Below are positions 1-64,000 of a stretch of DNA of 64,000 bases, piece after piece. Each line of letters begins with the position of its first letter. Position 1 is the stretch's first letter. The notes beneath the pieces are model-generated. The model ran no database searches. It was not told the DNA's origin and saw only the letters and a program-made list of their open reading frames with translations. The translations under genes and the position numbers were made by a program. This stretch comes from Oligoflexales bacterium. GTDB taxonomy: Bacteria > Bdellovibrionota_B > Oligoflexia > Oligoflexales > RGVZ01. The DNA lies in contig CANFEB010000009.1 in NCBI GenBank assembly GCA_947445775.1, positions 403-64,402 on the forward strand. The letters are read 5' to 3'.

Positions 1-329
1 TTGGTGCCAATGATGGCCTGCGTGGACTACCGGTTGCCGCCATGAAAAAAAACCTTGAAGACACCATCAAGATCGCCAAGGAAAGCAAAATCAAAGTTTT
101 GTTGGCAGGAATGAAAATTCCGCCAAACTACGGAACTGGTTATGCCAAAGCCTTTGAAGAAACCTTTGCAAAGCTTGCCCGCGAACAAAAGATCGCCATC
201 ATTCCCTTTTTGCTAGAAGATGTCGCAACACGCCCCGAACTAAACCTCGCGGACGGACTTCACCCCAACGGCAAAGGCCACCAGATGATCATGGAAACGG
301 TCTGGAAAAAATTGGAGCCAATGTTGTGA
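1..329 (+). CDS. SGNH/GDSL hydrolase, TesA-like esterase/lysophospholipase (5' end cut by window edge)
   Basis: Frame is open from the window edge. It reads GANDGLRG (SGNH block III) and later DGLHPN (block V Asp-x-x-His). GTGA stop/start overlap with the next gene. Confidence 0.75.
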   Translation, partial: GANDGLRGLPVAAMKKNLEDTIKIAKESKIKVLLAGMKIPPNYGTGYAKAFEETFAKLAREQKIAIIPFLLEDVATRPELNLADGLHPNGKGHQMIMETVWKKLEPML

Positions 330-1045
330 ACAACCCAGCCAGCCCTTCCCAGAAAACCGTCATTTCCATCATCAATGTTGCTAAGTCCTACAGCCGCAGC
401 GGTCAAAAAGTTTCCGTTTTAAGCGGCCTTAATTTCACGGCGACATCCGCCCAAACCATTGCTATCACCGGGCCCTCGGGCAGCGGCAAATCAACCATGC
501 TGGGCTTGCTCGCAGGCTTGGACCAGCCCGATCAAGGAACCATCACCATGGATGGCCTCGACATCACCCTCATGCCTCAAGCAGATCTCGCCGCCTTTCG
601 CGCCCGAACCATCGGGATTGTCTTCCAACAATTTCATCTGCTCCAGACCCTGACCGCCCTTGAAAATGTCTCCCTCCCCTTGGAAATAGCCGGCACCAAG
701 GGCGGCATTCTAAGCATGAAGGCCGCGGAGGCCGAAGCCCTCGCCCGACTGGAAGCCGTCGGCTTGGGATCTCGCGCCAGCCACCTGCCGTCGCAACTCA
801 GTGGCGGAGAATGCCAGCGTGTGGCCATTGCCAGGGCTCTCGTTGTAAAACCGAAAATACTCCTGGCCGATGAGCCCAGTGGAAATCTTGATACAAAAAC
901 CGGAGAACGCGTCACTGACTTGATTTTCGATTTGGTGCGAAAAGACGGCACGACGCTGATCCTGGTCACCCACAACGAGGATTTGGCTAAACGCTGCGAC
1001 CATCGCTACCAGTTGCGCGATGGACAATTGCACAGGGCTCCGTAA
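326..1045 (+). CDS. ABC transporter ATP-binding protein, YbbA/LolD-like
   Basis: Walker A GPSGSGKST, signature LSGGECQRVAIARAL and Walker B LLADEPSGNLD. Single NBD of 239 aa, coupled to the following FtsX-type permease by a TAATG overlap. Confidence 0.9.
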   Translation: MNNPASPSQKTVISIINVAKSYSRSGQKVSVLSGLNFTATSAQTIAITGPSGSGKSTMLGLLAGLDQPDQGTITMDGLDITLMPQADLAAFRARTIGIVFQQFHLLQTLTALENVSLPLEIAGTKGGILSMKAAEAEALARLEAVGLGSRASHLPSQLSGGECQRVAIARALVVKPKILLADEPSGNLDTKTGERVTDLIFDLVRKDGTTLILVTHNEDLAKRCDHRYQLRDGQLHRAP

Positions 1046-3708
1046 TGATTTGGCGGCGCCTTGCCTGGCGCGAAATCATCAACACGCCGAAATTTTCTCT
1101 CTTTTTTATTTTGAATATCGCCCTTGGCCTGACTGGCTTCATCGCGGTCAACGCCCTGAAAGCCTCCATTGACCAAAGCCTTGCGGGAAAATCTCGGGAG
1201 ATCCTTGGGGCAGACATTACAGTATCGGCCTACCGGCCGCTGACCCCGGAAGAAACTGTTGGATTTGATGCCTTGGTCCCCCAGGAAACCCGCATTGCCG
1301 AAGAGTCGGGGTGGGTCAGCATGGTTAGTGCCATAGTTAATTCTGAGGTTAATTCTAAGGTTAATTCTAAGGTTAATTCTAAGCCGAGTGCCACGCCCAC
1401 CCGAGAAACCGCGCTGCCGCCCCCGGCCAGGCTCATGGAAATTCGCGCCGTAGATCCGACCTTTCCCTTTTACGGCGCAATCGCCTTCACCGGCGAAGAT
1501 GGCCAACCATCCTCAGCCGCCATCTTTCGCCGCATGGAAACCGAGGCCCTTGCCCTTGCCGCACCAGAGCTTTATTTTCAGCTCGATTTGAAACCAGGAC
1601 AGTCCGTTAAAATCGGTGATCAGGCCTTTCAACTGGCAGGAACCATCACCAGCGACCCGTCGACGTCTTCGTCCAGTTTTTCCATCGCCCCAAGAATTTA
1701 TATAGGCCGCCAGTGGGCCGCGAAAACGGGGTTAATTCAACGGGGCAGCAGGATTGTCCACGCGCGCCAATATGCGCTGCCTTCACAACTCGAACTGCAA
1801 GCCTTTAAAAATTTCGCGAAAACGCGCAGTGACATCCGCGTGCGAAGCCACACCTCGGCCACAGACGAACTGGGGCGTATTTTAAAATTTCTCGGCGATT
1901 ACTTGGGAATAATCGCGCTTGTGGCCATTATCTTGTCAGGTATTGGCGGGAATTTTTTGATCTTTGCCCACGTGCGCAGTAAAATTCGCGACCTTGCAAT
2001 CCTGCAATCCATCGGTGCGCGGCCCTCATCAGCGAGATGGATCATCGGATGGCAGATGATCATCCTTGGTTTTGCCGGTGCAGTATGCGCGGTTGCCATG
2101 GCCGCCATTTTATTGCCATCCATCCGAGAAATTCTGGCTCCATTTCTAGGAAGTGGCATAAAAATTTCCATTCAAAAAAACTCTGTCATCACTGCCTTGA
2201 TCATGGGAACCATCGGCACCCCCATTGCCGGGCTCCCGGTCTTCATGCACCTTGCCGGCATGAGTGCAGCCTCGCTGTTTCGCGAACACGAAGACCCCAC
2301 ACGGATAAAATCCTCGCGCTGGCTCATGGCCGCAGTGCCGTCCATCGCGATTATCTTTGGCCTCGCATCGTGGCAGGCAAAAAGTCCCATGGCTGGATTG
2401 ATCTTTCTTGTAATCACGGGAATATCCATTTTGATTCTGTCGGGGGTTGGAATCCTGATGCTCCGAGCCCTAGGCCCGATTTCTCGCGCGCTCAAACAAA
2501 AACAGGGCTGGAATTCTTGGCCACTTTTGATGGCCCTGCGCCATACGAGCCGCTCGGGTCAGACCCTCATGGTCTCCTTTGTCACTTTGGGCCTCTGTGC
2601 GGCCTTGATCAGTGCCGTTCCACAGGTGCAGGCCATCTTGACCTCCGAACTGACTTCACAGCGAGGTTCTGGGGGGCAGTCCATATTGCCGGGGCTTTTT
2701 CTATTCGACATTCAACCCGAACAAGAAGCCCCGCTTCGCAAATTTTTGGAGTCAAAAAATATTTCAGCGGGATCGTTCTCCCCGCTGATTCGCGCGCGCC
2801 TTGACCGCATCAACGACAAAGCCATCGGAGAGACTTTTGACAACATTCCCGGCACGCGGGAACGACAGACCGAGGAACAGTTCAAAAACCGGACTTTTAA
2901 CCTGTCGGTGCGCGGGCACCTTACCGCCAGCGAGGCCTTGGGCGCTGGACGAGAATTCTCTAGCGTCAGATTCGACCCTGCCCGCCAGGACATGCCCGAG
3001 ATCTCTTTGGAAAAACGTTTCGCCGAGCGCACCGGAATTAAACTTGGCGATATTCTCGAATTCAATGTCCAAGGAGTGCCCATCAAGGGCAGAGCGGTGA
3101 ACCTGCGACGGGTTCGCTGGGCCAGCTTCCAACCAAATTTCTTTGTGCAATTTCAAGAAGGGGTTATTGACGATGCCCCCCGGACATACCTTGGAACAAT
3201 TCCACAGACGGATTTTGACACGACGCAAAGGCTGCAACGAGAACTTGTCCAAGAGTTTGCCAACGTATCAATCGTCGACGTCAAGGCCTCCATAGCCCGG
3301 ATACTCGCCATTTCTGAACAGGTCGCCTTGGCGATCACGGCCATGGCCCTGCTGTGCCTTTTGGCTGGGATGGGTGTCTTGACCGCCATCACCCTGCAAC
3401 AATCTCGCGCGCGCTCTTATGAGACGGCAATCCTCAAGGTCTTGGGGGCATCCTTTCGCGACGTCTACATACGCGTTTTAGGGGAGGCAGCCATCATCGC
3501 TTTTTTTGCGGCCGCGACTGGCCTCGTCATCAGTTTCGGTATTGCCTGGGTGCTGTCCGTTTTCATTTTTGATGGCGTCTGGGTTTTTGCAGCAACCGCT
3601 GCCGTTGTGCCGGCGGCGCTGATTGTGGGCCTCACGATTTTCCTGACCATGGCGACCTCCAGAATCGCACTCGGAACGAAGCCTCGAGAACTTCTACAAT
3701 CAGAGTGA
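1045..3708 (+). CDS. FtsX-family ABC transporter permease, YbbP-like (duplicated FtsX module)
   Basis: 887-aa polytopic protein with two hydrophobic four-helix blocks separated by large soluble loops. It directly follows a YbbA-like ATPase. Confidence 0.8.
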   Translation: MIWRRLAWREIINTPKFSLFFILNIALGLTGFIAVNALKASIDQSLAGKSREILGADITVSAYRPLTPEETVGFDALVPQETRIAEESGWVSMVSAIVNSEVNSKVNSKVNSKPSATPTRETALPPPARLMEIRAVDPTFPFYGAIAFTGEDGQPSSAAIFRRMETEALALAAPELYFQLDLKPGQSVKIGDQAFQLAGTITSDPSTSSSSFSIAPRIYIGRQWAAKTGLIQRGSRIVHARQYALPSQLELQAFKNFAKTRSDIRVRSHTSATDELGRILKFLGDYLGIIALVAIILSGIGGNFLIFAHVRSKIRDLAILQSIGARPSSARWIIGWQMIILGFAGAVCAVAMAAILLPSIREILAPFLGSGIKISIQKNSVITALIMGTIGTPIAGLPVFMHLAGMSAASLFREHEDPTRIKSSRWLMAAVPSIAIIFGLASWQAKSPMAGLIFLVITGISILILSGVGILMLRALGPISRALKQKQGWNSWPLLMALRHTSRSGQTLMVSFVTLGLCAALISAVPQVQAILTSELTSQRGSGGQSILPGLFLFDIQPEQEAPLRKFLESKNISAGSFSPLIRARLDRINDKAIGETFDNIPGTRERQTEEQFKNRTFNLSVRGHLTASEALGAGREFSSVRFDPARQDMPEISLEKRFAERTGIKLGDILEFNVQGVPIKGRAVNLRRVRWASFQPNFFVQFQEGVIDDAPRTYLGTIPQTDFDTTQRLQRELVQEFANVSIVDVKASIARILAISEQVALAITAMALLCLLAGMGVLTAITLQQSRARSYETAILKVLGASFRDVYIRVLGEAAIIAFFAAATGLVISFGIAWVLSVFIFDGVWVFAATAAVVPAALIVGLTIFLTMATSRIALGTKPRELLQSE
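1336..1383. repeat. In-frame 12-bp tandem repeat, 4 copies (gttaattctgag / gttaattctaag x3)
   Basis: Read directly from the sequence. It encodes VNSE-VNSK-VNSK-VNSK in the first extracytoplasmic loop of the permease and is AT-rich relative to its flanks. Confidence 0.95.
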
Positions 3709-5019
3709 AAAACAAGCTGCGGCAATCAGGGTTGGAATCAAGGCGGCAATAAATAGTTTCAAGGGATTGATACCCCCCGAGCCGTAACGGTCCTTCAAAA
3801 TCGAATAACCGGCTGGATTTGGAGCATTGGCGATGACGGTTAATCCGCCACCGGTCACGGCCCCGGCCACGATGGCATACTTGCCCTGATCCGATAAATC
3901 CTGAACCTGCGAGGCAAGGTAGGTCAAAGCGGCATTATCGGTGATCGCCGTCAAACAGGTCGCTCCCCAAAAAAGGGCGTTATTGCCGGCACCATCAAGC
4001 AGCGGGCGAAGCCACCACTCTTGTTCCTTGCCGAGGACAACGAGGCCCGCCAGAAAAAAGGCCACCAGCAGGCTCTCGCGCAGGCGCAGGGGGCTTTGAA
4101 ATTCATGGGTGATCTCCGTGACGCCAAGAAACATCAGTAGCAGTCCACAAAATACGGTCATGTGATGCGCAGTGGCCACAACACCGATGAGAAATGCCAA
4201 ATGAATGATGACCAACCACAAGGGTGCATTGCCCGGACCCATGGGTGAATGAGTTTTTTTGGGCGATTTCACCGGCAACTGTGAAAGTTCCTTCCAAAAA
4301 ATTCCAACTACCAACACAGAATTGGCGACGACGGCAAGGGCGGCCTTCCAGCCAAAATTGACGAGCATATGGGAGAGGCTCCAATTCCATTTTGCCGCAA
4401 CCATCACCACGGGCGGCGCGGCAAAAGGCGTCAGCACACCACCGATGGAAATATTCACAAACAGCACCCCGATGGTGGCGTACTTCAAGGCCTCGGAGCA
4501 TTTATTTCTTAGAATCCGGTCATGCAAAAGCAAGGCGGTCAGAGTCATGGCCCCAGGCTCTGTGATCAAACTGCCGGACAGTGGTCCGACCGTGAGCAAC
4601 ACCCAAAAGGCGGCGGTTGCGCCGGGCAAGGGTAGAAGTGCTGCCAGTTTTGCCGCGATGCTCGCCATGAGATGTGCCGAGAAATCCAAAACTGGACGGG
4701 TGGACGCAATGACCATGATGGCGAACACAAAGGCCGGCTCGGTGAAAGAAAGGCTGTCGAGAAATGCCGTCGCTTGGGCAAATCCGTTTAATGCGCCATA
4801 GCCAATCATGAAAATGGCAGCCCAAAGACCGAAGACAACCTCGACCTCGCCCAGAAAGTGCAGCGTATTTTCTTGGAGGCTGCCTGCGGGGTATCGGGCG
4901 GCCATGCGGTTGAAACGCCCGGTCAAAAAAGTATGGACAAGAGCGCATGCGAACAGCACCGTTGCAAGGATCTGGGTGGTGTGATCAAGTTGGTTCACTA
5001 TTTCTCCTGGTGGGTTCAA
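3700..5019 (-). CDS. Polytopic membrane transporter, putative Na+/H+ antiporter family (DUF1504-like)
   Basis: 439 aa, about 11-12 hydrophobic segments. The N-terminal pattern ...ALVHTF...HFLGEVEVVFGLWA... resembles the putative Na/H antiporter-2 family from memory. Family assignment is tentative. Confidence 0.5.
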   Translation of the reverse strand: MNPPGEIVNQLDHTTQILATVLFACALVHTFLTGRFNRMAARYPAGSLQENTLHFLGEVEVVFGLWAAIFMIGYGALNGFAQATAFLDSLSFTEPAFVFAIMVIASTRPVLDFSAHLMASIAAKLAALLPLPGATAAFWVLLTVGPLSGSLITEPGAMTLTALLLHDRILRNKCSEALKYATIGVLFVNISIGGVLTPFAAPPVVMVAAKWNWSLSHMLVNFGWKAALAVVANSVLVVGIFWKELSQLPVKSPKKTHSPMGPGNAPLWLVIIHLAFLIGVVATAHHMTVFCGLLLMFLGVTEITHEFQSPLRLRESLLVAFFLAGLVVLGKEQEWWLRPLLDGAGNNALFWGATCLTAITDNAALTYLASQVQDLSDQGKYAIVAGAVTGGGLTVIANAPNPAGYSILKDRYGSGGINPLKLFIAALIPTLIAAACFSL

Positions 5020-5064
5020 TATTCCCTCGAAGTTGTTTCACCAGTCAACAGTGCAGGAAAAAAG

Positions 5065-5646
5065 ATGTCATTAACTCCATCAACCATGCTGCCACTTCAA
5101 ACTAAAGCCTCGCCATTTTCATTGCCGGCAACCGATGGCAAAATTGTTAAAGATGCTGATTTTAACCGCGCCCCGGCCCTGCTCGTGATGTTCATCTGCA
5201 ATCATTGCCCGTACGTTAAGCACATTAGCGCGGGCCTTGCGGCAATGACGCGGGATTTTGCAGGGCTGGGTGTCGCGGTTGTGGGCATCATGTCCAACAA
5301 TGTGGCCCTATACCCCGATGACCGGCCCGAGTTGATGAAGGCGGAAAAAGAGGCGGCAGGATGGGAATTCCCTTATTTGTATGATGAGTCTCAAAATGTC
5401 GCCAAGGCCTATCACGCGGCATGCACACCGGATTTCTTCTTGTTTGATGCAGATCAGCGGCTGGTTTACCGCGGTCAAATGGACGATAGCCGCCCCGGAA
5501 ACGGCAAGCCGGTCACTGGCAGTGATTTGCGGGCCGCAGTCGCAAAGGTTTTGGCGGGTGAGGCCGTGGACGCGGTGCAGAAGCCCTCAATAGGCTGCAA
5601 CATCAAATGGAAGCCAGCCAAAGGAACTATTGGTGAGAAAAAGTAA
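5065..5646 (+). CDS. Thioredoxin-fold protein (redoxin/AhpC-TSA-like thiol-disulfide oxidoreductase)
   Basis: CNHCPYV (CxxC) motif in a redoxin-like context. ATG at 5065 is preceded by AGGAAA; the longer ORF from 4858 overlaps the divergent antiporter gene. Confidence 0.75.
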   Translation: MSLTPSTMLPLQTKASPFSLPATDGKIVKDADFNRAPALLVMFICNHCPYVKHISAGLAAMTRDFAGLGVAVVGIMSNNVALYPDDRPELMKAEKEAAGWEFPYLYDESQNVAKAYHAACTPDFFLFDADQRLVYRGQMDDSRPGNGKPVTGSDLRAAVAKVLAGEAVDAVQKPSIGCNIKWKPAKGTIGEKK

Positions 5647-6070
5647 GCCTGAAAATAAACCTCGAAGTGAACCTAACTTCGTCATCTATTTTGATGGAGT
5701 CTGCAACCTGTGCAACCGGTTTGTGGACCTGCTGATCCGAATCGATCACCGCCGGTGCCTGCGCTATGCGCCCCTGCAAGGCGAGACGGCGCGCTTGCGT
5801 GGCCTTCACCACTTTGCGGCGGAGGACCCGACTTCCATTGTGGTGGTCGATGGCCCCTCGGAGGTCCACACGGAATCAGATGCGGTGCTGCAAATATTTT
5901 CACGGTTAGGCGGAATATGGTCGGCTTTTTTGTTGCCAGCGCGCCTCATTCCAAAATGCTTTCGCGATAAGATTTACCGCGTGATTGCCCAAAATCGCTA
6001 CGGCCTTTTTGGCCGCCGCAACACCTGCCGCTTGCCGACTTCATCAGAGCGAGAGCTTTTTTTGCCATAG
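5630..6070 (+). CDS. DCC1-like thiol-disulfide oxidoreductase (DUF393 family)
   Basis: N-terminal FDGVCNLCNRFV motif typical of the DCC family. TTG start overlaps the upstream redoxin gene by 17 nt. Confidence 0.75.
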   Translation: MVRKSKPENKPRSEPNFVIYFDGVCNLCNRFVDLLIRIDHRRCLRYAPLQGETARLRGLHHFAAEDPTSIVVVDGPSEVHTESDAVLQIFSRLGGIWSAFLLPARLIPKCFRDKIYRVIAQNRYGLFGRRNTCRLPTSSERELFLP

Positions 6071-6074
6071 GAAA

Positions 6075-7289
6075 CTAGGGATTTTCGAGCAAAAGTGCGC
6101 TCATCCAAAGGAAATCCGTTCCAGAAAAAACTTCGCTGCAGGGTGCGCGACGCTCCCGTGTTTGACTGGACGGACGCTGCCAAACATAATCCGCACGCCG
6201 ATCACAATTTGTTGGCAGGCGATCTTCGGGAAATGCCGGCATGGCCAACAACAAATTTGCCAGGCTCACGCGTCGCTGCGGCGATAAGGCGCCCACGGAC
6301 TTAAGGGCCAACCAATGAAAAAAAAGATTATCTGGATCCGTGCGCAATAGCGTCTGGGCAGACCACGCCAAACGTAAATCCCGAAGCTGGACATTCATCC
6401 AGGGATCGATGACAAATGCCACCGCGTCAATGGTTGATCCCGAACGGTGCTTCCATTTACCCATTTTTTCAATCTCGAACTCCAGCCATATCGTCAGCGC
6501 CACGAGGTGCGACCGGTAATCACCATCTGCCGTCCACGCATCAAACTCCGTGGTCCAAAAGCTCCAGGCCAATCCCGAGGATGGCTCTCCACCGACCATG
6601 GCCATCTCGTCAAAGGCGGCGCGAAATCCCGGACTGAAAAAGCTGATGTAAAATGGGCCGTCTGAAATATAGCCATTAAAACGGTGCAGATCTTCACGGG
6701 TCCATTGCATGACCTGCGCGGCGTTTTGGGGGCTTTGGCTTAGGACCGCCAAAATGCCCATGATCATGTCTCTCGACAAGGGAGTTTCTGGGCACCGTGG
6801 ATGACGAAGCCACCCGGCTTTCGGGGTTCTGCTTTTCTGGATCGCCTCCCAGGCAGGCCGAGACAGGTCGTGAAATCCAAGGTGCTCCAAGGCCACATAG
6901 CGAAGCGAAGAAAACAGCAAGGAGTCGCACTGATGGATGAACTTGCCGGTGTCATCACGGTCGACGACCATACCGTCCACAATGTGCGTCTTCTGACTAA
7001 GGTCGGCATACCGGCGCGCGCGTATCACCAGACTTCGTCCCTCAGGCGTGTCGGAAAAATCTGCCGCCAATGATTTTGCGCTGAGGCCTGTGCCATTTCC
7101 ATCGTTTTGGCCTGCCAAGCGTTTCAGATCAAGCAGGTCATGGGTTGCCAACATGAGATGCGTTACAAAAAAATAGGTGACAAGAAATAGAGCCGAGCCA
7201 AAGACCCAACAAACGAGCATAAAAATGGAAGTTTTTTTCCGCATAATTATAAATCGTAACGACATAAGGCCGCGGGGAGCGATCCCCAT
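6075..7289 (-). CDS. Hypothetical membrane-anchored protein
   Basis: 404-aa ORF. GGGGAG lies 9 nt upstream of the ATG at 7289, followed by an N-terminal TM segment (IFMLVCWVFGSALFLVTYFFV). I recognise no family. Confidence 0.6.
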   Translation of the reverse strand: MGIAPRGLMSLRFIIMRKKTSIFMLVCWVFGSALFLVTYFFVTHLMLATHDLLDLKRLAGQNDGNGTGLSAKSLAADFSDTPEGRSLVIRARRYADLSQKTHIVDGMVVDRDDTGKFIHQCDSLLFSSLRYVALEHLGFHDLSRPAWEAIQKSRTPKAGWLRHPRCPETPLSRDMIMGILAVLSQSPQNAAQVMQWTREDLHRFNGYISDGPFYISFFSPGFRAAFDEMAMVGGEPSSGLAWSFWTTEFDAWTADGDYRSHLVALTIWLEFEIEKMGKWKHRSGSTIDAVAFVIDPWMNVQLRDLRLAWSAQTLLRTDPDNLFFHWLALKSVGALSPQRRVSLANLLLAMPAFPEDRLPTNCDRRADYVWQRPSSQTRERRAPCSEVFSGTDFLWMSALLLENP

Positions 7290-7327
7290 CAGGACCCACT
7301 CCCCTATGTTACTTTGCGGAACTCTTG

Positions 7328-7364
7328 AAAAAAAATGAAACCTGCCGTTGGATTGGCAGGTTTC
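7328..7364 (-). terminator. Rho-independent terminator downstream of the aldehyde dehydrogenase gene
   Basis: On the minus strand: 10-bp stem gaaacctgcc/ggcaggtttc, 8-nt loop, then a T8 run. Confidence 0.8.
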
Positions 7365-7438
7365 ATCAATAGAATCAGATAGTTATTTTCTGGCGCTTTC
7401 GCGCCAGAAACTAGTTACTTTAAAAAAAAGCGCTGACA

Positions 7439-9004
7439 TTAAATCTGGATTTTGTAGTTCAAATCCGGTTCCACATAGGCTGTTTCCATCTGAGCCAACT
7501 GAAGTTTTCCGGACATGTCCCAGTTCACGGCATGCCACTTGGTGAATTGATCAATAACCCAGATTCCTGACTGACGCCCACCATTACCGCTTTTGCCATT
7601 ACCGCCGAAAGGTAGGTGCGCCTCCGCTCCCGTTGTCGAGTTGTTGATGCTCGACATGCCGGCGGTGATGCCAGTCTTGAACTGGTAAACGAGCATCGGA
7701 TTATTGGTATAGATCGCCGACGACAATCCGTAGCCATGGTCATTGGCCATCGACATAGCTTCTTCAAAGTCATGAAACTTCATGACGTTGATTAATGGTC
7801 CAAAGGTTTCGGTCCGGTAAATAGGATCGGTCATCTTCACATTGACGGCGATGTTGGGACGCGCGTAGAAACCGTTTTCTGCGTCACCTTTGAAGTGATC
7901 CCAGCCCACGCCGTGACCAATCCAACCACCTTTGCCCAGCGGCATTTCGTGGTGCTTTTCAATCAGGGTCTCGAGATGGCCAAGGTGATTTTTCAAAAAC
8001 CGTTCGCTGATCAACGGACCGTACATGATGCCAGACTGAATCGGATCGCCGATGACCATCTTCGCGGCGCGGTCGACCAATTTTTGCACAAACTGATCAT
8101 GGATTGAAGCGTCGACAATCAAATTTCCAAGGGACGTGCAGCGCTGGCCTCCCGTACCAAAGCCGCTGAACAGCGCACCTTCGAGTGCCAGGTCAATGTC
8201 GGCATCGCGACAAACAATCATCGGATTCTTGCCGCCCAACTCCAAACACGGCACTTGCAGGTTGCGGCCGCAAATCTCGCCAATGCGACGACCAACTTCG
8301 GTGGATCCCGTAAAGCCTATCTTGTCGAAAAGCCCCTCATCGACAAGGTCGACCATGGCAGCGCCAGTTTTTGGGCCGGTGCCAAACACGGTATTGAAAA
8401 CACCTTTAGGCACGCCTGCATGGTGTAACAGGTCTGTAAACCAGTAGCTGGTGGCTGGTGCGTCTTCGCTAGGTTTCCACACACAGGTGTTGCCGGCAAT
8501 CAGGGCGGGAATGAAGTACCAGGCCGGAACTGCGAACGGAAAATTGCATGCCGTCATGCAACCAAAAACCCCGATCGGGCGACGGTAGGTGAATAGCTCC
8601 TTGTTGGGCATTTCAGAGGGGATCGTCTGACCGTAAAGGCGCCGTCCTTCTGAAACGAAAAAGTTGCATGTGTCGACCGCTTCTTGGATCTCGCCTAGGG
8701 CCTCGCGCAGTGGCTTGCCGATTTCGCGGGCAAGCAACTTAGCCAGCTCTTCCTTGTTGGCTTCGATTAGGCGGCCAAAATTTCCAATGACACTGGCGCG
8801 AACCGGAGCAGGAGTTTGCGCCCAGCTTTTATAGGCCTTGCGGGCTGCATGGGCAGCCGCGCGGACTTCGTCTTTACCGGAGTCAACAAAGACGCCAACA
8901 ATGTCTTTCTTGTTGGCCGGATTGATGCTCGAAAATTCAGCCCCCTTAGGGGTTTCGGTCCAGCGCCCATCGATATATGCAGAAAGCTTGCGGTTCTTGT
9001 ACAT
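7439..9004 (-). CDS. Aldehyde dehydrogenase family protein
   Basis: ALDH hallmarks ELGGKNP and catalytic-Cys context GQRCTS, plus FTGSTEVG. GGAGGA SD 5 nt upstream of the ATG. Confidence 0.9.
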   Translation of the reverse strand: MYKNRKLSAYIDGRWTETPKGAEFSSINPANKKDIVGVFVDSGKDEVRAAAHAARKAYKSWAQTPAPVRASVIGNFGRLIEANKEELAKLLAREIGKPLREALGEIQEAVDTCNFFVSEGRRLYGQTIPSEMPNKELFTYRRPIGVFGCMTACNFPFAVPAWYFIPALIAGNTCVWKPSEDAPATSYWFTDLLHHAGVPKGVFNTVFGTGPKTGAAMVDLVDEGLFDKIGFTGSTEVGRRIGEICGRNLQVPCLELGGKNPMIVCRDADIDLALEGALFSGFGTGGQRCTSLGNLIVDASIHDQFVQKLVDRAAKMVIGDPIQSGIMYGPLISERFLKNHLGHLETLIEKHHEMPLGKGGWIGHGVGWDHFKGDAENGFYARPNIAVNVKMTDPIYRTETFGPLINVMKFHDFEEAMSMANDHGYGLSSAIYTNNPMLVYQFKTGITAGMSSINNSTTGAEAHLPFGGNGKSGNGGRQSGIWVIDQFTKWHAVNWDMSGKLQLAQMETAYVEPDLNYKIQI

Positions 9005-9056
9005 GACATGTCCTCCTAGGTCGGAGTAACATCCCTCAAACAGACAGGATTCGCAA

Positions 9057-9305
9057 ATGGTGGATAGCCTAGATCGCAGAAAAGCCGCCCGATGCCCAGT
9101 TTGTCAGGGTCCCGGTTACACGTTTGAAGCCAATCCAAACCAGATTCGATGCCGAAACTCCCTCTGTATGCAGAATCATGGAACTAAAAAATGCCCCCGG
9201 TGCGGCTCGGAATCCGTGGGGGCTGTTCGGCGAAATAAAGATGATTCGTCTGATGATTCGTCTTTTGCCTACACCTGCGCCGACTGTGAGCACGTCTGGC
9301 GCTAG
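9057..9305 (+). CDS. Small Cys-rich double zinc-ribbon protein (hypothetical)
   Basis: 82 aa with CPVC...C...C and CPRC...CADC pairs. Contains a 12-bp tandem duplication (9240-9263, DDSS-DDSS). Convergent with pilC. Confidence 0.5.
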   Translation: MVDSLDRRKAARCPVCQGPGYTFEANPNQIRCRNSLCMQNHGTKKCPRCGSESVGAVRRNKDDSSDDSSFAYTCADCEHVWR

Positions 9306-9323
9306 GTCCTATCATGAGGCAGG

Positions 9324-10616
9324 TCAGCCGCCGACCGTGCCCGCCATGTCGAACACTGGCAAATACATAGCAATCACAATGAAACCAACGACGGAGCCAA
9401 TACTCACAATCATTATTGGCTCAATCATGGACAGCAGCGTCTTGACGGCCAAGTCCACTTCTTCTTCGTAGAAATCAGCCACTTTTTGCAACATCTCGTC
9501 CAGAGCACCGGTGGCCTCGCCCACTTCAACCATGGACACAACCATTGGCGGAAAAAGCCCATCTTTGGATAGCGGTGTACTGAACTTTACACCCTGCTCA
9601 ATCTCAGCCCGCACGTAGAGGATGAAGTGCTCGATTCTCTTGTTGCCTGCCGAAGCCGCGCAAATAGACAGCGCTTCGAGCAGGTTCACACCGGCCTTGA
9701 GCATCGTGGACAATGTCGAACAAAAACGACCAACGGAAACCTTCCTGATCAAATCGCCGAGGACCGGCGTATACAGAACAAAACGGTCAAAGTATGCACT
9801 TCCCGACTCGGTCTTACGATAAAGATTTATTCCGACGATCACCACGACAACCCCACCAAAAACAGTGATCAGGTTGTTCCGGAAAAAATCAGAGACATCC
9901 ACGACAATTTGAGTCAATGCCGGCAGTTCCCGGCCGGAATCTTGAAACTGTTTGGCGAAGGTAGGGACAACAAAGGAGAGCAAGGCAGAAATCACCGCGA
10001 TGGAAGCGATCACCACAATTGCTGGATACATCATTGCAGATTTAACTTGCGCTTTTATCCTTGCGGCCTTTTCAATGTAGGTTGTGAGGCGCAGCAAAAT
10101 TTGGTCGATGCTACCGCTGGTCTCGCCGGCCTGCACCATGGCAATGTACAGGGTATCAAAGACACCCTTGTGTTTTCGCATGGCCTCACTAAGCGTCTTG
10201 CCGTTTTCGACATCCAACTGAAGTCTCTTCAAAACTAATCCGAAAATGACATTCTTCTGTTGCGCGGCAAGCACACTGATGGACTGAATAAGTGGGACTC
10301 CACTGGAGAGCATGGTTGCAAACTGCTTGGTGAAAATAACCATGTCACGGGTACTCGGTGCCCCACTTCCAAATAAAACTTGAAAGCCGCCCTTGCCATT
10401 TTGGACTATCTTCAGTGGTCCAAATGAGGTTACGCCTTCTGATTCGCCGCTAGCTTGAGACGATGCTGGTCGGCCTGTCTGCTTTTTCGAAATTGAGACA
10501 ACCTTCAGCCCCTGGCGTGTTAACCGGCTGCGGACGATGGCATCCGATGGACCGTTCATGACGCCATCGGTCACTTTGCCGTCCTTGCCCTTGGCCTTGT
10601 ATGCAAACTCCGCCAT
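9324..10616 (-). CDS. pilC: Type IV pilus assembly platform protein PilC (GspF family)
   Basis: 430 aa with two GspF/T2SSF repeats and three TM segments. Lies immediately downstream of the PilB-like ATPase. AAAGGA SD. Confidence 0.85.
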   Translation of the reverse strand: MAEFAYKAKGKDGKVTDGVMNGPSDAIVRSRLTRQGLKVVSISKKQTGRPASSQASGESEGVTSFGPLKIVQNGKGGFQVLFGSGAPSTRDMVIFTKQFATMLSSGVPLIQSISVLAAQQKNVIFGLVLKRLQLDVENGKTLSEAMRKHKGVFDTLYIAMVQAGETSGSIDQILLRLTTYIEKAARIKAQVKSAMMYPAIVVIASIAVISALLSFVVPTFAKQFQDSGRELPALTQIVVDVSDFFRNNLITVFGGVVVVIVGINLYRKTESGSAYFDRFVLYTPVLGDLIRKVSVGRFCSTLSTMLKAGVNLLEALSICAASAGNKRIEHFILYVRAEIEQGVKFSTPLSKDGLFPPMVVSMVEVGEATGALDEMLQKVADFYEEEVDLAVKTLLSMIEPIMIVSIGSVVGFIVIAMYLPVFDMAGTVGG

Positions 10617-10640
10617 AAAAAATCCTTTTCACAAATCGCT

Positions 10641-12368
10641 TTAAGCCGCTGCGACGACACTGAGATCACCATCATCGTCAGAAGCCGTGTTGCTCATAAC
10701 CTCCGCAAACGAAATCTGACCGGCAGCTAATTTCATAAGCGCTGACTGACGCAGGGTCCGCATGCCATTGGCCATAGCCACTTTTTTCAGGTTCATCGAC
10801 GCCTCACCGCTCATGATCGACTCGCGAATGGCATCGTTTACCTTGAGGACCTCATGAACAGCGATTCGCCCTTTGTTACCCGTGTTGCTACAGACACCGC
10901 ACCCCGTGCCTTTCATGGGTTTGATGCGCGCGGCAAAATGCGATGCGATGCCAGCTCTAATCAGCATTTCCGTCGTGATCGACTCGTCTAAGGTCTTGCA
11001 CTTCATACAAATTTTGCGAACTAGACGCTGAGCAGTGATGCAGTTCAAGGCTGAAACCAGGTTGAAAGATTCAACGCCCATATTCAACAGGCGTCGGATG
11101 GTGTCGGGGGCGCTGTTGGTGTGCAGGGTTGAGAGCACCATGTGGCCGGTGAGTGCGGCCTTGACGGCGATTTCGGCCGTCTCAAGATCCCGGATCTCGC
11201 CCACCATGATGACATCGGGATCTTGGCGCAGGAATGACTTGAGCGCCTCGGCAAAAGTAAGACCAATATCAGGCTTGGTCTGGACCTGGTTGATCCCCTC
11301 GATGTTGTATTCGACTGGATCCTCCGCAGTCATGATGTTGTCAGTCTCTTGGTTCAACTCAGTCAACGCAGAATAGAGGGTCGTCGTTTTCCCCGACCCA
11401 GTTGGCCCGGTCACCAGAACCATGCCGTAAGGGCTTTCAATGGAGGCCTTGAACCGGTCTAGTTGATCTTGCTCTAGGCCCAACTGGGTCATGTCCACCT
11501 TCAAATTGGACTTATCAAGGATACGCATCACGATCTTTTCGCCGTAAAAAGTCGGCAAACAGCTGACCCGGTAATCGATCGGATTAGATCCCATCAAAAT
11601 GTTGATGGCACCGTCTTGCGGCAAGCGGCTTTCCGCGATATCGAGGCGCGACATGATTTTGACGCGAGAAATCAGGGCCGGTTTCATGTTGATCGGGGGC
11701 CGCGTCAATTCATGCAACACACCGTCAACTCGCAATCGCACGCGAATATAGGTTTCGTAGGGTTCGATGTGAATGTCGGATGCCCCACGAGACTGAGCCT
11801 CAAGCAAAATATAATTGACCAGCTTGATGATGGGACCATCAGATTCTTGATTTCCGGCGCCAATCTGCTGGCGCTTGGCCCCAAGGACATCCACCGCATT
11901 TTCGAGGTCCTTGCCCTGCTTTTCGAGTTCCGACAAATCGGTGCTCGTACGCCCGTAATATTTGGCGAGAGCCTCCATCAAATGGCTCTCTGCCGCCAAC
12001 ACCGGGCGGGCAAAAAGGCCAGTTTTAAAGCGCACCGCATTGATGGTTTCGATCGCCCGGGGGTCGACCATGGCAATGACCAGTTCATTGGCTGCCTGCG
12101 AGACAGGAATGGCCTTTAACTTCATCGCCACATCGCGCGGAATCATTTCCGTGATCGTTCTTGGAATGCTGATCTCATCGAGGCGCACGAAAGGCACCCG
12201 ATACACCTTTGCCATGGCTTCAAGGTATTGTGCGACCGGAATAAATTCCAGCAGCTCGATCGCATGGGTCAGACTGATATCCGCATTATCGGCATGCTGT
12301 TCGGCCTGCAGCATTTGGTCTTCAGTCAGCCCCAAGGCTTTCTTGACGATGTCCCGAAATAGAATCAT
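10641..12368 (-). CDS. pilB: Type IV pilus assembly ATPase PilB (GspE family)
   Basis: N-terminal GSPII_E_N-like domain, Walker A GPTGSGKTT, Asp/His boxes and a tetracysteine CMKC...CGVC motif. Confidence 0.9.
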   Translation of the reverse strand: MILFRDIVKKALGLTEDQMLQAEQHADNADISLTHAIELLEFIPVAQYLEAMAKVYRVPFVRLDEISIPRTITEMIPRDVAMKLKAIPVSQAANELVIAMVDPRAIETINAVRFKTGLFARPVLAAESHLMEALAKYYGRTSTDLSELEKQGKDLENAVDVLGAKRQQIGAGNQESDGPIIKLVNYILLEAQSRGASDIHIEPYETYIRVRLRVDGVLHELTRPPINMKPALISRVKIMSRLDIAESRLPQDGAINILMGSNPIDYRVSCLPTFYGEKIVMRILDKSNLKVDMTQLGLEQDQLDRFKASIESPYGMVLVTGPTGSGKTTTLYSALTELNQETDNIMTAEDPVEYNIEGINQVQTKPDIGLTFAEALKSFLRQDPDVIMVGEIRDLETAEIAVKAALTGHMVLSTLHTNSAPDTIRRLLNMGVESFNLVSALNCITAQRLVRKICMKCKTLDESITTEMLIRAGIASHFAARIKPMKGTGCGVCSNTGNKGRIAVHEVLKVNDAIRESIMSGEASMNLKKVAMANGMRTLRQSALMKLAAGQISFAEVMSNTASDDDGDLSVVAAA

Positions 12369-12504
12369 GAATGCCTTTCTACGATGACCGGGAACGCCCT
12401 GGCCACTTATGCAAGATCGGCAAAAACTGGTTTTTTTTAAGTCGTGGTGAGCAAAGCCGGAGAAACTGGCAAGAATCAGCGAAAATGGGCAAGCAAACTA
12501 AAAA

Positions 12505-13176
12505 TCAGGAAACACCCAGTTCATTCCCATAGATCCGCTTGGCCCCCGCACGATGGTGGCGCAAAGACTTCAATTGCACAAAGGCCAGTTTTGCCAAGGC
12601 CTCTTGCTCATCAAAATCCATCGATTTTGTTGCATTTTTAAGGAATTTTTTAATGAACCCCAAGACCTGCTGGGGATGCATGACCAAGCCATTGCCCAAA
12701 AAAGCGCAATCTTCGCAAGGAAATACAAATCCCTGAAACACGGCCCCTTTTGTGAACCCGCGAAAGGATTCATCCCCCTTGGGCCTCAATTTATAAGAGG
12801 CACCGGTACGCAGGTCGCTCACGTTCATCTCTTCGGTGCCAACCAAAGAAAGCACTTCAAAAATCGAATTCCGAAATGATTCCAAGGCCAACACCAAGTT
12901 CGCCGGCGCCTGGTTCGGGCTATCCTGCCCGGCAAAGCATAAAAAGGGCGTCTTGGGGTGCCCAGGAACAGGGCGAAGCAGGACGAAATAGTCGAGAAAA
13001 TAACTCATCCTAGATTCGTAAAATGGGTCCTCGGGGAACACCTTGCCAAATCGGATATAGAATTCTTCTTTTGCCTTAACAAAGGCATCTTTACCGAACA
13101 CTGCCTCTGACTGAGACACAACGGATTCCAGCAGCTGGTCGGTCGTCGTTGTCGTCTGAAGTGAAAATGATTTCAT
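12505..13176 (-). CDS. Hypothetical protein
   Basis: ATG at 13176 forms an ATGA overlap with the stop of the upstream gene. 223 aa, no recognisable motif. Confidence 0.55.
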   Translation of the reverse strand: MKSFSLQTTTTTDQLLESVVSQSEAVFGKDAFVKAKEEFYIRFGKVFPEDPFYESRMSYFLDYFVLLRPVPGHPKTPFLCFAGQDSPNQAPANLVLALESFRNSIFEVLSLVGTEEMNVSDLRTGASYKLRPKGDESFRGFTKGAVFQGFVFPCEDCAFLGNGLVMHPQQVLGFIKKFLKNATKSMDFDEQEALAKLAFVQLKSLRHHRAGAKRIYGNELGVS

Positions 13177-13598
13177 TGATCCCGTCCGGAGGAAAATTCG
13201 AATAAGTATTCCCGTGAAATCCCGTACACAAAAGTCCCGATCCATGGAATTCGAAACGGTACGGCAAGCCAAACGGAGGCGTTGCGTCTGCCCACCACGC
13301 CCTGATTTGCGCTCAGATTTGCGTCATCCGGTTTTGTCGGTGAACTCAGGATAACATCTTCCATGGGAACATATAAGCCGCCACTCCTGTAGGCCGATTG
13401 GACCGCTCTTTTCAAAGAAACTTCATCAAGTTGCCCTAATGTTGACGGTTCAGCGGCCAGAATTTCCCCGGCTACGTGAGCGGCCCAAAACACACGCCCC
13501 GCTCCGACAAAAATCTGGTAAGTTGCCGCCGCCATAAAGGCCAGCGATAACGCCGCCAAAGTCACGTGAGTCCACGGATATTTAAACCGCTGGGGCAT
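13173..13598 (-). CDS. Hypothetical membrane-anchored protein
   Basis: ATG at 13598 is preceded by AAGGG. One N-terminal TM segment (VTLAALSLAFMAAATYQIFV). Overlaps the adenosyltransferase gene end by 17 nt. Confidence 0.5.
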   Translation of the reverse strand: MPQRFKYPWTHVTLAALSLAFMAAATYQIFVGAGRVFWAAHVAGEILAAEPSTLGQLDEVSLKRAVQSAYRSGGLYVPMEDVILSSPTKPDDANLSANQGVVGRRNASVWLAVPFRIPWIGTFVYGISREYLFEFSSGRDQ

Positions 13599-14190
13599 TC
13601 TTACCCTTTTGCTGCCACAAGATTTCCGGAACACATGCCTCCCGGGAAATCACGCGACCGACAACAAAAAACCAGTCGCTCAGACGGTTAAGATAGATCG
13701 AAACTTCTTCGCGAACAGACTCTTCATTCGCCAGTGCGACCACGGAACGCTCAGCCCTGCGGCAAACGGTTCGCACCACATGGGCCAGCGAATTTGCCGG
13801 GTGGCCACCAGGCAAAACAAAATTCATCAACGGTTCCAGCCCATCATTATATTCGTCCATCTCTTTTTCCAGGCGCGAGACTGATTCATGGGAAACGACC
13901 TGTTGACGCGCCGTGTTGAGCGATTCCACCGGCGTCGCGAGTTCTCCGCCCACATCAAACAATTCATTTTGGATCAGGCGCAAACGAACCATCAGCTCCG
14001 CGATGCACGCAATGGCCTTGTGCTGTTCCATCTGCTGCAGCTGGTCACGCAAAAGTCCCGTAAAGGAATTAAGTTCGTCGACCGTGCCGTAGGCCTCGAT
14101 GCGCAAATGATATTTGGGAACCTTGGTGCCGTTGGCCAGGCAGGTCATGCCCTTGTCACCGACTTTTGTGTAGATCTTAGTTAAACGCAC
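13582..14190 (-). CDS. ATP:cob(I)alamin adenosyltransferase, PduO/MMAB type
   Basis: N-terminal TKIYTKVGDKGMT and EAYGTVDELNS motifs. A GTG at 14190 with GGAGG 10 nt upstream gives a canonical N-terminus; the maximal ORF extends to 14271. Confidence 0.8.
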   Translation of the reverse strand: MRLTKIYTKVGDKGMTCLANGTKVPKYHLRIEAYGTVDELNSFTGLLRDQLQQMEQHKAIACIAELMVRLRLIQNELFDVGGELATPVESLNTARQQVVSHESVSRLEKEMDEYNDGLEPLMNFVLPGGHPANSLAHVVRTVCRRAERSVVALANEESVREEVSIYLNRLSDWFFVVGRVISREACVPEILWQQKGKNAPAV

Positions 14191-14341
14191 GTTGCGCAGC
14201 CCTCCGTGGGTGCACCCTACCGGGTCCTGATCGCTCCAGAAACAGGAAAAGCCGCGAACCAGCATCTTCAACTGGCGACGGCTCTGCGTCCATCACACGA
14301 AAATATCAACTTGGCCTAATAGACTTACTAATAGCCTTGGC

Positions 14342-14671
14342 CTATTCGAATTCGTCGTCCCCTGAAACACCCGTGTCCGTCACGCGTTCCTGGCGGTTCA
14401 CTGATTCGCGCAATTTATCCGACGGGTGGAAGGTGACCACCCGGCGCGCCGTGATTTCAATGCGTTGCCCCGTGTGCGGGTTGCGACCCGGACGTGAACG
14501 CTTTTCCTTGACCGTCCATTTGCCGAAGCCAGAAATTTTCACTTCGCGACCGTCTTCAAGCTTTTGCTTGACCTCTTCCAGGACAGTCTCAAGGATGTCC
14601 TTGGCCTCCTTCACAGGAAAACCAACCTTGTCGCGAATCATTTCAATGAGGGTATCCTTGGTCAACGTCAT
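14342..14671 (-). CDS. HU/IHF family DNA-binding protein (IHF alpha-like)
   Basis: GFGKW...RPGRNPHTGQRIEI beta-arm motif with Pro. ATG at 14671 with GGGAG SD. Acidic C-terminal tail. Confidence 0.85.
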   Translation of the reverse strand: MTLTKDTLIEMIRDKVGFPVKEAKDILETVLEEVKQKLEDGREVKISGFGKWTVKEKRSRPGRNPHTGQRIEITARRVVTFHPSDKLRESVNRQERVTDTGVSGDDEFE

Positions 14672-14802
14672 GACAACTCCCACGTTTTCACCTATGAATC
14701 TCTAACTGCCTAAAATATATTACCAAGTTCCTGCGAAGACGGAAAGAAACCGGTCCCGGCAGAGTCAAAATTTGCGCCTTTCATTGCAGGAGAGCGGGCT
14801 TC

Positions 14803-15795
14803 ATGGCCACCAAGCAAACGAAACGTGTCCTGACAGGGTCTCGTGCCACGGGAATGCCCCACCTTGGCAACTACTTTGGCGCCTATAAGCCGGCCATAGA
14901 CCTGCAAGATCGTTATGAACTCTTCCTTTTTTTGGCAGATTTCCACGCACTCAATGAACACAATACGCCGGATGAAAACCGCCTGAACAGCTACCGGATG
15001 GTGGCGACATTTTTGGCCTGCGGACTGAATCCGGCAAAAAGCCTGCTGTATGCGCAATCTGCAGTTCCTGAGGTCAACGAATTGGCTTGGATCCTGAGTT
15101 GCCAGGTGCCCTTTGGGGTCATGACCCGCGCACACTCCTTCAAGGATGCCCAGGCCAAGGGGGTCGACATCAATATGGGTGTTTTCAACTACCCGATCCT
15201 TATGGCGGCAGATATTTTGATGTTTGACGCCAACCTTGTTCCGGTTGGCCAAGACCAGAAACAACATCTGGAAATGGCTCGCGACATGGCCCAGCGATTC
15301 AATCATCATTATGGGGAAACTCTGGTCATTCCGGAGCCAATGATCTCCGAAGCCGTTGCTGTTGTGCCAGGGACGGACGGGGAAAAAATGAGCAAGTCCA
15401 AGAACAACACCATTGCGCTCTTTGCCGAAGACAAGGAATGGAAGAAGCAAATTCTCAGCATCGTGACGGATGCCAAGGGGCTTGCGGATCCGAAAAATCC
15501 CGAAACCTGCAATGTCTTCAGAGTTTTTTCATTGCTCGGCACACCGGATGAAATCAGCGCCATGCGCGACAAATACACCGCTGGCGGCTATGGCTACGGT
15601 CACGCTAAAATGGAACTCCTCGACAAAATCAAGGCGACATTCGGTCCAATACGTGATCAGTACAATCATTGGATGGGACGTCAGGAAGATTTGCGAAATC
15701 TTTTGCATGACGGGTCTCGCAAAGCTCGTGTTCTTGCCGGCGAAAAGTTGAACCAGATTCAAGACCGGCTGGGACTCATTGGCCGCCCGTTCTGA
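14803..15795 (+). CDS. trpS: Tryptophan--tRNA ligase
   Basis: Class I motifs PHLGNY (HIGH-like) and KMSKS. 330 aa, typical bacterial TrpRS length. Confidence 0.9.
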   Translation: MATKQTKRVLTGSRATGMPHLGNYFGAYKPAIDLQDRYELFLFLADFHALNEHNTPDENRLNSYRMVATFLACGLNPAKSLLYAQSAVPEVNELAWILSCQVPFGVMTRAHSFKDAQAKGVDINMGVFNYPILMAADILMFDANLVPVGQDQKQHLEMARDMAQRFNHHYGETLVIPEPMISEAVAVVPGTDGEKMSKSKNNTIALFAEDKEWKKQILSIVTDAKGLADPKNPETCNVFRVFSLLGTPDEISAMRDKYTAGGYGYGHAKMELLDKIKATFGPIRDQYNHWMGRQEDLRNLLHDGSRKARVLAGEKLNQIQDRLGLIGRPF

Positions 15796-15839
15796 CCGCG
15801 ATTGGCGCCGAATCAGTCAACCCGTTTGCATGGAGGCAG

Positions 15840-18152
15840 ATGATGGGCTTACAAAATTGGACGCCGAAAAAAATAATCGCTATCGCCGTCATCGGAATGC
15901 TCACAATCGTGATCGTATGTATCCTTTGGGTGGTCAAACGCCAAGGACTCGCCGAACGGGAATATGCCGGACAATTGCCGGGAACTTCCATCTCATTTGA
16001 CGACTCTGGTATTCCCACCATCGTTGCCGATGACTGGGTGGAATTGGCGAAGGCACAGGGATTTGTCGTGGCCAGCGAACGCCTGTGGCAAATGGACCTC
16101 ATCCGCCGTAAAGCCGGTGGCCGACTGGCGGAGTGGTTTGGCCCCAAGGCTCTTGATCTGGACATCCGCGCTCAACGAGAAGACCGCAAAACCATCATCG
16201 AAGAATCCGTAAAACTGCTGCCGAAGGAGCACCAGGATTTTTGTAATGCCTATGCCGTTGGGGTCAATCGCTTTATTGATAAATTTCCTGGCCGCTGGGG
16301 GGTGGAATATTCCATCACTCGCCAGCAGCCGGAAGCATGGACCTGCGAAGATTCATTGCTAGTCGTTCTATCAATGGCCGAAATGTTGACCTCAGGAAGT
16401 GAGCGCGAATTGGTTCAGGCAAAATGGCGCAACGTGCTGCCGCCAGAATGGGAATCATTCGTCTATACATCAGATCATCCCTGGAACGTTCCCTACTTCA
16501 ACGCCGGCGAGAGAAAGCCGATCGTGATTCCAAACGGCGAGAATGCCTTACCTGAAGAGCCGCTGCGCACTGAGGAATTTGCTCATGCCGGCGAATTAAA
16601 TACTGAGCCCTATGCGATGGGCAGCAACTCTTGGGCATGGCACGGGCCCGCTGGATCCTTCCTGGCCAACGATCCGCACCTGGCCCAAAGCACACCGCAA
16701 CTTTGGTACGCCTTGCGCCTGAAAACAAAAGGCGGCGAACAGGCAACGGGGGTTGCACTGCCAGGTCTGCCCGGAGTAATCCTCGGTATGAACTCCCACA
16801 TGGCATGGGCGTTCACAAATGTCGGTGAAGACGTGGACGACCTGCTTGAGGAAACAATTAGCGCGGATGGCACTAAATATTTTTCTGGCCCTCATGACTC
16901 GACGGCCTCAATTGGAAACTGGCGGGCCATTGAAATCAAAACCGTTCAAATTCCGGTCAAGGGAAACGCCCATCATAAACTTACCGTCCGCAAGACACAC
17001 CGCGGCCCACTCATGGAAATTCCTGAGGGCAGCGGCAAATTTTACAGCCGTCAGTGGCTGCCCCTCAAGCCGGGCAGAATTGGAATCCCCACCCTTGACT
17101 TGAACCGGGCCACGAACTGGGACGAATTAAATGCCGCAGCCGACCGTTTCACCGTTCCAGCCCAAAATGTGCTGATCATGGATCGCAGGGGCAATATTGG
17201 CTACCGGGCAACTGGCACCGGCGTCATCCGTGAAGTGTCGGGGCGCAAGCCGCAACCGGCGCCCCTCGGGGAATGGAAGGGTTTCGCGCCGCCGGCTGAG
17301 AGGTCCAGAATGTGGATTGAAGCCGAACGCGGCACAAAACCAACTTCAATGGCCACCGCCAACCAACGGATGTGGGTCGACCGCTTTGGTCATGGATGGG
17401 AGGGCGAAGACCGCCAGGAGCGGATCACCTCCGTTCTCGCAAGTCGCAACAATCATACCCAGGAACAAATGCTGGAACTTCAGTTAGATGTGACCTCGCG
17501 TTTCCGGCGGGAACTTTTGCACTGGGCTGCGATCAATTCTGTATCATCCAACGAGCTGGAACAGAAACTTCAGCAAAAATGGTTGCGATGGGATGGCTCT
17601 GGCCGCAGCGATCCCGCCGCCTTTGGGGAAAGCATTGCCGCAGAAAGCTTGCTGTACACCATCCTTCTGGGTCGCCTCAAAGCACGCTACAAGCCAGAAC
17701 TATTGGACGGTGAGAAGTATCACTGGAAACTACAACGGGCGTGGCTCATGGCCCTGATCGGCAAAAAAAATGGCTCCCAGGCGTTTGGCTTGGAGGATGC
17801 TACGCTAGCAACCGCCGTCCTGAGGCAGGTGGCAGCCAATCCGCCTAAAGAATCCTATCAAGAACTCAACCAATGGCGCGGTCAGCATCCTTTCGTAGGG
17901 AATGTACCGGCCTTTGGATGGTTTTTTCGGGTCAAAAGCAATTCGCAATTCGGTTATGCCGACCTTATCCGCGCAGAAAAGCCGGACCACGGACCCTCGG
18001 TACGGATGATCTGGAACCTTGGACGCCCCGAAGACAGCACCTGGATGTTTCCGGTTGGACAATCCGGTCACTTGGGATCCAAGCATTATTCGGATCTGCG
18101 GTCACGGTGGACGGACGGCGCCATGATGAAAGTTACGCCGCCAGAAATTTAG
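15840..18152 (+). CDS. Penicillin acylase family (S45 Ntn hydrolase; possible acyl-homoserine-lactone acylase)
   Basis: 770-aa precursor with an N-terminal TM/signal segment. Contains the Ntn nucleophile context MGSNSWAW and the ERLWQMD motif of the alpha chain. Confidence 0.85.
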   Translation: MMGLQNWTPKKIIAIAVIGMLTIVIVCILWVVKRQGLAEREYAGQLPGTSISFDDSGIPTIVADDWVELAKAQGFVVASERLWQMDLIRRKAGGRLAEWFGPKALDLDIRAQREDRKTIIEESVKLLPKEHQDFCNAYAVGVNRFIDKFPGRWGVEYSITRQQPEAWTCEDSLLVVLSMAEMLTSGSERELVQAKWRNVLPPEWESFVYTSDHPWNVPYFNAGERKPIVIPNGENALPEEPLRTEEFAHAGELNTEPYAMGSNSWAWHGPAGSFLANDPHLAQSTPQLWYALRLKTKGGEQATGVALPGLPGVILGMNSHMAWAFTNVGEDVDDLLEETISADGTKYFSGPHDSTASIGNWRAIEIKTVQIPVKGNAHHKLTVRKTHRGPLMEIPEGSGKFYSRQWLPLKPGRIGIPTLDLNRATNWDELNAAADRFTVPAQNVLIMDRRGNIGYRATGTGVIREVSGRKPQPAPLGEWKGFAPPAERSRMWIEAERGTKPTSMATANQRMWVDRFGHGWEGEDRQERITSVLASRNNHTQEQMLELQLDVTSRFRRELLHWAAINSVSSNELEQKLQQKWLRWDGSGRSDPAAFGESIAAESLLYTILLGRLKARYKPELLDGEKYHWKLQRAWLMALIGKKNGSQAFGLEDATLATAVLRQVAANPPKESYQELNQWRGQHPFVGNVPAFGWFFRVKSNSQFGYADLIRAEKPDHGPSVRMIWNLGRPEDSTWMFPVGQSGHLGSKHYSDLRSRWTDGAMMKVTPPEI

Positions 18153-18156
18153 GGGC

Positions 18157-18184
18157 TTGCCGGACGATCCTGAGTGTTTATACT
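18157..18184 (+). promoter_or_regulatory. Candidate sigma70 promoter for the ABC (GldA-like) operon
   Basis: TTGCCG (-35), 16-nt spacer, TATACT (-10), about 80 nt upstream of the ATG at 18264. Pattern match only. Confidence 0.35.
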
Positions 18185-18263
18185 GCTGACAGTAAATTTT
18201 CGCTATCTGCGCTACCTGCGGAACTTGTTGAACACATACGTTGAACATCCATGGAGGAAATTC

Positions 18264-19193
18264 ATGATTGAGGTGAAAGGTCTGTCCAAACGATTTGGAC
18301 AGGTTCAGGCCCTGAACGATGTCTCGTTCACTGTTGAAAGGGGCCAAATCGTAGGATTTTTGGGCGCCAACGGTGCCGGGAAAACCACAACAATGGACAT
18401 ATTATGCGGATGTAGCGGTGCCGACAGCGGTTCTGCCTCCATCGCTGGATATGACATCACGGAACAGCCCATTGAGGCCAAATCACGATTGGGCTACTTG
18501 CCCGATGTTCCACCGCTTCACGGCGAAATGTCAGTTGAAGATTTCGTGACCTACGCCGCAAAACTTCACAAGGTTCCGTTCAATGCTCTGAATGCACGGG
18601 TCAGCGACACGCTGCAACGCCTGTCATTGACTGAAGTGCGCCAGCGCTTGGTCGGCAATCTCTCCAAAGGTTTCCGCCAACGCGTGGCCTTGGCTCAGGC
18701 CATTGTCCACGACCCTGAGGTTTTGATTTTGGATGAGCCGACGGAGGGTCTGGACCCAGGTCAAATCGTTCAAATCCGCGAGCTGATTCGCTCACTTGGC
18801 GGCAAGCACACAATCATGCTCAGCTCGCATATTCTGTCGGAAGTGCAAAACACGTGTGACCGGATCGTCATCATCAACAAAGGACGTATCGTCACACAAG
18901 GAACCTATGAGGAACTGACCCGCGACCTGTCCCAGGGGAAGGTTTTCCGCCTGCGGGTTGCGCGCTCAGCGAACGACGCCCTCTCCCGGGTGCGCGGAAT
19001 GCCGGGAGTAGTCCACGCTAAAATCGAGGACGGCCCCGCAGGGGATTCCATTGAATTTGGTTTGGAAAAATCCGCGAGCGACAACGCTCCGGAAGACGTT
19101 GCACGCATTGTCATGGATGGTGGATTCGGATTTAGAGAGTTGCGTCAAAAAACAAAATCTCTGGAAGAAGTCTTCTTCCAGGTCACCAAGTAA
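18264..19193 (+). CDS. ABC transporter ATP-binding protein, GldA-like (ABC-2 subfamily)
   Basis: Walker A GANGAGKTT, signature LSKGFRQRVALAQAI and Walker B LILDEPTEGLD. ATG at 18264 with GGAGGA SD. Confidence 0.9.
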   Translation: MIEVKGLSKRFGQVQALNDVSFTVERGQIVGFLGANGAGKTTTMDILCGCSGADSGSASIAGYDITEQPIEAKSRLGYLPDVPPLHGEMSVEDFVTYAAKLHKVPFNALNARVSDTLQRLSLTEVRQRLVGNLSKGFRQRVALAQAIVHDPEVLILDEPTEGLDPGQIVQIRELIRSLGGKHTIMLSSHILSEVQNTCDRIVIINKGRIVTQGTYEELTRDLSQGKVFRLRVARSANDALSRVRGMPGVVHAKIEDGPAGDSIEFGLEKSASDNAPEDVARIVMDGGFGFRELRQKTKSLEEVFFQVTK

Positions 19194-19210
19194 GGGAGGC
19201 AAGGGAATAA

Positions 19211-19975
19211 ATGAGCGCTGTATTGACCATTGCCAAAAGAGACATCAAATCGTATTTCGCGTCGCCAAAAGGTGGCGCGATCCTGTTCTTTTTTCTGATC
19301 CTGATGGGATCCTTCTTCCAGAACTTTGTGGTTAGCTACGTAGAGTATGAACAACGCGCTGCTTCGATGGGCGGTCAGGCACCGACCCTTGAACAGTTGC
19401 TCCGGGCATTTTTCTACAACCTTAACTTCATCCTCGTGCTGATCGTCCCCGCCGTAACCATGGCATCTTTCTCTGAGGAAAAGCGCAATTCATCCCTTCG
19501 CCTTCTCCAAACGGCACCCATCAAGGCCATCGAAATTGTGATGGGCAAATTTCTGGCAACAGCTGGAATGATGGGAATTGTTTTGCTGGCGGCTTCGGTA
19601 TATCCGCTTTATCTGGCCAAGTTCGGCAACCCAGATACCGGAGTCATTGCGACTTCCATGCTGGGAATGTTTCTACTGATGTGTTCGCAACTAGCCTTTG
19701 GCTTGTGGATCTCTTCCATGACCAACAACCAGTTCATGGCGTTTCTGTTCACGATGTTCGGACTTTTCTTGCTTCTCGTCTTGAACTGGCTGGCCCCGTC
19801 ACTGAGCGGCGGAGGAGTCGCCGAGACAATCATCAAGTACATCGCCTCAACGGACCATCTGGACGTGTTTCTGAAGGGCATGCTCTCCGTCAGCAACGTG
19901 GCCTACTTTCTTTGTTTCACGGCACTCTTTTTATTCCTAACAAATGTTTCACTCGATTCAGAGCGCTGGAGGTAA
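19211..19975 (+). CDS. ABC-2 type transporter permease, GldF-like
   Basis: 254 aa with six hydrophobic segments, positioned between a GldA-like ATPase and a GldG-like protein. Confidence 0.8.
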   Translation: MSAVLTIAKRDIKSYFASPKGGAILFFFLILMGSFFQNFVVSYVEYEQRAASMGGQAPTLEQLLRAFFYNLNFILVLIVPAVTMASFSEEKRNSSLRLLQTAPIKAIEIVMGKFLATAGMMGIVLLAASVYPLYLAKFGNPDTGVIATSMLGMFLLMCSQLAFGLWISSMTNNQFMAFLFTMFGLFLLLVLNWLAPSLSGGGVAETIIKYIASTDHLDVFLKGMLSVSNVAYFLCFTALFLFLTNVSLDSERWR

Positions 19976-19981
19976 TTGCCC

Positions 19982-21625
19982 ATGAGACCAGATCTACTTT
20001 TAATTCCATTTGCATCTGTCTTGGTGGCAGCGATTTCAACTGCCGTCGCCAAATCATTTCCTGCCATTACCTGGATCAAATACGGGGGATGGCTATCGGC
20101 CCTGGGGTTGATCGCCCTGTGGGTGGTCCTCGATCTCGCCAATTTCAAAGCGATGTTTGCGCGCAAAGGCGCGAAGTACGGCGCTAGTTCAGGTCTCGTA
20201 GTCCTCATGACGGTCTCGGTGATCGCGGCCATTGCCGTTGTAACCTCGCGCCCGCGCTTCGACAAAAACTTTGATCTGACACGTTCCCAAGCAAACACCC
20301 TTGCGGAGCAGTCGATCAAGATCATCCAAAACATCGAAAAGCGAAATGCCGAGGTTGAGGTTCTTGCCTTCTTTCAAGATCAAGAAAGCAAGAAACAGTT
20401 TCAAGACATTCTCGGCCTCTATGCCAGCAAGGGCGCTAAATTTAAGGTCGAGTACATCGATCCGAACCGGGAGCCCACCAAGGCGATCGGAGAAAAACTG
20501 ACTTCTGGCAATACAGTGATTTTCAAACTTGATACCGGCGGAGTGAAGCAGGAAGCCCGCATCACCACCTTTAACGAAGAGAAGATCACCAATGCTTTGG
20601 TCAAAGTCTTGAAAGACAAGGCAAAGCAGATCTACTTCACCAAGGGTCACGGAGAAAGCGCCCTTCGTGGCACGGACGCTGCTGGCATGAACGTGATGGC
20701 GGTGGAACTTGAGGGCAACAAGTACGACTTAAAGGAACTCTCCCTCCTCGAAGAGGCGAAAGTCCCTGAATTAGCTGATCTGGTTGTCATTGCCGGACCC
20801 AAGTATGATTTCAAGGTGGAGGAAACCCGCTTCCTTGAAGATCATCTCAAGCGCGGTGGTGCCTTGATGGTCATGGTTGAGGCCATGGTTCCAGTCCCGA
20901 CCCTCAATGGTCTGCTAGAAAAATATGGCATCAAATTTTCGAATGATCTTTTGATCCTCAGACCAGATGATCCCCGCACGGTCTTCCTGGGCCAGAATAA
21001 TGCGATTGTCAGTGACTTTGACGACCTGAGCCCGGTCACGAAAGACTTTGCGGCCCAATCGAAAGTCGCTGTGATCATGCCAGGGTCAAGGTCTGTCAGT
21101 GAGGTCACGGGCAATCCAGCTGGAATGAAAGTTTCCTTGGTTGCCAAAACTGCACCGGTTATTATCAAGGTCAAAAACGTCAACGGTCGCGGCGACGTCG
21201 GCGGCAATATTGGGAGCGACCGTATTGAAACCGGAACCTTCCCGGTCATGGCTGTTGCAACGGGCAGGGCCTCTGCGCCTGAGACGGCTAAGGCCGACGG
21301 GCTAAACCCAAAAGACAACAAAGACGCGAAGGAGCCCATGGAGGCGGGGGGCAAAGAAATCAGGGTAGTGGCGGTTGGATCATCACAGTTTGCCACCAAC
21401 CAGTCGGTCAACGGGCAAGAAAATCGGGACCTGTTCTTGAATGCCATCAGCTACCTGATTCAGGATGAAGATTTCATCTCGATTCGCCCGAAAGATGTGA
21501 CGAAAAGCGCTCTCAACATCACCTCGGGCTTTAGCCAGTTGCTGCTACTTGGATTGTCGTGGATTTATCCGTTTGTCTTCCTTGCAGGGGGACTGTTGTT
21601 CTGGATGAGGAGGCGCCAAGCGTGA
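19982..21625 (+). CDS. GldG-like ABC transporter auxiliary component (ABC_transp_aux family)
   Basis: N- and C-terminal TM anchors flank a large soluble domain. Gene order A-F-G. ATG at 19982 is preceded by GGAGG. Confidence 0.7.
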   Translation: MRPDLLLIPFASVLVAAISTAVAKSFPAITWIKYGGWLSALGLIALWVVLDLANFKAMFARKGAKYGASSGLVVLMTVSVIAAIAVVTSRPRFDKNFDLTRSQANTLAEQSIKIIQNIEKRNAEVEVLAFFQDQESKKQFQDILGLYASKGAKFKVEYIDPNREPTKAIGEKLTSGNTVIFKLDTGGVKQEARITTFNEEKITNALVKVLKDKAKQIYFTKGHGESALRGTDAAGMNVMAVELEGNKYDLKELSLLEEAKVPELADLVVIAGPKYDFKVEETRFLEDHLKRGGALMVMVEAMVPVPTLNGLLEKYGIKFSNDLLILRPDDPRTVFLGQNNAIVSDFDDLSPVTKDFAAQSKVAVIMPGSRSVSEVTGNPAGMKVSLVAKTAPVIIKVKNVNGRGDVGGNIGSDRIETGTFPVMAVATGRASAPETAKADGLNPKDNKDAKEPMEAGGKEIRVVAVGSSQFATNQSVNGQENRDLFLNAISYLIQDEDFISIRPKDVTKSALNITSGFSQLLLLGLSWIYPFVFLAGGLLFWMRRRQA

Positions 21626-22989
21626 CCTTGAAACCTCAAATCAAAACAGCCGCTCTCCTTTTCGGCGTCCTACTCGTTTTGGGCGGGCTTGCCAGCTGGG
21701 ATGAATGGCAAACCAAGCGTGACGGCAAGAAAAAGGAGACTGAAAACCTCCTGCTTGCGATCGAGCCGGAAAAGATCGTTGGAATCGAATTCTCCAACCG
21801 GGAGTCCAAGGACCCCGTGAATATTTCGATGTCTAAAAGTGAAGGCAAGTGGGCCATCTCAAGTCCAGTAAGTGTCGCCGCTGACCAGCAGGCTGTGGAC
21901 AACCTGTTAACAACCCTGAGGGACTATAAGTTCGAAAAGGTTGTGATTGAATCAAACGCTGACCTGGCGGCATTCGGTCTGGACAAACCCCGGCGTGTTA
22001 TCCAGCTGAAAACCGAAAAAGGACCGCTGACACTTCTGGTTGGCGCCAATGCACCGGTTGGATATTCGGTTTACGCCTCCATTGAGGGAACAGGTAAAGT
22101 TTATGTTGGCAGCCAGCACCTTGCCGTCTCGACTGGCAAGTCGCTCCACGACCTACGCAATAAGGCGCTCTTGACGCTGGATCCGGCTCAAGTAACCCAG
22201 TTGGAGCTGATTCGTCCCGGGCAACCTTCAGTGACGATAGCCAAGGACACGGCAGGATCCTTTGCCATCATCAAGCCGGAGGCCCTTCAGGCAGATCAGA
22301 CGTCGGTCCGAAATTTTCTGGATGAAATTGCCAAGGCAAACGCCACGGCGTTTTTTGATAATCCAGATCCCAAGCTCAAAAATTCATTCAACGGCCGTGG
22401 ACTGGCTGAAATTCGCTTGAAATTAGCCGATGGCAAAGCAACCAATCTGAAATTTATCGAAGCCGATAAAAAGGTGCATGCATGGGCTGGTGGCAGTGAA
22501 GCTGTTGCCCAGCTAGCTGATGATGTCAAAACCAAGATTGCAAAAACAGCCGCCGACTTTCGGGACCGCAAAATTTTTAGCTTTGCCGGCGATAAAGCCA
22601 TGGAAGTGGTTTTGGACGGCAAGGCTTATAAAAAGAATGCTGGTGATTGGCACGCAGCTGACGATGCGACCAAACCTGCTCCGCAAATCCGTTCACTTTT
22701 GGTGGACTTGGAATTTGCCAAGGCCTCCGAGATCTTTGCCCTGAAGGACAAGGCTGTTGTGGATTCCACCGCTCTTGCCGCCGCTCATTCCCTGAAGATT
22801 TCTTTCGACGGTGGTGCCACGCCTCTCGAGATCAGCCTTTGGGAGAAAAAGGGATCGCCAGAATCCTGGTTGCTGAATCATTCGGAGTCAAAGGCCAAAA
22901 AAATCGCGTATGCGGTCAGCAAGTCCTCACTGTCGGCGATTGAGCCGCCAAAAGAAGCGCCTGTGCTTCCGACTCCTGAGCACAATTAG
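21622..22989 (+). CDS. DUF4340-like protein (partner of GldG-type ABC systems)
   Basis: GTGA overlap with the GldG-like stop and a GAGGAGG SD. N-terminal anchor followed by a repetitive beta-rich domain. Family call rests on context and general resemblance. Confidence 0.55.
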   Translation: MTLKPQIKTAALLFGVLLVLGGLASWDEWQTKRDGKKKETENLLLAIEPEKIVGIEFSNRESKDPVNISMSKSEGKWAISSPVSVAADQQAVDNLLTTLRDYKFEKVVIESNADLAAFGLDKPRRVIQLKTEKGPLTLLVGANAPVGYSVYASIEGTGKVYVGSQHLAVSTGKSLHDLRNKALLTLDPAQVTQLELIRPGQPSVTIAKDTAGSFAIIKPEALQADQTSVRNFLDEIAKANATAFFDNPDPKLKNSFNGRGLAEIRLKLADGKATNLKFIEADKKVHAWAGGSEAVAQLADDVKTKIAKTAADFRDRKIFSFAGDKAMEVVLDGKAYKKNAGDWHAADDATKPAPQIRSLLVDLEFAKASEIFALKDKAVVDSTALAAAHSLKISFDGGATPLEISLWEKKGSPESWLLNHSESKAKKIAYAVSKSSLSAIEPPKEAPVLPTPEHN

Positions 22990-23010
22990 CGGGCATTGAT
23001 TTTTATCGCC

Positions 23011-23943
23011 TTAAGGCTCCATCTGACGCCGCCGCGTCCCAAGCGCGGCGGCCATCGACCCTGCGACTACCAGTCCAGCCCCCAAGAATTGAAGCGAGTT
23101 TGTTGAAATCGGGCGAAACATCTCGCCTTGCACCACAGTTGACTCGATGATCCCTGCAAAAAAGGTCACTATCGGCGTTAGTGCCAAGATTGCGCTAACC
23201 CGGGGCGCCTCCCACCTGCGCACAGCCTCGGCAAAGCAGCCGTAAGCAATCACCGTATTTACGCAACAAAAGAGCAAGTACCCACCCTGAGACCAAGTCA
23301 AACTTGTGGCCGCCCCGGGGGATGAAAACGGTCCCAGCAATACTCCGGCGCCTGCGTACCCCGCCAACAAGATAAAAGAACTTGGAAACTGCGCCGCCAA
23401 AAACTTTTGAATGAGGGCGTAGATAGCCCAGGCAATGGCTGCCAAAATTACGAGAACAACGCCCGTTGATTCATCCCTTGTTCCAATGCCAGCCAGAACT
23501 TCAGTCCCCGCCTGACCTTGGCCCCCTGAGTAAAACACCCAGAGTCCAGCCAGCATCACCATAAATCCCAATATTTGCCGGCGGCGAAGCTTTTCCGAAA
23601 AAAAATACCACCCGCCAAGAGCTAGAAAAAATGGCCCCGTCTGGATCGTCAATTGAGCGACTGACGGCGCCACCAGATGAAGCCCAGCCAGAAACAACCA
23701 GTAGTTGGCGGCCATTGCCATAGCCACACAACCCAAGATGGCAATATTACGCCTGGTGAATTTTGCCGGAGTGGGCCACTTGCCCGTCCAAAGATAATAG
23801 CTACCGACCACGATGGTGGCGAAAACAAGGCGGACCCAGGTAATGGTCAAAGGATCCAGATGCTGCAAAACCCGTTTCAAGGCAACCGGAAGTACGCCCC
23901 ACATGAGGGCCGTAACTAGGCTCAAAATCAAACCGCTATTCAT
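23011..23943 (-). CDS. EamA/DMT family transporter
   Basis: About 10 TM segments with two EamA-like halves. ATG at 23943 overlaps the lgt-like stop by 8 nt. Confidence 0.75.
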   Translation of the reverse strand: MNSGLILSLVTALMWGVLPVALKRVLQHLDPLTITWVRLVFATIVVGSYYLWTGKWPTPAKFTRRNIAILGCVAMAMAANYWLFLAGLHLVAPSVAQLTIQTGPFFLALGGWYFFSEKLRRRQILGFMVMLAGLWVFYSGGQGQAGTEVLAGIGTRDESTGVVLVILAAIAWAIYALIQKFLAAQFPSSFILLAGYAGAGVLLGPFSSPGAATSLTWSQGGYLLFCCVNTVIAYGCFAEAVRRWEAPRVSAILALTPIVTFFAGIIESTVVQGEMFRPISTNSLQFLGAGLVVAGSMAAALGTRRRQMEP

Positions 23944-24655
23944 GACGTATTTTCCGCCCAAGAATCCAGCATCCAGTCCCAAACATGATCATCGCCAAAA
24001 ATTGTGGCGGAGAAATTTTCAGTGACCCCACCAAAGAGATAGCCGGGCCGCGCCAGTCACCACGAAACTCTTCTAAAATAAAACGTGCCCATGAATACCA
24101 AATAAGCACCATGCCGGCGGCCATGCCTGGGTGATTAGATGGCCTCAAAAAAATGCCGCACTTGCTTATGCCGGCAATCAACAAGACGCCCGTGAGGCAC
24201 GCCAGCGACTCGTATAGTTGAACCGGATGACCGACAATGCCGTAATCACATCCATTCAGAAAACAGCCAACGCGGCCAATGGAGAACCCCAGCAAAATGG
24301 GGAGGGCTGCCGCGTCGGCAACCACCATCACGCCGATGCCAAAAAATATGGATGCTGCGCCACCGGCCATGGCTCCACCAAGAAATCCCCCTGAAGATGA
24401 CATGGCAAAATGAGGGGCATCGCCGCCGGGAAGTCCGCCCCAATTCTCAACAAAATAGGACCAAGCAAGTGCCCCCAGAATGGCACCCAGATAAGTTGCG
24501 AGAAAAATTGCGCTAACAAAAAAATTCGCTAATTGCGGGATCGCCTTGCGTATTTGATAGCGAAAATAGAAAAAAGCCGCCATTGCCGCTACCGCTAAGC
24601 AGAAATGCCAGGCTGGAACCGGCAGACCCAAAAAATGAAATAGAACAGGCCTCAT
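23936..24655 (-). CDS. lgt: Prolipoprotein diacylglyceryl transferase-like protein
   Basis: Lgt-like motifs GRVGCFLNGCDYG, PVQLYES and ARFILEEFRGD. ATG at 24655 lies 4 nt after the nuoN stop. Confidence 0.7.
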   Translation of the reverse strand: MRPVLFHFLGLPVPAWHFCLAVAAMAAFFYFRYQIRKAIPQLANFFVSAIFLATYLGAILGALAWSYFVENWGGLPGGDAPHFAMSSSGGFLGGAMAGGAASIFFGIGVMVVADAAALPILLGFSIGRVGCFLNGCDYGIVGHPVQLYESLACLTGVLLIAGISKCGIFLRPSNHPGMAAGMVLIWYSWARFILEEFRGDWRGPAISLVGSLKISPPQFLAMIMFGTGCWILGRKIRHE

Positions 24656-24659
24656 CGTT

Positions 24660-26165
24660 TTATTTACGGGCAATCTCTGCCGCGGTGCCGACCAAACGCT
24701 CCATGGCCTCGCCCGGTAGTATTGTACCCAGCAACACGGTGATCGCAACCGACAGGGCAAGAATCGCCGCCGTCAAACTGAATCGTCCACTTGCCGCCTT
24801 GACGGCGCCGAATGGAGCCACAGCATCAGCCATATACATGCGAACCACAATGCGCAGGTAGTAAAACAGGGAAATTGAGCTGCCAATGACACCAATCAGC
24901 ACCAAGCCATAGAGGTGATTAGTTAAAGCAGCGTTGAAAATAAAAAACTTACCGATGAAACCGGCAGTCGGGGGCATTCCAGAAAAACTAAACATGAAAA
25001 CCGTCATCGCACCCGCCAGCCATGGGTGGTTCTTGGCTAGGCCCGACAAATCATCAATGGTAAGTTGGTCATTGTCCTCGGTTTCAAGCGCCATGACGAC
25101 AGCGAAGGCGCCCAAGGAAACTACAACGTAAGACAAAAGATAAAACAAAATGGCCCGGACGGGCAGTCCCGTTGCTGTTGTAGAAAGCGCGCAAATTGCG
25201 ACGGCCATGTAACCGCTGTGGGCAATCGATGAATAGGCCAGCATCCGTTTCAAATTGGTCTGAACGAGGGCCATGATGTTTCCCACAATCATCGAAAGCA
25301 CGGCCAAAATAATGATCGCCGGATACCAAACCTCATTCATGCTGGAAAACGTACCGGTAAAAAGGCGCAGTGCCACCGTTAAAATCATGATTTTCACCGT
25401 CGTGGCCATGAACGCAGTGATTCCAGTTGGGGCAGACTCATAGGCGTCGGGGGCCCACATATGAAACGGCACCAGCGCCAACTTGAAGGCAAGGCCGACA
25501 AGGGTCAGCAAGGCACCAATGCGCGCCCAGCCATGCCCCGCCACCGAAGGCAGCGCCGCAACAATGCCGCTCATGCGCATCGTCCCGCAGGATGCATAAA
25601 GCAGCGCCATACCGAACAATAAAATAGCCGCCGCCACAGAGCCGAGAATAAAATACTTGATGGCGCCTTCCTGGCTGCGGCGGTTCGAATTGGTATAGCC
25701 GATAACCACGTATAGCCCAATTGAAGCCAGCTCTAGCCCGACAAACAAAGTCACTAGGTCGTCACTGGCAATCATGACCAGCATCCCGGAAAGCAGCATC
25801 AAAAACAGGCTGACAATCTCGCCGCGAAAGAAACTGGCACCGGAGTGATGTTCCCGCATCATCATCATGACGCCCACAGCGACCGCCATGATCATCACCT
25901 CACCAAAGCGCGACAGCGTGCCGCTCAGCAATCCGCCCGCCAAATATTCCGTCGGCGCCGTTGGAATCATCGTTGTCGCCGCCATCGCTGCCAACACAGT
26001 TATCCAGGCAGTCGATTCAACTGCTCCACGGGACCCTAGGCTTTTCGAGACGGACTGAAGCAAGGCAATCATGCTGCCCACAACCAGAATCAAAACTGGC
26101 GCCGCGGTGATATATAATTCTGAGCTGATTTCAGGAAAACTAAACACGAAAAACCTCTTTTCCAA
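24660..26165 (-). CDS. nuoN: NADH-quinone oxidoreductase subunit N
   Basis: 501-aa Mrp/ND2-type antiporter-like subunit, last in the L-M-N series. Confidence 0.9.
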   Translation of the reverse strand: MEKRFFVFSFPEISSELYITAAPVLILVVGSMIALLQSVSKSLGSRGAVESTAWITVLAAMAATTMIPTAPTEYLAGGLLSGTLSRFGEVMIMAVAVGVMMMMREHHSGASFFRGEIVSLFLMLLSGMLVMIASDDLVTLFVGLELASIGLYVVIGYTNSNRRSQEGAIKYFILGSVAAAILLFGMALLYASCGTMRMSGIVAALPSVAGHGWARIGALLTLVGLAFKLALVPFHMWAPDAYESAPTGITAFMATTVKIMILTVALRLFTGTFSSMNEVWYPAIIILAVLSMIVGNIMALVQTNLKRMLAYSSIAHSGYMAVAICALSTTATGLPVRAILFYLLSYVVVSLGAFAVVMALETEDNDQLTIDDLSGLAKNHPWLAGAMTVFMFSFSGMPPTAGFIGKFFIFNAALTNHLYGLVLIGVIGSSISLFYYLRIVVRMYMADAVAPFGAVKAASGRFSLTAAILALSVAITVLLGTILPGEAMERLVGTAAEIARK

Positions 26166-26167
26166 AT

Positions 26168-27694
26168 TCAGTGGGAATCAATCGCTAGGCTATAGCTGCG
26201 ATAATTCTTGGCCAAATGCTCAATAGAGGCTTTGGACTTGCCGATAAAAAATTCTGGGAACACGCCCATGACGATGATCAGCACGGCCAAGGGCACGAGA
26301 TAAGCAAATTCCAACGGGGTAAGATCTTTAAGTTTCTTGTTTTCTTCGTGGGTCAGCGGCCCAAACAGGATTTTTCGGCATAGTGTCAGCATGTAGATGG
26401 CACCGAGTAATACACCTGTCCCGGCCAAAAGCGCGGCGCCAGGAGACGACTGAAAGGTGCCAAGGAGGATCAGAAACTCACCGACAAATCCGCCCGTGCC
26501 CGGTAGGCCGACGGAGCCTAAAGTGGCGACGATCAAAATGACTGAATACCAGGGCATCGCCGAGGCAAGGCCACCGAAGTCGGCAAGCATGCGAGTATGG
26601 CGGCGCTCATAAATCACTCCAACCAAAAAGAATAATGCGCCAGTGGATACGCCGTGATTGATCATTTGATAAAGCGCGCCCGTCAAAGCTTCGCTCGACA
26701 GGCTGCCATCAGCAAGCAGGGCCACGGATCCAATCACAACGAATCCAAGATGTGACACGGAAGAATATGCGACAAGTTTTTTGGCATCTTTTTGCACCCA
26801 GGCAGTCAACGCGCCATAGATGATTCCCACCAGACCGAGAAACACAAGTATCGGCGCAAAGGTCGGCACGGCCTGAGGAAACAGCGGAATCGCGAAACGC
26901 AGAAACCCGTATGTACCCATTTTCAACAATACGCCCGCGAGGATAACCGAGCCTGCGGTCGGGGCTTCAACGTGAGCATCGGGCAACCATGTGTGAAATG
27001 GCCACATTGGAACCTTGATCGCAAAGGCCAGAGCAAAACACCCGAACAGCCACAACTGCGTTCGTGGATCAAGCGACGCACTGTAAAGGTCGAGGATGCT
27101 GGTTGAGTAAATACCCGTCTGCCGGTGATAACTGATATAGAGGACAATGGCTGCCGCAAGCATTAAAAGGGATCCGACCACCGTGTATAAAATGAACTTG
27201 GTCGTTGCGTAAATCCGACGCGCTCCGCCCCAAATGCCGATGATGAAATACATCGGGATCAGCATGGCTTCCCAGAACACATAAAAAAAGACGAGATCAA
27301 GGGCCACAAGTGCGCCGAGCATCCCGGTTTGCAGGGCCATGATCGCGCCAAGAAAAAAGCGTAAATTCTTAACATGGCTATGCCACAGGCTCAGAATGAC
27401 CAACGGCAACAGCGCTGTCGTCAGCATAACCAAAAGCAGGCTGATACCATCCACACCAAAAATCGCCCGGATTCCAAATTCAGGCATCCAAATATAACTT
27501 TCGACAAACTGTACTTTTGCAGAGGCAGCATCGAAATAGTGCCAAACGTGGAGGCTGACAAAAAAAGTCAGGATCGATCCGGCGAGAGCTGCCAAACGGG
27601 CAAACTGGTCACTTGGAACCAGAAAGATACCCGCCCCAACCAAAAGGGGAAGAAATGTCATGATGCTCAATACGTGTGAATTAAAAAATTCCAT
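26168..27694 (-). CDS. nuoM: NADH-quinone oxidoreductase subunit M
   Basis: 508-aa ND4-like protein (…WLPDAHVEAPTAGSVILAGVLLK…). Confidence 0.92.
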   Translation of the reverse strand: MEFFNSHVLSIMTFLPLLVGAGIFLVPSDQFARLAALAGSILTFFVSLHVWHYFDAASAKVQFVESYIWMPEFGIRAIFGVDGISLLLVMLTTALLPLVILSLWHSHVKNLRFFLGAIMALQTGMLGALVALDLVFFYVFWEAMLIPMYFIIGIWGGARRIYATTKFILYTVVGSLLMLAAAIVLYISYHRQTGIYSTSILDLYSASLDPRTQLWLFGCFALAFAIKVPMWPFHTWLPDAHVEAPTAGSVILAGVLLKMGTYGFLRFAIPLFPQAVPTFAPILVFLGLVGIIYGALTAWVQKDAKKLVAYSSVSHLGFVVIGSVALLADGSLSSEALTGALYQMINHGVSTGALFFLVGVIYERRHTRMLADFGGLASAMPWYSVILIVATLGSVGLPGTGGFVGEFLILLGTFQSSPGAALLAGTGVLLGAIYMLTLCRKILFGPLTHEENKKLKDLTPLEFAYLVPLAVLIIVMGVFPEFFIGKSKASIEHLAKNYRSYSLAIDSH

Positions 27695-27723
27695 CTTAAA
27701 GACCTGCGCAATAATCGATCGCG

Positions 27724-29655
27724 TTAAACAACAAGAACAACGAGCAAAACCACAAGCCCCATCACCAACACCATGCTGTGACGATGAACGCTACCGGTCA
27801 TCCGAAAGCTAGCCAATCCAGCCGCAAGGGCACAAACTTGGCCTACCCCGTTGACGATCCCATCGATGATTTTCACATCGAAAATCCCCCAAAGGAATTC
27901 GGACATGTCACGCAACGGCTGGACAATCCAAGCATCATAGAATTCATCGACATAATACTTGTTGGACAACGTGTCGTAGGTACCGCGCATGTTAGTTGCC
28001 CATTTGCCAAGCACCGGAGCAGGCCCGTTTGCATAAAGCTTCACGGCGATTGCAGAGGCCACCAACATCACACCGACTGAAGCCGCCATCAGCCCCATCT
28101 CAAGAGAGTGGGAATGATGGGCCGTCAGCGACCCCCAATTTGCAGCAACTTGATTTGGCACCATCATGACCGGTTCCAAAAAGTGATGGAAAACATTCTG
28201 TCCGCCCAGGACTTCCGGAACACCCAGGTAACCTATCCCTGCGCTCAGAAGGGCCAAAACCACCAGCGGTGCCCACATCATTGGGGATGTCTCATGCAAA
28301 TGGTCACGGGTATGGTGATCGCTGCGATTCGGTCCATAGAACGTCATGCACAGCAAACGGACCATATAGAATGAAGTGAGGCCTGCCGTGACAGCACCCA
28401 AAGCCCACAAGGCAGGTCCGCCCCCGGTAAATACCTTCCAGAGGATCTCATCCTTCGAGAAAAAACCCGACAAACCGGGAAACCCGATGATGGCCAATAC
28501 TCCCGTCAGAAACACCATGTGTGTGATGGGCATGTATTTGGAGAGGCCGCCCATTTCGCGCATGTCTTGCTTGTGGTGCATCGCGACAATGACGCTACCG
28601 GCACCAAGAAACAACAAAGCCTTAAAACAGGCGTGGGTTAAAAGATGAAAGACACCGGCATCAAACGCGCCGACACCGCATGCCATCACCATGTATCCAA
28701 GTTGACTCACGGTGGAGTAGGCGAGGACTTTTTTGATGTCGTTTTGAACCATGGCGATCGTCGCCGCGAAGAAGGCCGTAAGGCCACCGACCACCGCCAC
28801 AACCGTCATGGTGGACGGTGCCAGATAGAACAGAAAATTGACCCGGGCCATCATGTAGATACCAGCCGTGACCATGGTTGCGGCATGGATCAGCGCCGAA
28901 ACCGGGGTCGGACCCGCCATGGCGTCTGGCAGCCAGACATACAGCGGCAATTGGGCCGATTTACCGCAGGCACCGATAAACATGCAGAGCGTGATCCAAC
29001 CAACTGCGCCGAGTTTGATCGCATCCAAAGTCCCACTTCCGACCATTTCCCGAAGCTCGCTGAACGAAACGGTTCCAAAGTGCTTGAAGGTCAAAAAGAT
29101 ACCAAGAAGAAAGCCGATGTCACCAATGCGGTTCACGATGAATGCCTTCATCCCGGCTGCGGCATTGGCATCATCTTGAAACCAGTAACCAATCAGCAGG
29201 TAACTGCAAAGGCCCACGCCCTCCCAACCCACAAACATGACCAGCATGTTATCGCCCAAGACAAGGAGCAGCATCATGAACACAAACAGGTTCAGATAGG
29301 AGAAAAACCGACTGGTTCGCTCCTCCTCATGCATGTAACCACCGGCATAAATGTGGATCAGTGATCCAATGCCCGTGACAATCAGAATCATAAGTCCCGA
29401 CAAACGGTCCAAAATCAAATTGAACGGCGCCGAGAATCCGCCCGCAGAAATCCACGGCATTCCGTGAATGATCCGCGCCTCGCCACCGGCCCCCATCATT
29501 TGTACAAACGCCGTCACGGCACAGGCGAATGAAGCCAGCATCACTGCCACCGCAATGGCGTGTGAAACCGCCTTTGGGGCTTTGCGCAAAACGAGGCCGT
29601 TGATTGCAGCGCCGAGCAGCGGTAAAAAGACCATCATCCAAATCATGTGCAGCAT
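27724..29655 (-). CDS. nuoL: NADH-quinone oxidoreductase subunit L
   Basis: 643-aa ND5-like protein (…WLPDAMAGPTPVSALIHAATMVTAG…) with a C-terminal lateral-helix extension. Confidence 0.92.
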   Translation of the reverse strand: MLHMIWMMVFLPLLGAAINGLVLRKAPKAVSHAIAVAVMLASFACAVTAFVQMMGAGGEARIIHGMPWISAGGFSAPFNLILDRLSGLMILIVTGIGSLIHIYAGGYMHEEERTSRFFSYLNLFVFMMLLLVLGDNMLVMFVGWEGVGLCSYLLIGYWFQDDANAAAGMKAFIVNRIGDIGFLLGIFLTFKHFGTVSFSELREMVGSGTLDAIKLGAVGWITLCMFIGACGKSAQLPLYVWLPDAMAGPTPVSALIHAATMVTAGIYMMARVNFLFYLAPSTMTVVAVVGGLTAFFAATIAMVQNDIKKVLAYSTVSQLGYMVMACGVGAFDAGVFHLLTHACFKALLFLGAGSVIVAMHHKQDMREMGGLSKYMPITHMVFLTGVLAIIGFPGLSGFFSKDEILWKVFTGGGPALWALGAVTAGLTSFYMVRLLCMTFYGPNRSDHHTRDHLHETSPMMWAPLVVLALLSAGIGYLGVPEVLGGQNVFHHFLEPVMMVPNQVAANWGSLTAHHSHSLEMGLMAASVGVMLVASAIAVKLYANGPAPVLGKWATNMRGTYDTLSNKYYVDEFYDAWIVQPLRDMSEFLWGIFDVKIIDGIVNGVGQVCALAAGLASFRMTGSVHRHSMVLVMGLVVLLVVLVV

Positions 29656-29671
29656 CTCCTCAGAGGCATTT

Positions 29672-29974
29672 TCAACCGCGCAACAGTCGCAAGAAGTCAG
29701 TGTTTACAGTGCCGTAGCGCCGGAAAAGAGCAATCACCATCGCCAGGCCAACGGCCGCCTCACAAGCAGCAACCGTGATCACAAACAAAACCATGATCTG
29801 CCCATCGACCTGGCCCAATTGGCGGGATGCTGCGACAAAAATAATGTTGACGGCATTGAGCATGAGTTCAATCGACATCAAGACCATAATGAGGTTGCGA
29901 CGGAACATAACCCCGGCCAAACCACACAGGAACACCAGCGAGGACAATATAAAATAATTCTCAACAGCCACCAT
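29672..29974 (-). CDS. nuoK: NADH-quinone oxidoreductase subunit K
   Basis: 100 aa, three TM segments, ND4L-like (…[11 protein letters not shown]…[10 protein letters not shown]…). Confidence 0.92.
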
Positions 29975-29977
29975 GAC

Positions 29978-30553
29978 TCAGTTTCCTCCGCTCGATTGGA
30001 TGTGGCCCTTCAAGCCGGATTTTTTATCCTTTTTAGCCACCATGACGCAGGCCACGATTGCCAACAAAATCAGGACCGACGCAATTTCAAATGGCCATAA
30101 AAAGGCGGTGAACATTCGCATGCCGACGACAAAAGTATTTCCGCCTGCCAGTTCGATTGCCGCCGCACCCAGATTTCCAGGAGACGCGATGTCGGGGGGC
30201 GCGTGCGCTAGTTCTGTAGCGATGATAACGAACCCTGTGAGGGTTATCAGCAGCACTAGGGCCTCGCCAACGGTGAAGCGAAAACCCCGCAGTGCTTCGG
30301 GCTTCAAATTCAAAAGCATGATCACAAAAACAAACAAAACGACAATCGCACCGGCATAGACCAGAACTTGGACTGCGGCGGTAAAGTCCGCACCCAAAGA
30401 GGCGTAGAGAGCCGCGACAAAAAACAAATCCACCACCAGAAAGATTGCGCTGGTGATTGGGTTGCGCGAAGCAACCACCATGACCGACGACACCAGAACC
30501 ATTCCAGAGATGATGTAAAACAGTATTTCCGGCATCAAGTTCAGCGCTTCCAC
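29978..30553 (-). CDS. nuoJ: NADH-quinone oxidoreductase subunit J
   Basis: 191-aa ND6-like protein. GTG start overlaps the nuoH stop (TAGTG). Confidence 0.88.
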   Translation of the reverse strand: MEALNLMPEILFYIISGMVLVSSVMVVASRNPITSAIFLVVDLFFVAALYASLGADFTAAVQVLVYAGAIVVLFVFVIMLLNLKPEALRGFRFTVGEALVLLITLTGFVIIATELAHAPPDIASPGNLGAAAIELAGGNTFVVGMRMFTAFLWPFEIASVLILLAIVACVMVAKKDKKSGLKGHIQSSGGN

Positions 30554-31686
30554 TATTTAAACCTCAACACGGCAAGCACAACGGCGGTCCCGACCACATT
30601 GGCCAGGCCGATTGGCAGCATGAACTTCCAACCAAGAGACATCAGCTGGTCATAACGAAAGCGCGGTAAAGTCCAGCGGACCCAAATGTAAACCCACATG
30701 AAAAAGCTAGCCTTGAGGAGCAGCATCATTATCCCGGCCAAAGCCGCGATATTGGGAGATCCAGCAAGGGCCACAATGGTTTCGTAGGGGACAAAGGGAA
30801 CTTGCCAGCCGCCAAAGAAAACCGTCGCGGCCAGGCACGACAAAACAAACATCGAAACGTATTCGCCGAGGAAAAACGCTGCGAACTTGGCCGAATTATA
30901 TTCAGTGTGAAAACCGGCCACCAGTTCGCCCTCGGCTTCTGCGAGGTCAAACGGAGCGCGGTTGGTCTCGGCAAACATGCAGATCAAAAAGATCATAAAT
31001 GAAAATGGGGCGGCAAAAACACCCCAGTGGATCAACGAAGTTTGCGCCTCGACGATTTTTCCGAGGTCAAGAGTCCCGTAGATCAGCACGATCGGAATTA
31101 GCGACATGCCCAGTGGAATCTCGTAGCTAATCATCTGAGCCGAAGCCCTCAGCGATCCCATAAGGGAATACTTGTTGTTACTGGCCCAACCAGCAAGAGA
31201 TACGCCGTACACGGCCAAACTGGAGATCGCCAAAATGAACAAGAAACCAACATCAAGGCGCACAACGCTCAACGGTATTTTGTGACCAAAAACCAGTAAG
31301 TCGGGGCCATACGGAATTGCACATGCGACAAGAAACGCTGGGAATACGCAAAACACCGGCGCCAAATGATAAAAAACCTTATGGGCTCCGTCCGGGACGA
31401 CTTCTTCTTTGAAAATCAATTTAATCGTGTCTGCCAGAGACTGCATCAAACCGTAAAGGCGCCACTTGAAAAAACCCACGCGGTTCGGACCCCTGCGGCG
31501 CTGCATCAACGCAGGGACGCGGCGCTCAATCCAAACCAGAAGGGGCGGCAATTGAAGGAGGCCGCCGACTAGAATGGCGAACTTCACCGCAAACGCCACA
31601 AGGCCGACGGTAAAGTCGTTCCATTCAACGAGAGCCGGCAGGGACGCCAGAAATTCAAGGAACGTAAGGTCGACACCCAAATTCAT
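30553..31686 (-). CDS. nuoH: NADH-quinone oxidoreductase subunit H
   Basis: ND1-like motifs ERRVPALMQRRRGPNRVG and FAETNRAPFDLAEAEGELVAGFHTEY. Confidence 0.95.
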   Translation of the reverse strand: MNLGVDLTFLEFLASLPALVEWNDFTVGLVAFAVKFAILVGGLLQLPPLLVWIERRVPALMQRRRGPNRVGFFKWRLYGLMQSLADTIKLIFKEEVVPDGAHKVFYHLAPVFCVFPAFLVACAIPYGPDLLVFGHKIPLSVVRLDVGFLFILAISSLAVYGVSLAGWASNNKYSLMGSLRASAQMISYEIPLGMSLIPIVLIYGTLDLGKIVEAQTSLIHWGVFAAPFSFMIFLICMFAETNRAPFDLAEAEGELVAGFHTEYNSAKFAAFFLGEYVSMFVLSCLAATVFFGGWQVPFVPYETIVALAGSPNIAALAGIMMLLLKASFFMWVYIWVRWTLPRFRYDQLMSLGWKFMLPIGLANVVGTAVVLAVLRFK

Positions 31687-31711
31687 TTAAAATTCCTCGA
31701 GCTCAATGACT

Positions 31712-32065
31712 TCAATCCCATTCGAGCGCCCCGCGCTTGAGAACGTAGATGTATCCAACAACGAGAACCAGAACAAACATGGCCACTTCCACAACACCCA
31801 ACCACCCAAGCTGATCAAAGGTGCGGGCCCACAAATAAAGGAAAACAGTTTCAATATCGAATAGAATAAAGAGGATGGCGGTCAGGTAAAACTTGACGCT
31901 CATTTTTTCCGAGCCGGAGGTAACCTTGGGAACCCCGCACTCGTAGGGGTCCATTTTCTCCTTGAGATACTTCTTGGGCCCCAAAAAGGCGGCGAGGCCC
32001 GACAAGATGCTGCCGAGCAGAACTCCAAAGATTAAAACGATGATTACTGGTATATATGGATTCAT
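31712..32065 (-). CDS. nuoA: NADH-quinone oxidoreductase subunit A
   Basis: ND3-like motif (…YECG…FDIETVFLY…). An ATG at 32065 gives a typical 117-aa size; the maximal TTG-initiated ORF reaches 32092. Confidence 0.88.
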   Translation of the reverse strand: MNPYIPVIIVLIFGVLLGSILSGLAAFLGPKKYLKEKMDPYECGVPKVTSGSEKMSVKFYLTAILFILFDIETVFLYLWARTFDQLGWLGVVEVAMFVLVLVVGYIYVLKRGALEWD

Positions 32066-32091
32066 AACCTTCTGCCTTGAAGGAGATTTCA

Positions 32092-33129
32092 ATGACTACA
32101 TCTGTAACCGGCGACCGTATTCTGATCATGGGCGCAGGCAATTTTGGAACATGCCTAGCGCAACACCTTGCAGAAAAAGGTCACCGGGTGACACTGTGGG
32201 CAAGATCACCAGAAATTGCCGCAAGCATCAACCAAAACCGAAAAAATCCTAAATACTTGACCGCACTGACCTTATCACCGCGCATTAGCGCGATCAACAA
32301 CATCACTAACGAGATTGTTTCCGAACACCGCATCATCGTTCTGGCCACCGCTGCGCAAGCCCTGACTCCGGTGCTCAAAAAATTAGCAGAATTCGGTGTC
32401 ACCCCTGATCACATCATCATCTGCGCAGCCAAGGGCATCGAACTTTCGACGATGCGACTGCCAGGGGCCACCATTTCAGATTTGCTTGGTTCCGAGATCG
32501 GCCAGAAAGCGGTGTTTCTTTCTGGACCGAGCTTTGCCTCTGAGGTCGCGACCCACCAGCCGACGGCCCTGGTTGCGGCGAGCCATGACGCCACGCGCGC
32601 CCAAATGGTCCAGGCTCTGTTTCACGCCCCCCAATTTCGCGTCTACACCAGCAACGATCCCTTGGGGGTTGAACTGGCAGGGGCACTTAAAAATGTCATC
32701 GCCATTGCGGCAGGCGCCGCTGTTGGGCTTGGTTTTCAAATGAACACCCGCGCCGCCCTCATCACCCGGGGCCTGGCTGAAATGCGCCGCATTGGGGTTG
32801 CCTTGGGGGCAAATCCGTTGACGTTCGAGGGCCTTGCCGGAGTCGGCGATCTATTCCTGACTTGCACTTCGGAAAAAAGCCGAAATTTTCAAGTCGGATT
32901 TCGCATGGGCCGGGGCGAAAGGATCCAAGCGATTTTGGATAGTCTTGGTTCCGTCTCAGAAGGCTACGCAACCACGATGGCTGCCCGGGACCTGGCCCGC
33001 AAACTCGGCGTTGACGCGCCAATCACTGAGGCTGCCTATCAAGTCCTTTATGAGTCGCATCCCATCGCCCAGGCCGTCATGGGGCTACTGACCCGTGACG
33101 CCAAGCCTGAAATCGATAGCATAAAATGA
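32092..33129 (+). CDS. gpsA: NAD(P)H-dependent glycerol-3-phosphate dehydrogenase
   Basis: N-terminal Rossmann motif ILIMGAGNFGT and the GPSFA and GLAGVGDL motifs. AAGGAG SD upstream of the ATG at 32092. Confidence 0.9.
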   Translation: MTTSVTGDRILIMGAGNFGTCLAQHLAEKGHRVTLWARSPEIAASINQNRKNPKYLTALTLSPRISAINNITNEIVSEHRIIVLATAAQALTPVLKKLAEFGVTPDHIIICAAKGIELSTMRLPGATISDLLGSEIGQKAVFLSGPSFASEVATHQPTALVAASHDATRAQMVQALFHAPQFRVYTSNDPLGVELAGALKNVIAIAAGAAVGLGFQMNTRAALITRGLAEMRRIGVALGANPLTFEGLAGVGDLFLTCTSEKSRNFQVGFRMGRGERIQAILDSLGSVSEGYATTMAARDLARKLGVDAPITEAAYQVLYESHPIAQAVMGLLTRDAKPEIDSIK

Positions 33130-34418
33130 CCCCCGCACGCACCCCCTTCACCGATCCAAAGGCTGCCATTTTAGCCATTGGCACTGAGGTCACCAGCGGC
33201 GAGATCGTCAACAGCAACGCCTCGTGGCTGGCAGAGAATCTTGAATCCTGCGGCATCAATGTCCCTCTGCACATGGCGGTTCCTGACGACCGCGTGGCTA
33301 TCTTGGATGCTCTTGTTTTTGCCGCCGCCCGCGTGAATTTCATATTCACCATTGGCGGTCTCGGTCCGACCACCGACGATTTCACCCGTGACGTGATCAC
33401 GGAATGGGCGGGGCTAAAAACTGACTTTGATGCTCCGTCATGGCAGCGCATCGCGTTACGATTTGAAAAACTTGGAATCACAGCCCCAGATTCAAACCGC
33501 CAGCAGTGTTTTTTTCCAAAAAGTAGCCGGATTCATCTCAATACCCACGGCTCGGCCAACGGCTTTTCAGTGACCACAAACGGCGTGCAGCTCACGGCCC
33601 TGCCCGGCCCGCCCCGTGAACTTCAAGGCATCTGGAATGAGCACCTCGGCGCAGAATTCAAGGTCCTCGGCAACCGCTCCGCAAAACCTCGCCTGCATAC
33701 GTGGACGTGCCTCGGCGTTCCCGAATCCACTCTTGCAGAGCAAGTTGAGGCCGTCATGGAGGGCAGCGGATTGCAACTCGGCTACCGTGCCTCCGCGCCC
33801 CTCGTTCACGTCAAGGTCTGGGTGCCCCATGAGATCCCCGCGCCCGCTGCGCCGGCTCAGGATACGATTTCGCTGAAAAATCGGCGCTTTTTCAGCGAAA
33901 TCTATTTAAAAAAGCTCGACGCGGCATTGGCTCCCGTCTGCGTTGCTCGGGATGGGGCCGATCATCTCAAAAATTTGAAGGCGAAACTTGCAAGCCATCA
34001 CGGTCGCAGCGTAATTTTGCTTCGCCTTCACGACAACGTCACCGACGGCATGCTTGCAAACCGGTTGGCCGAGCTTCTGCGACCCCTTGAAATTCCATTC
34101 TCGATGCTTTCAAATTCTGGGATTTTAAATTCAAACATGTCGGACTTCGTCATCCCGAGCGCAGGGAAGGACCCTTTCTTGGCAGGCGCAAGGTCCAATT
34201 CAGAACATGGACATAACAGTGAACTTCGCATCGACTTGATTTCCGGCAGCGAAGGCCCAAGCCTGCATGTCGCCTGGGGTGCGCTTGCAGATTCACGAAC
34301 CTATTTGTCGCCTCCACTGCCTGCAGCTAGCGATCTCCTGCAAATAAATCGCACGCGCCTGCTGTTGACCGAACGCGTGTTGATCGACCTTGGTCACATC
34401 ATCTCTTTGTCGCAATGA
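33126..34418 (+). CDS. CinA-like protein (N-terminal MoCF-biosynthesis/MoaB-like domain, divergent C-terminal region)
   Basis: N-terminus AILAIGTEVTSGEIVNSNASWLAENL ... IFTIGGLGPTTDDFT is typical of CinA. ATGA overlap with gpsA. Confidence 0.7.
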   Translation: MTPARTPFTDPKAAILAIGTEVTSGEIVNSNASWLAENLESCGINVPLHMAVPDDRVAILDALVFAAARVNFIFTIGGLGPTTDDFTRDVITEWAGLKTDFDAPSWQRIALRFEKLGITAPDSNRQQCFFPKSSRIHLNTHGSANGFSVTTNGVQLTALPGPPRELQGIWNEHLGAEFKVLGNRSAKPRLHTWTCLGVPESTLAEQVEAVMEGSGLQLGYRASAPLVHVKVWVPHEIPAPAAPAQDTISLKNRRFFSEIYLKKLDAALAPVCVARDGADHLKNLKAKLASHHGRSVILLRLHDNVTDGMLANRLAELLRPLEIPFSMLSNSGILNSNMSDFVIPSAGKDPFLAGARSNSEHGHNSELRIDLISGSEGPSLHVAWGALADSRTYLSPPLPAASDLLQINRTRLLLTERVLIDLGHIISLSQ

Positions 34419-34426
34419 GTTAAGGC

Positions 34427-34807
34427 TCAAGGCCCGTTCAGAAAAGCATGCAACGCCGGAATCTCGGCTGCAAGGTGAGGGAAAACAGGCATCCCTGCGC
34501 TGGGGCGCTTGGGCTTGTAGCCATCAGGATAGGTGCCTTTGATTAAACGCCCTTCCAAAAGTTCCAGCGAACTGCCGTAAACTGCTGGCCCGACGGCTCC
34601 AACAAGCTTGGGATCTGGATTGTGGCAGGCGATGCAATTGCCCGCGTAAACAGTCTTACCCCGCGCACTAAGATTCGGGGCCAAAGTTGAAGTTGATGAC
34701 GAGGGTGATGATGAACAGCGGCAGCCAGACAGAAGGCCAACTGCCGCTGCCATCAAAACTATACCAAAAAGTTGATGGCTCCGCTCAGGCACCCACCATG
34801 ACCTCAA
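34427..34807 (-). CDS. Class I c-type cytochrome, lipoprotein-anchored
   Basis: Lipobox LLSGC, a single heme motif CIACH and a distal Met (GMPVF). Confidence 0.8.
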   Translation of the reverse strand: MRSWWVPERSHQLFGIVLMAAAVGLLSGCRCSSSPSSSTSTLAPNLSARGKTVYAGNCIACHNPDPKLVGAVGPAVYGSSLELLEGRLIKGTYPDGYKPKRPSAGMPVFPHLAAEIPALHAFLNGP

Positions 34808-35513
34808 CCAGCAGGTACAAAACCACAGTCAATCCCATACCGGCATGAATCACGCCCTTGACGGTTGCCAGAGGGCCAAGCTTAGAACCTTTGACGGCGT
34901 TGAACTGGATCGCGCCAAGCAGCAATGCCAACACCAACGACAGGGCCCCGAAGCCCGTCTCAGACTTGAGTTGCAGGGGCAAGTGCGAAGCCGCACCCAT
35001 GAAAAACAGCATCGGGATCGAAAACAAGGTGTTCGTCCGGGACGCCAGCATCGCGCGAGCACCGGCGGCAGCGGCCGTGGGCAAAGATGGCTGACCCTGG
35101 GCCACGGCGGTGGTCGATGCGATCACGATTTTCTGGTTCGGCCAGATCACCAACCAAACATTTAGGAACATAAGTGTGGCCAGGGCAGACCCGGTCAGGA
35201 TGTTCACTCCCCATGATGTCTTGTAGATCTCATGGCCGTTCATATGGCCGTACATGCCCAGCATGATCACGCCCGTAATAAACGTAAACATGGCGCCCCA
35301 ACGAAACCACCAAAGGGCGCGTGGAACGAGTTTTTGGATGTTGTTGGACTTGGTCGGGCCGTCCATTTCTGCAAAAGCAGGCATCTGGGTGAAGTTGAAA
35401 TAATAAAGGTGGCCAATCCAAACAATCCCGAAAATGAAGTGAAACCATTTGACCAGATAGTAAATTCCCATGGTTTCAAAAATCGACAAGCTCACGTGGG
35501 CCTCCTGCAGCAT
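34785..35513 (-). CDS. Membrane protein resembling the N-terminal membrane domain of urate hydroxylase PuuD (Urate_ox_N-like)
   Basis: KWFHFIFGIVWIGHLYYFNF and WWFRWGAMFTFITGVIML resemble the PuuD N-domain pattern from memory. About 5-6 TM segments. Overlaps the downstream cytochrome c gene by 23 nt. The start is uncertain (ATG 35513 or GTG 35495). Confidence 0.5.
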   Translation of the reverse strand: MLQEAHVSLSIFETMGIYYLVKWFHFIFGIVWIGHLYYFNFTQMPAFAEMDGPTKSNNIQKLVPRALWWFRWGAMFTFITGVIMLGMYGHMNGHEIYKTSWGVNILTGSALATLMFLNVWLVIWPNQKIVIASTTAVAQGQPSLPTAAAAGARAMLASRTNTLFSIPMLFFMGAASHLPLQLKSETGFGALSLVLALLLGAIQFNAVKGSKLGPLATVKGVIHAGMGLTVVLYLLVEVMVGA

Positions 35514-35681
35514 CTAGATGAATTCAAAGCTGGCCCAAAGCAGGCGCCAGCGAACAGCCTCCCTCAGTGATAACGCACTGGAACTATTGATGCAACCAAG
35601 GTATGTGGCGGATGACGAGAATTCGTGTTGCCGCGTGTATGCTCCCAAAAAAGCTCCCATGAGTCCGAGAGAGGTTTTCCT

Positions 35682-36452
35682 ATGTTTGCCATCGCTAATT
35701 TTTACCGCTTTGTATCTTTGGAGAACTTGCCGGAAATCAAGTCCGCCATCGAACACCTAGCCGGCGAAAAAGGCCTCTTTGGCACAGTCCTCCTGGGAAG
35801 CGAGGGAATCAATGCGGGCTTGGCTGGGTCCAACCCGGAAGTCCTCGCCGAGGTTGTCCGCGCCCTTGGCAACATTCATCCGGGGCTGGCCAACCTTGAA
35901 CCAAAAATTACGCTGGGCGATTCCCAACCCTACAAATGGCTTGAAGTTAAGGTCAAAAAATCCATCGTTACTTTTGCTGGAGACGCCGACCCTGACATCG
36001 AGGCCATTCATTCCGCACCGCACCTGACCCCAGCCCAATTTGACCAACTCATGGCGGAAAAATCCAAAGAAGTCGTCGTGGTCGATACCCGCAATGATTA
36101 CGAATACCAGTACGGTCATTTCGAGGGGGCGGTGGACCTCGGCATCAAAAGCTTCAAAGATTTCCCGAAAGCCTTTCTCGACCGCTACAGCGACGCTAAA
36201 GACCAGACCTACGTCTTTTTTTGCACGGGCGGAATTCGCTGCGAAAAGGCTGTACCTTGGGCCAATGCCCGGGGTTTCAAAAACGTGTTCCAAATCGAAG
36301 GCGGTATTCTCAAATATTTGGAACACCATAAAAATCAAGCCAGCGCACCTGCAGACCGGTCACGCTACGAGGGCAACTGCTTTGTCTTCGACCAACGCTG
36401 GGCAATTGACGAGCAACTTTCCGAGGCCAGCCACGAACCCCCAAAGTCATAA
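35682..36452 (+). CDS. trhO: Rhodanese-domain tRNA uridine(34) hydroxylase TrhO (YceA/UPF0176 family)
   Basis: N-terminus FYRFV...GTVLLGSEGINAGLAG and the rhodanese active-site loop FFCTGGIRCEKA. Confidence 0.85.
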   Translation: MFAIANFYRFVSLENLPEIKSAIEHLAGEKGLFGTVLLGSEGINAGLAGSNPEVLAEVVRALGNIHPGLANLEPKITLGDSQPYKWLEVKVKKSIVTFAGDADPDIEAIHSAPHLTPAQFDQLMAEKSKEVVVVDTRNDYEYQYGHFEGAVDLGIKSFKDFPKAFLDRYSDAKDQTYVFFCTGGIRCEKAVPWANARGFKNVFQIEGGILKYLEHHKNQASAPADRSRYEGNCFVFDQRWAIDEQLSEASHEPPKS

Positions 36453-36457
36453 CGACT

Positions 36458-37453
36458 TCAGCTTTTTGCAAACTCAATAAATCGCCTCACGATAACTCCA
36501 ACGGGCTCGATTTTAGCGATGCCATCGACGCTTTTACCTGCCTGCCAAAAGTCCTTGTAGGCAGACCCTTTGTGCAAAGACTTCTTCAGTTGCCAGATCG
36601 ACTTCAGGGTATAAAACATGCGCATCCAGTGCTTGGTGCGCGAGTTTTTGAGCAACGCCCTCACAACGGGCCCAGCCTTCAGTCCCATGCTCGCAATAAA
36701 GGGCGTATTAATCACCGACACCGGAACGCCACTGATTTTTTCTGTGGCCACGATATCAGCGGAACTCGCCCGCAGTATTGCGTCTTTGTAATCTTGGTGG
36801 GCCTTGCATTCGGCCGCGGCAATAAATCGCGTGCCCATTTGAACACCTGAGTAACCCATCTTCAGAGCCCGGACAAAGTCCTGCTCGTTGCCAATACCCC
36901 CGGCACATATCAAAGGTTTGCCAAAATCGCGCAACGTCTCCACGAGCCTTTCCGGACTCTCACTGCCCAGGTGCCCGCCGGCCCGGTTGTTGACGCAGAT
37001 AAGCCCGTCAATATCGCTCTCGAGGGCTTTTTCAGTCCATTTCCGGTTGACGACATCGTGATAGACGACCCCGCCAAGTGGCTTCACCCGCTCAACGACC
37101 CAACGAGGATTGCCCAGGGCGGTGATGAAAAAACGCACACCTTCCTCTATGGCTATATCTAGCCATCCCCTCATCAGGTCTTCATAGCGTTTTGCTGATT
37201 TTTCGAGCAAAAGGTTAAAACCGATCGGCTTTGCGGTCAGGGTTCTGATATGGCGGATGCCCGCCCTAAAATCAAAACCATGAACAAAAGTCAATGAAAT
37301 CGGTTGGATAATGCCGATTGCTCCGGCCTCAGATGCCGCCGCAATCAGCTCTGGATTGCTGCACGGGTACATGGCGCCGCAAATAATCGGGTAGGCTATT
37401 CTTGCGTGCCTTGTGAAATCGGTTTCAAGAATAACCGTTTTTTGGTCCAACAT
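36458..37453 (-). CDS. Nitronate monooxygenase family FMN oxidoreductase (NMO/FabK-like)
   Basis: YPIICGAMYPCSNPELIAAASEAGAIGII and GGIGNEQD...GYSGVQMGTRF motifs. ATG at 37453 with a GGGAGG SD. Confidence 0.8.
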   Translation of the reverse strand: MLDQKTVILETDFTRHARIAYPIICGAMYPCSNPELIAAASEAGAIGIIQPISLTFVHGFDFRAGIRHIRTLTAKPIGFNLLLEKSAKRYEDLMRGWLDIAIEEGVRFFITALGNPRWVVERVKPLGGVVYHDVVNRKWTEKALESDIDGLICVNNRAGGHLGSESPERLVETLRDFGKPLICAGGIGNEQDFVRALKMGYSGVQMGTRFIAAAECKAHQDYKDAILRASSADIVATEKISGVPVSVINTPFIASMGLKAGPVVRALLKNSRTKHWMRMFYTLKSIWQLKKSLHKGSAYKDFWQAGKSVDGIAKIEPVGVIVRRFIEFAKS

Positions 37454-37560
37454 GGTTTGATAACCTCCCGTCCCCTGGTGGTGGATGTCCAACATCGAAA
37501 TGACGATGCCGCCTTTCCAGTGTACCGGGTTGAATGCATTTTTCGATAATGAGGAACTAA

Positions 37561-39423
37561 ATGACCAAACCCCGTCAAATAACCACCAGCAGCACTGCTG
37601 AATATTTCTCCAAAAACCTTCAGCAAGTGGGTTTTTCTTCCCCGACCAAGGCTGTCTTGACGACCGTAAAAGAGGCCTTAGACAACGCCCTTGATGCCTG
37701 TGAGGACCATCACATCGCCCCGGACATCAACATCTTGGTGGAAAAAGTTGGCAACGGTTCACTTAAAAATACCGACCGCATCCGGATCCGGGTTGAAGAC
37801 AACGGTCCCGGAATCGACGCGGGCGATATCGCCAAAGTTTTTGGTGAATATTTGGCGTCGTCAAAATTTGGTCGCGGACGTTGTTCTCGCGGCCAGCAGG
37901 GAATCGGCATTTCGGCTGCGACCACCTGGGCCATTCAAACAACGGCCAGGGGTGTTTCGGTCACCACCAAGACCAAAGGTCAGAAAAAGGCCGTCAAATG
38001 TCTAGTTGAAGTCGACATCAAGAACAACAAGGGCATCATTCGAGACAAAGAGGCCGTTGATTGGGAACGCCCTTCGGGCACTGCCGTGGAATTCCTGATT
38101 GACGGGCGCATTCAGCTCAATGGCGAGGCCGGCTTGGTGAATTACCTGCGGGGCAATGTCTTGGTGAACCCGCACATGACCATCAGCTACACACTTCCAG
38201 ACAATGGCACGACCAAAATCGAGCGCGTCACAAAGGATGTTCCGCAGATTCCAGAGGCCACGGAACCGCATCCCCATACTATGAAGCTCGGTGAGTTTAT
38301 TTCCCATGCGCGGCTCTTTGGGAAAATGAAAACGTCCAACTGGTTGAAACAGGGTTTTTCCCGCCTCAACGACAAAATACTCGCAGAAATCTGGAAGGGA
38401 CAAAAACTTGCCAGGGCTCTGCTCGATAAAAGCACCGAGGCTTTGAACGAAAAGGACATCAGCGGAATTTACACTGCTATCCAGAAGGCTCAGCTCCCCC
38501 CGCCATCCACACAGTCGGTCATGTCGATTGGCGAAGAAGCCCTGTCGCTCAGCATCCAGCGCCTTGGTGACGTCGATTTCTTTTCGGTCATCAGCCGCAA
38601 GCCAATGATCTGTGATTTCAAGCCAATTCAGATTGAAGTGGCCGTGGCACGCCTCAAGGATCGCCGGGGCGAAGACCATGACGAGCCAGTTCAAGTATTG
38701 CGTTTTGCCAACCGCGTGCCGCTGCAATTTGACAAGGCCGCCTGTGCCATCGTCAAAGCCATTTCGACCATCAATTGGCGCGCTTATGGAATTAAACAGC
38801 CTCGCGACTCCTTGCCCCAAGGTCCTTATATTGTGGCCGTCAGCATGGTGTCGCCGTTCATCAAGTTCAAAAATGCATCCAAGGAAACCATCGATGCCTC
38901 CGACGAATTGGTCGAGGAGATTCGCCGGGCATTGATGCAGGCCGGACAAAAACTCTCCCGGCACATCAACCGGGAAAGCCGCGTCAACGACCATGAAACC
39001 AAAATCGCCCACATAGAACAATTTGGCCCGATCCTGATCGACGGCTTGGTGCGTCTGACCAAGGCCGACGAGAGTCGCCGCATCAAGGCCACCGAGGGTC
39101 TACGCAAACTTTTGGGCCGAGACGCCCTTGAAAGCGAAAAGGCTGTCAAAGTTGCCAAAGAAAAGAGTGAGGCCGTCGACGCAAAACGCCACCGCATCAA
39201 GATGTTCCGCGAGGAAGATCAAGCCATCGAATCGCGCGAGGCTGAAAAGCGCGCGGCCGCTGATGGTCTAGATGAAGTCGATGCCATCGCATCGGAGTCT
39301 GAGGACTCCGATGATTCTGAAGGTGGCGTTGCCGTAGTGACCGCAAAATCAAAAAAGAAAATCGCCACCAAACAGGCTGGCCAAATCATCAAAAAGCCCG
39401 TCAAAAAAGCCGCCAAAAAGTAG
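37561..39423 (+). CDS. top6B: DNA topoisomerase VI subunit B (GHKL ATPase)
   Basis: Top6B-type N-terminus (AEYFSKNLQQVGF..P.KAVLTTVKEALDNALDA). Bergerat-fold boxes DNGPGI and GQQGIGISA, followed by a transducer-sized region. GAGGA SD. Confidence 0.85.
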   Translation: MTKPRQITTSSTAEYFSKNLQQVGFSSPTKAVLTTVKEALDNALDACEDHHIAPDINILVEKVGNGSLKNTDRIRIRVEDNGPGIDAGDIAKVFGEYLASSKFGRGRCSRGQQGIGISAATTWAIQTTARGVSVTTKTKGQKKAVKCLVEVDIKNNKGIIRDKEAVDWERPSGTAVEFLIDGRIQLNGEAGLVNYLRGNVLVNPHMTISYTLPDNGTTKIERVTKDVPQIPEATEPHPHTMKLGEFISHARLFGKMKTSNWLKQGFSRLNDKILAEIWKGQKLARALLDKSTEALNEKDISGIYTAIQKAQLPPPSTQSVMSIGEEALSLSIQRLGDVDFFSVISRKPMICDFKPIQIEVAVARLKDRRGEDHDEPVQVLRFANRVPLQFDKAACAIVKAISTINWRAYGIKQPRDSLPQGPYIVAVSMVSPFIKFKNASKETIDASDELVEEIRRALMQAGQKLSRHINRESRVNDHETKIAHIEQFGPILIDGLVRLTKADESRRIKATEGLRKLLGRDALESEKAVKVAKEKSEAVDAKRHRIKMFREEDQAIESREAEKRAAADGLDEVDAIASESEDSDDSEGGVAVVTAKSKKKIATKQAGQIIKKPVKKAAKK

Positions 39424-39446
39424 GCTAAAAGAAATAGGAGTCCCCC

Positions 39447-40628
39447 ATGGCGACACGCACAACCAGCGTCCATCCGCGCCGTAAGAGCAAAGAAGACAAA
39501 GTCATTCTCGAGCACAGCCTTGAGCTATGCGAGAAAATGCTGAAAGACTTGGAAGGCGGCAAACGGCCCAAGCTGACCGCAACCAAGTGCGCCCTCGATA
39601 ATTCGATCTACAATAGTAAGGTCGGATTTTTGACGCCAGGATCAAAACGCGTTTCTACCGAACTCAACGTCAGTTCCGTCAAAAAAATGTCGCGCGCTGT
39701 TTTTATGTTGGAAATTCTATTACGCAACATTGAGACGGGCAACGTCAACACGAAGCGCGAGCTCTACTACATCAGTAAGGGTGAGGTGAAGCACAACAAA
39801 TTAATGAAGGCTCTTGATTTTGGGGATCAAAACGAATCAGATTCCGTGGTGGATTTCATTTGCGAAATGCTCGAATGCTACCGCGAAGAAATGAACTGTT
39901 TTGCCAACGATCGGGGCGGCCAGACCTACAGCCAAAACCTCGTCGTAACCGAGCGCTTGCCTGATGGCACCGAGGCCGTGATTGACCTCTCCCAATTGGG
40001 AACGTCACCATTCCAACCGAAAAACCGTCCACAAAACCTGACTTTGAAGGCCAAGGGCAAAATCGACTTCTGCCTCGTTGTTGAGTCAGAGGGCACGGCG
40101 AACACCTTGGTGGCCAACGGTTTCGTGAAGCGTCATAATTCCATCGTCGTCGGTGCTCAGGGCGTACCGTCCAACGCCGTTCGCGGCTGGGTCAAACGAA
40201 TTCAAGACCAGTTGCGAGTGCCCATCTACTTTTTCGGGGACCTTGACGCGTACACCATGCAAAACATTTTCCGGACATTGAAAGCAGGCTCTGCTGCTTC
40301 ACTCATCCGAAATTCCGACTTTTCAGCGCCAGACGTGCGTTTTTTAGGCGTATTGCCAGAGGACATCAAAAAATATGACCTCAATGATTACCCGGTGAAT
40401 GAACGGGATGCCCAGGAAATCCGCGCCCTTAAAAAAGCCCGCGACGCCCTGGCAAATGACCCATTTTTTAAAGATAAAAAGAACAAGGGCCTCTCCGAAA
40501 TCTTGCACTGGCTGATCAACAATAAGAGGCGCTGCGAGCAACAGGCTTTCTATTCGGTCGATCCCCGGGATCCCCAGATGGCCGAAAAAATTATCATCGA
40601 GAAAATCACCAAGGGACATTACGTTTGA
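39447..40628 (+). CDS. top6A: DNA topoisomerase VI subunit A (Spo11 family)
   Basis: Catalytic-Tyr context KRELYYISKG, Toprim Glu (LVVESEGT), GAQGVPSNAVR and a DxD motif (FFGDLDAYT). AGGAG SD. Lies directly downstream of top6B. Confidence 0.85.
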   Translation: MATRTTSVHPRRKSKEDKVILEHSLELCEKMLKDLEGGKRPKLTATKCALDNSIYNSKVGFLTPGSKRVSTELNVSSVKKMSRAVFMLEILLRNIETGNVNTKRELYYISKGEVKHNKLMKALDFGDQNESDSVVDFICEMLECYREEMNCFANDRGGQTYSQNLVVTERLPDGTEAVIDLSQLGTSPFQPKNRPQNLTLKAKGKIDFCLVVESEGTANTLVANGFVKRHNSIVVGAQGVPSNAVRGWVKRIQDQLRVPIYFFGDLDAYTMQNIFRTLKAGSAASLIRNSDFSAPDVRFLGVLPEDIKKYDLNDYPVNERDAQEIRALKKARDALANDPFFKDKKNKGLSEILHWLINNKRRCEQQAFYSVDPRDPQMAEKIIIEKITKGHYV

Positions 40629-43600
40629 CCGCTGTCTACGGCCTTCGCTCGTTTTTAACAGAGGCAGAAAAGGGACTGCATCCTGACACTGCCGCTAATT
40701 CCATTCCGGTCATTCAAGCCCTTGGTTCCAGCGACAGCTTGATCCAACTTGCGGTACTTGGCCTCATGGAAATGCGCCCTGACAACCGCCGCCTGATTGT
40801 CGTTCTCCCCGAATCAAAAGATGTCGGCCATTGGTCCCAGTTTTTGGGCCAGGCCGTGGCTGCCCTGAATTCCGCGCCCGGTGACTCCCGGCCGAAGCTG
40901 CATGCCGCGATTCTTCCATTCTTTTCCGGTTGGGGGGCGGACCGCTTCATCAACCCCGACCAGTCGCGTCGTCAGCGGATTTATGCCTTGGACCTATTGG
41001 CCAGTCCCAACGTCCCATCCATTATAGTGACCACGCTTCAAGCCCTTGGGCAGGCAACGATTTCGCCCGGCGAATTTCGCGAGGGCGCGCTGGACCTTAA
41101 ACTCAACGAAGAAATTGACCAGGACGGTTTATTTTCACGCCTCGAGGACTTGGGCTACCGGAAGGCCAACACTGTTGAGGAAGAGGGCACCTATGCGGCT
41201 CGCGGTGCCATCGTGGACATTTATCCACCGAACCAAGATCACCCCGCGCGCCTCGAATTTCTTGGCGATACGGTTGTTTCCATGCGGCATTTCGATGCCA
41301 AGGACCAGAAATCCACGGGCCCTCTCACGGAACTGACCATCCGCCCAACGGCAGAATTTATAACGCCAGAAAGCAAGCGGCGGGAGCAAACTCAAGACCT
41401 GTACAACTGCCTCTTGGATCAGCCGATTGCCACGAGCGACCGCGACGGCATCATGCACAGTTTCGGAATGGGCATCAGGCCTTCCGGCTTTGACATGTTT
41501 GCCCCCCTCATGCGGCGCAATCGCCGCACCACCGCCATCGACTACATTCAAACGAGTGACTTGATTGTTTTTCCGCGCCCGCGCAGCACGTGCGCTGCTT
41601 CTTACAAGGAACACCTTGAAGAAATCGAAGAGGCCTGGCAGCGCGACGTTGAGTCCAAGCGTCCTTCCATGGCACCTGAAAACCACTTTGCGGCCATGGA
41701 AAACGTTACACTCGCGGCCTTTCCCCTGATTGAATTTGGAAATCCATTTTCAAATCCTGCCGCAAAAACTTTGCGATTTGAAAGCAGAATGGTCTTAGAA
41801 GGAACGCCGGTTTTTTCAAAAGAAAATCCTGTTGAGCTCTTTGACCAATGGGTGGATGCGATTCGTTCGGTATTGAAAAAGGAAGAGGGTTCCATTGCGA
41901 TCCTCGCCCATCATGACGAGCAACTTGATCGGATCTCAAATCTGCTCAGTCACCGCGGAATCGTGCCACAACGCCGCGATGCCCTGCTCCGCAGCATCCT
42001 GTCAGGAAAGGTCGAAGCCGGTGCTGTGGTCATGGGCCTCGGTGATTTGCAGTCCCACGTCTGGTTGCACGACACCAACACGCTTGTTCTACCGGAGCAC
42101 GCTTTATTCGGTGTAAAAAAACGACGGCCAAAACCGCCCTCTGCAAAACTCCAGAACTACCTCAGTTCATTTCGGGATTTGAAACCAGGGGATCTCGTCG
42201 TTCATGTCCAGCATGGCATTGGGCGCTACACGGGCATGATGACCATGAGGGTTGCTGGCCTGACCAATGACTTTTTAGTTCTCGAATACTCGGGCAACGA
42301 TAAAATTTACATGCCAGTTGATCGCCTCAACCTGCTGCAACGGTATAGCTCGGGTGGCGAGGGTGGCCGCGGGATGGTGGACCGTCTTGGCGGACAAATG
42401 TGGGAAAAGAAAAAATCCCGCATCAAATCCGAGATCAAGGACATGGCCGAGGCCCTGTTGAAGGTCCAAGCCGCTCGCGAGATCGCCGACGTGCACCGCT
42501 ACAATCCGCCGGACGACGAATACTTCAAGCTGGAGGCCGAATTCCCCTACGAGGAAACCGAGGACCAGCAAAAGGCCATCGACGATGTCTTTGCCGACCT
42601 GGTCGGGGAAAAACCAATGGACCGTCTCGTCTGCGGCGACGTTGGCTTTGGCAAAACCGAAGTTGCCCTGCGGGCAGCCATGCGTTCCGTCCTTGAGGGC
42701 GACCAGGTGCTGATTCTCGTCCCGACGACAGTTCTTTGCTACCAGCACTACCGCACTTTTTCCGACCGTCTGTCCCGCCACGGAGTGAAAGTCGCTCAGG
42801 TCAACCGGTTCGTTGATGGCAAGACGACCAAAGCCAATCTGGAGGCTCTTGCCCGAGGCGACCTGGATATTTTAATCGGAACCCACCGCCTCCTTTCCAA
42901 AGACATCAAACCCAAGCGCCTTGGCCTTCTCGTGATCGACGAGGAGCAACGATTCGGAGTCGGTCACAAGGAAAAACTCAAAGAAATGCGGGCAAATGCC
43001 CATGTATTGACGCTCACGGCGACGCCCATTCCCCGCACCCTGCACATGTCCATGCTTGGATTGCGAGATATTTCCATCATTGCCACGCCGCCCCAAGAGC
43101 GCCTGTCGGTCAAAACCTACATTTGCCGCTTTGATGAAAGCCTGATTCGCGAGGCCATCTTGAATGAAATCGCCCGTGGCGGTCAGGTGTTCTTTCTTCA
43201 TAACCGTGTGGAAGACATCGAGGAAATGCGCCTCTTTCTCAAAAGTCTTGTTCCAGGAATTGACATCCGCACGGCCCACGGCCAAATGAAAGAACACAAA
43301 CTTGAAGAAGTCATTATCGACTTCATGGAACAAAAATTCCCGGTCTTGTTGTGCACGACGATCATCGAGTCTGGGATCGACATGCCAAACGTAAATACTT
43401 TGATCGTAAACCGGGCCGAGAATTTCGGTCTCGCTCAGCTCTATCAAATCCGTGGCCGGGTTGGCCGATCGTCAATGCAGGCTTACGCCTATTTTATGAC
43501 GGCTGCTGAAGAAACCCTGACCGACGATGGCAAAAAGCGCCTCGAAATCCTGAGTGCCCATCAAGAGCTGGGTGCCGGCTTTCAGATTGCCAGCCATGAT

Positions 43601-44212
43601 CTTGAAATCCGTGGTGCCGGCAATCTTTTGGGCGGCGATCAATCGGGCAAGATCAGCGAAATCGGTCTCGAAATGTATACGGATATGCTGGAAACTGCGA
43701 TTGCCGAGCTGCGTGGGCAGGAGGTCATCGAAAAAATCGACACTGAAATTAGGCTGCCTGTCACGGCATTGATTCCTGCGACTTACATTTCCCACGAGAA
43801 CCTCCGCCTGCAGCTCTACAAGTCCCTCTTTTCGGCCAGCGACGAAGACGACCTAGGGCGCCTCAAACGCGAGACTCTTGATCGCTTTGGCCCCATGCCC
43901 GATGAGCTAACCCGCCTTTTCCGGGTCGCCACATTGAAACGGGGGCTGGCCCAGGCCAAGATGACTTCGCTAGCCGTTGGTGGGCGGAATTTTTACGAGC
44001 TGAAATTCGGCTCTCTCAACGAGGCCCAGATTGATACCATTTTGGATGCGGTCCGCACGCATCCTGACAAATACCGCCTGACCCCGGATGGTAAGCTTTA
44101 CCTCTATGCTCAGACGTTTGCTCAACCTGCACCTGCCCAACAAGACCAAATGATCGCAGAACTGGTAACATTGGTGGATCCCCTGGCCGAAGCCATCTCG
44201 CAAAGGAGCTGA
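40625..44212 (+). CDS. mfd: Transcription-repair coupling factor
   Basis: 1195 aa with a CarD/TRG-like region, DEAD/DEAH helicase motifs (GDVGFGKTEVA, VIDEEQRFGV) and a TRCF C-terminal domain. TTG start overlaps the top6A stop (TTGA). Confidence 0.92.
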   Translation: MTAVYGLRSFLTEAEKGLHPDTAANSIPVIQALGSSDSLIQLAVLGLMEMRPDNRRLIVVLPESKDVGHWSQFLGQAVAALNSAPGDSRPKLHAAILPFFSGWGADRFINPDQSRRQRIYALDLLASPNVPSIIVTTLQALGQATISPGEFREGALDLKLNEEIDQDGLFSRLEDLGYRKANTVEEEGTYAARGAIVDIYPPNQDHPARLEFLGDTVVSMRHFDAKDQKSTGPLTELTIRPTAEFITPESKRREQTQDLYNCLLDQPIATSDRDGIMHSFGMGIRPSGFDMFAPLMRRNRRTTAIDYIQTSDLIVFPRPRSTCAASYKEHLEEIEEAWQRDVESKRPSMAPENHFAAMENVTLAAFPLIEFGNPFSNPAAKTLRFESRMVLEGTPVFSKENPVELFDQWVDAIRSVLKKEEGSIAILAHHDEQLDRISNLLSHRGIVPQRRDALLRSILSGKVEAGAVVMGLGDLQSHVWLHDTNTLVLPEHALFGVKKRRPKPPSAKLQNYLSSFRDLKPGDLVVHVQHGIGRYTGMMTMRVAGLTNDFLVLEYSGNDKIYMPVDRLNLLQRYSSGGEGGRGMVDRLGGQMWEKKKSRIKSEIKDMAEALLKVQAAREIADVHRYNPPDDEYFKLEAEFPYEETEDQQKAIDDVFADLVGEKPMDRLVCGDVGFGKTEVALRAAMRSVLEGDQVLILVPTTVLCYQHYRTFSDRLSRHGVKVAQVNRFVDGKTTKANLEALARGDLDILIGTHRLLSKDIKPKRLGLLVIDEEQRFGVGHKEKLKEMRANAHVLTLTATPIPRTLHMSMLGLRDISIIATPPQERLSVKTYICRFDESLIREAILNEIARGGQVFFLHNRVEDIEEMRLFLKSLVPGIDIRTAHGQMKEHKLEEVIIDFMEQKFPVLLCTTIIESGIDMPNVNTLIVNRAENFGLAQLYQIRGRVGRSSMQAYAYFMTAAEETLTDDGKKRLEILSAHQELGAGFQIASHDLEIRGAGNLLGGDQSGKISEIGLEMYTDMLETAIAELRGQEVIEKIDTEIRLPVTALIPATYISHENLRLQLYKSLFSASDEDDLGRLKRETLDRFGPMPDELTRLFRVATLKRGLAQAKMTSLAVGGRNFYELKFGSLNEAQIDTILDAVRTHPDKYRLTPDGKLYLYAQTFAQPAPAQQDQMIAELVTLVDPLAEAISQRS

Positions 44213-44214
44213 CC

Positions 44215-45225
44215 ATGATTGACCGCCCATTCAAGCGCCGCCTGATTATCGGTGGAATCTGTTTTGGAGCGGGGGTGGCCTCGTGGCTTGCGGTCAATGG
44301 GCACAAGATCAGTGAAGTCCGAAACAGGGACATCCCGACATTTGACAATCTGGAACGCAACTCCACCCTGGTCGAGGTTGCTGGCACCCCGATTGACAGT
44401 GCTGACCTTGAATGGGAGTACAACCTTCATGTCAAGGGCATGACTGGGCCTGGCGAGATGACACCCATTCCGGATTTGGGCAACAAACTTGAAAAAGAAC
44501 TTGGCCCCCTTAAACAACAGCTCCTTTCCGGCATGATTGAACGCAAGCTTTTATTCAAATATTTGCAGCAAGACCGCAAATTCGACCTCGAAGAACCCTC
44601 GCGCTACACGGGATGCCTGAAAGAGTGGCAAGCCGTAGTGGAAACAAGCCCAGACTTGTTTCCGAGCAACCGATCAAAGGAACTTCTAAAAAACCGGCTT
44701 TGTGAACGCTCCATCATCCTGCAATACACCGAGGCCAGGATTTTCCCGTTGGTAGAGCCGAGCGACGCCCACATCACCGAGTACTACAAGAATCACCTGC
44801 CTGAATTCAGAGTCCCCCCCCGGGCGACGGTCCATCAGGTGGTGTTAGTTGACGAACCGACCGCAAAAAGGGTCAAAAAAGAAATCACGCGATCCAATTT
44901 TCAAGAATTAGCCCGCAAATATTCCATAACTCCGGAGGGCGAGGCTCAAGGCGGGAAGGTTGGCCCATTCACCAAGGGTGATGTTCCGGCCGTATTTGAT
45001 GTGTCCTTTGAAATGCAACCTGGGCAAATCAGTGAGATTCTCAAGTCGACATACGGATTCCACATCATTATGCTGCAAGAAAAGCGGCCAAAGCGTGAAC
45101 TCAGCTTGAAAGAAGCCACCCCGAAAATTCGGGCCATCTTGTCCGCTAAACGCAAGGATGAGGAATATCGAAAATGGCTCGAGTCTGCGCTCAACTCCAT
45201 ACCAATCACCTCGCCCCGATCTTAA
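44215..45225 (+). CDS. Membrane-anchored parvulin-type peptidyl-prolyl isomerase (PpiC/PrsA/PpiD-like)
   Basis: N-terminal TM anchor and a C-terminal parvulin motif (GGKVGPFTKGDVPAVFD...STYGFHIIML). AGGAG SD. Confidence 0.8.
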   Translation: MIDRPFKRRLIIGGICFGAGVASWLAVNGHKISEVRNRDIPTFDNLERNSTLVEVAGTPIDSADLEWEYNLHVKGMTGPGEMTPIPDLGNKLEKELGPLKQQLLSGMIERKLLFKYLQQDRKFDLEEPSRYTGCLKEWQAVVETSPDLFPSNRSKELLKNRLCERSIILQYTEARIFPLVEPSDAHITEYYKNHLPEFRVPPRATVHQVVLVDEPTAKRVKKEITRSNFQELARKYSITPEGEAQGGKVGPFTKGDVPAVFDVSFEMQPGQISEILKSTYGFHIIMLQEKRPKRELSLKEATPKIRAILSAKRKDEEYRKWLESALNSIPITSPRS

Positions 45226-46163
45226 TTATTTCTGCCGCATGGCTGTCACTACCGGCCATGGCTGCAGAGGTTTTGGTGGATCGGGTTTTAGGCTCCGTCA
45301 ACGGCCAACCGTTTCTGTACAGCGAAGTTGCCACCAAGGTGCAAATCGGACCGTTGGTGACTGTTTCTGAATTTCCGGCTACGGAGCAATCGCCGCCCTT
45401 TGAGCAGGCGATGCAGGACACCATCAATTTTCAGCTGATCCAACAAAAAGCTAAGGAACTGGACCTTGACGTATCAGATGATGAACTGGAGGCCGAAATT
45501 GGCGAATTCCTGAGCGGCAAGGGTTTGGACAAGCGGGGCTTACAAACTTTTTTAGCGAAGGAAAATAAGAGCTACGAAGACTACAAGCTGGATTTTCGCA
45601 ATCAGATCATCCTTGGCCGATTTCAGCGAAGGGTCATTGCTCCTCTGATCAAGGTAACCGACAAGGATCTAGAAACCGCCTATTTAAAGCGCTCGGGGGC
45701 AGCCTCTGATCTCGTCGAACTCATCCTCCGCCAGATTGTCATCCAAATTCCGGAAGGTTCCGGACAAGTAATCGCCGAAGCAAAGCGGGCCTTGGCCCTG
45801 GAGGCCCGCAGCAAAATCCAAGCCGGAGTTTCCTTCGAGGATGCCGTCAAACTTTATTCTGATGATCGTGAAAAAGCCGGCAACGGCGGGTTGATGGGGG
45901 GCGTTCGTCTGAAGGATCTGACCCCGGCCATTCGCAAGGAAATCGAGCGCTTGGACGTAGGCGGCGTCACGGCCCCGATCGAGATTGGGTCCAGCATCCT
46001 GATTTTCAAGGTTGAGGATCGCAAGGTCACTTTGGGCAAGGACATGCAGAAGAAAAAAATTGAATTAGAGGCTGAAATTCGGAGTGCCGAATTAGCCAGC
46101 CAAACTCGCCGGTGGCTTGCAGAGCAGCGTCAGCGTTCGAAGATCGATGTTATCGTGAAGTAA
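45174..46163 (+). CDS. SurA-like periplasmic chaperone / parvulin PPIase
   Basis: Signal peptide (…LSLPAMA/AE), a SurA_N-like helical region and a parvulin domain (GGLMGGVRLKDL…SSILIFKVEDR). GAGGAA SD 8 nt upstream of the ATG at 45174. Confidence 0.75.
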   Translation: MARVCAQLHTNHLAPILIISAAWLSLPAMAAEVLVDRVLGSVNGQPFLYSEVATKVQIGPLVTVSEFPATEQSPPFEQAMQDTINFQLIQQKAKELDLDVSDDELEAEIGEFLSGKGLDKRGLQTFLAKENKSYEDYKLDFRNQIILGRFQRRVIAPLIKVTDKDLETAYLKRSGAASDLVELILRQIVIQIPEGSGQVIAEAKRALALEARSKIQAGVSFEDAVKLYSDDREKAGNGGLMGGVRLKDLTPAIRKEIERLDVGGVTAPIEIGSSILIFKVEDRKVTLGKDMQKKKIELEAEIRSAELASQTRRWLAEQRQRSKIDVIVK

Positions 46164-47244
46164 CTCTGGCGCGCCAACCGTCCCAGATCACGATTCCAAG
46201 CAGCACGAAATTGGCAGCCCACGCGCTAAGCCCTGGCGCTATGCCGCCGCGTCTGCCAAGCGCCAAAAAAGAATTAAGCAGAAACCAGTAACTAAAACCG
46301 ATTGCGAGCGCCAAAAAAATACTCTTGGTGTTTTCAGCAGACCTCTCTGAGGTGTACATGAACTTCAGGCCAAGCAAGCTCATGACTAGGGCGGCAAAGG
46401 GAAATGCCAGCTTTAATTGGTAGTCGACCTTGAGCGGCAGGATATCCCGTCCAGAATTCTCCTCGGCTTTTATTCGAGTCAGTAACTCTTTGCGGCTCAT
46501 CTCATTGGGCAAGCGACGCTCTTTTTGGAGTTTATGAACGTCCACTGGTATTTGAATTACCAGCTGCTCCTTTTGGCTGTGCTTGCTGATATTTCCCTGC
46601 TCATCAAAATCAAGGATGGAAACATTAGAAAGCTGCCAATTGTTGGCCACTCCCATGTTCTTGGCAGAGCCTGCGTCGATCGATTGCAGCGGGCTGAAAT
46701 CAGGGTTCAACTTGGAAATTCTCAGTTGTTGAAAGGCCTGTAATTCATGCTCATATGTACCGAAGCTATAAATCATATTGCCTTGACGAAGCCAGCTCAC
46801 GCCTGGGGCAATCTCAAAGGATGGCACTCCCTCAATCTGGACCTCCTGAACGTAGTGCATCCGCCCGGCGCTGACTGGAACTACGTATTCATTCAAAACC
46901 AGGCCAATCAGGGTAACAACGAGGCCCCCGACAAACAAGGGAGCTCCGATACGGATGGGACCCATCCCTATGGCCCGCATGGCTGTCAGTTCGTTGGTTC
47001 GTCCCAACAAGACCATACAGACCACCGAGGCCAATAAAGCGGCGATGGGCATAGCCTGCAGGATATGCCCTGGCATCTGGTACATGTACATTTTAAAGAC
47101 GAGCTCAACCGACGGCTTATAGCGAGGAAAATAACGGGTAGTTTTATGAATAAAATCAAAGAGTATGAATAAAAAAAGCGTCAGCACCATCGCCCCGGCG
47201 ATGTACTTGAAAAAGTCCTTAAAAATATAAAAAAAGAGACGCAC
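46150..47244 (-). CDS. LptF/LptG family LPS export permease (YjgP/YjgQ)
   Basis: 364 aa with a 3 TM + periplasmic beta-jellyroll + 3 TM layout and an N-terminus typical of the family (FKYIAGAMVLTLFLFILFDFI). Confidence 0.8.
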   Translation of the reverse strand: MRLFFYIFKDFFKYIAGAMVLTLFLFILFDFIHKTTRYFPRYKPSVELVFKMYMYQMPGHILQAMPIAALLASVVCMVLLGRTNELTAMRAIGMGPIRIGAPLFVGGLVVTLIGLVLNEYVVPVSAGRMHYVQEVQIEGVPSFEIAPGVSWLRQGNMIYSFGTYEHELQAFQQLRISKLNPDFSPLQSIDAGSAKNMGVANNWQLSNVSILDFDEQGNISKHSQKEQLVIQIPVDVHKLQKERRLPNEMSRKELLTRIKAEENSGRDILPLKVDYQLKLAFPFAALVMSLLGLKFMYTSERSAENTKSIFLALAIGFSYWFLLNSFLALGRRGGIAPGLSAWAANFVLLGIVIWDGWRARVTSR

Positions 47245-47273
47245 TAAATCGCCAAATGGATTGAATTATCTGC

Positions 47274-47717
47274 TCAGGACTTTTCGGCGCCAGCCTCTGG
47301 CGCTGGCGTAGTCCGGATAGCCGAGGCCATCACGACAGGAAGCCCCTTCTTACCATTTCCTACAATCCCAAGCACGCGGACCTTCTTGCCATTTCGGGTT
47401 CCCAAATCAGGAAGGATGTTGGGGTAACGCGTCAGAACCACAAGCATCCTGGCAGAGTTATCCTCCATGATAAAGAAAGTGTGGTGCTTGCCAGTCTCGA
47501 TAACCTGACCTTCGACCAAGACTTTTTTGCCCCGAAGCTCCTCCAATCCAAGATGGATTTCCTTGAGGGTGATCGGCGCATAGGAAGAAAAGACAAAAGA
47601 CCCGAAACGGCTAAAGACAGCGCGATCCAGTGTGTTCACCAAGGACTCGTCGCCAACACAGGAGGTCAGAACACCCGCAAGCAACACCGTCAGGCCCAAT
47701 GCAGCCGCTTTAATCAT
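47274..47717 (-). CDS. Hypothetical lipoprotein
   Basis: ATG at 47717 is preceded by GGGGAGGGG. Lipobox LLAGVLTSC. 147 aa. Confidence 0.6.
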   Translation of the reverse strand: MIKAAALGLTVLLAGVLTSCVGDESLVNTLDRAVFSRFGSFVFSSYAPITLKEIHLGLEELRGKKVLVEGQVIETGKHHTFFIMEDNSARMLVVLTRYPNILPDLGTRNGKKVRVLGIVGNGKKGLPVVMASAIRTTPAPEAGAEKS

Positions 47718-47783
47718 ACCGCCCCTCCCCGCTGCAATAAATCTGAAAAACGTCCCTCTATAATCTATCAAATCCCGAGGCAT

Positions 47784-47817
47784 AAAAAAAACCTCCCCCG
47801 AACTTTTTCGGAGGAGG
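47784..47817 (-). terminator. Rho-independent terminator after rplQ
   Basis: Minus strand: 11-bp stem (one mismatch) cctcctccgaa/ttcgggggagg, 4-nt loop, T8 run. Located 30 nt after the L17 stop. Confidence 0.85.
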
Positions 47818-47847
47818 CTTACAAAATCGAACAAATATCAGCTAAAA

Positions 47848-48222
47848 TTACTTGGCAGCATCAAACTTGAAGTCCACAAACTCAATTGTGGCCAGTTCAG
47901 CGTTGTCGCCAGCGCGGTGGCCTCGGCGCATGATCCGCGTATAACCACCAGAACGATCCTTGAAACGCGGAGCCAAGTCAGCGAAGACCTTGGAGACTGC
48001 CGCGTCATCAAAGAAAAAGCTGGCTGCCTGGCGGCGGGCATGCAAATCCCCCCTTTTGCCAAGGGTAACCATCTTTTCCACAAGACTGCGAAGTTCTTTT
48101 GCTTTTGGCAGGGTCGTGTCAATGCGTTCATGAAGAACCATTGATGTCGCCATGTTGCGCAACAGTGCTTTGCGGTGAGCCGTTTTCCGGCCAAGTTTAC
48201 GATATCCAAAACCGTGGTTCAT
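47848..48222 (-). CDS. rplQ: 50S ribosomal protein L17
   Basis: [24 protein letters not shown]… is a canonical L17 N-terminus. Follows rpoA. Confidence 0.97.
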
Positions 48223-48240
48223 AACACGTGCTCCGTGATC

Positions 48241-49251
48241 CTAATTGTGTTCTGGCTCTGCTGAACGCAAAGTCGACGGGTCAAAACCATCGATTTTCAT
48301 TCCCAACGAGAGGCCCATTTCAGCCAAGATATCCTTGATCTCATTCAGGGACTTACGACCAAAATTCTTGGTCTTCAGCATTTCGCCTTCAGACTTGGTC
48401 ACAAGCTCGCCAATAAACTTGATGTTAGCGTTCTCAAGGCAATTTGCCGCGCGCACGCTCAGCTCCAGCGAGTCAACTGTCTTGAACAAATTATCGTTCA
48501 AGGATGGCGTCATCGGCTTGGTATCTTCAGAGCGGCGGTGCTCTTCTTCTTCTGCTTCGTCAAAGTTCACAAATATCGTCAACTGTTCCTTGATGATCTT
48601 GGCCGAGTAGGCCAGGGCATCGTCCGGACGAACTGCGCCGTTAGTCCAGATTTCAAGGGTAAGCCGGTCATAGTCCGTCATCTGACCAACGCGCGAGTTC
48701 GAAACGTTGTAGGAAACGCGACGAACCGGAGCGAAGATCGAGTCGATGGCAATATACTCGGTCGGAAGGTCGTCCGAGCGATTGTCTTCAGCAGAGACGT
48801 AGCCCCGGCCATGACGAACGATCATTTCCATGTCAAGGGAGCCGTCAAAACCAACGGTGCCAATGATTTGTTCCGGGTTCAGAATCTCAACGTCACCATT
48901 GGTGATGATGTCCTTGGCGCGGACCACACCTTCAGAAGTGGCTTTGATGGAAATAGTCGTGTCTTTTTCGCCGAGGTAGCGAAGGTTTACCTGCTTCAAG
49001 TTGAGGATGATGTCAGTGACATCTTCCTTCACGCCTTGGACAGTCGAAAACTCGTGATCCACTCCCGCAATCTTGACCGCCACAATGGCAGCGCCATTGA
49101 GACTTGCAAGAAGGACGCGGCGCAGCGAGTTTCCAAGCGTTAGGCCATATCCACGTTCCAACGGCTTCGCGACAAACTTGCCGTAAACCTCCGTTAGAGC
49201 TTCAGCTTCAATATTCTTAGGCTTAATCAAACCTTGCCAGTTACGATGCAT
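48241..49251 (-). CDS. rpoA: DNA-directed RNA polymerase subunit alpha
   Basis: 336 aa, GYGLTLGNSLRRVLLAS motif and a C-terminal domain with LELSVRAANCL. Confidence 0.97.
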   Translation of the reverse strand: MHRNWQGLIKPKNIEAEALTEVYGKFVAKPLERGYGLTLGNSLRRVLLASLNGAAIVAVKIAGVDHEFSTVQGVKEDVTDIILNLKQVNLRYLGEKDTTISIKATSEGVVRAKDIITNGDVEILNPEQIIGTVGFDGSLDMEMIVRHGRGYVSAEDNRSDDLPTEYIAIDSIFAPVRRVSYNVSNSRVGQMTDYDRLTLEIWTNGAVRPDDALAYSAKIIKEQLTIFVNFDEAEEEEHRRSEDTKPMTPSLNDNLFKTVDSLELSVRAANCLENANIKFIGELVTKSEGEMLKTKNFGRKSLNEIKDILAEMGLSLGMKIDGFDPSTLRSAEPEHN

Positions 49252-49286
49252 GGCGTTTTTCTCCCGACACTATCAGGACAACAAAA

Positions 49287-49913
49287 TTATTTGTTGTACA
49301 ATTCAACGATGAGACGCTCTTTCACATTCATATGAATGTCTGAACGCGTTGGCTCAGCAGTCACTTTGCCGGTCAGCTTCGTATGGTCCACCTGGAACCA
49401 CGGAAGCGCCGCGCGCTTAGAAAACAAATCTGCAGCCAACGTAAAGCGAGCCTGCTTTTGGCTCACGACTGCCAGAGCAACTTCATCACCAACACTCATA
49501 CGTGCACTTGGAATGTTGCAGCGCTTGCCGTTGACGATGATGTGATTATGGCGAACGATCTGCTTGGCCTCGTTACGGCTACGGGCAAAACCCATACGGT
49601 AAACGACGTTGTCCAAACGGAGTTCCAAGTTACGGAAGAAAATTTCCGAGGTCACACCGCGCTCTTTGTCCGATTTTTCGAACAGATTGCGGAGAGGACG
49701 CTCCAAAAGACCGTAAACACGCTTAACTTTTTGCTTCTCACGCATTTGCACGCCAAATTCGGAGAGTTTCGTGCGCTTCTGGCCATGCTGACCAGGTGCG
49801 TAACCACGACGCTCAAACGAACAACGGTCAGTGAAACAACGGTCGCCCTTCAAAAAGAGCTTCTCGCCTTCACGCCGACAGAGCCTACAAACTGGACCGG
49901 TATAACGGGCCAC
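49287..49913 (-). CDS. rpsD: 30S ribosomal protein S4
   Basis: MARYTGPVCRLCRREG… with a Zn-type CxxC…C…C N-terminus and an S4 domain. Confidence 0.97.
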   Translation of the reverse strand: MARYTGPVCRLCRREGEKLFLKGDRCFTDRCSFERRGYAPGQHGQKRTKLSEFGVQMREKQKVKRVYGLLERPLRNLFEKSDKERGVTSEIFFRNLELRLDNVVYRMGFARSRNEAKQIVRHNHIIVNGKRCNIPSARMSVGDEVALAVVSQKQARFTLAADLFSKRAALPWFQVDHTKLTGKVTAEPTRSDIHMNVKERLIVELYNK

Positions 49914-49941
49914 TGGACTACCCCTTCTTCAATACGGTTGA

Positions 49942-50340
49942 TTAAACCCGACGGCGCTTTGACGGGCGGCAGCCATTGTGCGGGATCGGGGTTACATCCT
50001 TGATCATGGCCACACGCATTCCTGCTGCTGCGATTGCGCGAACTGCACTCTCACGACCCGAACCGGGACCGCTAACGAGAACAGACACTGTACGCATGCC
50101 GGAATCCATTGCCTTGCGAGCCGCTTCCTCAGCCGCCACTTGCGCTGCAAATGGTGTGCTTTTACGCGACCCTTTAAAACCCTTGCTACCCGAACTCGAC
50201 CAAGCCACCACGTCACCATTGACGTCGGTGAATGTTATGAGTGTGTTGTTGAAGCTAGCCTTTACATGCACCACGCCCACTGGGACGTTGCGCTTGACTT
50301 TCTTCTTCTTCAGACCAGTTGCTGCTGGTTTAGTTGCCAT
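49942..50340 (-). CDS. rpsK: 30S ribosomal protein S11
   Basis: [18 protein letters not shown]…[11 protein letters not shown] is canonical S11. Confidence 0.97.
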
Positions 50341-50360
50341 GACTCTTTGCTACCTTTCTA

Positions 50361-50738
50361 TCAAGTAGGAGCTTTTTTCTTGCCAGCGATCGTCTTGCGC
50401 GGACCTTTACGAGTCCGGGCATTCGTCTTCGTGCGCTGCCCGCGGACCGGAAGACCCTTGCGGTGGCGGATGCCACGCGTACAGTTCAGGTCCATGAGGC
50501 GCTTCACCGACAGAGCTATTTCACGACGCAAGTCACCTTCGACAACCAACTTGGCGTCAATAACTTTGCGGAGTGCATTGACTTCATTGGAATCAAGGTT
50601 GGCTGCGCGGGTAGCGGGGCTCAGCCCTGCTTCGCGCAAAACCTGAAGCGCAGTTCTGCGCCCGATTCCGTAGATGCTCGTTAGAGCGATTTCGATACGT
50701 TTTTGACCTGGAAGGTCAACGCCTGCAATACGTGCCAT
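50361..50738 (-). CDS. rpsM: 30S ribosomal protein S13
   Basis: [26 protein letters not shown]… is canonical S13. Confidence 0.97.
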
Positions 50739-50744
50739 GAGTCC

Positions 50745-50858
50745 TTACCCCTGCTTCTGCTTGTGCTTGCCAACCGAACAGATCACCCGCACGACATTCT
50801 TGCGACGGACAACCTTGCACTTCTCACAAATTGGCTTCACGCTTGCTCTAACTTTCAT
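50745..50858 (-). CDS. rpmJ: 50S ribosomal protein L36 (Zn-binding C3H type)
   Basis: Translated by hand; too short for the ORF track. Sequence is [37 protein letters not shown]. Sits between infA and rpsM. Confidence 0.93.
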
Positions 50859-50898
50859 ATCCCACCATTCCCTTTAAAAACTGCCGCAGCTTTTGGAG

Positions 50899-51117
50899 CT
50901 ACTTCGCGCGATATGTGATCCGCCCACGCGTCAAATCGTAAGGCGATATTTCCAACTTAACCTTGTCACCCGGCAGGATCTTGATGAAGTGCATCCTCAT
51001 CTTCCCGCTAATATGGGCCAGAACCTCGTGTCCGTTTTCCAGTTGAACGCGGAACATCGCGTTCGGAAGCGGTTCCCTGACGACGCCCTCAACTTCAATT
51101 ACTTCTTCTTTTGGCAT
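50899..51117 (-). CDS. infA: Translation initiation factor IF-1
   Basis: 72 aa, …[29 protein letters not shown]… S1-like fold. Confidence 0.97.
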
Positions 51118-51223
51118 CCGACTCTTTCAAAAAGGCAGCTCCCCTGTGAACACAAAGGTGCCGCAACCTAACCTAAAGCAAGTTCACCTGCAAGCCTTTT
51201 AGCCATAGAACCGCAAGGGTTCT

Positions 51224-51871
51224 CTAAGCTAATCTCAGCCCATCCAGGCTTCCCTTAAGCTTACCGAACACTTCTTCCGTACGACCCATACCATCGACCC
51301 GCTGATACAGGCCTTTTTCTTTGTAAAATTCAAGAACTGGCTTAGTCAATGACTCGTATACCGATAATCGGGTCCTGACGCATTCTTCGCTATCGTCCGT
51401 CCGCTGCTGCAAAGCGCCATCACACTTGTCACATACACCAGCCACCTTGGATGGAGTCATGGTCACGTGAAACGTTGCCCCGCAACTGGCGCAGACGCGA
51501 CGACCGCTCAAACGATTGACCAGCTCATGAGGGTCGACGTCGAGGTGGATTGCTGCCACCACGGGATGCACATCTTTCAATGAATCAAGAGTCTTGGCCT
51601 GAGACACGTTCCGGGGATAGCCGTCGAGAAGGATCATCTCCTCAGCCTTCGGCCCCAACTCCTGGCGGAGAATCTCAAACAAAATATCGTCGGACACCAG
51701 CTCGCCCCGGGCCATGACTGCCTCGGCCTGGAGTCCAATAGGGGATTTCATCCTGACATGCTTTCGCAATGCATCCCCAGTAGAAACCTTCCGGAAACCC
51801 TTCAGCGCAGACAACAAGTCGGCCTGGGTGCCTTTTCCAGCGCCGGGAGCCCCCGTCAAAACAACGATCAT
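51224..51871 (-). CDS. adk: Adenylate kinase (Cys4 zinc-lid type)
   Basis: P-loop GAPGAGKGTQ and lid CASCG…CDKCDG. ATGA overlap with secY. Confidence 0.95.
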   Translation of the reverse strand: MIVVLTGAPGAGKGTQADLLSALKGFRKVSTGDALRKHVRMKSPIGLQAEAVMARGELVSDDILFEILRQELGPKAEEMILLDGYPRNVSQAKTLDSLKDVHPVVAAIHLDVDPHELVNRLSGRRVCASCGATFHVTMTPSKVAGVCDKCDGALQQRTDDSEECVRTRLSVYESLTKPVLEFYKEKGLYQRVDGMGRTEEVFGKLKGSLDGLRLA

Positions 51872-53190
51872 ACAGTGCCCCGCCGAGGGCGAATGGCACC
51901 GCGCTTCAAAAAGGAATCGTAACGCAGGCTCTGACGATGGGCCTCAATTTGGCGGAAGGTCTCAAGTGCCGTGCCCACCACGATCAGGAGACTCGTCCCA
52001 CCGAAATAAAACTGGACATTGAAGTTGCCGGTCAAAATGGTTGGGAGCACGCAAATCGCTGACAGATACAAGGCCCCAGATAGGGTCAACCGACTAACGA
52101 CTCGTTCCATAAACTCAGCCGTTTTTGCGCCCGGACGAATTCCTGGAACAAATCCACCGTTCTTCTTGAGATTTTCTGCAATCTCGTCAGGCTTGAACGT
52201 AATCGATGTATAGAAATAGGCGAAAAAGATGATCATCGCGACGTAAACAGCGTTGTAAAGCCAACCGCCGGGATTCAGATTTGCCGAAACAAACTGAGCG
52301 ATTTTGCTGTTTGGAGCAACCGCCGAAATCGTCAACGGGAACTGAAGGAGGGAACTTGCAAAAATTGGTGGAATCACGCCGGCTGCATTGATTCGAATTG
52401 GCAAGTGGGAGTTTTGTCCGCCGTAAATTCGGCCGGCAACCTGCCGCTTTGCATATTGAATCGGAACTTGCCTGACACCATTTTCAAGAAAAACAACGCC
52501 TGCGATCACACAAATAACCACGCCACACAAGAGCGCTATGCGAGCAAGATCAAGCTGAGCATGAGCAAACTGACTATAGGTGCTACCAATGACTTGGGGC
52601 AAGCCGGCAACAATACCAGCAAATATGATCAACGACATTCCATTGCCAACGCCGCGTTCGGTGATCTGCTCACCAAGCCACATGACAAATGCAGTGCCTG
52701 CAGTCAGCGATAAAGTAGTCAAAATCTTCCAGCCCATACCACCCGTCAGCACGAGGGAGCTGCCCTGAAACGGCGCTGCTTCCAACGTATTAGCGATCAT
52801 GTAGCCTTGGACGAGGGCAAGAACGATAGTGCCGTAGCGGGTATACTGGGTGATCTTCCGGCGCCCGGCTTCACCTTCTTTAGAAAGCGCCTCCAAGTGC
52901 GGAACCACCACAGTCAAAAGCTGGGCGATAATTGACGCCGAGATGTAGGGCATCACGCCAAGTGCGAAAACGGAAAAGCGCTCAAGAGCGCCACCCGAGA
53001 ACATGTTAAACATGCCGAACAGGTTTGCACCCTGAGACTTGAAGAACTGACTTAGTGCTTCCGTGTCCACACCGGGAATTGGGACATGCACCCCAATCCG
53101 GTAAATCGCAAGAAATCCCAGTGTGTACAGGATCTTCTTTTGTAGGTGGTTCAGCGTGCCTTCCGGTAGCTTCGAAATCGCCTGGGCCAC
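51868..53190 (-). CDS. secY: Preprotein translocase subunit SecY
   Basis: 440 aa, 10 TM, canonical position after rplO. Confidence 0.96.
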   Translation of the reverse strand: MAQAISKLPEGTLNHLQKKILYTLGFLAIYRIGVHVPIPGVDTEALSQFFKSQGANLFGMFNMFSGGALERFSVFALGVMPYISASIIAQLLTVVVPHLEALSKEGEAGRRKITQYTRYGTIVLALVQGYMIANTLEAAPFQGSSLVLTGGMGWKILTTLSLTAGTAFVMWLGEQITERGVGNGMSLIIFAGIVAGLPQVIGSTYSQFAHAQLDLARIALLCGVVICVIAGVVFLENGVRQVPIQYAKRQVAGRIYGGQNSHLPIRINAAGVIPPIFASSLLQFPLTISAVAPNSKIAQFVSANLNPGGWLYNAVYVAMIIFFAYFYTSITFKPDEIAENLKKNGGFVPGIRPGAKTAEFMERVVSRLTLSGALYLSAICVLPTILTGNFNVQFYFGGTSLLIVVGTALETFRQIEAHRQSLRYDSFLKRGAIRPRRGTV

Positions 53191-53670
53191 TTATTTCTCC
53201 TCGACGTTGCCGCCCAATTTTTCAACGGCCTGCTTGGCCGATGCACTTGCTTTGTTCACGAGGACAGTTAGCTTCTTTTCAAGTTTGCCGTTGCCGAGCA
53301 ACTTAACTGGCAAGCTGCCAGAGGGAATCAAACCGGCTTTGAGCAGAACTTCACGGTCAATACGCGCACCAGCTTCAAAACGATTCAGGTCAGAGACATT
53401 GATCGTGTTAAAACGGTTAGCGAACAGATTAGTGAAACCGCGCTTGGGAAGGCGCCGGTAAAGAGGCATCTGGCCCCCTTCGAAACCGGCACGAATACCG
53501 CCACCGGCACGAGCGGTTTGACCCTTGCCACCGTGCGCCGAGGTTTTACCGAGACCGCTACCAATACCACGGCCTAGGCGTTTGATCTTGATGTTGGAGC
53601 CCTTTGCGGGAGCAATATTACCAAGATTCTTGGCGACTGATGATTCAGCCTTTTTGGTTGTCATGTTCAA
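53191..53670 (-). CDS. rplO: 50S ribosomal protein L15
   Basis: KRLGRGIGSGLGKTSAHGGKGQ motif. The start is either TTG 53670 (overlapping the L30 stop) or ATG 53664. Confidence 0.95.
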   Translation of the reverse strand: MNMTTKKAESSVAKNLGNIAPAKGSNIKIKRLGRGIGSGLGKTSAHGGKGQTARAGGGIRAGFEGGQMPLYRRLPKRGFTNLFANRFNTINVSDLNRFEAGARIDREVLLKAGLIPSGSLPVKLLGNGKLEKKLTVLVNKASASAKQAVEKLGGNVEEK

Positions 53671-53849
53671 CCCTTCAACTCATACGTAATAAGGTGTTTC
53701 ACCTTGTTGATCATTCCACGAATGCAGTTGTTGTCTTTGTGTGCCTTGGTATGGCCAATACGGCGCAGACCCAGTCCCTTGACAACTTTCCTGTTGGCTT
53801 CCGACTGACCAATCAGGCTGCGAATTTGCTTAACGACGATCTCAGACAT
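53667..53849 (-). CDS. rpmD: 50S ribosomal protein L30
   Basis: 60 aa, VKQIRSLIGQSEANRKVVKGLGLRRIGH. Confidence 0.95.
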   Translation of the reverse strand: MSEIVVKQIRSLIGQSEANRKVVKGLGLRRIGHTKAHKDNNCIRGMINKVKHLITYELKG

Positions 53850-53870
53850 ATCCCAATTCCTCTTCAGGCC

Positions 53871-54473
53871 TTACTTCTTATTCTTTGCAGTTCCCGGCTT
53901 ATCAGCGGCTTCCTTCGTTGCGCGGCGAATTTCCGCCTTGCTATGACGCACCTGCTTCGTCTCTTCGACAGTCTTGCCGCGAAATGCTGCATACTGCTCG
54001 GGCAACATCAGTTGTTTCAGACCATCCATTGCCGCGCGCACCACGTTTTGATGGTTCTTCGTACCATGAACTTTGCAAATGATGTCCTGGACACCGCCAA
54101 GCTCAACAAGAATACGAACGGCACCGCCGGCGATGATGCCCTTACCTTTTTTGGCAGGGAACATGATGACGCGCGCAGAACCGAATTTTCCGATCACATC
54201 GAAGGGAATGGTGCCGTCAACAGTCGGGATTTTAGTCATGTTCTTTTTGGCCTGCTCGGAAGCCTTACGGATTGCGTCCGGAACTTCGCTGGCCTTGCCT
54301 AGTCCGAAGCCCACTTTTTCACGCCCGTCGCCGACCACCACCAATGCGCTGAAGCTGAAGCGGCGTCCGCCCTTTACAACTTTTGCAACGCGGGCAATGT
54401 GAACAACCCGGTCTTGCAGACCATCATTGTCCTTGTCTTCCATTTTTCTTGGCTCTTTGGTTTCTTTTGACAC
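53871..54473 (-). CDS. rpsE: 30S ribosomal protein S5
   Basis: [19 protein letters not shown]…[11 protein letters not shown] core with charged N- and C-terminal extensions. Confidence 0.96.
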
Positions 54474-54494
54474 AGGTTCCCTCTCAAGAGTCCT

Positions 54495-54851
54495 TTAGAA
54501 ATCCAGACCAGCTTCACGGGCACCGTCTGCCAGGGCCTTGATGCGCCCATGGTAGGTGTAACCGTTCTTGTCAAAGACGACTTTGGTTATATTCATATCT
54601 TTGCACTTGGCCGCCACTTTTTTGCCGACTTCCACGCAGACATCCTTATTTGCACGTTCAGCCTTGCCCTTAGCAAAGGTCCCGACGGACACAAGAGTCT
54701 TGCCGGTGTTGTCATCGACAACCTGGACGAAGACATGACGCGCGGAGCGGAATACCGACATCCTTGGGCGTTCCGATGTGCCGGAGATTTTTTTGCGGCC
54801 GCGCAGTTTCCGGCGGGCTCGCATTGCAGATTTAACGTTGACCTTACTCAT
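54495..54851 (-). CDS. rplR: 50S ribosomal protein L18
   Basis: RPRMSVFRSARHVFVQVVDD…GYTYHGRIKALADGAREAGLDF. Confidence 0.97.
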   Translation of the reverse strand: MSKVNVKSAMRARRKLRGRKKISGTSERPRMSVFRSARHVFVQVVDDNTGKTLVSVGTFAKGKAERANKDVCVEVGKKVAAKCKDMNITKVVFDKNGYTYHGRIKALADGAREAGLDF

Positions 54852-54892
54852 AAATACTTCCTTATCGTGACCGCTGCTGGATCCGAGACTGG

Positions 54893-55435
54893 TTACTTCT
54901 TACCAGCAGCCTTACCAACCTTCGTAACAATAACTTCATCTGAATACCGAGCGCCTTTGCCATGATATGGCTCGGGAGCGCGCATGCCGCGCAGCGTTGC
55001 CGATACACGCCCGACAAGCTCCTTGTCCGGACCAGAAACAATGATTGTCGTCAGCTTCTCGACCTTCAAATCAATTCCAGCTGGCGGATCAAACTCGATG
55101 GGATGACTGTGGCCGAGGCTCAAGGTGAGACCCTTACCCTTTGCGGCAGCGCGGTAACCGACGCCAACCAGTGTCAGACTCTTTGAAAACCCCTCCGAAA
55201 CACCAATCACCATATTGCTGAGCAATGTACGGGTCAGCCCATGAAATTGGCTGATGTCGTTGCGTCCGCTCTTAGGAATAACAGTGACAACACCGGAATC
55301 CACAGTCACAGACATGGTGTCATGAAGTTTACCGTTAAGGACGCCTTTCGGGCCTTTGACGTGAACCATGGTGCCATCGACTTTAAATTCAACGCCCTTT
55401 GGCAGAGCGATTGGTTTTTTTCCGATACGAGACAT
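54893..55435 (-). CDS. rplF: 50S ribosomal protein L6
   Basis: MSRIGKKPIALPKGVEFKV… with two L6 repeats. Confidence 0.97.
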   Translation of the reverse strand: MSRIGKKPIALPKGVEFKVDGTMVHVKGPKGVLNGKLHDTMSVTVDSGVVTVIPKSGRNDISQFHGLTRTLLSNMVIGVSEGFSKSLTLVGVGYRAAAKGKGLTLSLGHSHPIEFDPPAGIDLKVEKLTTIIVSGPDKELVGRVSATLRGMRAPEPYHGKGARYSDEVIVTKVGKAAGKK

Positions 55436-55492
55436 TATTAGTGCCCTTCAAACTTTACTATGCTCCGTGGCCACATGCCCAAGAGCCTACTT

Positions 55493-55891
55493 TTAGAACA
55501 CCGAGCAAAGATGCTCGCCACCAATATGCTGCTTACGAGCCTCGCGGCAAGTCATAACGCCCCGTGACGTCGAGATGATTGCTGTTCCGAAACCATTCTT
55601 TACGAAAGGAATCTTGTCGACAGCTACGTATGAACGACAGCTAGGCCGGCTCACACGCTTAATACCAAGGATTACACCCTTACCATCTTCACGGTAATTG
55701 AGGGCAATCTTGATCACACCCTGCTTCCGGTCACGGATACACTTGTAGTTCCGCACGAAGCCTTCTTCCTTAAGAAGATGCGTGATCGCGATTTTCATTG
55801 CCGAAGCGGGGACCGACACTACTTCGTGTCCGGCCTTTTGGCCGTTGCGGATTCTAGCGAGCAAATCAGCAATTGGGTCTGTAACATTCAT
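55493..55891 (-). CDS. rpsH: 30S ribosomal protein S8
   Basis: ATG at 55891 after AGGAGA gives MNVTDPIADLLARIRNGQKAG…; the longer ORF to 56038 overlaps rpsN. Confidence 0.96.
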   Translation of the reverse strand: MNVTDPIADLLARIRNGQKAGHEVVSVPASAMKIAITHLLKEEGFVRNYKCIRDRKQGVIKIALNYREDGKGVILGIKRVSRPSCRSYVAVDKIPFVKNGFGTAIISTSRGVMTCREARKQHIGGEHLCSVF

Positions 55892-55929
55892 CTCTATTCT
55901 CCTAAGGCAGAGCCTTGTCGTACCCTGAT

Positions 55930-56115
55930 TTACCAGGAAGCCTTGAGCACACCGGGCAGCTGCCCGTTGAGCGCCATTGTCCGGAAACAGATCCGGCAAA
56001 CACCGAATTTCCGATATACAGCCTTCGGACGACCACATTTCGTGCAGCGAGTGTAGGCCCGCGTGCTGAATTTTGGTTCCCTGTTACACTTTTCGATCAT
56101 GGCTTTTTTGGCCAT
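55930..56115 (-). CDS. rpsN: 30S ribosomal protein S14, short Zn-binding type Z
   Basis: 61 aa, [22 protein letters not shown]. Confidence 0.96.
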
Positions 56116-56153
56116 TTTGGCTGTGCTCCTTTCAGCTTTCGCTGATTTTTTCT

Positions 56154-56723
56154 TTATTTACGGAACGGAAAGTTGAACTTATCAAGAAGCGCCTTCGCTT
56201 CAACATCGGTCCTGGCGGATGTCACAATCGTGATGCCGAGACCGCGGATCTTGTCCACTTTGTCGTAATCGATTTCAGGAAAAATAATCTGTTCTTTTAC
56301 GCCAAGCGTGTAACATCCGCGGCCATCAAATGCCTTCTGCGAAAAACCGCGGAAGTCGCGAATCCGGGGAACAGCTACGTTGACGAACCGATCCAAAAAT
56401 TCGTACATCCGCTGGCGACGAAGGGTCACAGCGCAACCAATTGGCATGCCCTGACGCAATTTAAAAGTCGCAATGCTCTTTTTCGCGCGGGTCGTGATCG
56501 GCTTTTGCCCAGAAATCAGAGTCAGATCGGAAACCGCACCCTCAAGAGCCTTACGGTTTTCAACCGCATCACCTTCGCCGATGTTGATCACAATCTTCTT
56601 GATGCGGGGAACCTGCATCGGGTTTTTAAGGCCCAATTCCTTTTGAAGCTGCGCGCGGACTTCGACGTAGCGAGCCTGGAGGCGCGGCATTTCTGTTTTA
56701 ATTTTCGGTGTCTTACTAGCCAT
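56154..56723 (-). CDS. rplE: 50S ribosomal protein L5
   Basis: …[18 protein letters not shown]…[12 protein letters not shown]… is canonical L5. Confidence 0.97.
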
Positions 56724-56806
56724 CTTTACTAATCTCTCTTCCTTCTTGATAAACCCGCTTCCTTCCCTTCCGGAAGCCTGACGGACACCACCTTGTGGGG
56801 TGATGC

Positions 56807-57178
56807 TTACAGAACTTCTGGAGCCAGCGATGCGATACGGGAGAAGCCCTTCTGCCTCACCTCGCGCGCCACCGGTCCGAAGATACGGGTACCGACTGGT
56901 TCATTGTCCTTACCCTTGATCAGCACCGCTGCGTTTTGATCGAAGCGGATGGTCGTGCCATCAGACCGCTTGATCTCCTTCGCTGTGCGAACCACGACCG
57001 CCTTGTGAACGGTCCCTTTTTCCACCTTGCTGTTCGGCAGGGCTTCCTTGATCGAGACGACAATTATGTCGCCAACGGTAGCAAAGCGCTTCCGGCTGCC
57101 GCCAAGGACTTTGAAACACTTCAGGCGCTTGGCACCCGAATTGTCTCCACTATGAAGTACTGTTTCCATCTGGATCAT
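56807..57178 (-). CDS. rplN: 50S ribosomal protein L14
   Basis: [17 protein letters not shown]…[11 protein letters not shown]… is canonical L14. Confidence 0.97.
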
Positions 57179-57215
57179 GAAATCACCTGTATCAAAAGCC
57201 TTAGGGGAGGGCCGC

Positions 57216-57491
57216 TTAGCGACGTGCTTCCCGGACTACTTTCACCAATTCAAACTTCTTGCGAGCGCTCAGTGGCCTGGTCTGGCGAACGAGAACTTCG
57301 TCACCCGACTTGGTCAGATTCTTTGCATCATGAAACATCAACTTGGTACGCCGGCGGATGTATTTACCAAAAGTCGGGTGCTTTACCAGGCGCTCAACAA
57401 CAGCAACGCGGGACTTTTCCATCTTGTCGCTGGTAACCGTGCACAAGATTGTGCGTTCTACGCTCTCTGGTTTTGTAATTTCTGCGCTCAC
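57216..57491 (-). CDS. rpsQ: 30S ribosomal protein S17
   Basis: …[33 protein letters not shown]… is canonical S17. Confidence 0.96.
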
Positions 57492-57527
57492 AGTTCGCTC
57501 ACTCTAATAAAAACGTTGCAATTTCGA

Positions 57528-57752
57528 TTACTTGCGTTTCGCCGAAGTCTTAGCCACAGGTGTCCGTAACGTCAACAAACGGGCCAAGCTGCGCTTTAAT
57601 CCACGAATGCGTCCAGCGGCGCGAGCTGCCGGATTGTAGATGTCCATACGGGCATCGTGAAGGGCGCGCCGGACTTGTTGCTCCAGCTCTACCGACTTAA
57701 CGACGTCAAGACCGCGAATTTCTTCAGATTTTATTTTATGCAAATCCATCAC
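57528..57752 (-). CDS. rpmC: 50S ribosomal protein L29
   Basis: 74 aa, coiled helical protein between rplP and rpsQ (…EEIRGL…LEQQVRRALHDARM…). Confidence 0.9.
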   Translation of the reverse strand: MMDLHKIKSEEIRGLDVVKSVELEQQVRRALHDARMDIYNPAARAAGRIRGLKRSLARLLTLRTPVAKTSAKRK

Positions 57753-57758
57753 TCAACC

Positions 57759-58181
57759 TTATGCCCAAGGGTCTTCTGACCGGAGGATTAACTTTGTTTT
57801 GATCGAGAGTTTGGAAGCTGCGAGGGTCAATGCCTCCTCAGCAACAGCCTTCTCAACGCCCTGCATCTCATAAAGGATTCTGCCCGGTTTTACAACCGCA
57901 ACGTAGTACTCCACACCACCTTTTCCGCTACCCATCCGGGTTTCGGCAGGTTTCTTGGTGATCGGCTTGCTTGGAAAGATCTTAATCCAAACAAATCCAC
58001 CTCTTTTGCAGTGGCGGGTCATGGCGATTCGGGCTGCCTCAATCTGGCGAGCCGTAACCTTACCGCTTTCAACAGCCATCAGACCATAGTCGCCCTTGGT
58101 CAGCTCGGTGCCAGCCTTGGCTTTTCCCTTGACGCGGCCCTTGTGGCACTTCCGGTATTTCATTCTCTTTGGAGCTAGCAT
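57759..58181 (-). CDS. rplP: 50S ribosomal protein L16
   Basis: [19 protein letters not shown]…[14 protein letters not shown]. Confidence 0.97.
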
Positions 58182-58214
58182 GTTTCAGTCCTTGCTCGTC
58201 GGTCTCTACCGTTT

Positions 58215-58877
58215 TTAGTTCTGCTTAACGCTTGCTTCTTCGCGGGTGAGAACTTCACCCTTGAAGATCCAGACTTTAACGCCGATCAAACCAAACGTCG
58301 TCAAGGCTTCCGCCGTGCCGTAGTCAATGTCTGCGCGTATTGTATGCAGCGGAACACGGCCTTCCATGTAGCGCTCCATCCTGGACATGTCGGCGCCGCC
58401 GAGGCGTCCACATAACTGAATCTTGATTCCTTTTGCCCCGGCCTTCATTGTCTGGCCGAGCGACTTCTTCATCGCGCGACGGAACGAAACCCGACGCTCG
58501 AGTTGTTCGCGAATGCTCTCCGCAACCAATTTGGCATCCAGATCTGGCTTCTTCACTTCGAAGACGTTCAAAGAAGGATCACCTGAAGTGATCTTGCAGT
58601 GACGCACCAGTTCGTCCTTTAGGCTTTCGGCGCCAGCACCTTTTTTCCCGATGATGATGCCGGGGCGGCTGCTGTGGATATTGATCTTGAGGTTCTTGGC
58701 TGCACGCTCAATCTCAACGACTGAAACGCCGGCGGCCTTAAACTTCTTTTCGATGTATCCGCGGATCCGGATGTCTTCCTGCAAGAACTTTGCGTACTCG
58801 TGCTTGGAATACCAGCGCGAGCTCCAGTTCTTGATAACACCGAGACGGAAACCGATTGGGTGAACTTTCTGTCCCAC
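58215..58877 (-). CDS. rpsC: 30S ribosomal protein S3
   Basis: [23 protein letters not shown]… with KH and S3-C domains. Confidence 0.97.
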
Positions 58878-58890
58878 GAAGTACCTTCCT

Positions 58891-59229
58891 TTAGATTTCT
58901 TTGAGCTTCATCGTGATGTGTGACGTGCGCTTGCGAATGGGCGTTGCACGACCTTGGGCGCGTGGCATGAAGCGCTTTAGCACTGCCCCGCCGTCCACCA
59001 TCAACTCACTGATGACCAACCGATCCACATCCACTGTTGCTTTCGACGTTGCATTGGCAATTGCAGATGTCAGAAGACCTGACACCACAGGAGCCGACCG
59101 CTTGGTCGTCAGTTTCAGAAGATCCAGGGCATCCTGGACACGCTTACCACGAACGAGGTCTGCCACCAGGCGGACCTTGCGCGGGGAAATGCGAACGTTT
59201 TTCAGAACTGCTTTGTACTGTTCAGACAT
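58891..59229 (-). CDS. rplV: 50S ribosomal protein L22
   Basis: …[27 protein letters not shown]…. Confidence 0.96.
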
Positions 59230-59241
59230 GTCCTGTCAACC

Positions 59242-59550
59242 TCATGCGCCTGGCTTACCAGCGCCTGGCTTAGCTGCGCCGGGTTTGGCGCCTTTTTTAT
59301 CATCACCGTGACCATGGAAGGTTCGCGTCTGGGAAAATTCACCCAGCTTGTGACCAACCATGTTCTCAGTGACGAAAACCGGAATGAATTTATTACCATT
59401 ATGAACCGCAAACGTCAGCCCGACAAAATCAGGCAAAATCGTGGAACGCCTGCTCCAGGTTTTAATCGGTTTGCGGTCTTGACGGGCCTTTTCAGCTTTA
59501 TTGAAAAGATACCCGTCGACAAATGGACCTTTTTTAATTGAACGCGCCAT
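59242..59550 (-). CDS. rpsS: 30S ribosomal protein S19 (with short repetitive C-terminal tail)
   Basis: [12 protein letters not shown]…[24 protein letters not shown]…, then [16 protein letters not shown]. Confidence 0.96.
59245..59289. repeat. Imperfect 15-bp tandem repeat x3 at the 3' end of rpsS
   Basis: tgcgcctggcttacc / agcgcctggcttagc / tgcgccgggtttggc on the plus strand, encoding (G/A)(A/G)KPG x3. Confidence 0.85.
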
Positions 59551-59575
59551 CGGGGACTTTCTCCTATTCGTTCAA

Positions 59576-60403
59576 CTATTTTTGACGACGATCGCGAATA
59601 ATATCTTTCGCGGTACGCTTATTCTTACGAGTCTTGAAGCCCTTCGCCGGCTGAGCCCAGGGGCTAACCGGGTGACGACCGCCTTTTGCGCGACCTTCGC
59701 CACCACCGTGAGGGTGGTCGCAAGGGTTCATCGTCATACCGCGAACGGTAGGACGGATACCCATCCAGCGACTACGACCAGCTTTGCCAATCGTGACGTT
59801 GAAGTTATCTGGATTGCTGACCTGACCGACCACAGCGAAACAGGTCTCGTTGATCCGGCGCATCTCACCGCTCGGCATACGCAGCTGCGCGTAACCAGCA
59901 AGGCGGCCGATCAATTGAGCGTAAGTCCCTGCACTGCGAGCCATCTGGCCGCCTTTGCCTGGACGCATCTCAATGTTGTGAACGAAAGTACCAAGGGGAA
60001 TGGAGCGCAACGGCATTGCATTGCCCACCTTCACGTCTGCAGATTCAGCGGAAACAATGCTGGCGCCCTTTTTCAAACCTTCCGGAGCCAGAATGTACCG
60101 GCGCTCGCCATCGGCGTAAACAATACGAGCAATAAATGCCGTACGGTTTGGATCATATTCAATGTATTCCACCTTGCCCGAGACATCGCGCTTGTCGCGG
60201 CGGAAATCAATGATGCGGTAGTGCCGACGAACGCCGCCGCCCTGATGCCGGACCATGATACGGCCGGTATTGTTGCGGCCAGAGTGCTTCTTCAAGGAAA
60301 CCAAAAGGGCTGCACACGGCTCGACCTTGTCGAGCACGCTGTAGTCCACAACGGAGGCGCCGCGGCGACCCGGCGTTGTTGGTTTGAGCATTTTAATTGC
60401 CAT
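59576..60403 (-). CDS. rplB: 50S ribosomal protein L2
   Basis: …[16 protein letters not shown]…[14 protein letters not shown]…. Confidence 0.98.
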
Positions 60404-60451
60404 AACTCTTTTCCCTCTTCATCCCGCTGGGGCGGAATCTCGTTTCAGCGA

Positions 60452-60739
60452 TTACTGGTCTTCGAACAGCGGAAGTTTTGCTCCAGCCGTCAGGGTCACA
60501 ACAGCCTTCTTGCTCTTGCTATCCAGAGATAGGTGTACACCGCGACGGCGAATCTTGCCGCGGGTTACCATCGTTTGCACTCCGACAACCTTAACACCGT
60601 AAATCTTCTCGACAGCGCGCTGAACGTCTTCTTTCGTCGACTTCAGGGCAACTTCAAAAGTGTACTTGCCGCCGTTTTCGCGGGCAGCGTTACTCTTCTC
60701 AGAGAGAACTGGTTTAACCAGGACGTTATATAGATTCAC
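60452..60739 (-). CDS. rplW: 50S ribosomal protein L23
   Basis: GTG at 60739 (GGAG 7 nt upstream) gives (M)NLYNVLVKPVLSEKS…; overlaps the rplD end by 14 nt. The maximal ORF extends to 60787. Confidence 0.93.
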   Translation of the reverse strand: MNLYNVLVKPVLSEKSNAARENGGKYTFEVALKSTKEDVQRAVEKIYGVKVVGVQTMVTRGKIRRRGVHLSLDSKSKKAVVTLTAGAKLPLFEDQ

Positions 60740-61364
60740 GGGTGTTCTCCTCGAAACGCTGTTGAAGCGAGTTGAGAGCGGTTTCACTGATCACAAGCGT
60801 TTCGTAACGAAGCAAGTGTTCAGCGTTCAACTCACCCGGGGCAACCGATGCTGCGCCGTGGATATTGCGAGTCGACTTGTGAAGCAGGTCGTCCTTGCGT
60901 TCGTCCGACAAAACAGCCTTGGCAATGCCCAGAGCACTCAACGCACCCAAAACATGCTTGGTGCTGTATTTGCTCAGCGCAAAATCAGTGACCACAACCA
61001 GATTGCCATGACGAACCTTGTCCGAAAGGGCGACCTTCAGAGCCAATTGACGAAGCTTCTGGTTCGTTTTTTCACGGTAGTCACGTGGGTGCGGCCCGAA
61101 AACCACTGCGCCACCCGGCATCAGCGGTGAGCGGCTTGTGCCTTGACGTGCCCCGCCCGTGCCTTTTTGCTTGAACGGCTTTTTGCCGCCACCCGCAACA
61201 AAGGAACGAGTCTTGGTGGAGTGGGTGCCCTGGCGACGCGCTGCCTGGTAGCTCTTCACAACCAGATGCAACACATGCTCGTTCATGGGCACGCCGTAGA
61301 TGGCTTCGGGCAGCGTAACTGTCTTTACTGCCTTGCCCTTGATGTCTTTGATTTGAATTTCCAT
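60726..61364 (-). CDS. rplD: 50S ribosomal protein L4
   Basis: …GGGKKPFKQKGTGGARQGTSRSPLMPGGAVVFGP…. Confidence 0.97.
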   Translation of the reverse strand: MEIQIKDIKGKAVKTVTLPEAIYGVPMNEHVLHLVVKSYQAARRQGTHSTKTRSFVAGGGKKPFKQKGTGGARQGTSRSPLMPGGAVVFGPHPRDYREKTNQKLRQLALKVALSDKVRHGNLVVVTDFALSKYSTKHVLGALSALGIAKAVLSDERKDDLLHKSTRNIHGAASVAPGELNAEHLLRYETLVISETALNSLQQRFEENTRESI

Positions 61365-61375
61365 GTTCTGTACCT

Positions 61376-62014
61376 CTAGGCCTTGATCGAAGGCTTAACG
61401 AACAGATAATTGTTCTGATGACCCGGGACGGAACCGTAAACCGCGATCACATTATTCTTTGTATCAACATCCAGAAGACGAAGATTCTGAACGGTGCGCT
61501 GCTCGTCGCCATACTGGCCCGGCTGCGGTTTGCCTTTGAACACGCGCCCCGGCGTAGTGCGGGTACCGAGTGATCCAGGACGACGATGGAAGCGTGATCC
61601 GTGGGTCATGCGACCGCAGGCAGTGCTCCAACGTTTCACGGAACCTGTAAATCCACGCCCCTTCGTGAGACCGGTTACATCAACCGATTTAACACCTTCA
61701 AGGATCGCCGCCGTCAGGCTGGCACCGGCTTCGATGCCTTCAACGGGCTTCTCAGAGCGGAATTCCTTAAAGCGGGCGTAGTTCTCAGCCACATTTACCT
61801 TACGAAGGCGGGTATGGTCAGCCTTGGTTAGGCGGGTATCACGTTTCGTGAAATACCCGACCTGAACTGCGCTGTAGCCATCACGAGCCGGCGTCAAGAT
61901 TTTAGTGACTTTTTGATTTTCGATTTGGAGAAGGGTTACCGCGACCATACGGCCTTCGGGATCCATCATCCGCGTCATTCCAATTTTTTTTGCTACTAAT
62001 GCTTTCACGTTCAT
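61376..62014 (-). CDS. rplC: 50S ribosomal protein L3
   Basis: …KIGMTRM…GKGFTGSVKRW…HGS.FHRRPGS…. Confidence 0.97.
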   Translation of the reverse strand: MNVKALVAKKIGMTRMMDPEGRMVAVTLLQIENQKVTKILTPARDGYSAVQVGYFTKRDTRLTKADHTRLRKVNVAENYARFKEFRSEKPVEGIEAGASLTAAILEGVKSVDVTGLTKGRGFTGSVKRWSTACGRMTHGSRFHRRPGSLGTRTTPGRVFKGKPQPGQYGDEQRTVQNLRLLDVDTKNNVIAVYGSVPGHQNNYLFVKPSIKA

Positions 62015-62090
62015 TCTCGCAACCTGCTATTCAGTTCGTGACTGGAGTCTTTAAGTGATTCTCAGTGACTGATCTATGGACGGGGCTCAT

Positions 62091-62402
62091 TCAGTACAAC
62101 TTGATCTCAACATCCACACCGGATGCAAGGTCGAGCTTCATGAGGGCGTCGATGGTTTGTTGCTTGGGCTCGAGGATATCGAGAACACGCTTATGCGTGC
62201 GTACTTCAAATTGTTCACGGGATTTTTTGTCGACATGCGGACTGCGCAAGACCGTGTAACGGTTGATCGACGTCGGCAATGGAATCGGGCCGGCCACGCG
62301 TGCGCCGGTACGCTTTGCGCGCTCAACGATGTCAGCGGCTGCTTGGTCTAGCAGACGATAATCGTAGCCCCTCAAACGAATTCTAATTTTTTGGTTTTGC
62401 AT
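62091..62402 (-). CDS. rpsJ: 30S ribosomal protein S10
   Basis: ATG at 62402 gives [20 protein letters not shown]…; the ORF-track extension to 62450 is unlikely. Confidence 0.97.
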
Positions 62403-62588
62403 ACTGTCGCAACCTACTGCATTCGTTGTTCGTTTACATTTCTGTAACAACTTGCTTGGGTAAGTCGCGCCACGGCCAGAGCGGTCTTTTGCTAAGATTT
62501 ACGACCTTGTTGGTCGCCAAAATTTGCAGAGGCTTTCTCTGTTCGGCGGCATTGGCTTGCTGTGATGCAGGCTTACCCGAGTCGCGAG

Positions 62589-62618
62589 GTTCTAAACTCT
62601 GAAGGCTGAACCTGTCAA
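62589..62618 (-). promoter_or_regulatory. Candidate sigma70 promoter of the S10 operon
   Basis: Minus strand: TTGACA (62618-62613), 18-nt spacer, TAGAAC (62594-62589), about 185 nt upstream of rpsJ. Pattern match only. Confidence 0.35.
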
Positions 62619-62633
62619 GACAAATGAAAGGAA

Positions 62634-63713
62634 TTATTTTGCAACGATTGGCGACATCGCTGCACCGTGGCCTGAAAACCAACGGTCTTGGGCCTTATCG
62701 TTGATTTCGTTGCGTTCTTTAGAAGTCACCCGGGACCATTCCCTATGACCGGCAACGGCCCTGCTCATAAAATCCAAAAGCGCCAAATGCCGCCGGAGGA
62801 TGCGTTGGTACCGGTGACGAATCACCGGATTAAACGCACCGAGCATTGAAAGAAGCTGGCGGGGATTTTTCTTGACCCACAGCCACGACCCTAATTCCAG
62901 CGCGAGGGGCAGGTAGACGCCCCCCCGCTCCTTACTGGCACGCTGCTGATCGTAAAAATAGTCCCAAAGATCCCCGTGAGTTGTGTAGTTCAGGGACTGA
63001 GGCTCCACCTTGTAAATGTGGTTCGGGTAGGTCCGGTCCAGCAAGGTATTGAATTGATAAACTTCGGCCAGCGATGGCATTGGATCTCTGGATTTTGCAT
63101 AAGGAAACCAAATCCGGTCCACCGTACCAAAGCCTGAATGGACGTCCAATGACAGGGCGGCCTTGGCGGGAAATAATTGCTCGCGGACTAGATTTTCAAG
63201 GGCCTGAGCCTCTTTTTCCAAAGCCCCCTCATCTGCCCCGGCCCCGCGGTACCACATCATGAAGGGGCCCAGACGGTGCCCTCCGACAAGTGGAAGCCAG
63301 GAATCATGCGCCGCCTCCACGGGCGCATTACGCATAAGGTCAACGCCGCGCCCATTGGAACGGGTCCGCAGAAGCATTCCTGCAGGATTAACCAAGGGCA
63401 CGATGATCAGGCGGGCTTTCTTGAACAATTCATGCTGGGTGTCGTCCCAGGCCATGTGGCTGAACAGGGTCTTCATGTATCCAATAATAACGTGAGTCCC
63501 GATCCGCTCAAGGCCATGAATGCCCCCAGTCAACAAAAACACCGGGGCCTCCGGGTCTTCCGGCCCCGCCTCGAAACAGTGGATTGGCAGCTCGACTCCA
63601 TGGTGAATCACGGAATCCAAAATACGCACGCGCACGCCGCGGGGCAAATCACCCGCAAGGCGGTCGATTTCAATTAATTCTGGGACGTTTCGGGAGAGCT
63701 GAACCAAATCCAT
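62634..63713 (-). CDS. M14-family zinc carboxypeptidase-like protein (DUF2817/succinylglutamate-desuccinylase-like)
   Basis: GGIHGLERIG (HxxE zinc motif context), NPAG… and DLMRN… spacing, and a later DVHSGFG His are consistent with M14-type metal ligands. Family assignment comes from motif reading. Confidence 0.6.
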   Translation of the reverse strand: MDLVQLSRNVPELIEIDRLAGDLPRGVRVRILDSVIHHGVELPIHCFEAGPEDPEAPVFLLTGGIHGLERIGTHVIIGYMKTLFSHMAWDDTQHELFKKARLIIVPLVNPAGMLLRTRSNGRGVDLMRNAPVEAAHDSWLPLVGGHRLGPFMMWYRGAGADEGALEKEAQALENLVREQLFPAKAALSLDVHSGFGTVDRIWFPYAKSRDPMPSLAEVYQFNTLLDRTYPNHIYKVEPQSLNYTTHGDLWDYFYDQQRASKERGGVYLPLALELGSWLWVKKNPRQLLSMLGAFNPVIRHRYQRILRRHLALLDFMSRAVAGHREWSRVTSKERNEINDKAQDRWFSGHGAAMSPIVAK

Positions 63714-63805
63714 CGAGATCCCTCAGTGCTATTGATAGAAGGATCTTCGGAACAAAGCTCGAAATCTAAAACCTGCCCACTCAAACAACCGGCAATAATC
63801 TCAGT

Positions 63806-64000
63806 TCAGACGATCTGGACGTAATGACCGGTGATTTGATTGTAAGCCTCAGCGGCCAAACTTTTCCTGTCAGATTCGGGCTTTACATGAACTTGGCTAA
63901 GTTTGGTCACGGCCACCCGCATGTTCCCACGCCGGGCCACATTGGCAAGATGATTGAAAAAAGTCATGTCGCCGTACCAACAAATTTCATCGCGATTGTC
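63806..64000 (-). CDS. Hypothetical protein, 3' end only (5' part beyond window edge)
   Basis: Hand translation of the minus strand is open from the window edge to a TGA at 63808-63806 (…CWYGDMTFFNHLANVARRGNMRVAV…HYVQIV). No family recognised. Confidence 0.35.
   Translation of the reverse strand, partial: DNRDEICWYGDMTFFNHLANVARRGNMRVAVTKLSQVHVKPESDRKSLAAEAYNQITGHYVQIV

Follow-up and report, generated by a model that had tools for sequence, protein, structure and literature searches.

Of the cellular type II topoisomerases, DNA topoisomerase VI (topo VI) is the one least understood outside archaea and plants. The archaeal enzymes (M. mazei, 2Q2E and 9O0G; Saccharolobus shibatae, 2ZBK; M. jannaschii Top6A, 1D3Y) are encoded by a two-subunit operon, B then A, with GHKL, H2TH and transducer domains in Top6B and winged-helix and Toprim domains in Top6A. 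The M. mazei enzyme is a preferential decatenase (PMC8837201) and, according to unpublished data of the authors of PMC11302465, complements an E. coli parE(ts) mutant. Bdellovibrio is among the 17 topo VI-bearing bacterial families of Allen & Maxwell 2024 (PMC11302465), and the topo VI of B. bacteriovorus is Bd2864/Bd2865 (PMC11318664; PMC11302465 Fig. 6). In the same survey, B. bacteriovorus has GyrA and is missing from the species listed with ParC (PMC11302465 section 14, Suppl. Fig. S6), and the discussion of that paper reports that enzymatic or genetic data exist for no bacterial topo VI. An earlier note on the DNA studied here, made from the sequence alone, described bacterial topo VI as sporadic and functionally unstudied, in line with this survey. 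The role proposed below is that of topoisomerase IV (topo IV, ParC/ParE), an ATP-dependent type II decatenase and positive-supercoil relaxase that partners gyrase. The ATPase module of topo IV likewise combines GHKL and transducer regions, but topo IV is a type IIA enzyme whose cleavage subunit is not homologous to Top6A, with a 4-nt stagger and three gates as opposed to 2 nt and two gates for topo VI (PMC11302465); the enzyme described here lies outside that family. Seven topo VI-bearing bacteria retain topo IV, so that substitution of topo IV is no rule.

We analysed a 64,000-nt stretch of an Oligoflexales genome (hereafter the window), from the class Oligoflexia, order Oligoflexales, near Pseudobacteriovorax; Oligoflexia go unmentioned in the Allen & Maxwell supplement. 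Two adjacent plus-strand open reading frames, found exactly where the earlier note had placed them, constitute the locus, and the Shine-Dalgarno sites that it had claimed by eye can be read in the sequence:

37551..37555, + strand: Shine-Dalgarno GAGGA, 5 nt upstream of the top6B ATG (read directly)
37561..39423, + strand: top6B, 620 aa, ATG start, subunit B with GHKL ATPase, H2TH, transducer and C-terminal extension (Pfam, NCBIfam, PDB, AF2/Foldseek)
37561..38262, + strand: Top6B GHKL ATPase domain, about aa 1-234 (limits per M. mazei numbering, PMC13040014)
38107..38133, + strand: loop aa 183-191, R-I-Q-L-N-G-E-A-G (ungapped HMMER alignment to 2q2e_B)
38263..38493, + strand: Top6B H2TH domain, about aa 235-311 (alignment to 2q2e_B; helices 243-309 in the model)
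38494..39060, + strand: Top6B transducer and stalk helix, about aa 312-500 (Pfam Topo-VIb_trans; model)
39061..39420, + strand: Top6B lineage-variable C-terminal extension (model pLDDT, conservation, tail lengths)
39436..39440, + strand: Shine-Dalgarno AGGAG, 6 nt upstream of the top6A ATG (read directly)
39447..40628, + strand: top6A, 393 aa, ATG start, subunit A, Spo11 family (Pfam, PDB)
39681..39896, + strand: Top6A winged-helix (TP6A_N), aa 79-150, with R104 and catalytic Tyr108 (codon 39768-39770) in K-R-E-L-Y-Y
40068..40565, + strand: Top6A Toprim, aa 208-373, with metal ligands E213 (40083-40085), D265 and D267 (40239-40247) (PF21180)
40625..44212, + strand: mfd, transcription-repair coupling factor (Pfam CarD_TRCF_RID, TRCF and helicase domains), outside the enzyme

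Profile, sequence and fold searches agree on topo VI for the pair. Pfam, NCBIfam, PDB sequence searches and, for Top6B, the predicted fold confirm that it is an intact archaeal-type DNA topoisomerase VI, Top6B plus Top6A, as the earlier note had read it. Top6B matches the Pfam families Topo-VIb_trans (PF09239, E=8.5e-45, 152.8 bits vs a cutoff of 24, covering aa 315-480) and HATPase_c (E=3.2e-10, 40.9 bits vs 26.4), and passes NCBIfam NF003218 (489 bits vs a cutoff of 274). Its best PDB match is M. mazei Top6B (2q2e_B, E=3.7e-76, residues 9-487 aligned). When its AF2 model was searched with Foldseek, the top 16 matches were all Top6B (E 1e-37 to 6e-26), with target-normalised TM-scores of up to 0.83 vs full Top6B chains; the next-best folds were MutL and GyrB at about 1e-9, and ParE/GyrB ATPase regions at about 1e-8. 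Top6A matches TOP6A-Spo11_Toprim (PF21180, E=4.3e-39, 134.7 bits vs a cutoff of 24.1), and TP6A_N (PF04406), the profile set beforehand as the refutation test for this assignment, was detected above its gathering score (E=1.9e-14, 53.7 bits vs 26); its best PDB match is M. jannaschii 1d3y_A (E=1.6e-36). Top6A falls below the curated NCBIfam equivalog threshold (best model NF003335, 392.2 bits vs a cutoff of 424, with the other PRK04342 sub-models far lower), because its clade is distant from the seed sequences and not because any feature is missing. “DNA topoisomerase VI” is already the automatic annotation label on many MAG proteins of this group. Earlier publications cover the enzyme class, its occurrence in Bdellovibrio and the idea of topo IV substitution, and the discovery is incremental in these respects.

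The active-site inventory of the archaeal enzymes is common to the window enzyme (catalytic Tyr, Arg, E/DxD, E/N box, G1/G2 boxes and switch Lys), at a sequence identity of just ~25-33%. The three motifs singled out earlier in the first protein, EALDNALDA, DNGPGI and GQQGIGISA, are all in Top6B, whose numbering equals that of M. mazei over residues 112-214. The N box (E, N), G1 box (DxGxG) and G2 box/ATP lid of the GHKL/Bergerat fold are all present, as E38 (general base), N42 (Mg2+), D80-N-G-P-G84 and G111-QQGIG-116. The alignment to 2q2e_B runs unbroken across residues 215-317, placing an H2TH domain between GHKL and transducer, a criterion that sets Top6B apart from Top6B-like meiotic partners and type IIA ATPases. 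The H2TH basic DNA contacts are kept, M. mazei R263 and K268 corresponding to K263 (at least 90% conserved) and R268 (invariant) in the window. Also kept in the transducer is the WKxY motif, here W406-R-A-Y409, followed by the gamma-phosphate switch lysine K441 in N-A-S-K-E; W406, Y409 and K441 are invariant. E38, N42, D80, G82, G84, G111-G116 and K441 are 100% conserved in 68 Bdellovibrionota Top6B lineages. In the predicted model the stalk helix spans aa 448-500, and two of the M. mazei stalk DNA contacts differ, R457 being Q463 and K460 being S466 in the window (residue list from PMC13040014).

The second protein likewise contains all three motifs previously noted in it, KRELYYISKG, LVVESEGT and FFGDLDAYT. 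R104-E-L-Y-Y108 aligns to R-E-A-Y-Y of M. jannaschii, and we take the second tyrosine, Y108, to be catalytic, from M. jannaschii Y103 and yeast Spo11 Y135. The Toprim ligands align with the M. jannaschii ETSG and DGD motifs, and R104, Y107, Y108, E213, D265 and D267 are 100% conserved in 81 Top6A lineages. Since distant Toprim dimers act as nucleases in systems such as Wadjet (MksG/JetD) and Gabija (PMC13040014), a Top6A/Spo11-like protein might instead serve defence or programmed DNA breakage, with no strand passage. PADLOC did return a weak JetD echo on Top6A, which is sub-threshold and limited to 53 residues (14.9 bits, E=0.0024, aa 228-280 only), and no defence-system match for Top6B. Against such a nuclease stands the complete Top6B partner, always adjacent, with all its ATPase residues and the switch lysine. 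Neither the annotated neighbours nor the gene families that recur in the flanks include SMC, kleisin or other defence genes. Moreover, the locus belongs to a core housekeeping region and its evolution is as slow as that of RpoA, a pattern not expected of a defence island. We regard a defence nuclease as highly improbable, the reading being essentially refuted by the PADLOC result, the Top6B partner and the housekeeping context.

Within the window, top6B and top6A are separated by 23 nt. This arrangement was followed in a scan of one genome per GTDB species, in which Top6A relatives occurred on 416 genome stretches; we examined the best 80 of the 416, all from Bdellovibrionota (Oligoflexales, Oligoflexus, Pseudobacteriovorax, Bdellovibrionia and Bacteriovoracia). 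In 80/80 of these loci B lies upstream of A, adjacent and co-oriented, with a gap of -4 to +35 nt in nearly all of them and frequent stop/start overlap. Downstream in the window, the TTG start of mfd (40625-40627) overlaps the TGA stop of top6A (40626-40628), suggesting that mfd is probably co-transcribed with top6A in the window's lineage. Unlike in Bdellovibrio, mfd is thus joined to the operon in the window's clade; only the closest relatives (L005-L009) share the direct junction. In six more Oligoflexales-like loci mfd follows at a distance of ~350-1600 nt on the downstream side, and elsewhere the flanks contain no mfd. With the junction confined to the closest relatives, we treated mfd coupling as incidental and discarded it as a functional clue. 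Scanning 36300-46400 for promoters and terminators gave nothing above shuffled background and none sensibly placed (promoter-like sites, 9 vs 5.6 +/- 2.1 expected; terminator-like, 20 vs 15.1 +/- 4.0 expected), so the operon structure is supported by the SD sites and stop/start overlap alone. Clustering of the ORFs within 4 kb of top6BA revealed no conserved third gene, no family occurring in more than 18 of the 80 loci, which led us to reject a linked accessory counterpart of plant RHL1/BIN4.

The surroundings of the pair also address its origin. Pfam annotation of the identical contigs bears out the housekeeping neighbours listed in the earlier note (Mfd, SurA-type PPIases, LptF/G and the ribosomal cluster, with RpoA), and the note's impression that base composition resembles that of the neighbours holds, GC, GC3 and codon usage all falling inside the range of 20 neighbouring genes. 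The same 21-kb arrangement occurs on contigs from four independent samples (22 contigs altogether), which excludes a chimeric assembly, in keeping with the note's view; native composition, phylum-wide presence and Top6 identity that tracks RpoA likewise exclude recent insertion. Type IIB enzymes are known on integrated plasmids (PMC4117785), and some distant Top6BA pairs lie amid mostly unannotated ORFs (L086, L089), as would be expected if the pair were mobile-element cargo (of topo VIII or Mini-A type, on an integrated plasmid), had been acquired horizontally in recent times or were a bacterial/archaeal assembly chimera. However, this is a chromosomal core locus with no integrase or mobile-element genes near top6BA. 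In topo VIII, B and A are fused into one polypeptide; here they are two separate genes, whose products are separate subunits that both score as topo VI. Four samples yielded the identical locus in independent assemblies, and identity is at least 75% in 80/80 of the best-matching Bdellovibrionota genomes. A mobile, recently acquired or chimeric origin is therefore vanishingly unlikely, being refuted by the shared contigs, the phylum-wide presence, the RpoA-tracking identity and the composition.

In syntenic genomes, Top6A is 77-80% identical, to be compared with 74-78% for RpoA, 52-53% for Mfd and 42-46% for SurA, and its dN/dS is ~0.02, showing strong purifying selection on Top6A. Relatives labelled Bdellovibrio sp. 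and Pseudobdellovibrionaceae, from the same phylum and with the same enzyme and gene order, are 78-81% (Top6A) and 64-68% (Top6B) identical to the window. Judged from identity gaps, the Bdellovibrionota Top6A clade is isolated, its next full-length relative being 33% identical. The nearest relatives outside Bdellovibrionota are mostly metagenomic proteins, with one cluster assigned to a Desulfurococcales archaeon. Taken together, phylum-wide presence, B-A linkage, native composition and the same locus in four independent samples lead us to conclude that top6BA is a core operon of ancient origin, passed on vertically within Bdellovibrionota.

Two traits of Top6B, apparently unreported, distinguish this lineage. 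The first concerns the T-segment/crossing-sensor loop, K186-R189 (KGRR) in M. mazei, which is described as conserved and essential in that organism but is not a formal criterion of the family; the M. mazei enzyme requires it for relaxation (PMC5922973). By position, KGRR(186-189) corresponds to L186-N187-G188-E189 in the window; a basic KGRR-type loop in the T-segment cavity is absent from window Top6B, the sole basic residue nearby being R183. The LNGE-type loop is near-invariant across the phylum and in the sister lineage L091, whereas M. mazei, S. shibatae, L088, L085 and L086 have a basic loop. L089 and L090 likewise have no basic loop, indicating that the KGRR loop is not universal in the family. 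Since the loop is non-basic here, sensing of the second duplex may differ from that of the M. mazei enzyme.

The second trait is the C-terminal tail. In place of the archaeal Ig-like C-terminal domain, of which none was found in window Top6B, there is an extra predicted helix (aa 504-577), an acidic patch and a disordered Lys-rich end (aa 591-620; 11 K, no D/E). Conservation of Top6B collapses beyond ~aa 520, and pLDDT is <50 over aa 577-620. Tail length varies from 25 to 309 aa across lineages, with a Lys/Ala/Pro-rich end in ~59% of them, the window included; the window's Lys-rich tail measures ~100 aa, as opposed to ~25-40 aa past the stalk in Bdellovibrio sp. ZAP7 (L082) and many short-tailed lineages. 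A similarly disordered Lys/Ala-rich C-terminal tail is carried by Streptomyces TopA, whose actinobacterial lysine repeats make the enzyme-DNA complex more stable and the enzyme more processive (PMC5714199). TopA is a type IA enzyme, with no homology implied to Top6B, and the Top6B tail is missing from ~40% of Bdellovibrionota lineages. As these ~40% combine the LNGE loop with no basic tail, the idea that the Lys-rich tail compensates for the lost KGRR loop is weakened.

Based on these results, we consider it likely that the pair is a functional type IIB topo VI encoded by an ancient core operon, working probably as a decatenase in topo IV's place beside gyrase. Two Top6A and two Top6B subunits would assemble into an A2B2 enzyme. 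ATP binding would cause the Top6B GHKL domains (E38, N42, G1/G2 boxes) to dimerise and trap the transfer duplex, and the transducer would relay the signal to Top6A via the switch Lys441 and the stalk helix. Cleavage of both strands of the gate duplex would then fall to Tyr108 in the winged-helix domain, with Mg2+ held by Toprim E213, D265 and D267, the second duplex would pass through the break, and the break would be resealed. The cellular job would most likely be the unlinking of replicated chromosomes and the relaxation of positive supercoils, alongside gyrase. We infer enzymatic activity, the decatenase role, essentiality and the absence of topo IV from this genome. Within the 64-kb window no gyrA, gyrB, parC or parE was found; in contrast to archaeal topo VI, the enzyme resides in a bacterial genome, presumably together with gyrase.

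A more specific version of this proposal is less probable: the enzyme could be a phylum-specific topo VI subtype (Top6A at most 33% identical to others, with RpoA-like conservation within the phylum) acting as the sole dedicated decatenase, with an invariant neutral loop conferring distinct transfer-duplex sensing and, in many lineages, a histone-H1-like Lys-rich tail tethering the enzyme to DNA. Rather unlikely, in our view, is a real topo VI with an auxiliary or specialised function beside an existing topo IV, not the sole decatenase; such an enzyme might resolve the many chromosome copies of filamentous or polyploid growth, or act on compacted or histone-bound chromatin. The unusual chromatin proteins of B. 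bacteriovorus and its filamentous multi-chromosome growth phase (PMC11318664) are compatible with this role, as are two features that suggest a change in how substrate is handled, namely the remodelling of the KGRR loop and the Lys-rich tail. By contrast, RpoA-like conservation and a dN/dS of ~0.02 are a better fit to an indispensable than to an accessory enzyme, and B. bacteriovorus is not counted among ParC-bearing species. The enzyme is also retained in lineages labelled Oligoflexia, some of which are not known to be predatory.

In conclusion, in one whole bacterial phylum topo VI is a slowly evolving core gene pair and no sporadic passenger, a pattern that fits an indispensable replacement of topo IV. 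The neutral loop raises the question of how strand passage is controlled without the KGRR sensor loop. Bdellovibrionota offer a natural system for the role of topo VI in a bacterium, since B. bacteriovorus is cultivable; it is also genetically tractable. If ParC/ParE are absent, the topo IV arm of dual gyrase/topo IV drugs such as fluoroquinolones would be without a target in these bacteria, a relevant matter because predatory Bdellovibrio are considered for use as “living antibiotics” alongside drugs.

The following two adjacent genes had been called an archaeal/eukaryote-type DNA topoisomerase VI (topo VI) in an earlier note made from the sequence alone:

37561-39423 (+), top6B, topo VI subunit B, 620 aa
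39447-40628 (+), top6A, topo VI subunit A, 393 aa

Both the observation and its interpretation are correct. The two same-strand ORFs match the coordinates exactly, all six quoted motifs were found in the proteins, and Pfam, NCBIfam, PDB sequence and fold searches back the identity of the pair. Top6B matched the Pfam models Topo-VIb_trans (E = 8.5e-45) and HATPase_c, and Top6A matched TOP6A-Spo11_Toprim (4.3e-39) and, in the profile search that the note had proposed, TP6A_N (1.9e-14), all well over gathering thresholds. Top6B also passed the NCBIfam equivalog NF003218 (489 bits, cutoff 274), and Top6A fell narrowly below its best model, NF003335 (392 bits, cutoff 424). The nearest solved structures are Methanosarcina mazei Top6B (3.7e-76, nearly gapless over residues 9-487) and M. 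jannaschii Top6A (1.6e-36). An AlphaFold2 model of Top6B, built from a 32-sequence alignment (mean pLDDT 69.6, core mostly 70-90), displayed the GHKL, H2TH and transducer domains and the stalk helix. Top6B chains provided all 16 best Foldseek matches in the PDB (E from 1e-37 to 6e-26, target-normalised TM up to 0.83), with MutL and GyrB/ParE ATPase fragments ranking next at only ~1e-9 to 1e-8. An antisense ORF lying entirely within top6B (38002-39021, -, 339 aa) is almost certainly a non-coding shadow ORF, since the sense frame is strongly conserved.

The identical Top6A protein is present on 22 contigs. Four of them, from differing sources (two ENA assemblies, one Logan run and one NCBI MAG), were inspected and share one gene order over 21 kb: nuo genes, gpsA, a MoCF-biosynthesis gene, a rhodanese gene, an NMO gene, top6B and top6A, followed by mfd, two PPIase/SurA genes, lptF/G, rplQ, rpoA, rpsD and rpsK. 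This repetition rules out an assembly chimera, as the note had held. GC is flat along the window, and top6B (GC 0.531, GC3 0.622) and top6A (GC 0.501, GC3 0.622) fall within the scatter of 20 neighbouring genes (GC 0.529 ± 0.019, GC3 0.605 ± 0.021), as do their codon-usage cosines (0.92 and 0.91; neighbours 0.88-0.96). The composition and Shine-Dalgarno sites that the note had judged by eye are thus borne out, with GAGGA ahead of top6B and AGGAG ahead of top6A.

The two genes are separated by a 23-nt spacer, and since the mfd TTG start overlaps the top6A TGA stop (T-TGA, 40625-40628), top6B, top6A and mfd look like one transcription unit, to which the two PPIase genes 3' of mfd probably belong. 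The direct top6A-mfd junction is kept only in the closest relatives (loci L005-L009); mfd lies ~350-1600 nt downstream in six other Oligoflexales-like loci and is missing from the flank elsewhere. The PPIase/SurA-type genes (44215-46163, +; 336 and 329 aa) overlap by 52 nt, a pairing conserved in related Oligoflexales loci. Elsewhere in the window, three ORFs have no Pfam match at E ≤ 1e-5: 6075-7289 (-, 404 aa), 12505-13272 (-, 255 aa) and 47274-47834 (-, 186 aa), the last of which lies between lptF/G and rplQ and is also predicted on the identical contigs, as a 169-aa gene without Pfam match. A PilB/PilC-like pair (9324-12368, -; T2SSE with MshEN, and T2SSF) and an ABC-2 transporter cluster (18174-22989, +) with ABC_transp_aux (GldG-like) and DUF4340 proteins could be connected with type IV pili and gliding-type motility.

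When Top6A was searched against a collection of 5.8 billion proteins, the best 120 matches showed 76-93% identity. The named ones are nearly all Oligoflexus tunisiensis, Pseudobdellovibrionaceae, Bdellovibrionia, Bdellovibrio sp. or similar, and a few have labels that are generic or look mis-binned. When one genome per GTDB species was scanned, 416 stretches encoding a relative were recovered; the best 80 (75-95% identity) are, save for some generic or apparently mis-binned labels, all Bdellovibrionota, comprising Oligoflexales, Oligoflexaceae, Pseudobacteriovorax, Bdellovibrionia and Bacteriovoracia. In these 80 loci, top6B is always directly upstream of top6A (80/80), with a gap of -4 to +35 nt in nearly all. 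Compared with MAGs labelled Oligoflexales or Pseudobacteriovorax (a genus of the class Oligoflexia), identity reaches 95% for Top6A and 84-85% for Mfd. Wider synteny is common to six Oligoflexales-like genomes (L012, L013, L015, L017, L044 and L045; rpoA in five of the six), in which Top6A is 77-80% and Top6B 67-69% identical to the window, next to 74-78% for RpoA, 62-67% for NMO, 52-53% for Mfd, 43-49% for LptF/G and 42-46% for SurA. The rate at which Top6A changes is therefore as low as that of the RNA polymerase alpha subunit, and Top6A identity follows that of RpoA locus by locus, both of which fit vertical inheritance. The shared 21-kb order, the Bdellovibrionota-wide relatives, the unbroken B-A linkage, the tracking of RpoA and the native composition lead us to reject the cargo of a mobile element, a recent transfer or a chimera as the origin of the pair, in agreement with the note, which had seen no recent insertion. 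Purifying selection on top6A appears in a dN/dS of ~0.02 (Nei-Gojobori, three close relatives, dS close to saturation). The catalytic residues are all invariant: R104, Y107, Y108, E213, D265 and D267 of Top6A (n = 81) and E38, N42, D80, G82, G84, G111-QQGIG-116 and the switch lysine K441 of Top6B (n = 68).

Judged by sequence, the Bdellovibrionota Top6A clade is isolated: after clustering at 50%, the representative of the clade itself matches the window protein at 54% identity, the next full-length relative at 33% (152 bits) and the remainder at 25-30%. The nearest Top6A from outside the Bdellovibrionota, at locus L085 (33% identity), has a 76-aa ORF without Pfam match (1163-1393) between top6B and top6A. 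Distant Top6B-Top6A pairs (25-30% identity to the window Top6A) occur at L086/L087 (4392-7119) and L089 (2494-5086), on contigs of 27-138 kb that carry almost only small ORFs without Pfam match, along with DnaJ, RNA ligase and ERCC3-type helicase genes, and look like large viral or mobile genomes with their own topo VI. In another distant lineage, at locus L090 (115-1918), Top6B is encoded by two overlapping ORFs (GHKL, 261 aa; transducer, 352 aa), which represent either a real split subunit or a frameshift in this low-coverage contig labelled '2x'. A defence-type Toprim nuclease is rejected as an explanation: PADLOC returned no more than a JetD echo of 14.9 bits, Top6A is never without a complete ATPase partner, and no SMC-like genes were found among the annotated neighbours or recurring flank families.

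If they act like their M. mazei and S. shibatae homologues, Top6A and Top6B would assemble into an A2B2 two-gate type IIB topoisomerase. ATP would drive Top6B dimerisation, which would be relayed via the transducer and K441; Tyr108 would then cleave the gate duplex, with Mg2+ on E213/D265/D267, and strand passage would be followed by religation. The topo VI of M. mazei acts preferentially as a decatenase (PMC8837201), and the published B. bacteriovorus set comprises gyrase and topo VI, without topo IV (PMC11302465). Because of these two precedents and the core-gene selection signal, the role is most likely chromosome unlinking and positive-supercoil relief in place of topo IV. The only live alternative, which we consider rather improbable, is that topo VI serves a specialised role beside an as-yet-unseen topo IV. 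The 64-kb window contains no gyr or par genes. Among the 17 topo VI-bearing bacterial families surveyed, all have gyrase and only seven (five Pseudomonadota, two Terrabacteria) also have topo IV (PMC11302465). In that survey's supplementary alignment of the GyrA box, B. bacteriovorus is represented among the GyrA sequences and nowhere else (PMC11302465). A putative topo IV is named in the 2023 review on Bdellovibrio, as 'Top IV (Bd0005)' (PMC11318664). Five PRK04342-derived NCBIfam models of Top6A (NF003337, NF003333, NF003336, NF003332 and NF003334) are titled 'DNA topoisomerase IV subunit A', as is one Desulfurococcales protein, a misnaming that can make a genome seem to have topo IV.

The DNA-contact loop differs from that of the characterised enzymes. 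Residues L186-N187-G188-E189 stand opposite the KGRR loop of M. mazei, an equivalence supported by identical numbering within the ungapped block 112-214. M. mazei has a basic loop, as does S. shibatae, where it reads K-A-K-S-R, whereas the window loop is not basic, R183 being the sole basic residue left near the site. Throughout Bdellovibrionota, and also in L091, the sister lineage at 54%, the motif G-R-x-Q-L-N-G-E-A-G hardly varies. A basic loop is also found at the archaeal-context locus L088 (R-Y-R-R-S--R), at L085 (R-Y-Q-K-G-L-R) and at L086, and L089 and L090 likewise lack one. From alignment with the M. mazei contact list (PMC13040014), DNA contacts outside the loop are retained or conservatively changed (WKxY as W406-R-A-Y409; H2TH R263/K268 as K263/R268; stalk K458, H461 and K465 as K464, R467 and R471), save for R457 to Q463 and K460 to S466.

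Bacterial Top6B lacks the Ig-like C-terminal domain of M. mazei (PMC11302465). Conservation collapses beyond ~residue 520, and length varies from ~550 to 850 aa among lineages. In the window protein, a helix is predicted at 504-577, followed by an acidic patch and a disordered stretch whose final 30 residues include 11 Lys and no Asp or Glu. Such tails, rich in Lys/Ala/Pro and as long as ~300 aa, are present in 59% of 68 lineages; short-tailed ones, several labelled Bdellovibrionia or Bacteriovoracaceae, end ~25-40 residues past ~520. The lysine repeats of actinobacterial TopA make DNA binding more stable and the enzyme more processive (PMC5714199); by analogy, the Top6B tail may serve as a tether to DNA. 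The tail is no general stand-in for the KGRR loop, since tail-less lineages share the same neutral loop.

Neither the kind of system nor its presence in Bdellovibrionota is new: the B. bacteriovorus topo VI (Bd2864/Bd2865) was mentioned in the 2023 review (PMC11318664), and automatic annotation has already given the name 'DNA topoisomerase VI' to many of the MAG proteins recovered here. Allen & Maxwell 2024 placed Pseudobdellovibrionaceae among the 17 families, concluded that bacteria acquired archaeal topo VI on at least two occasions, and regarded its bacterial role as still to be established (PMC11302465). Our analysis identifies this known, biochemically unexplored enzyme in Oligoflexia, a class that the 2024 survey does not mention, and adds evidence that the pair is a core operon conserved throughout the phylum at the level of RpoA. 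Two structural traits particular to the lineage, the remodelled loop and the Top6B tail, deserve testing.
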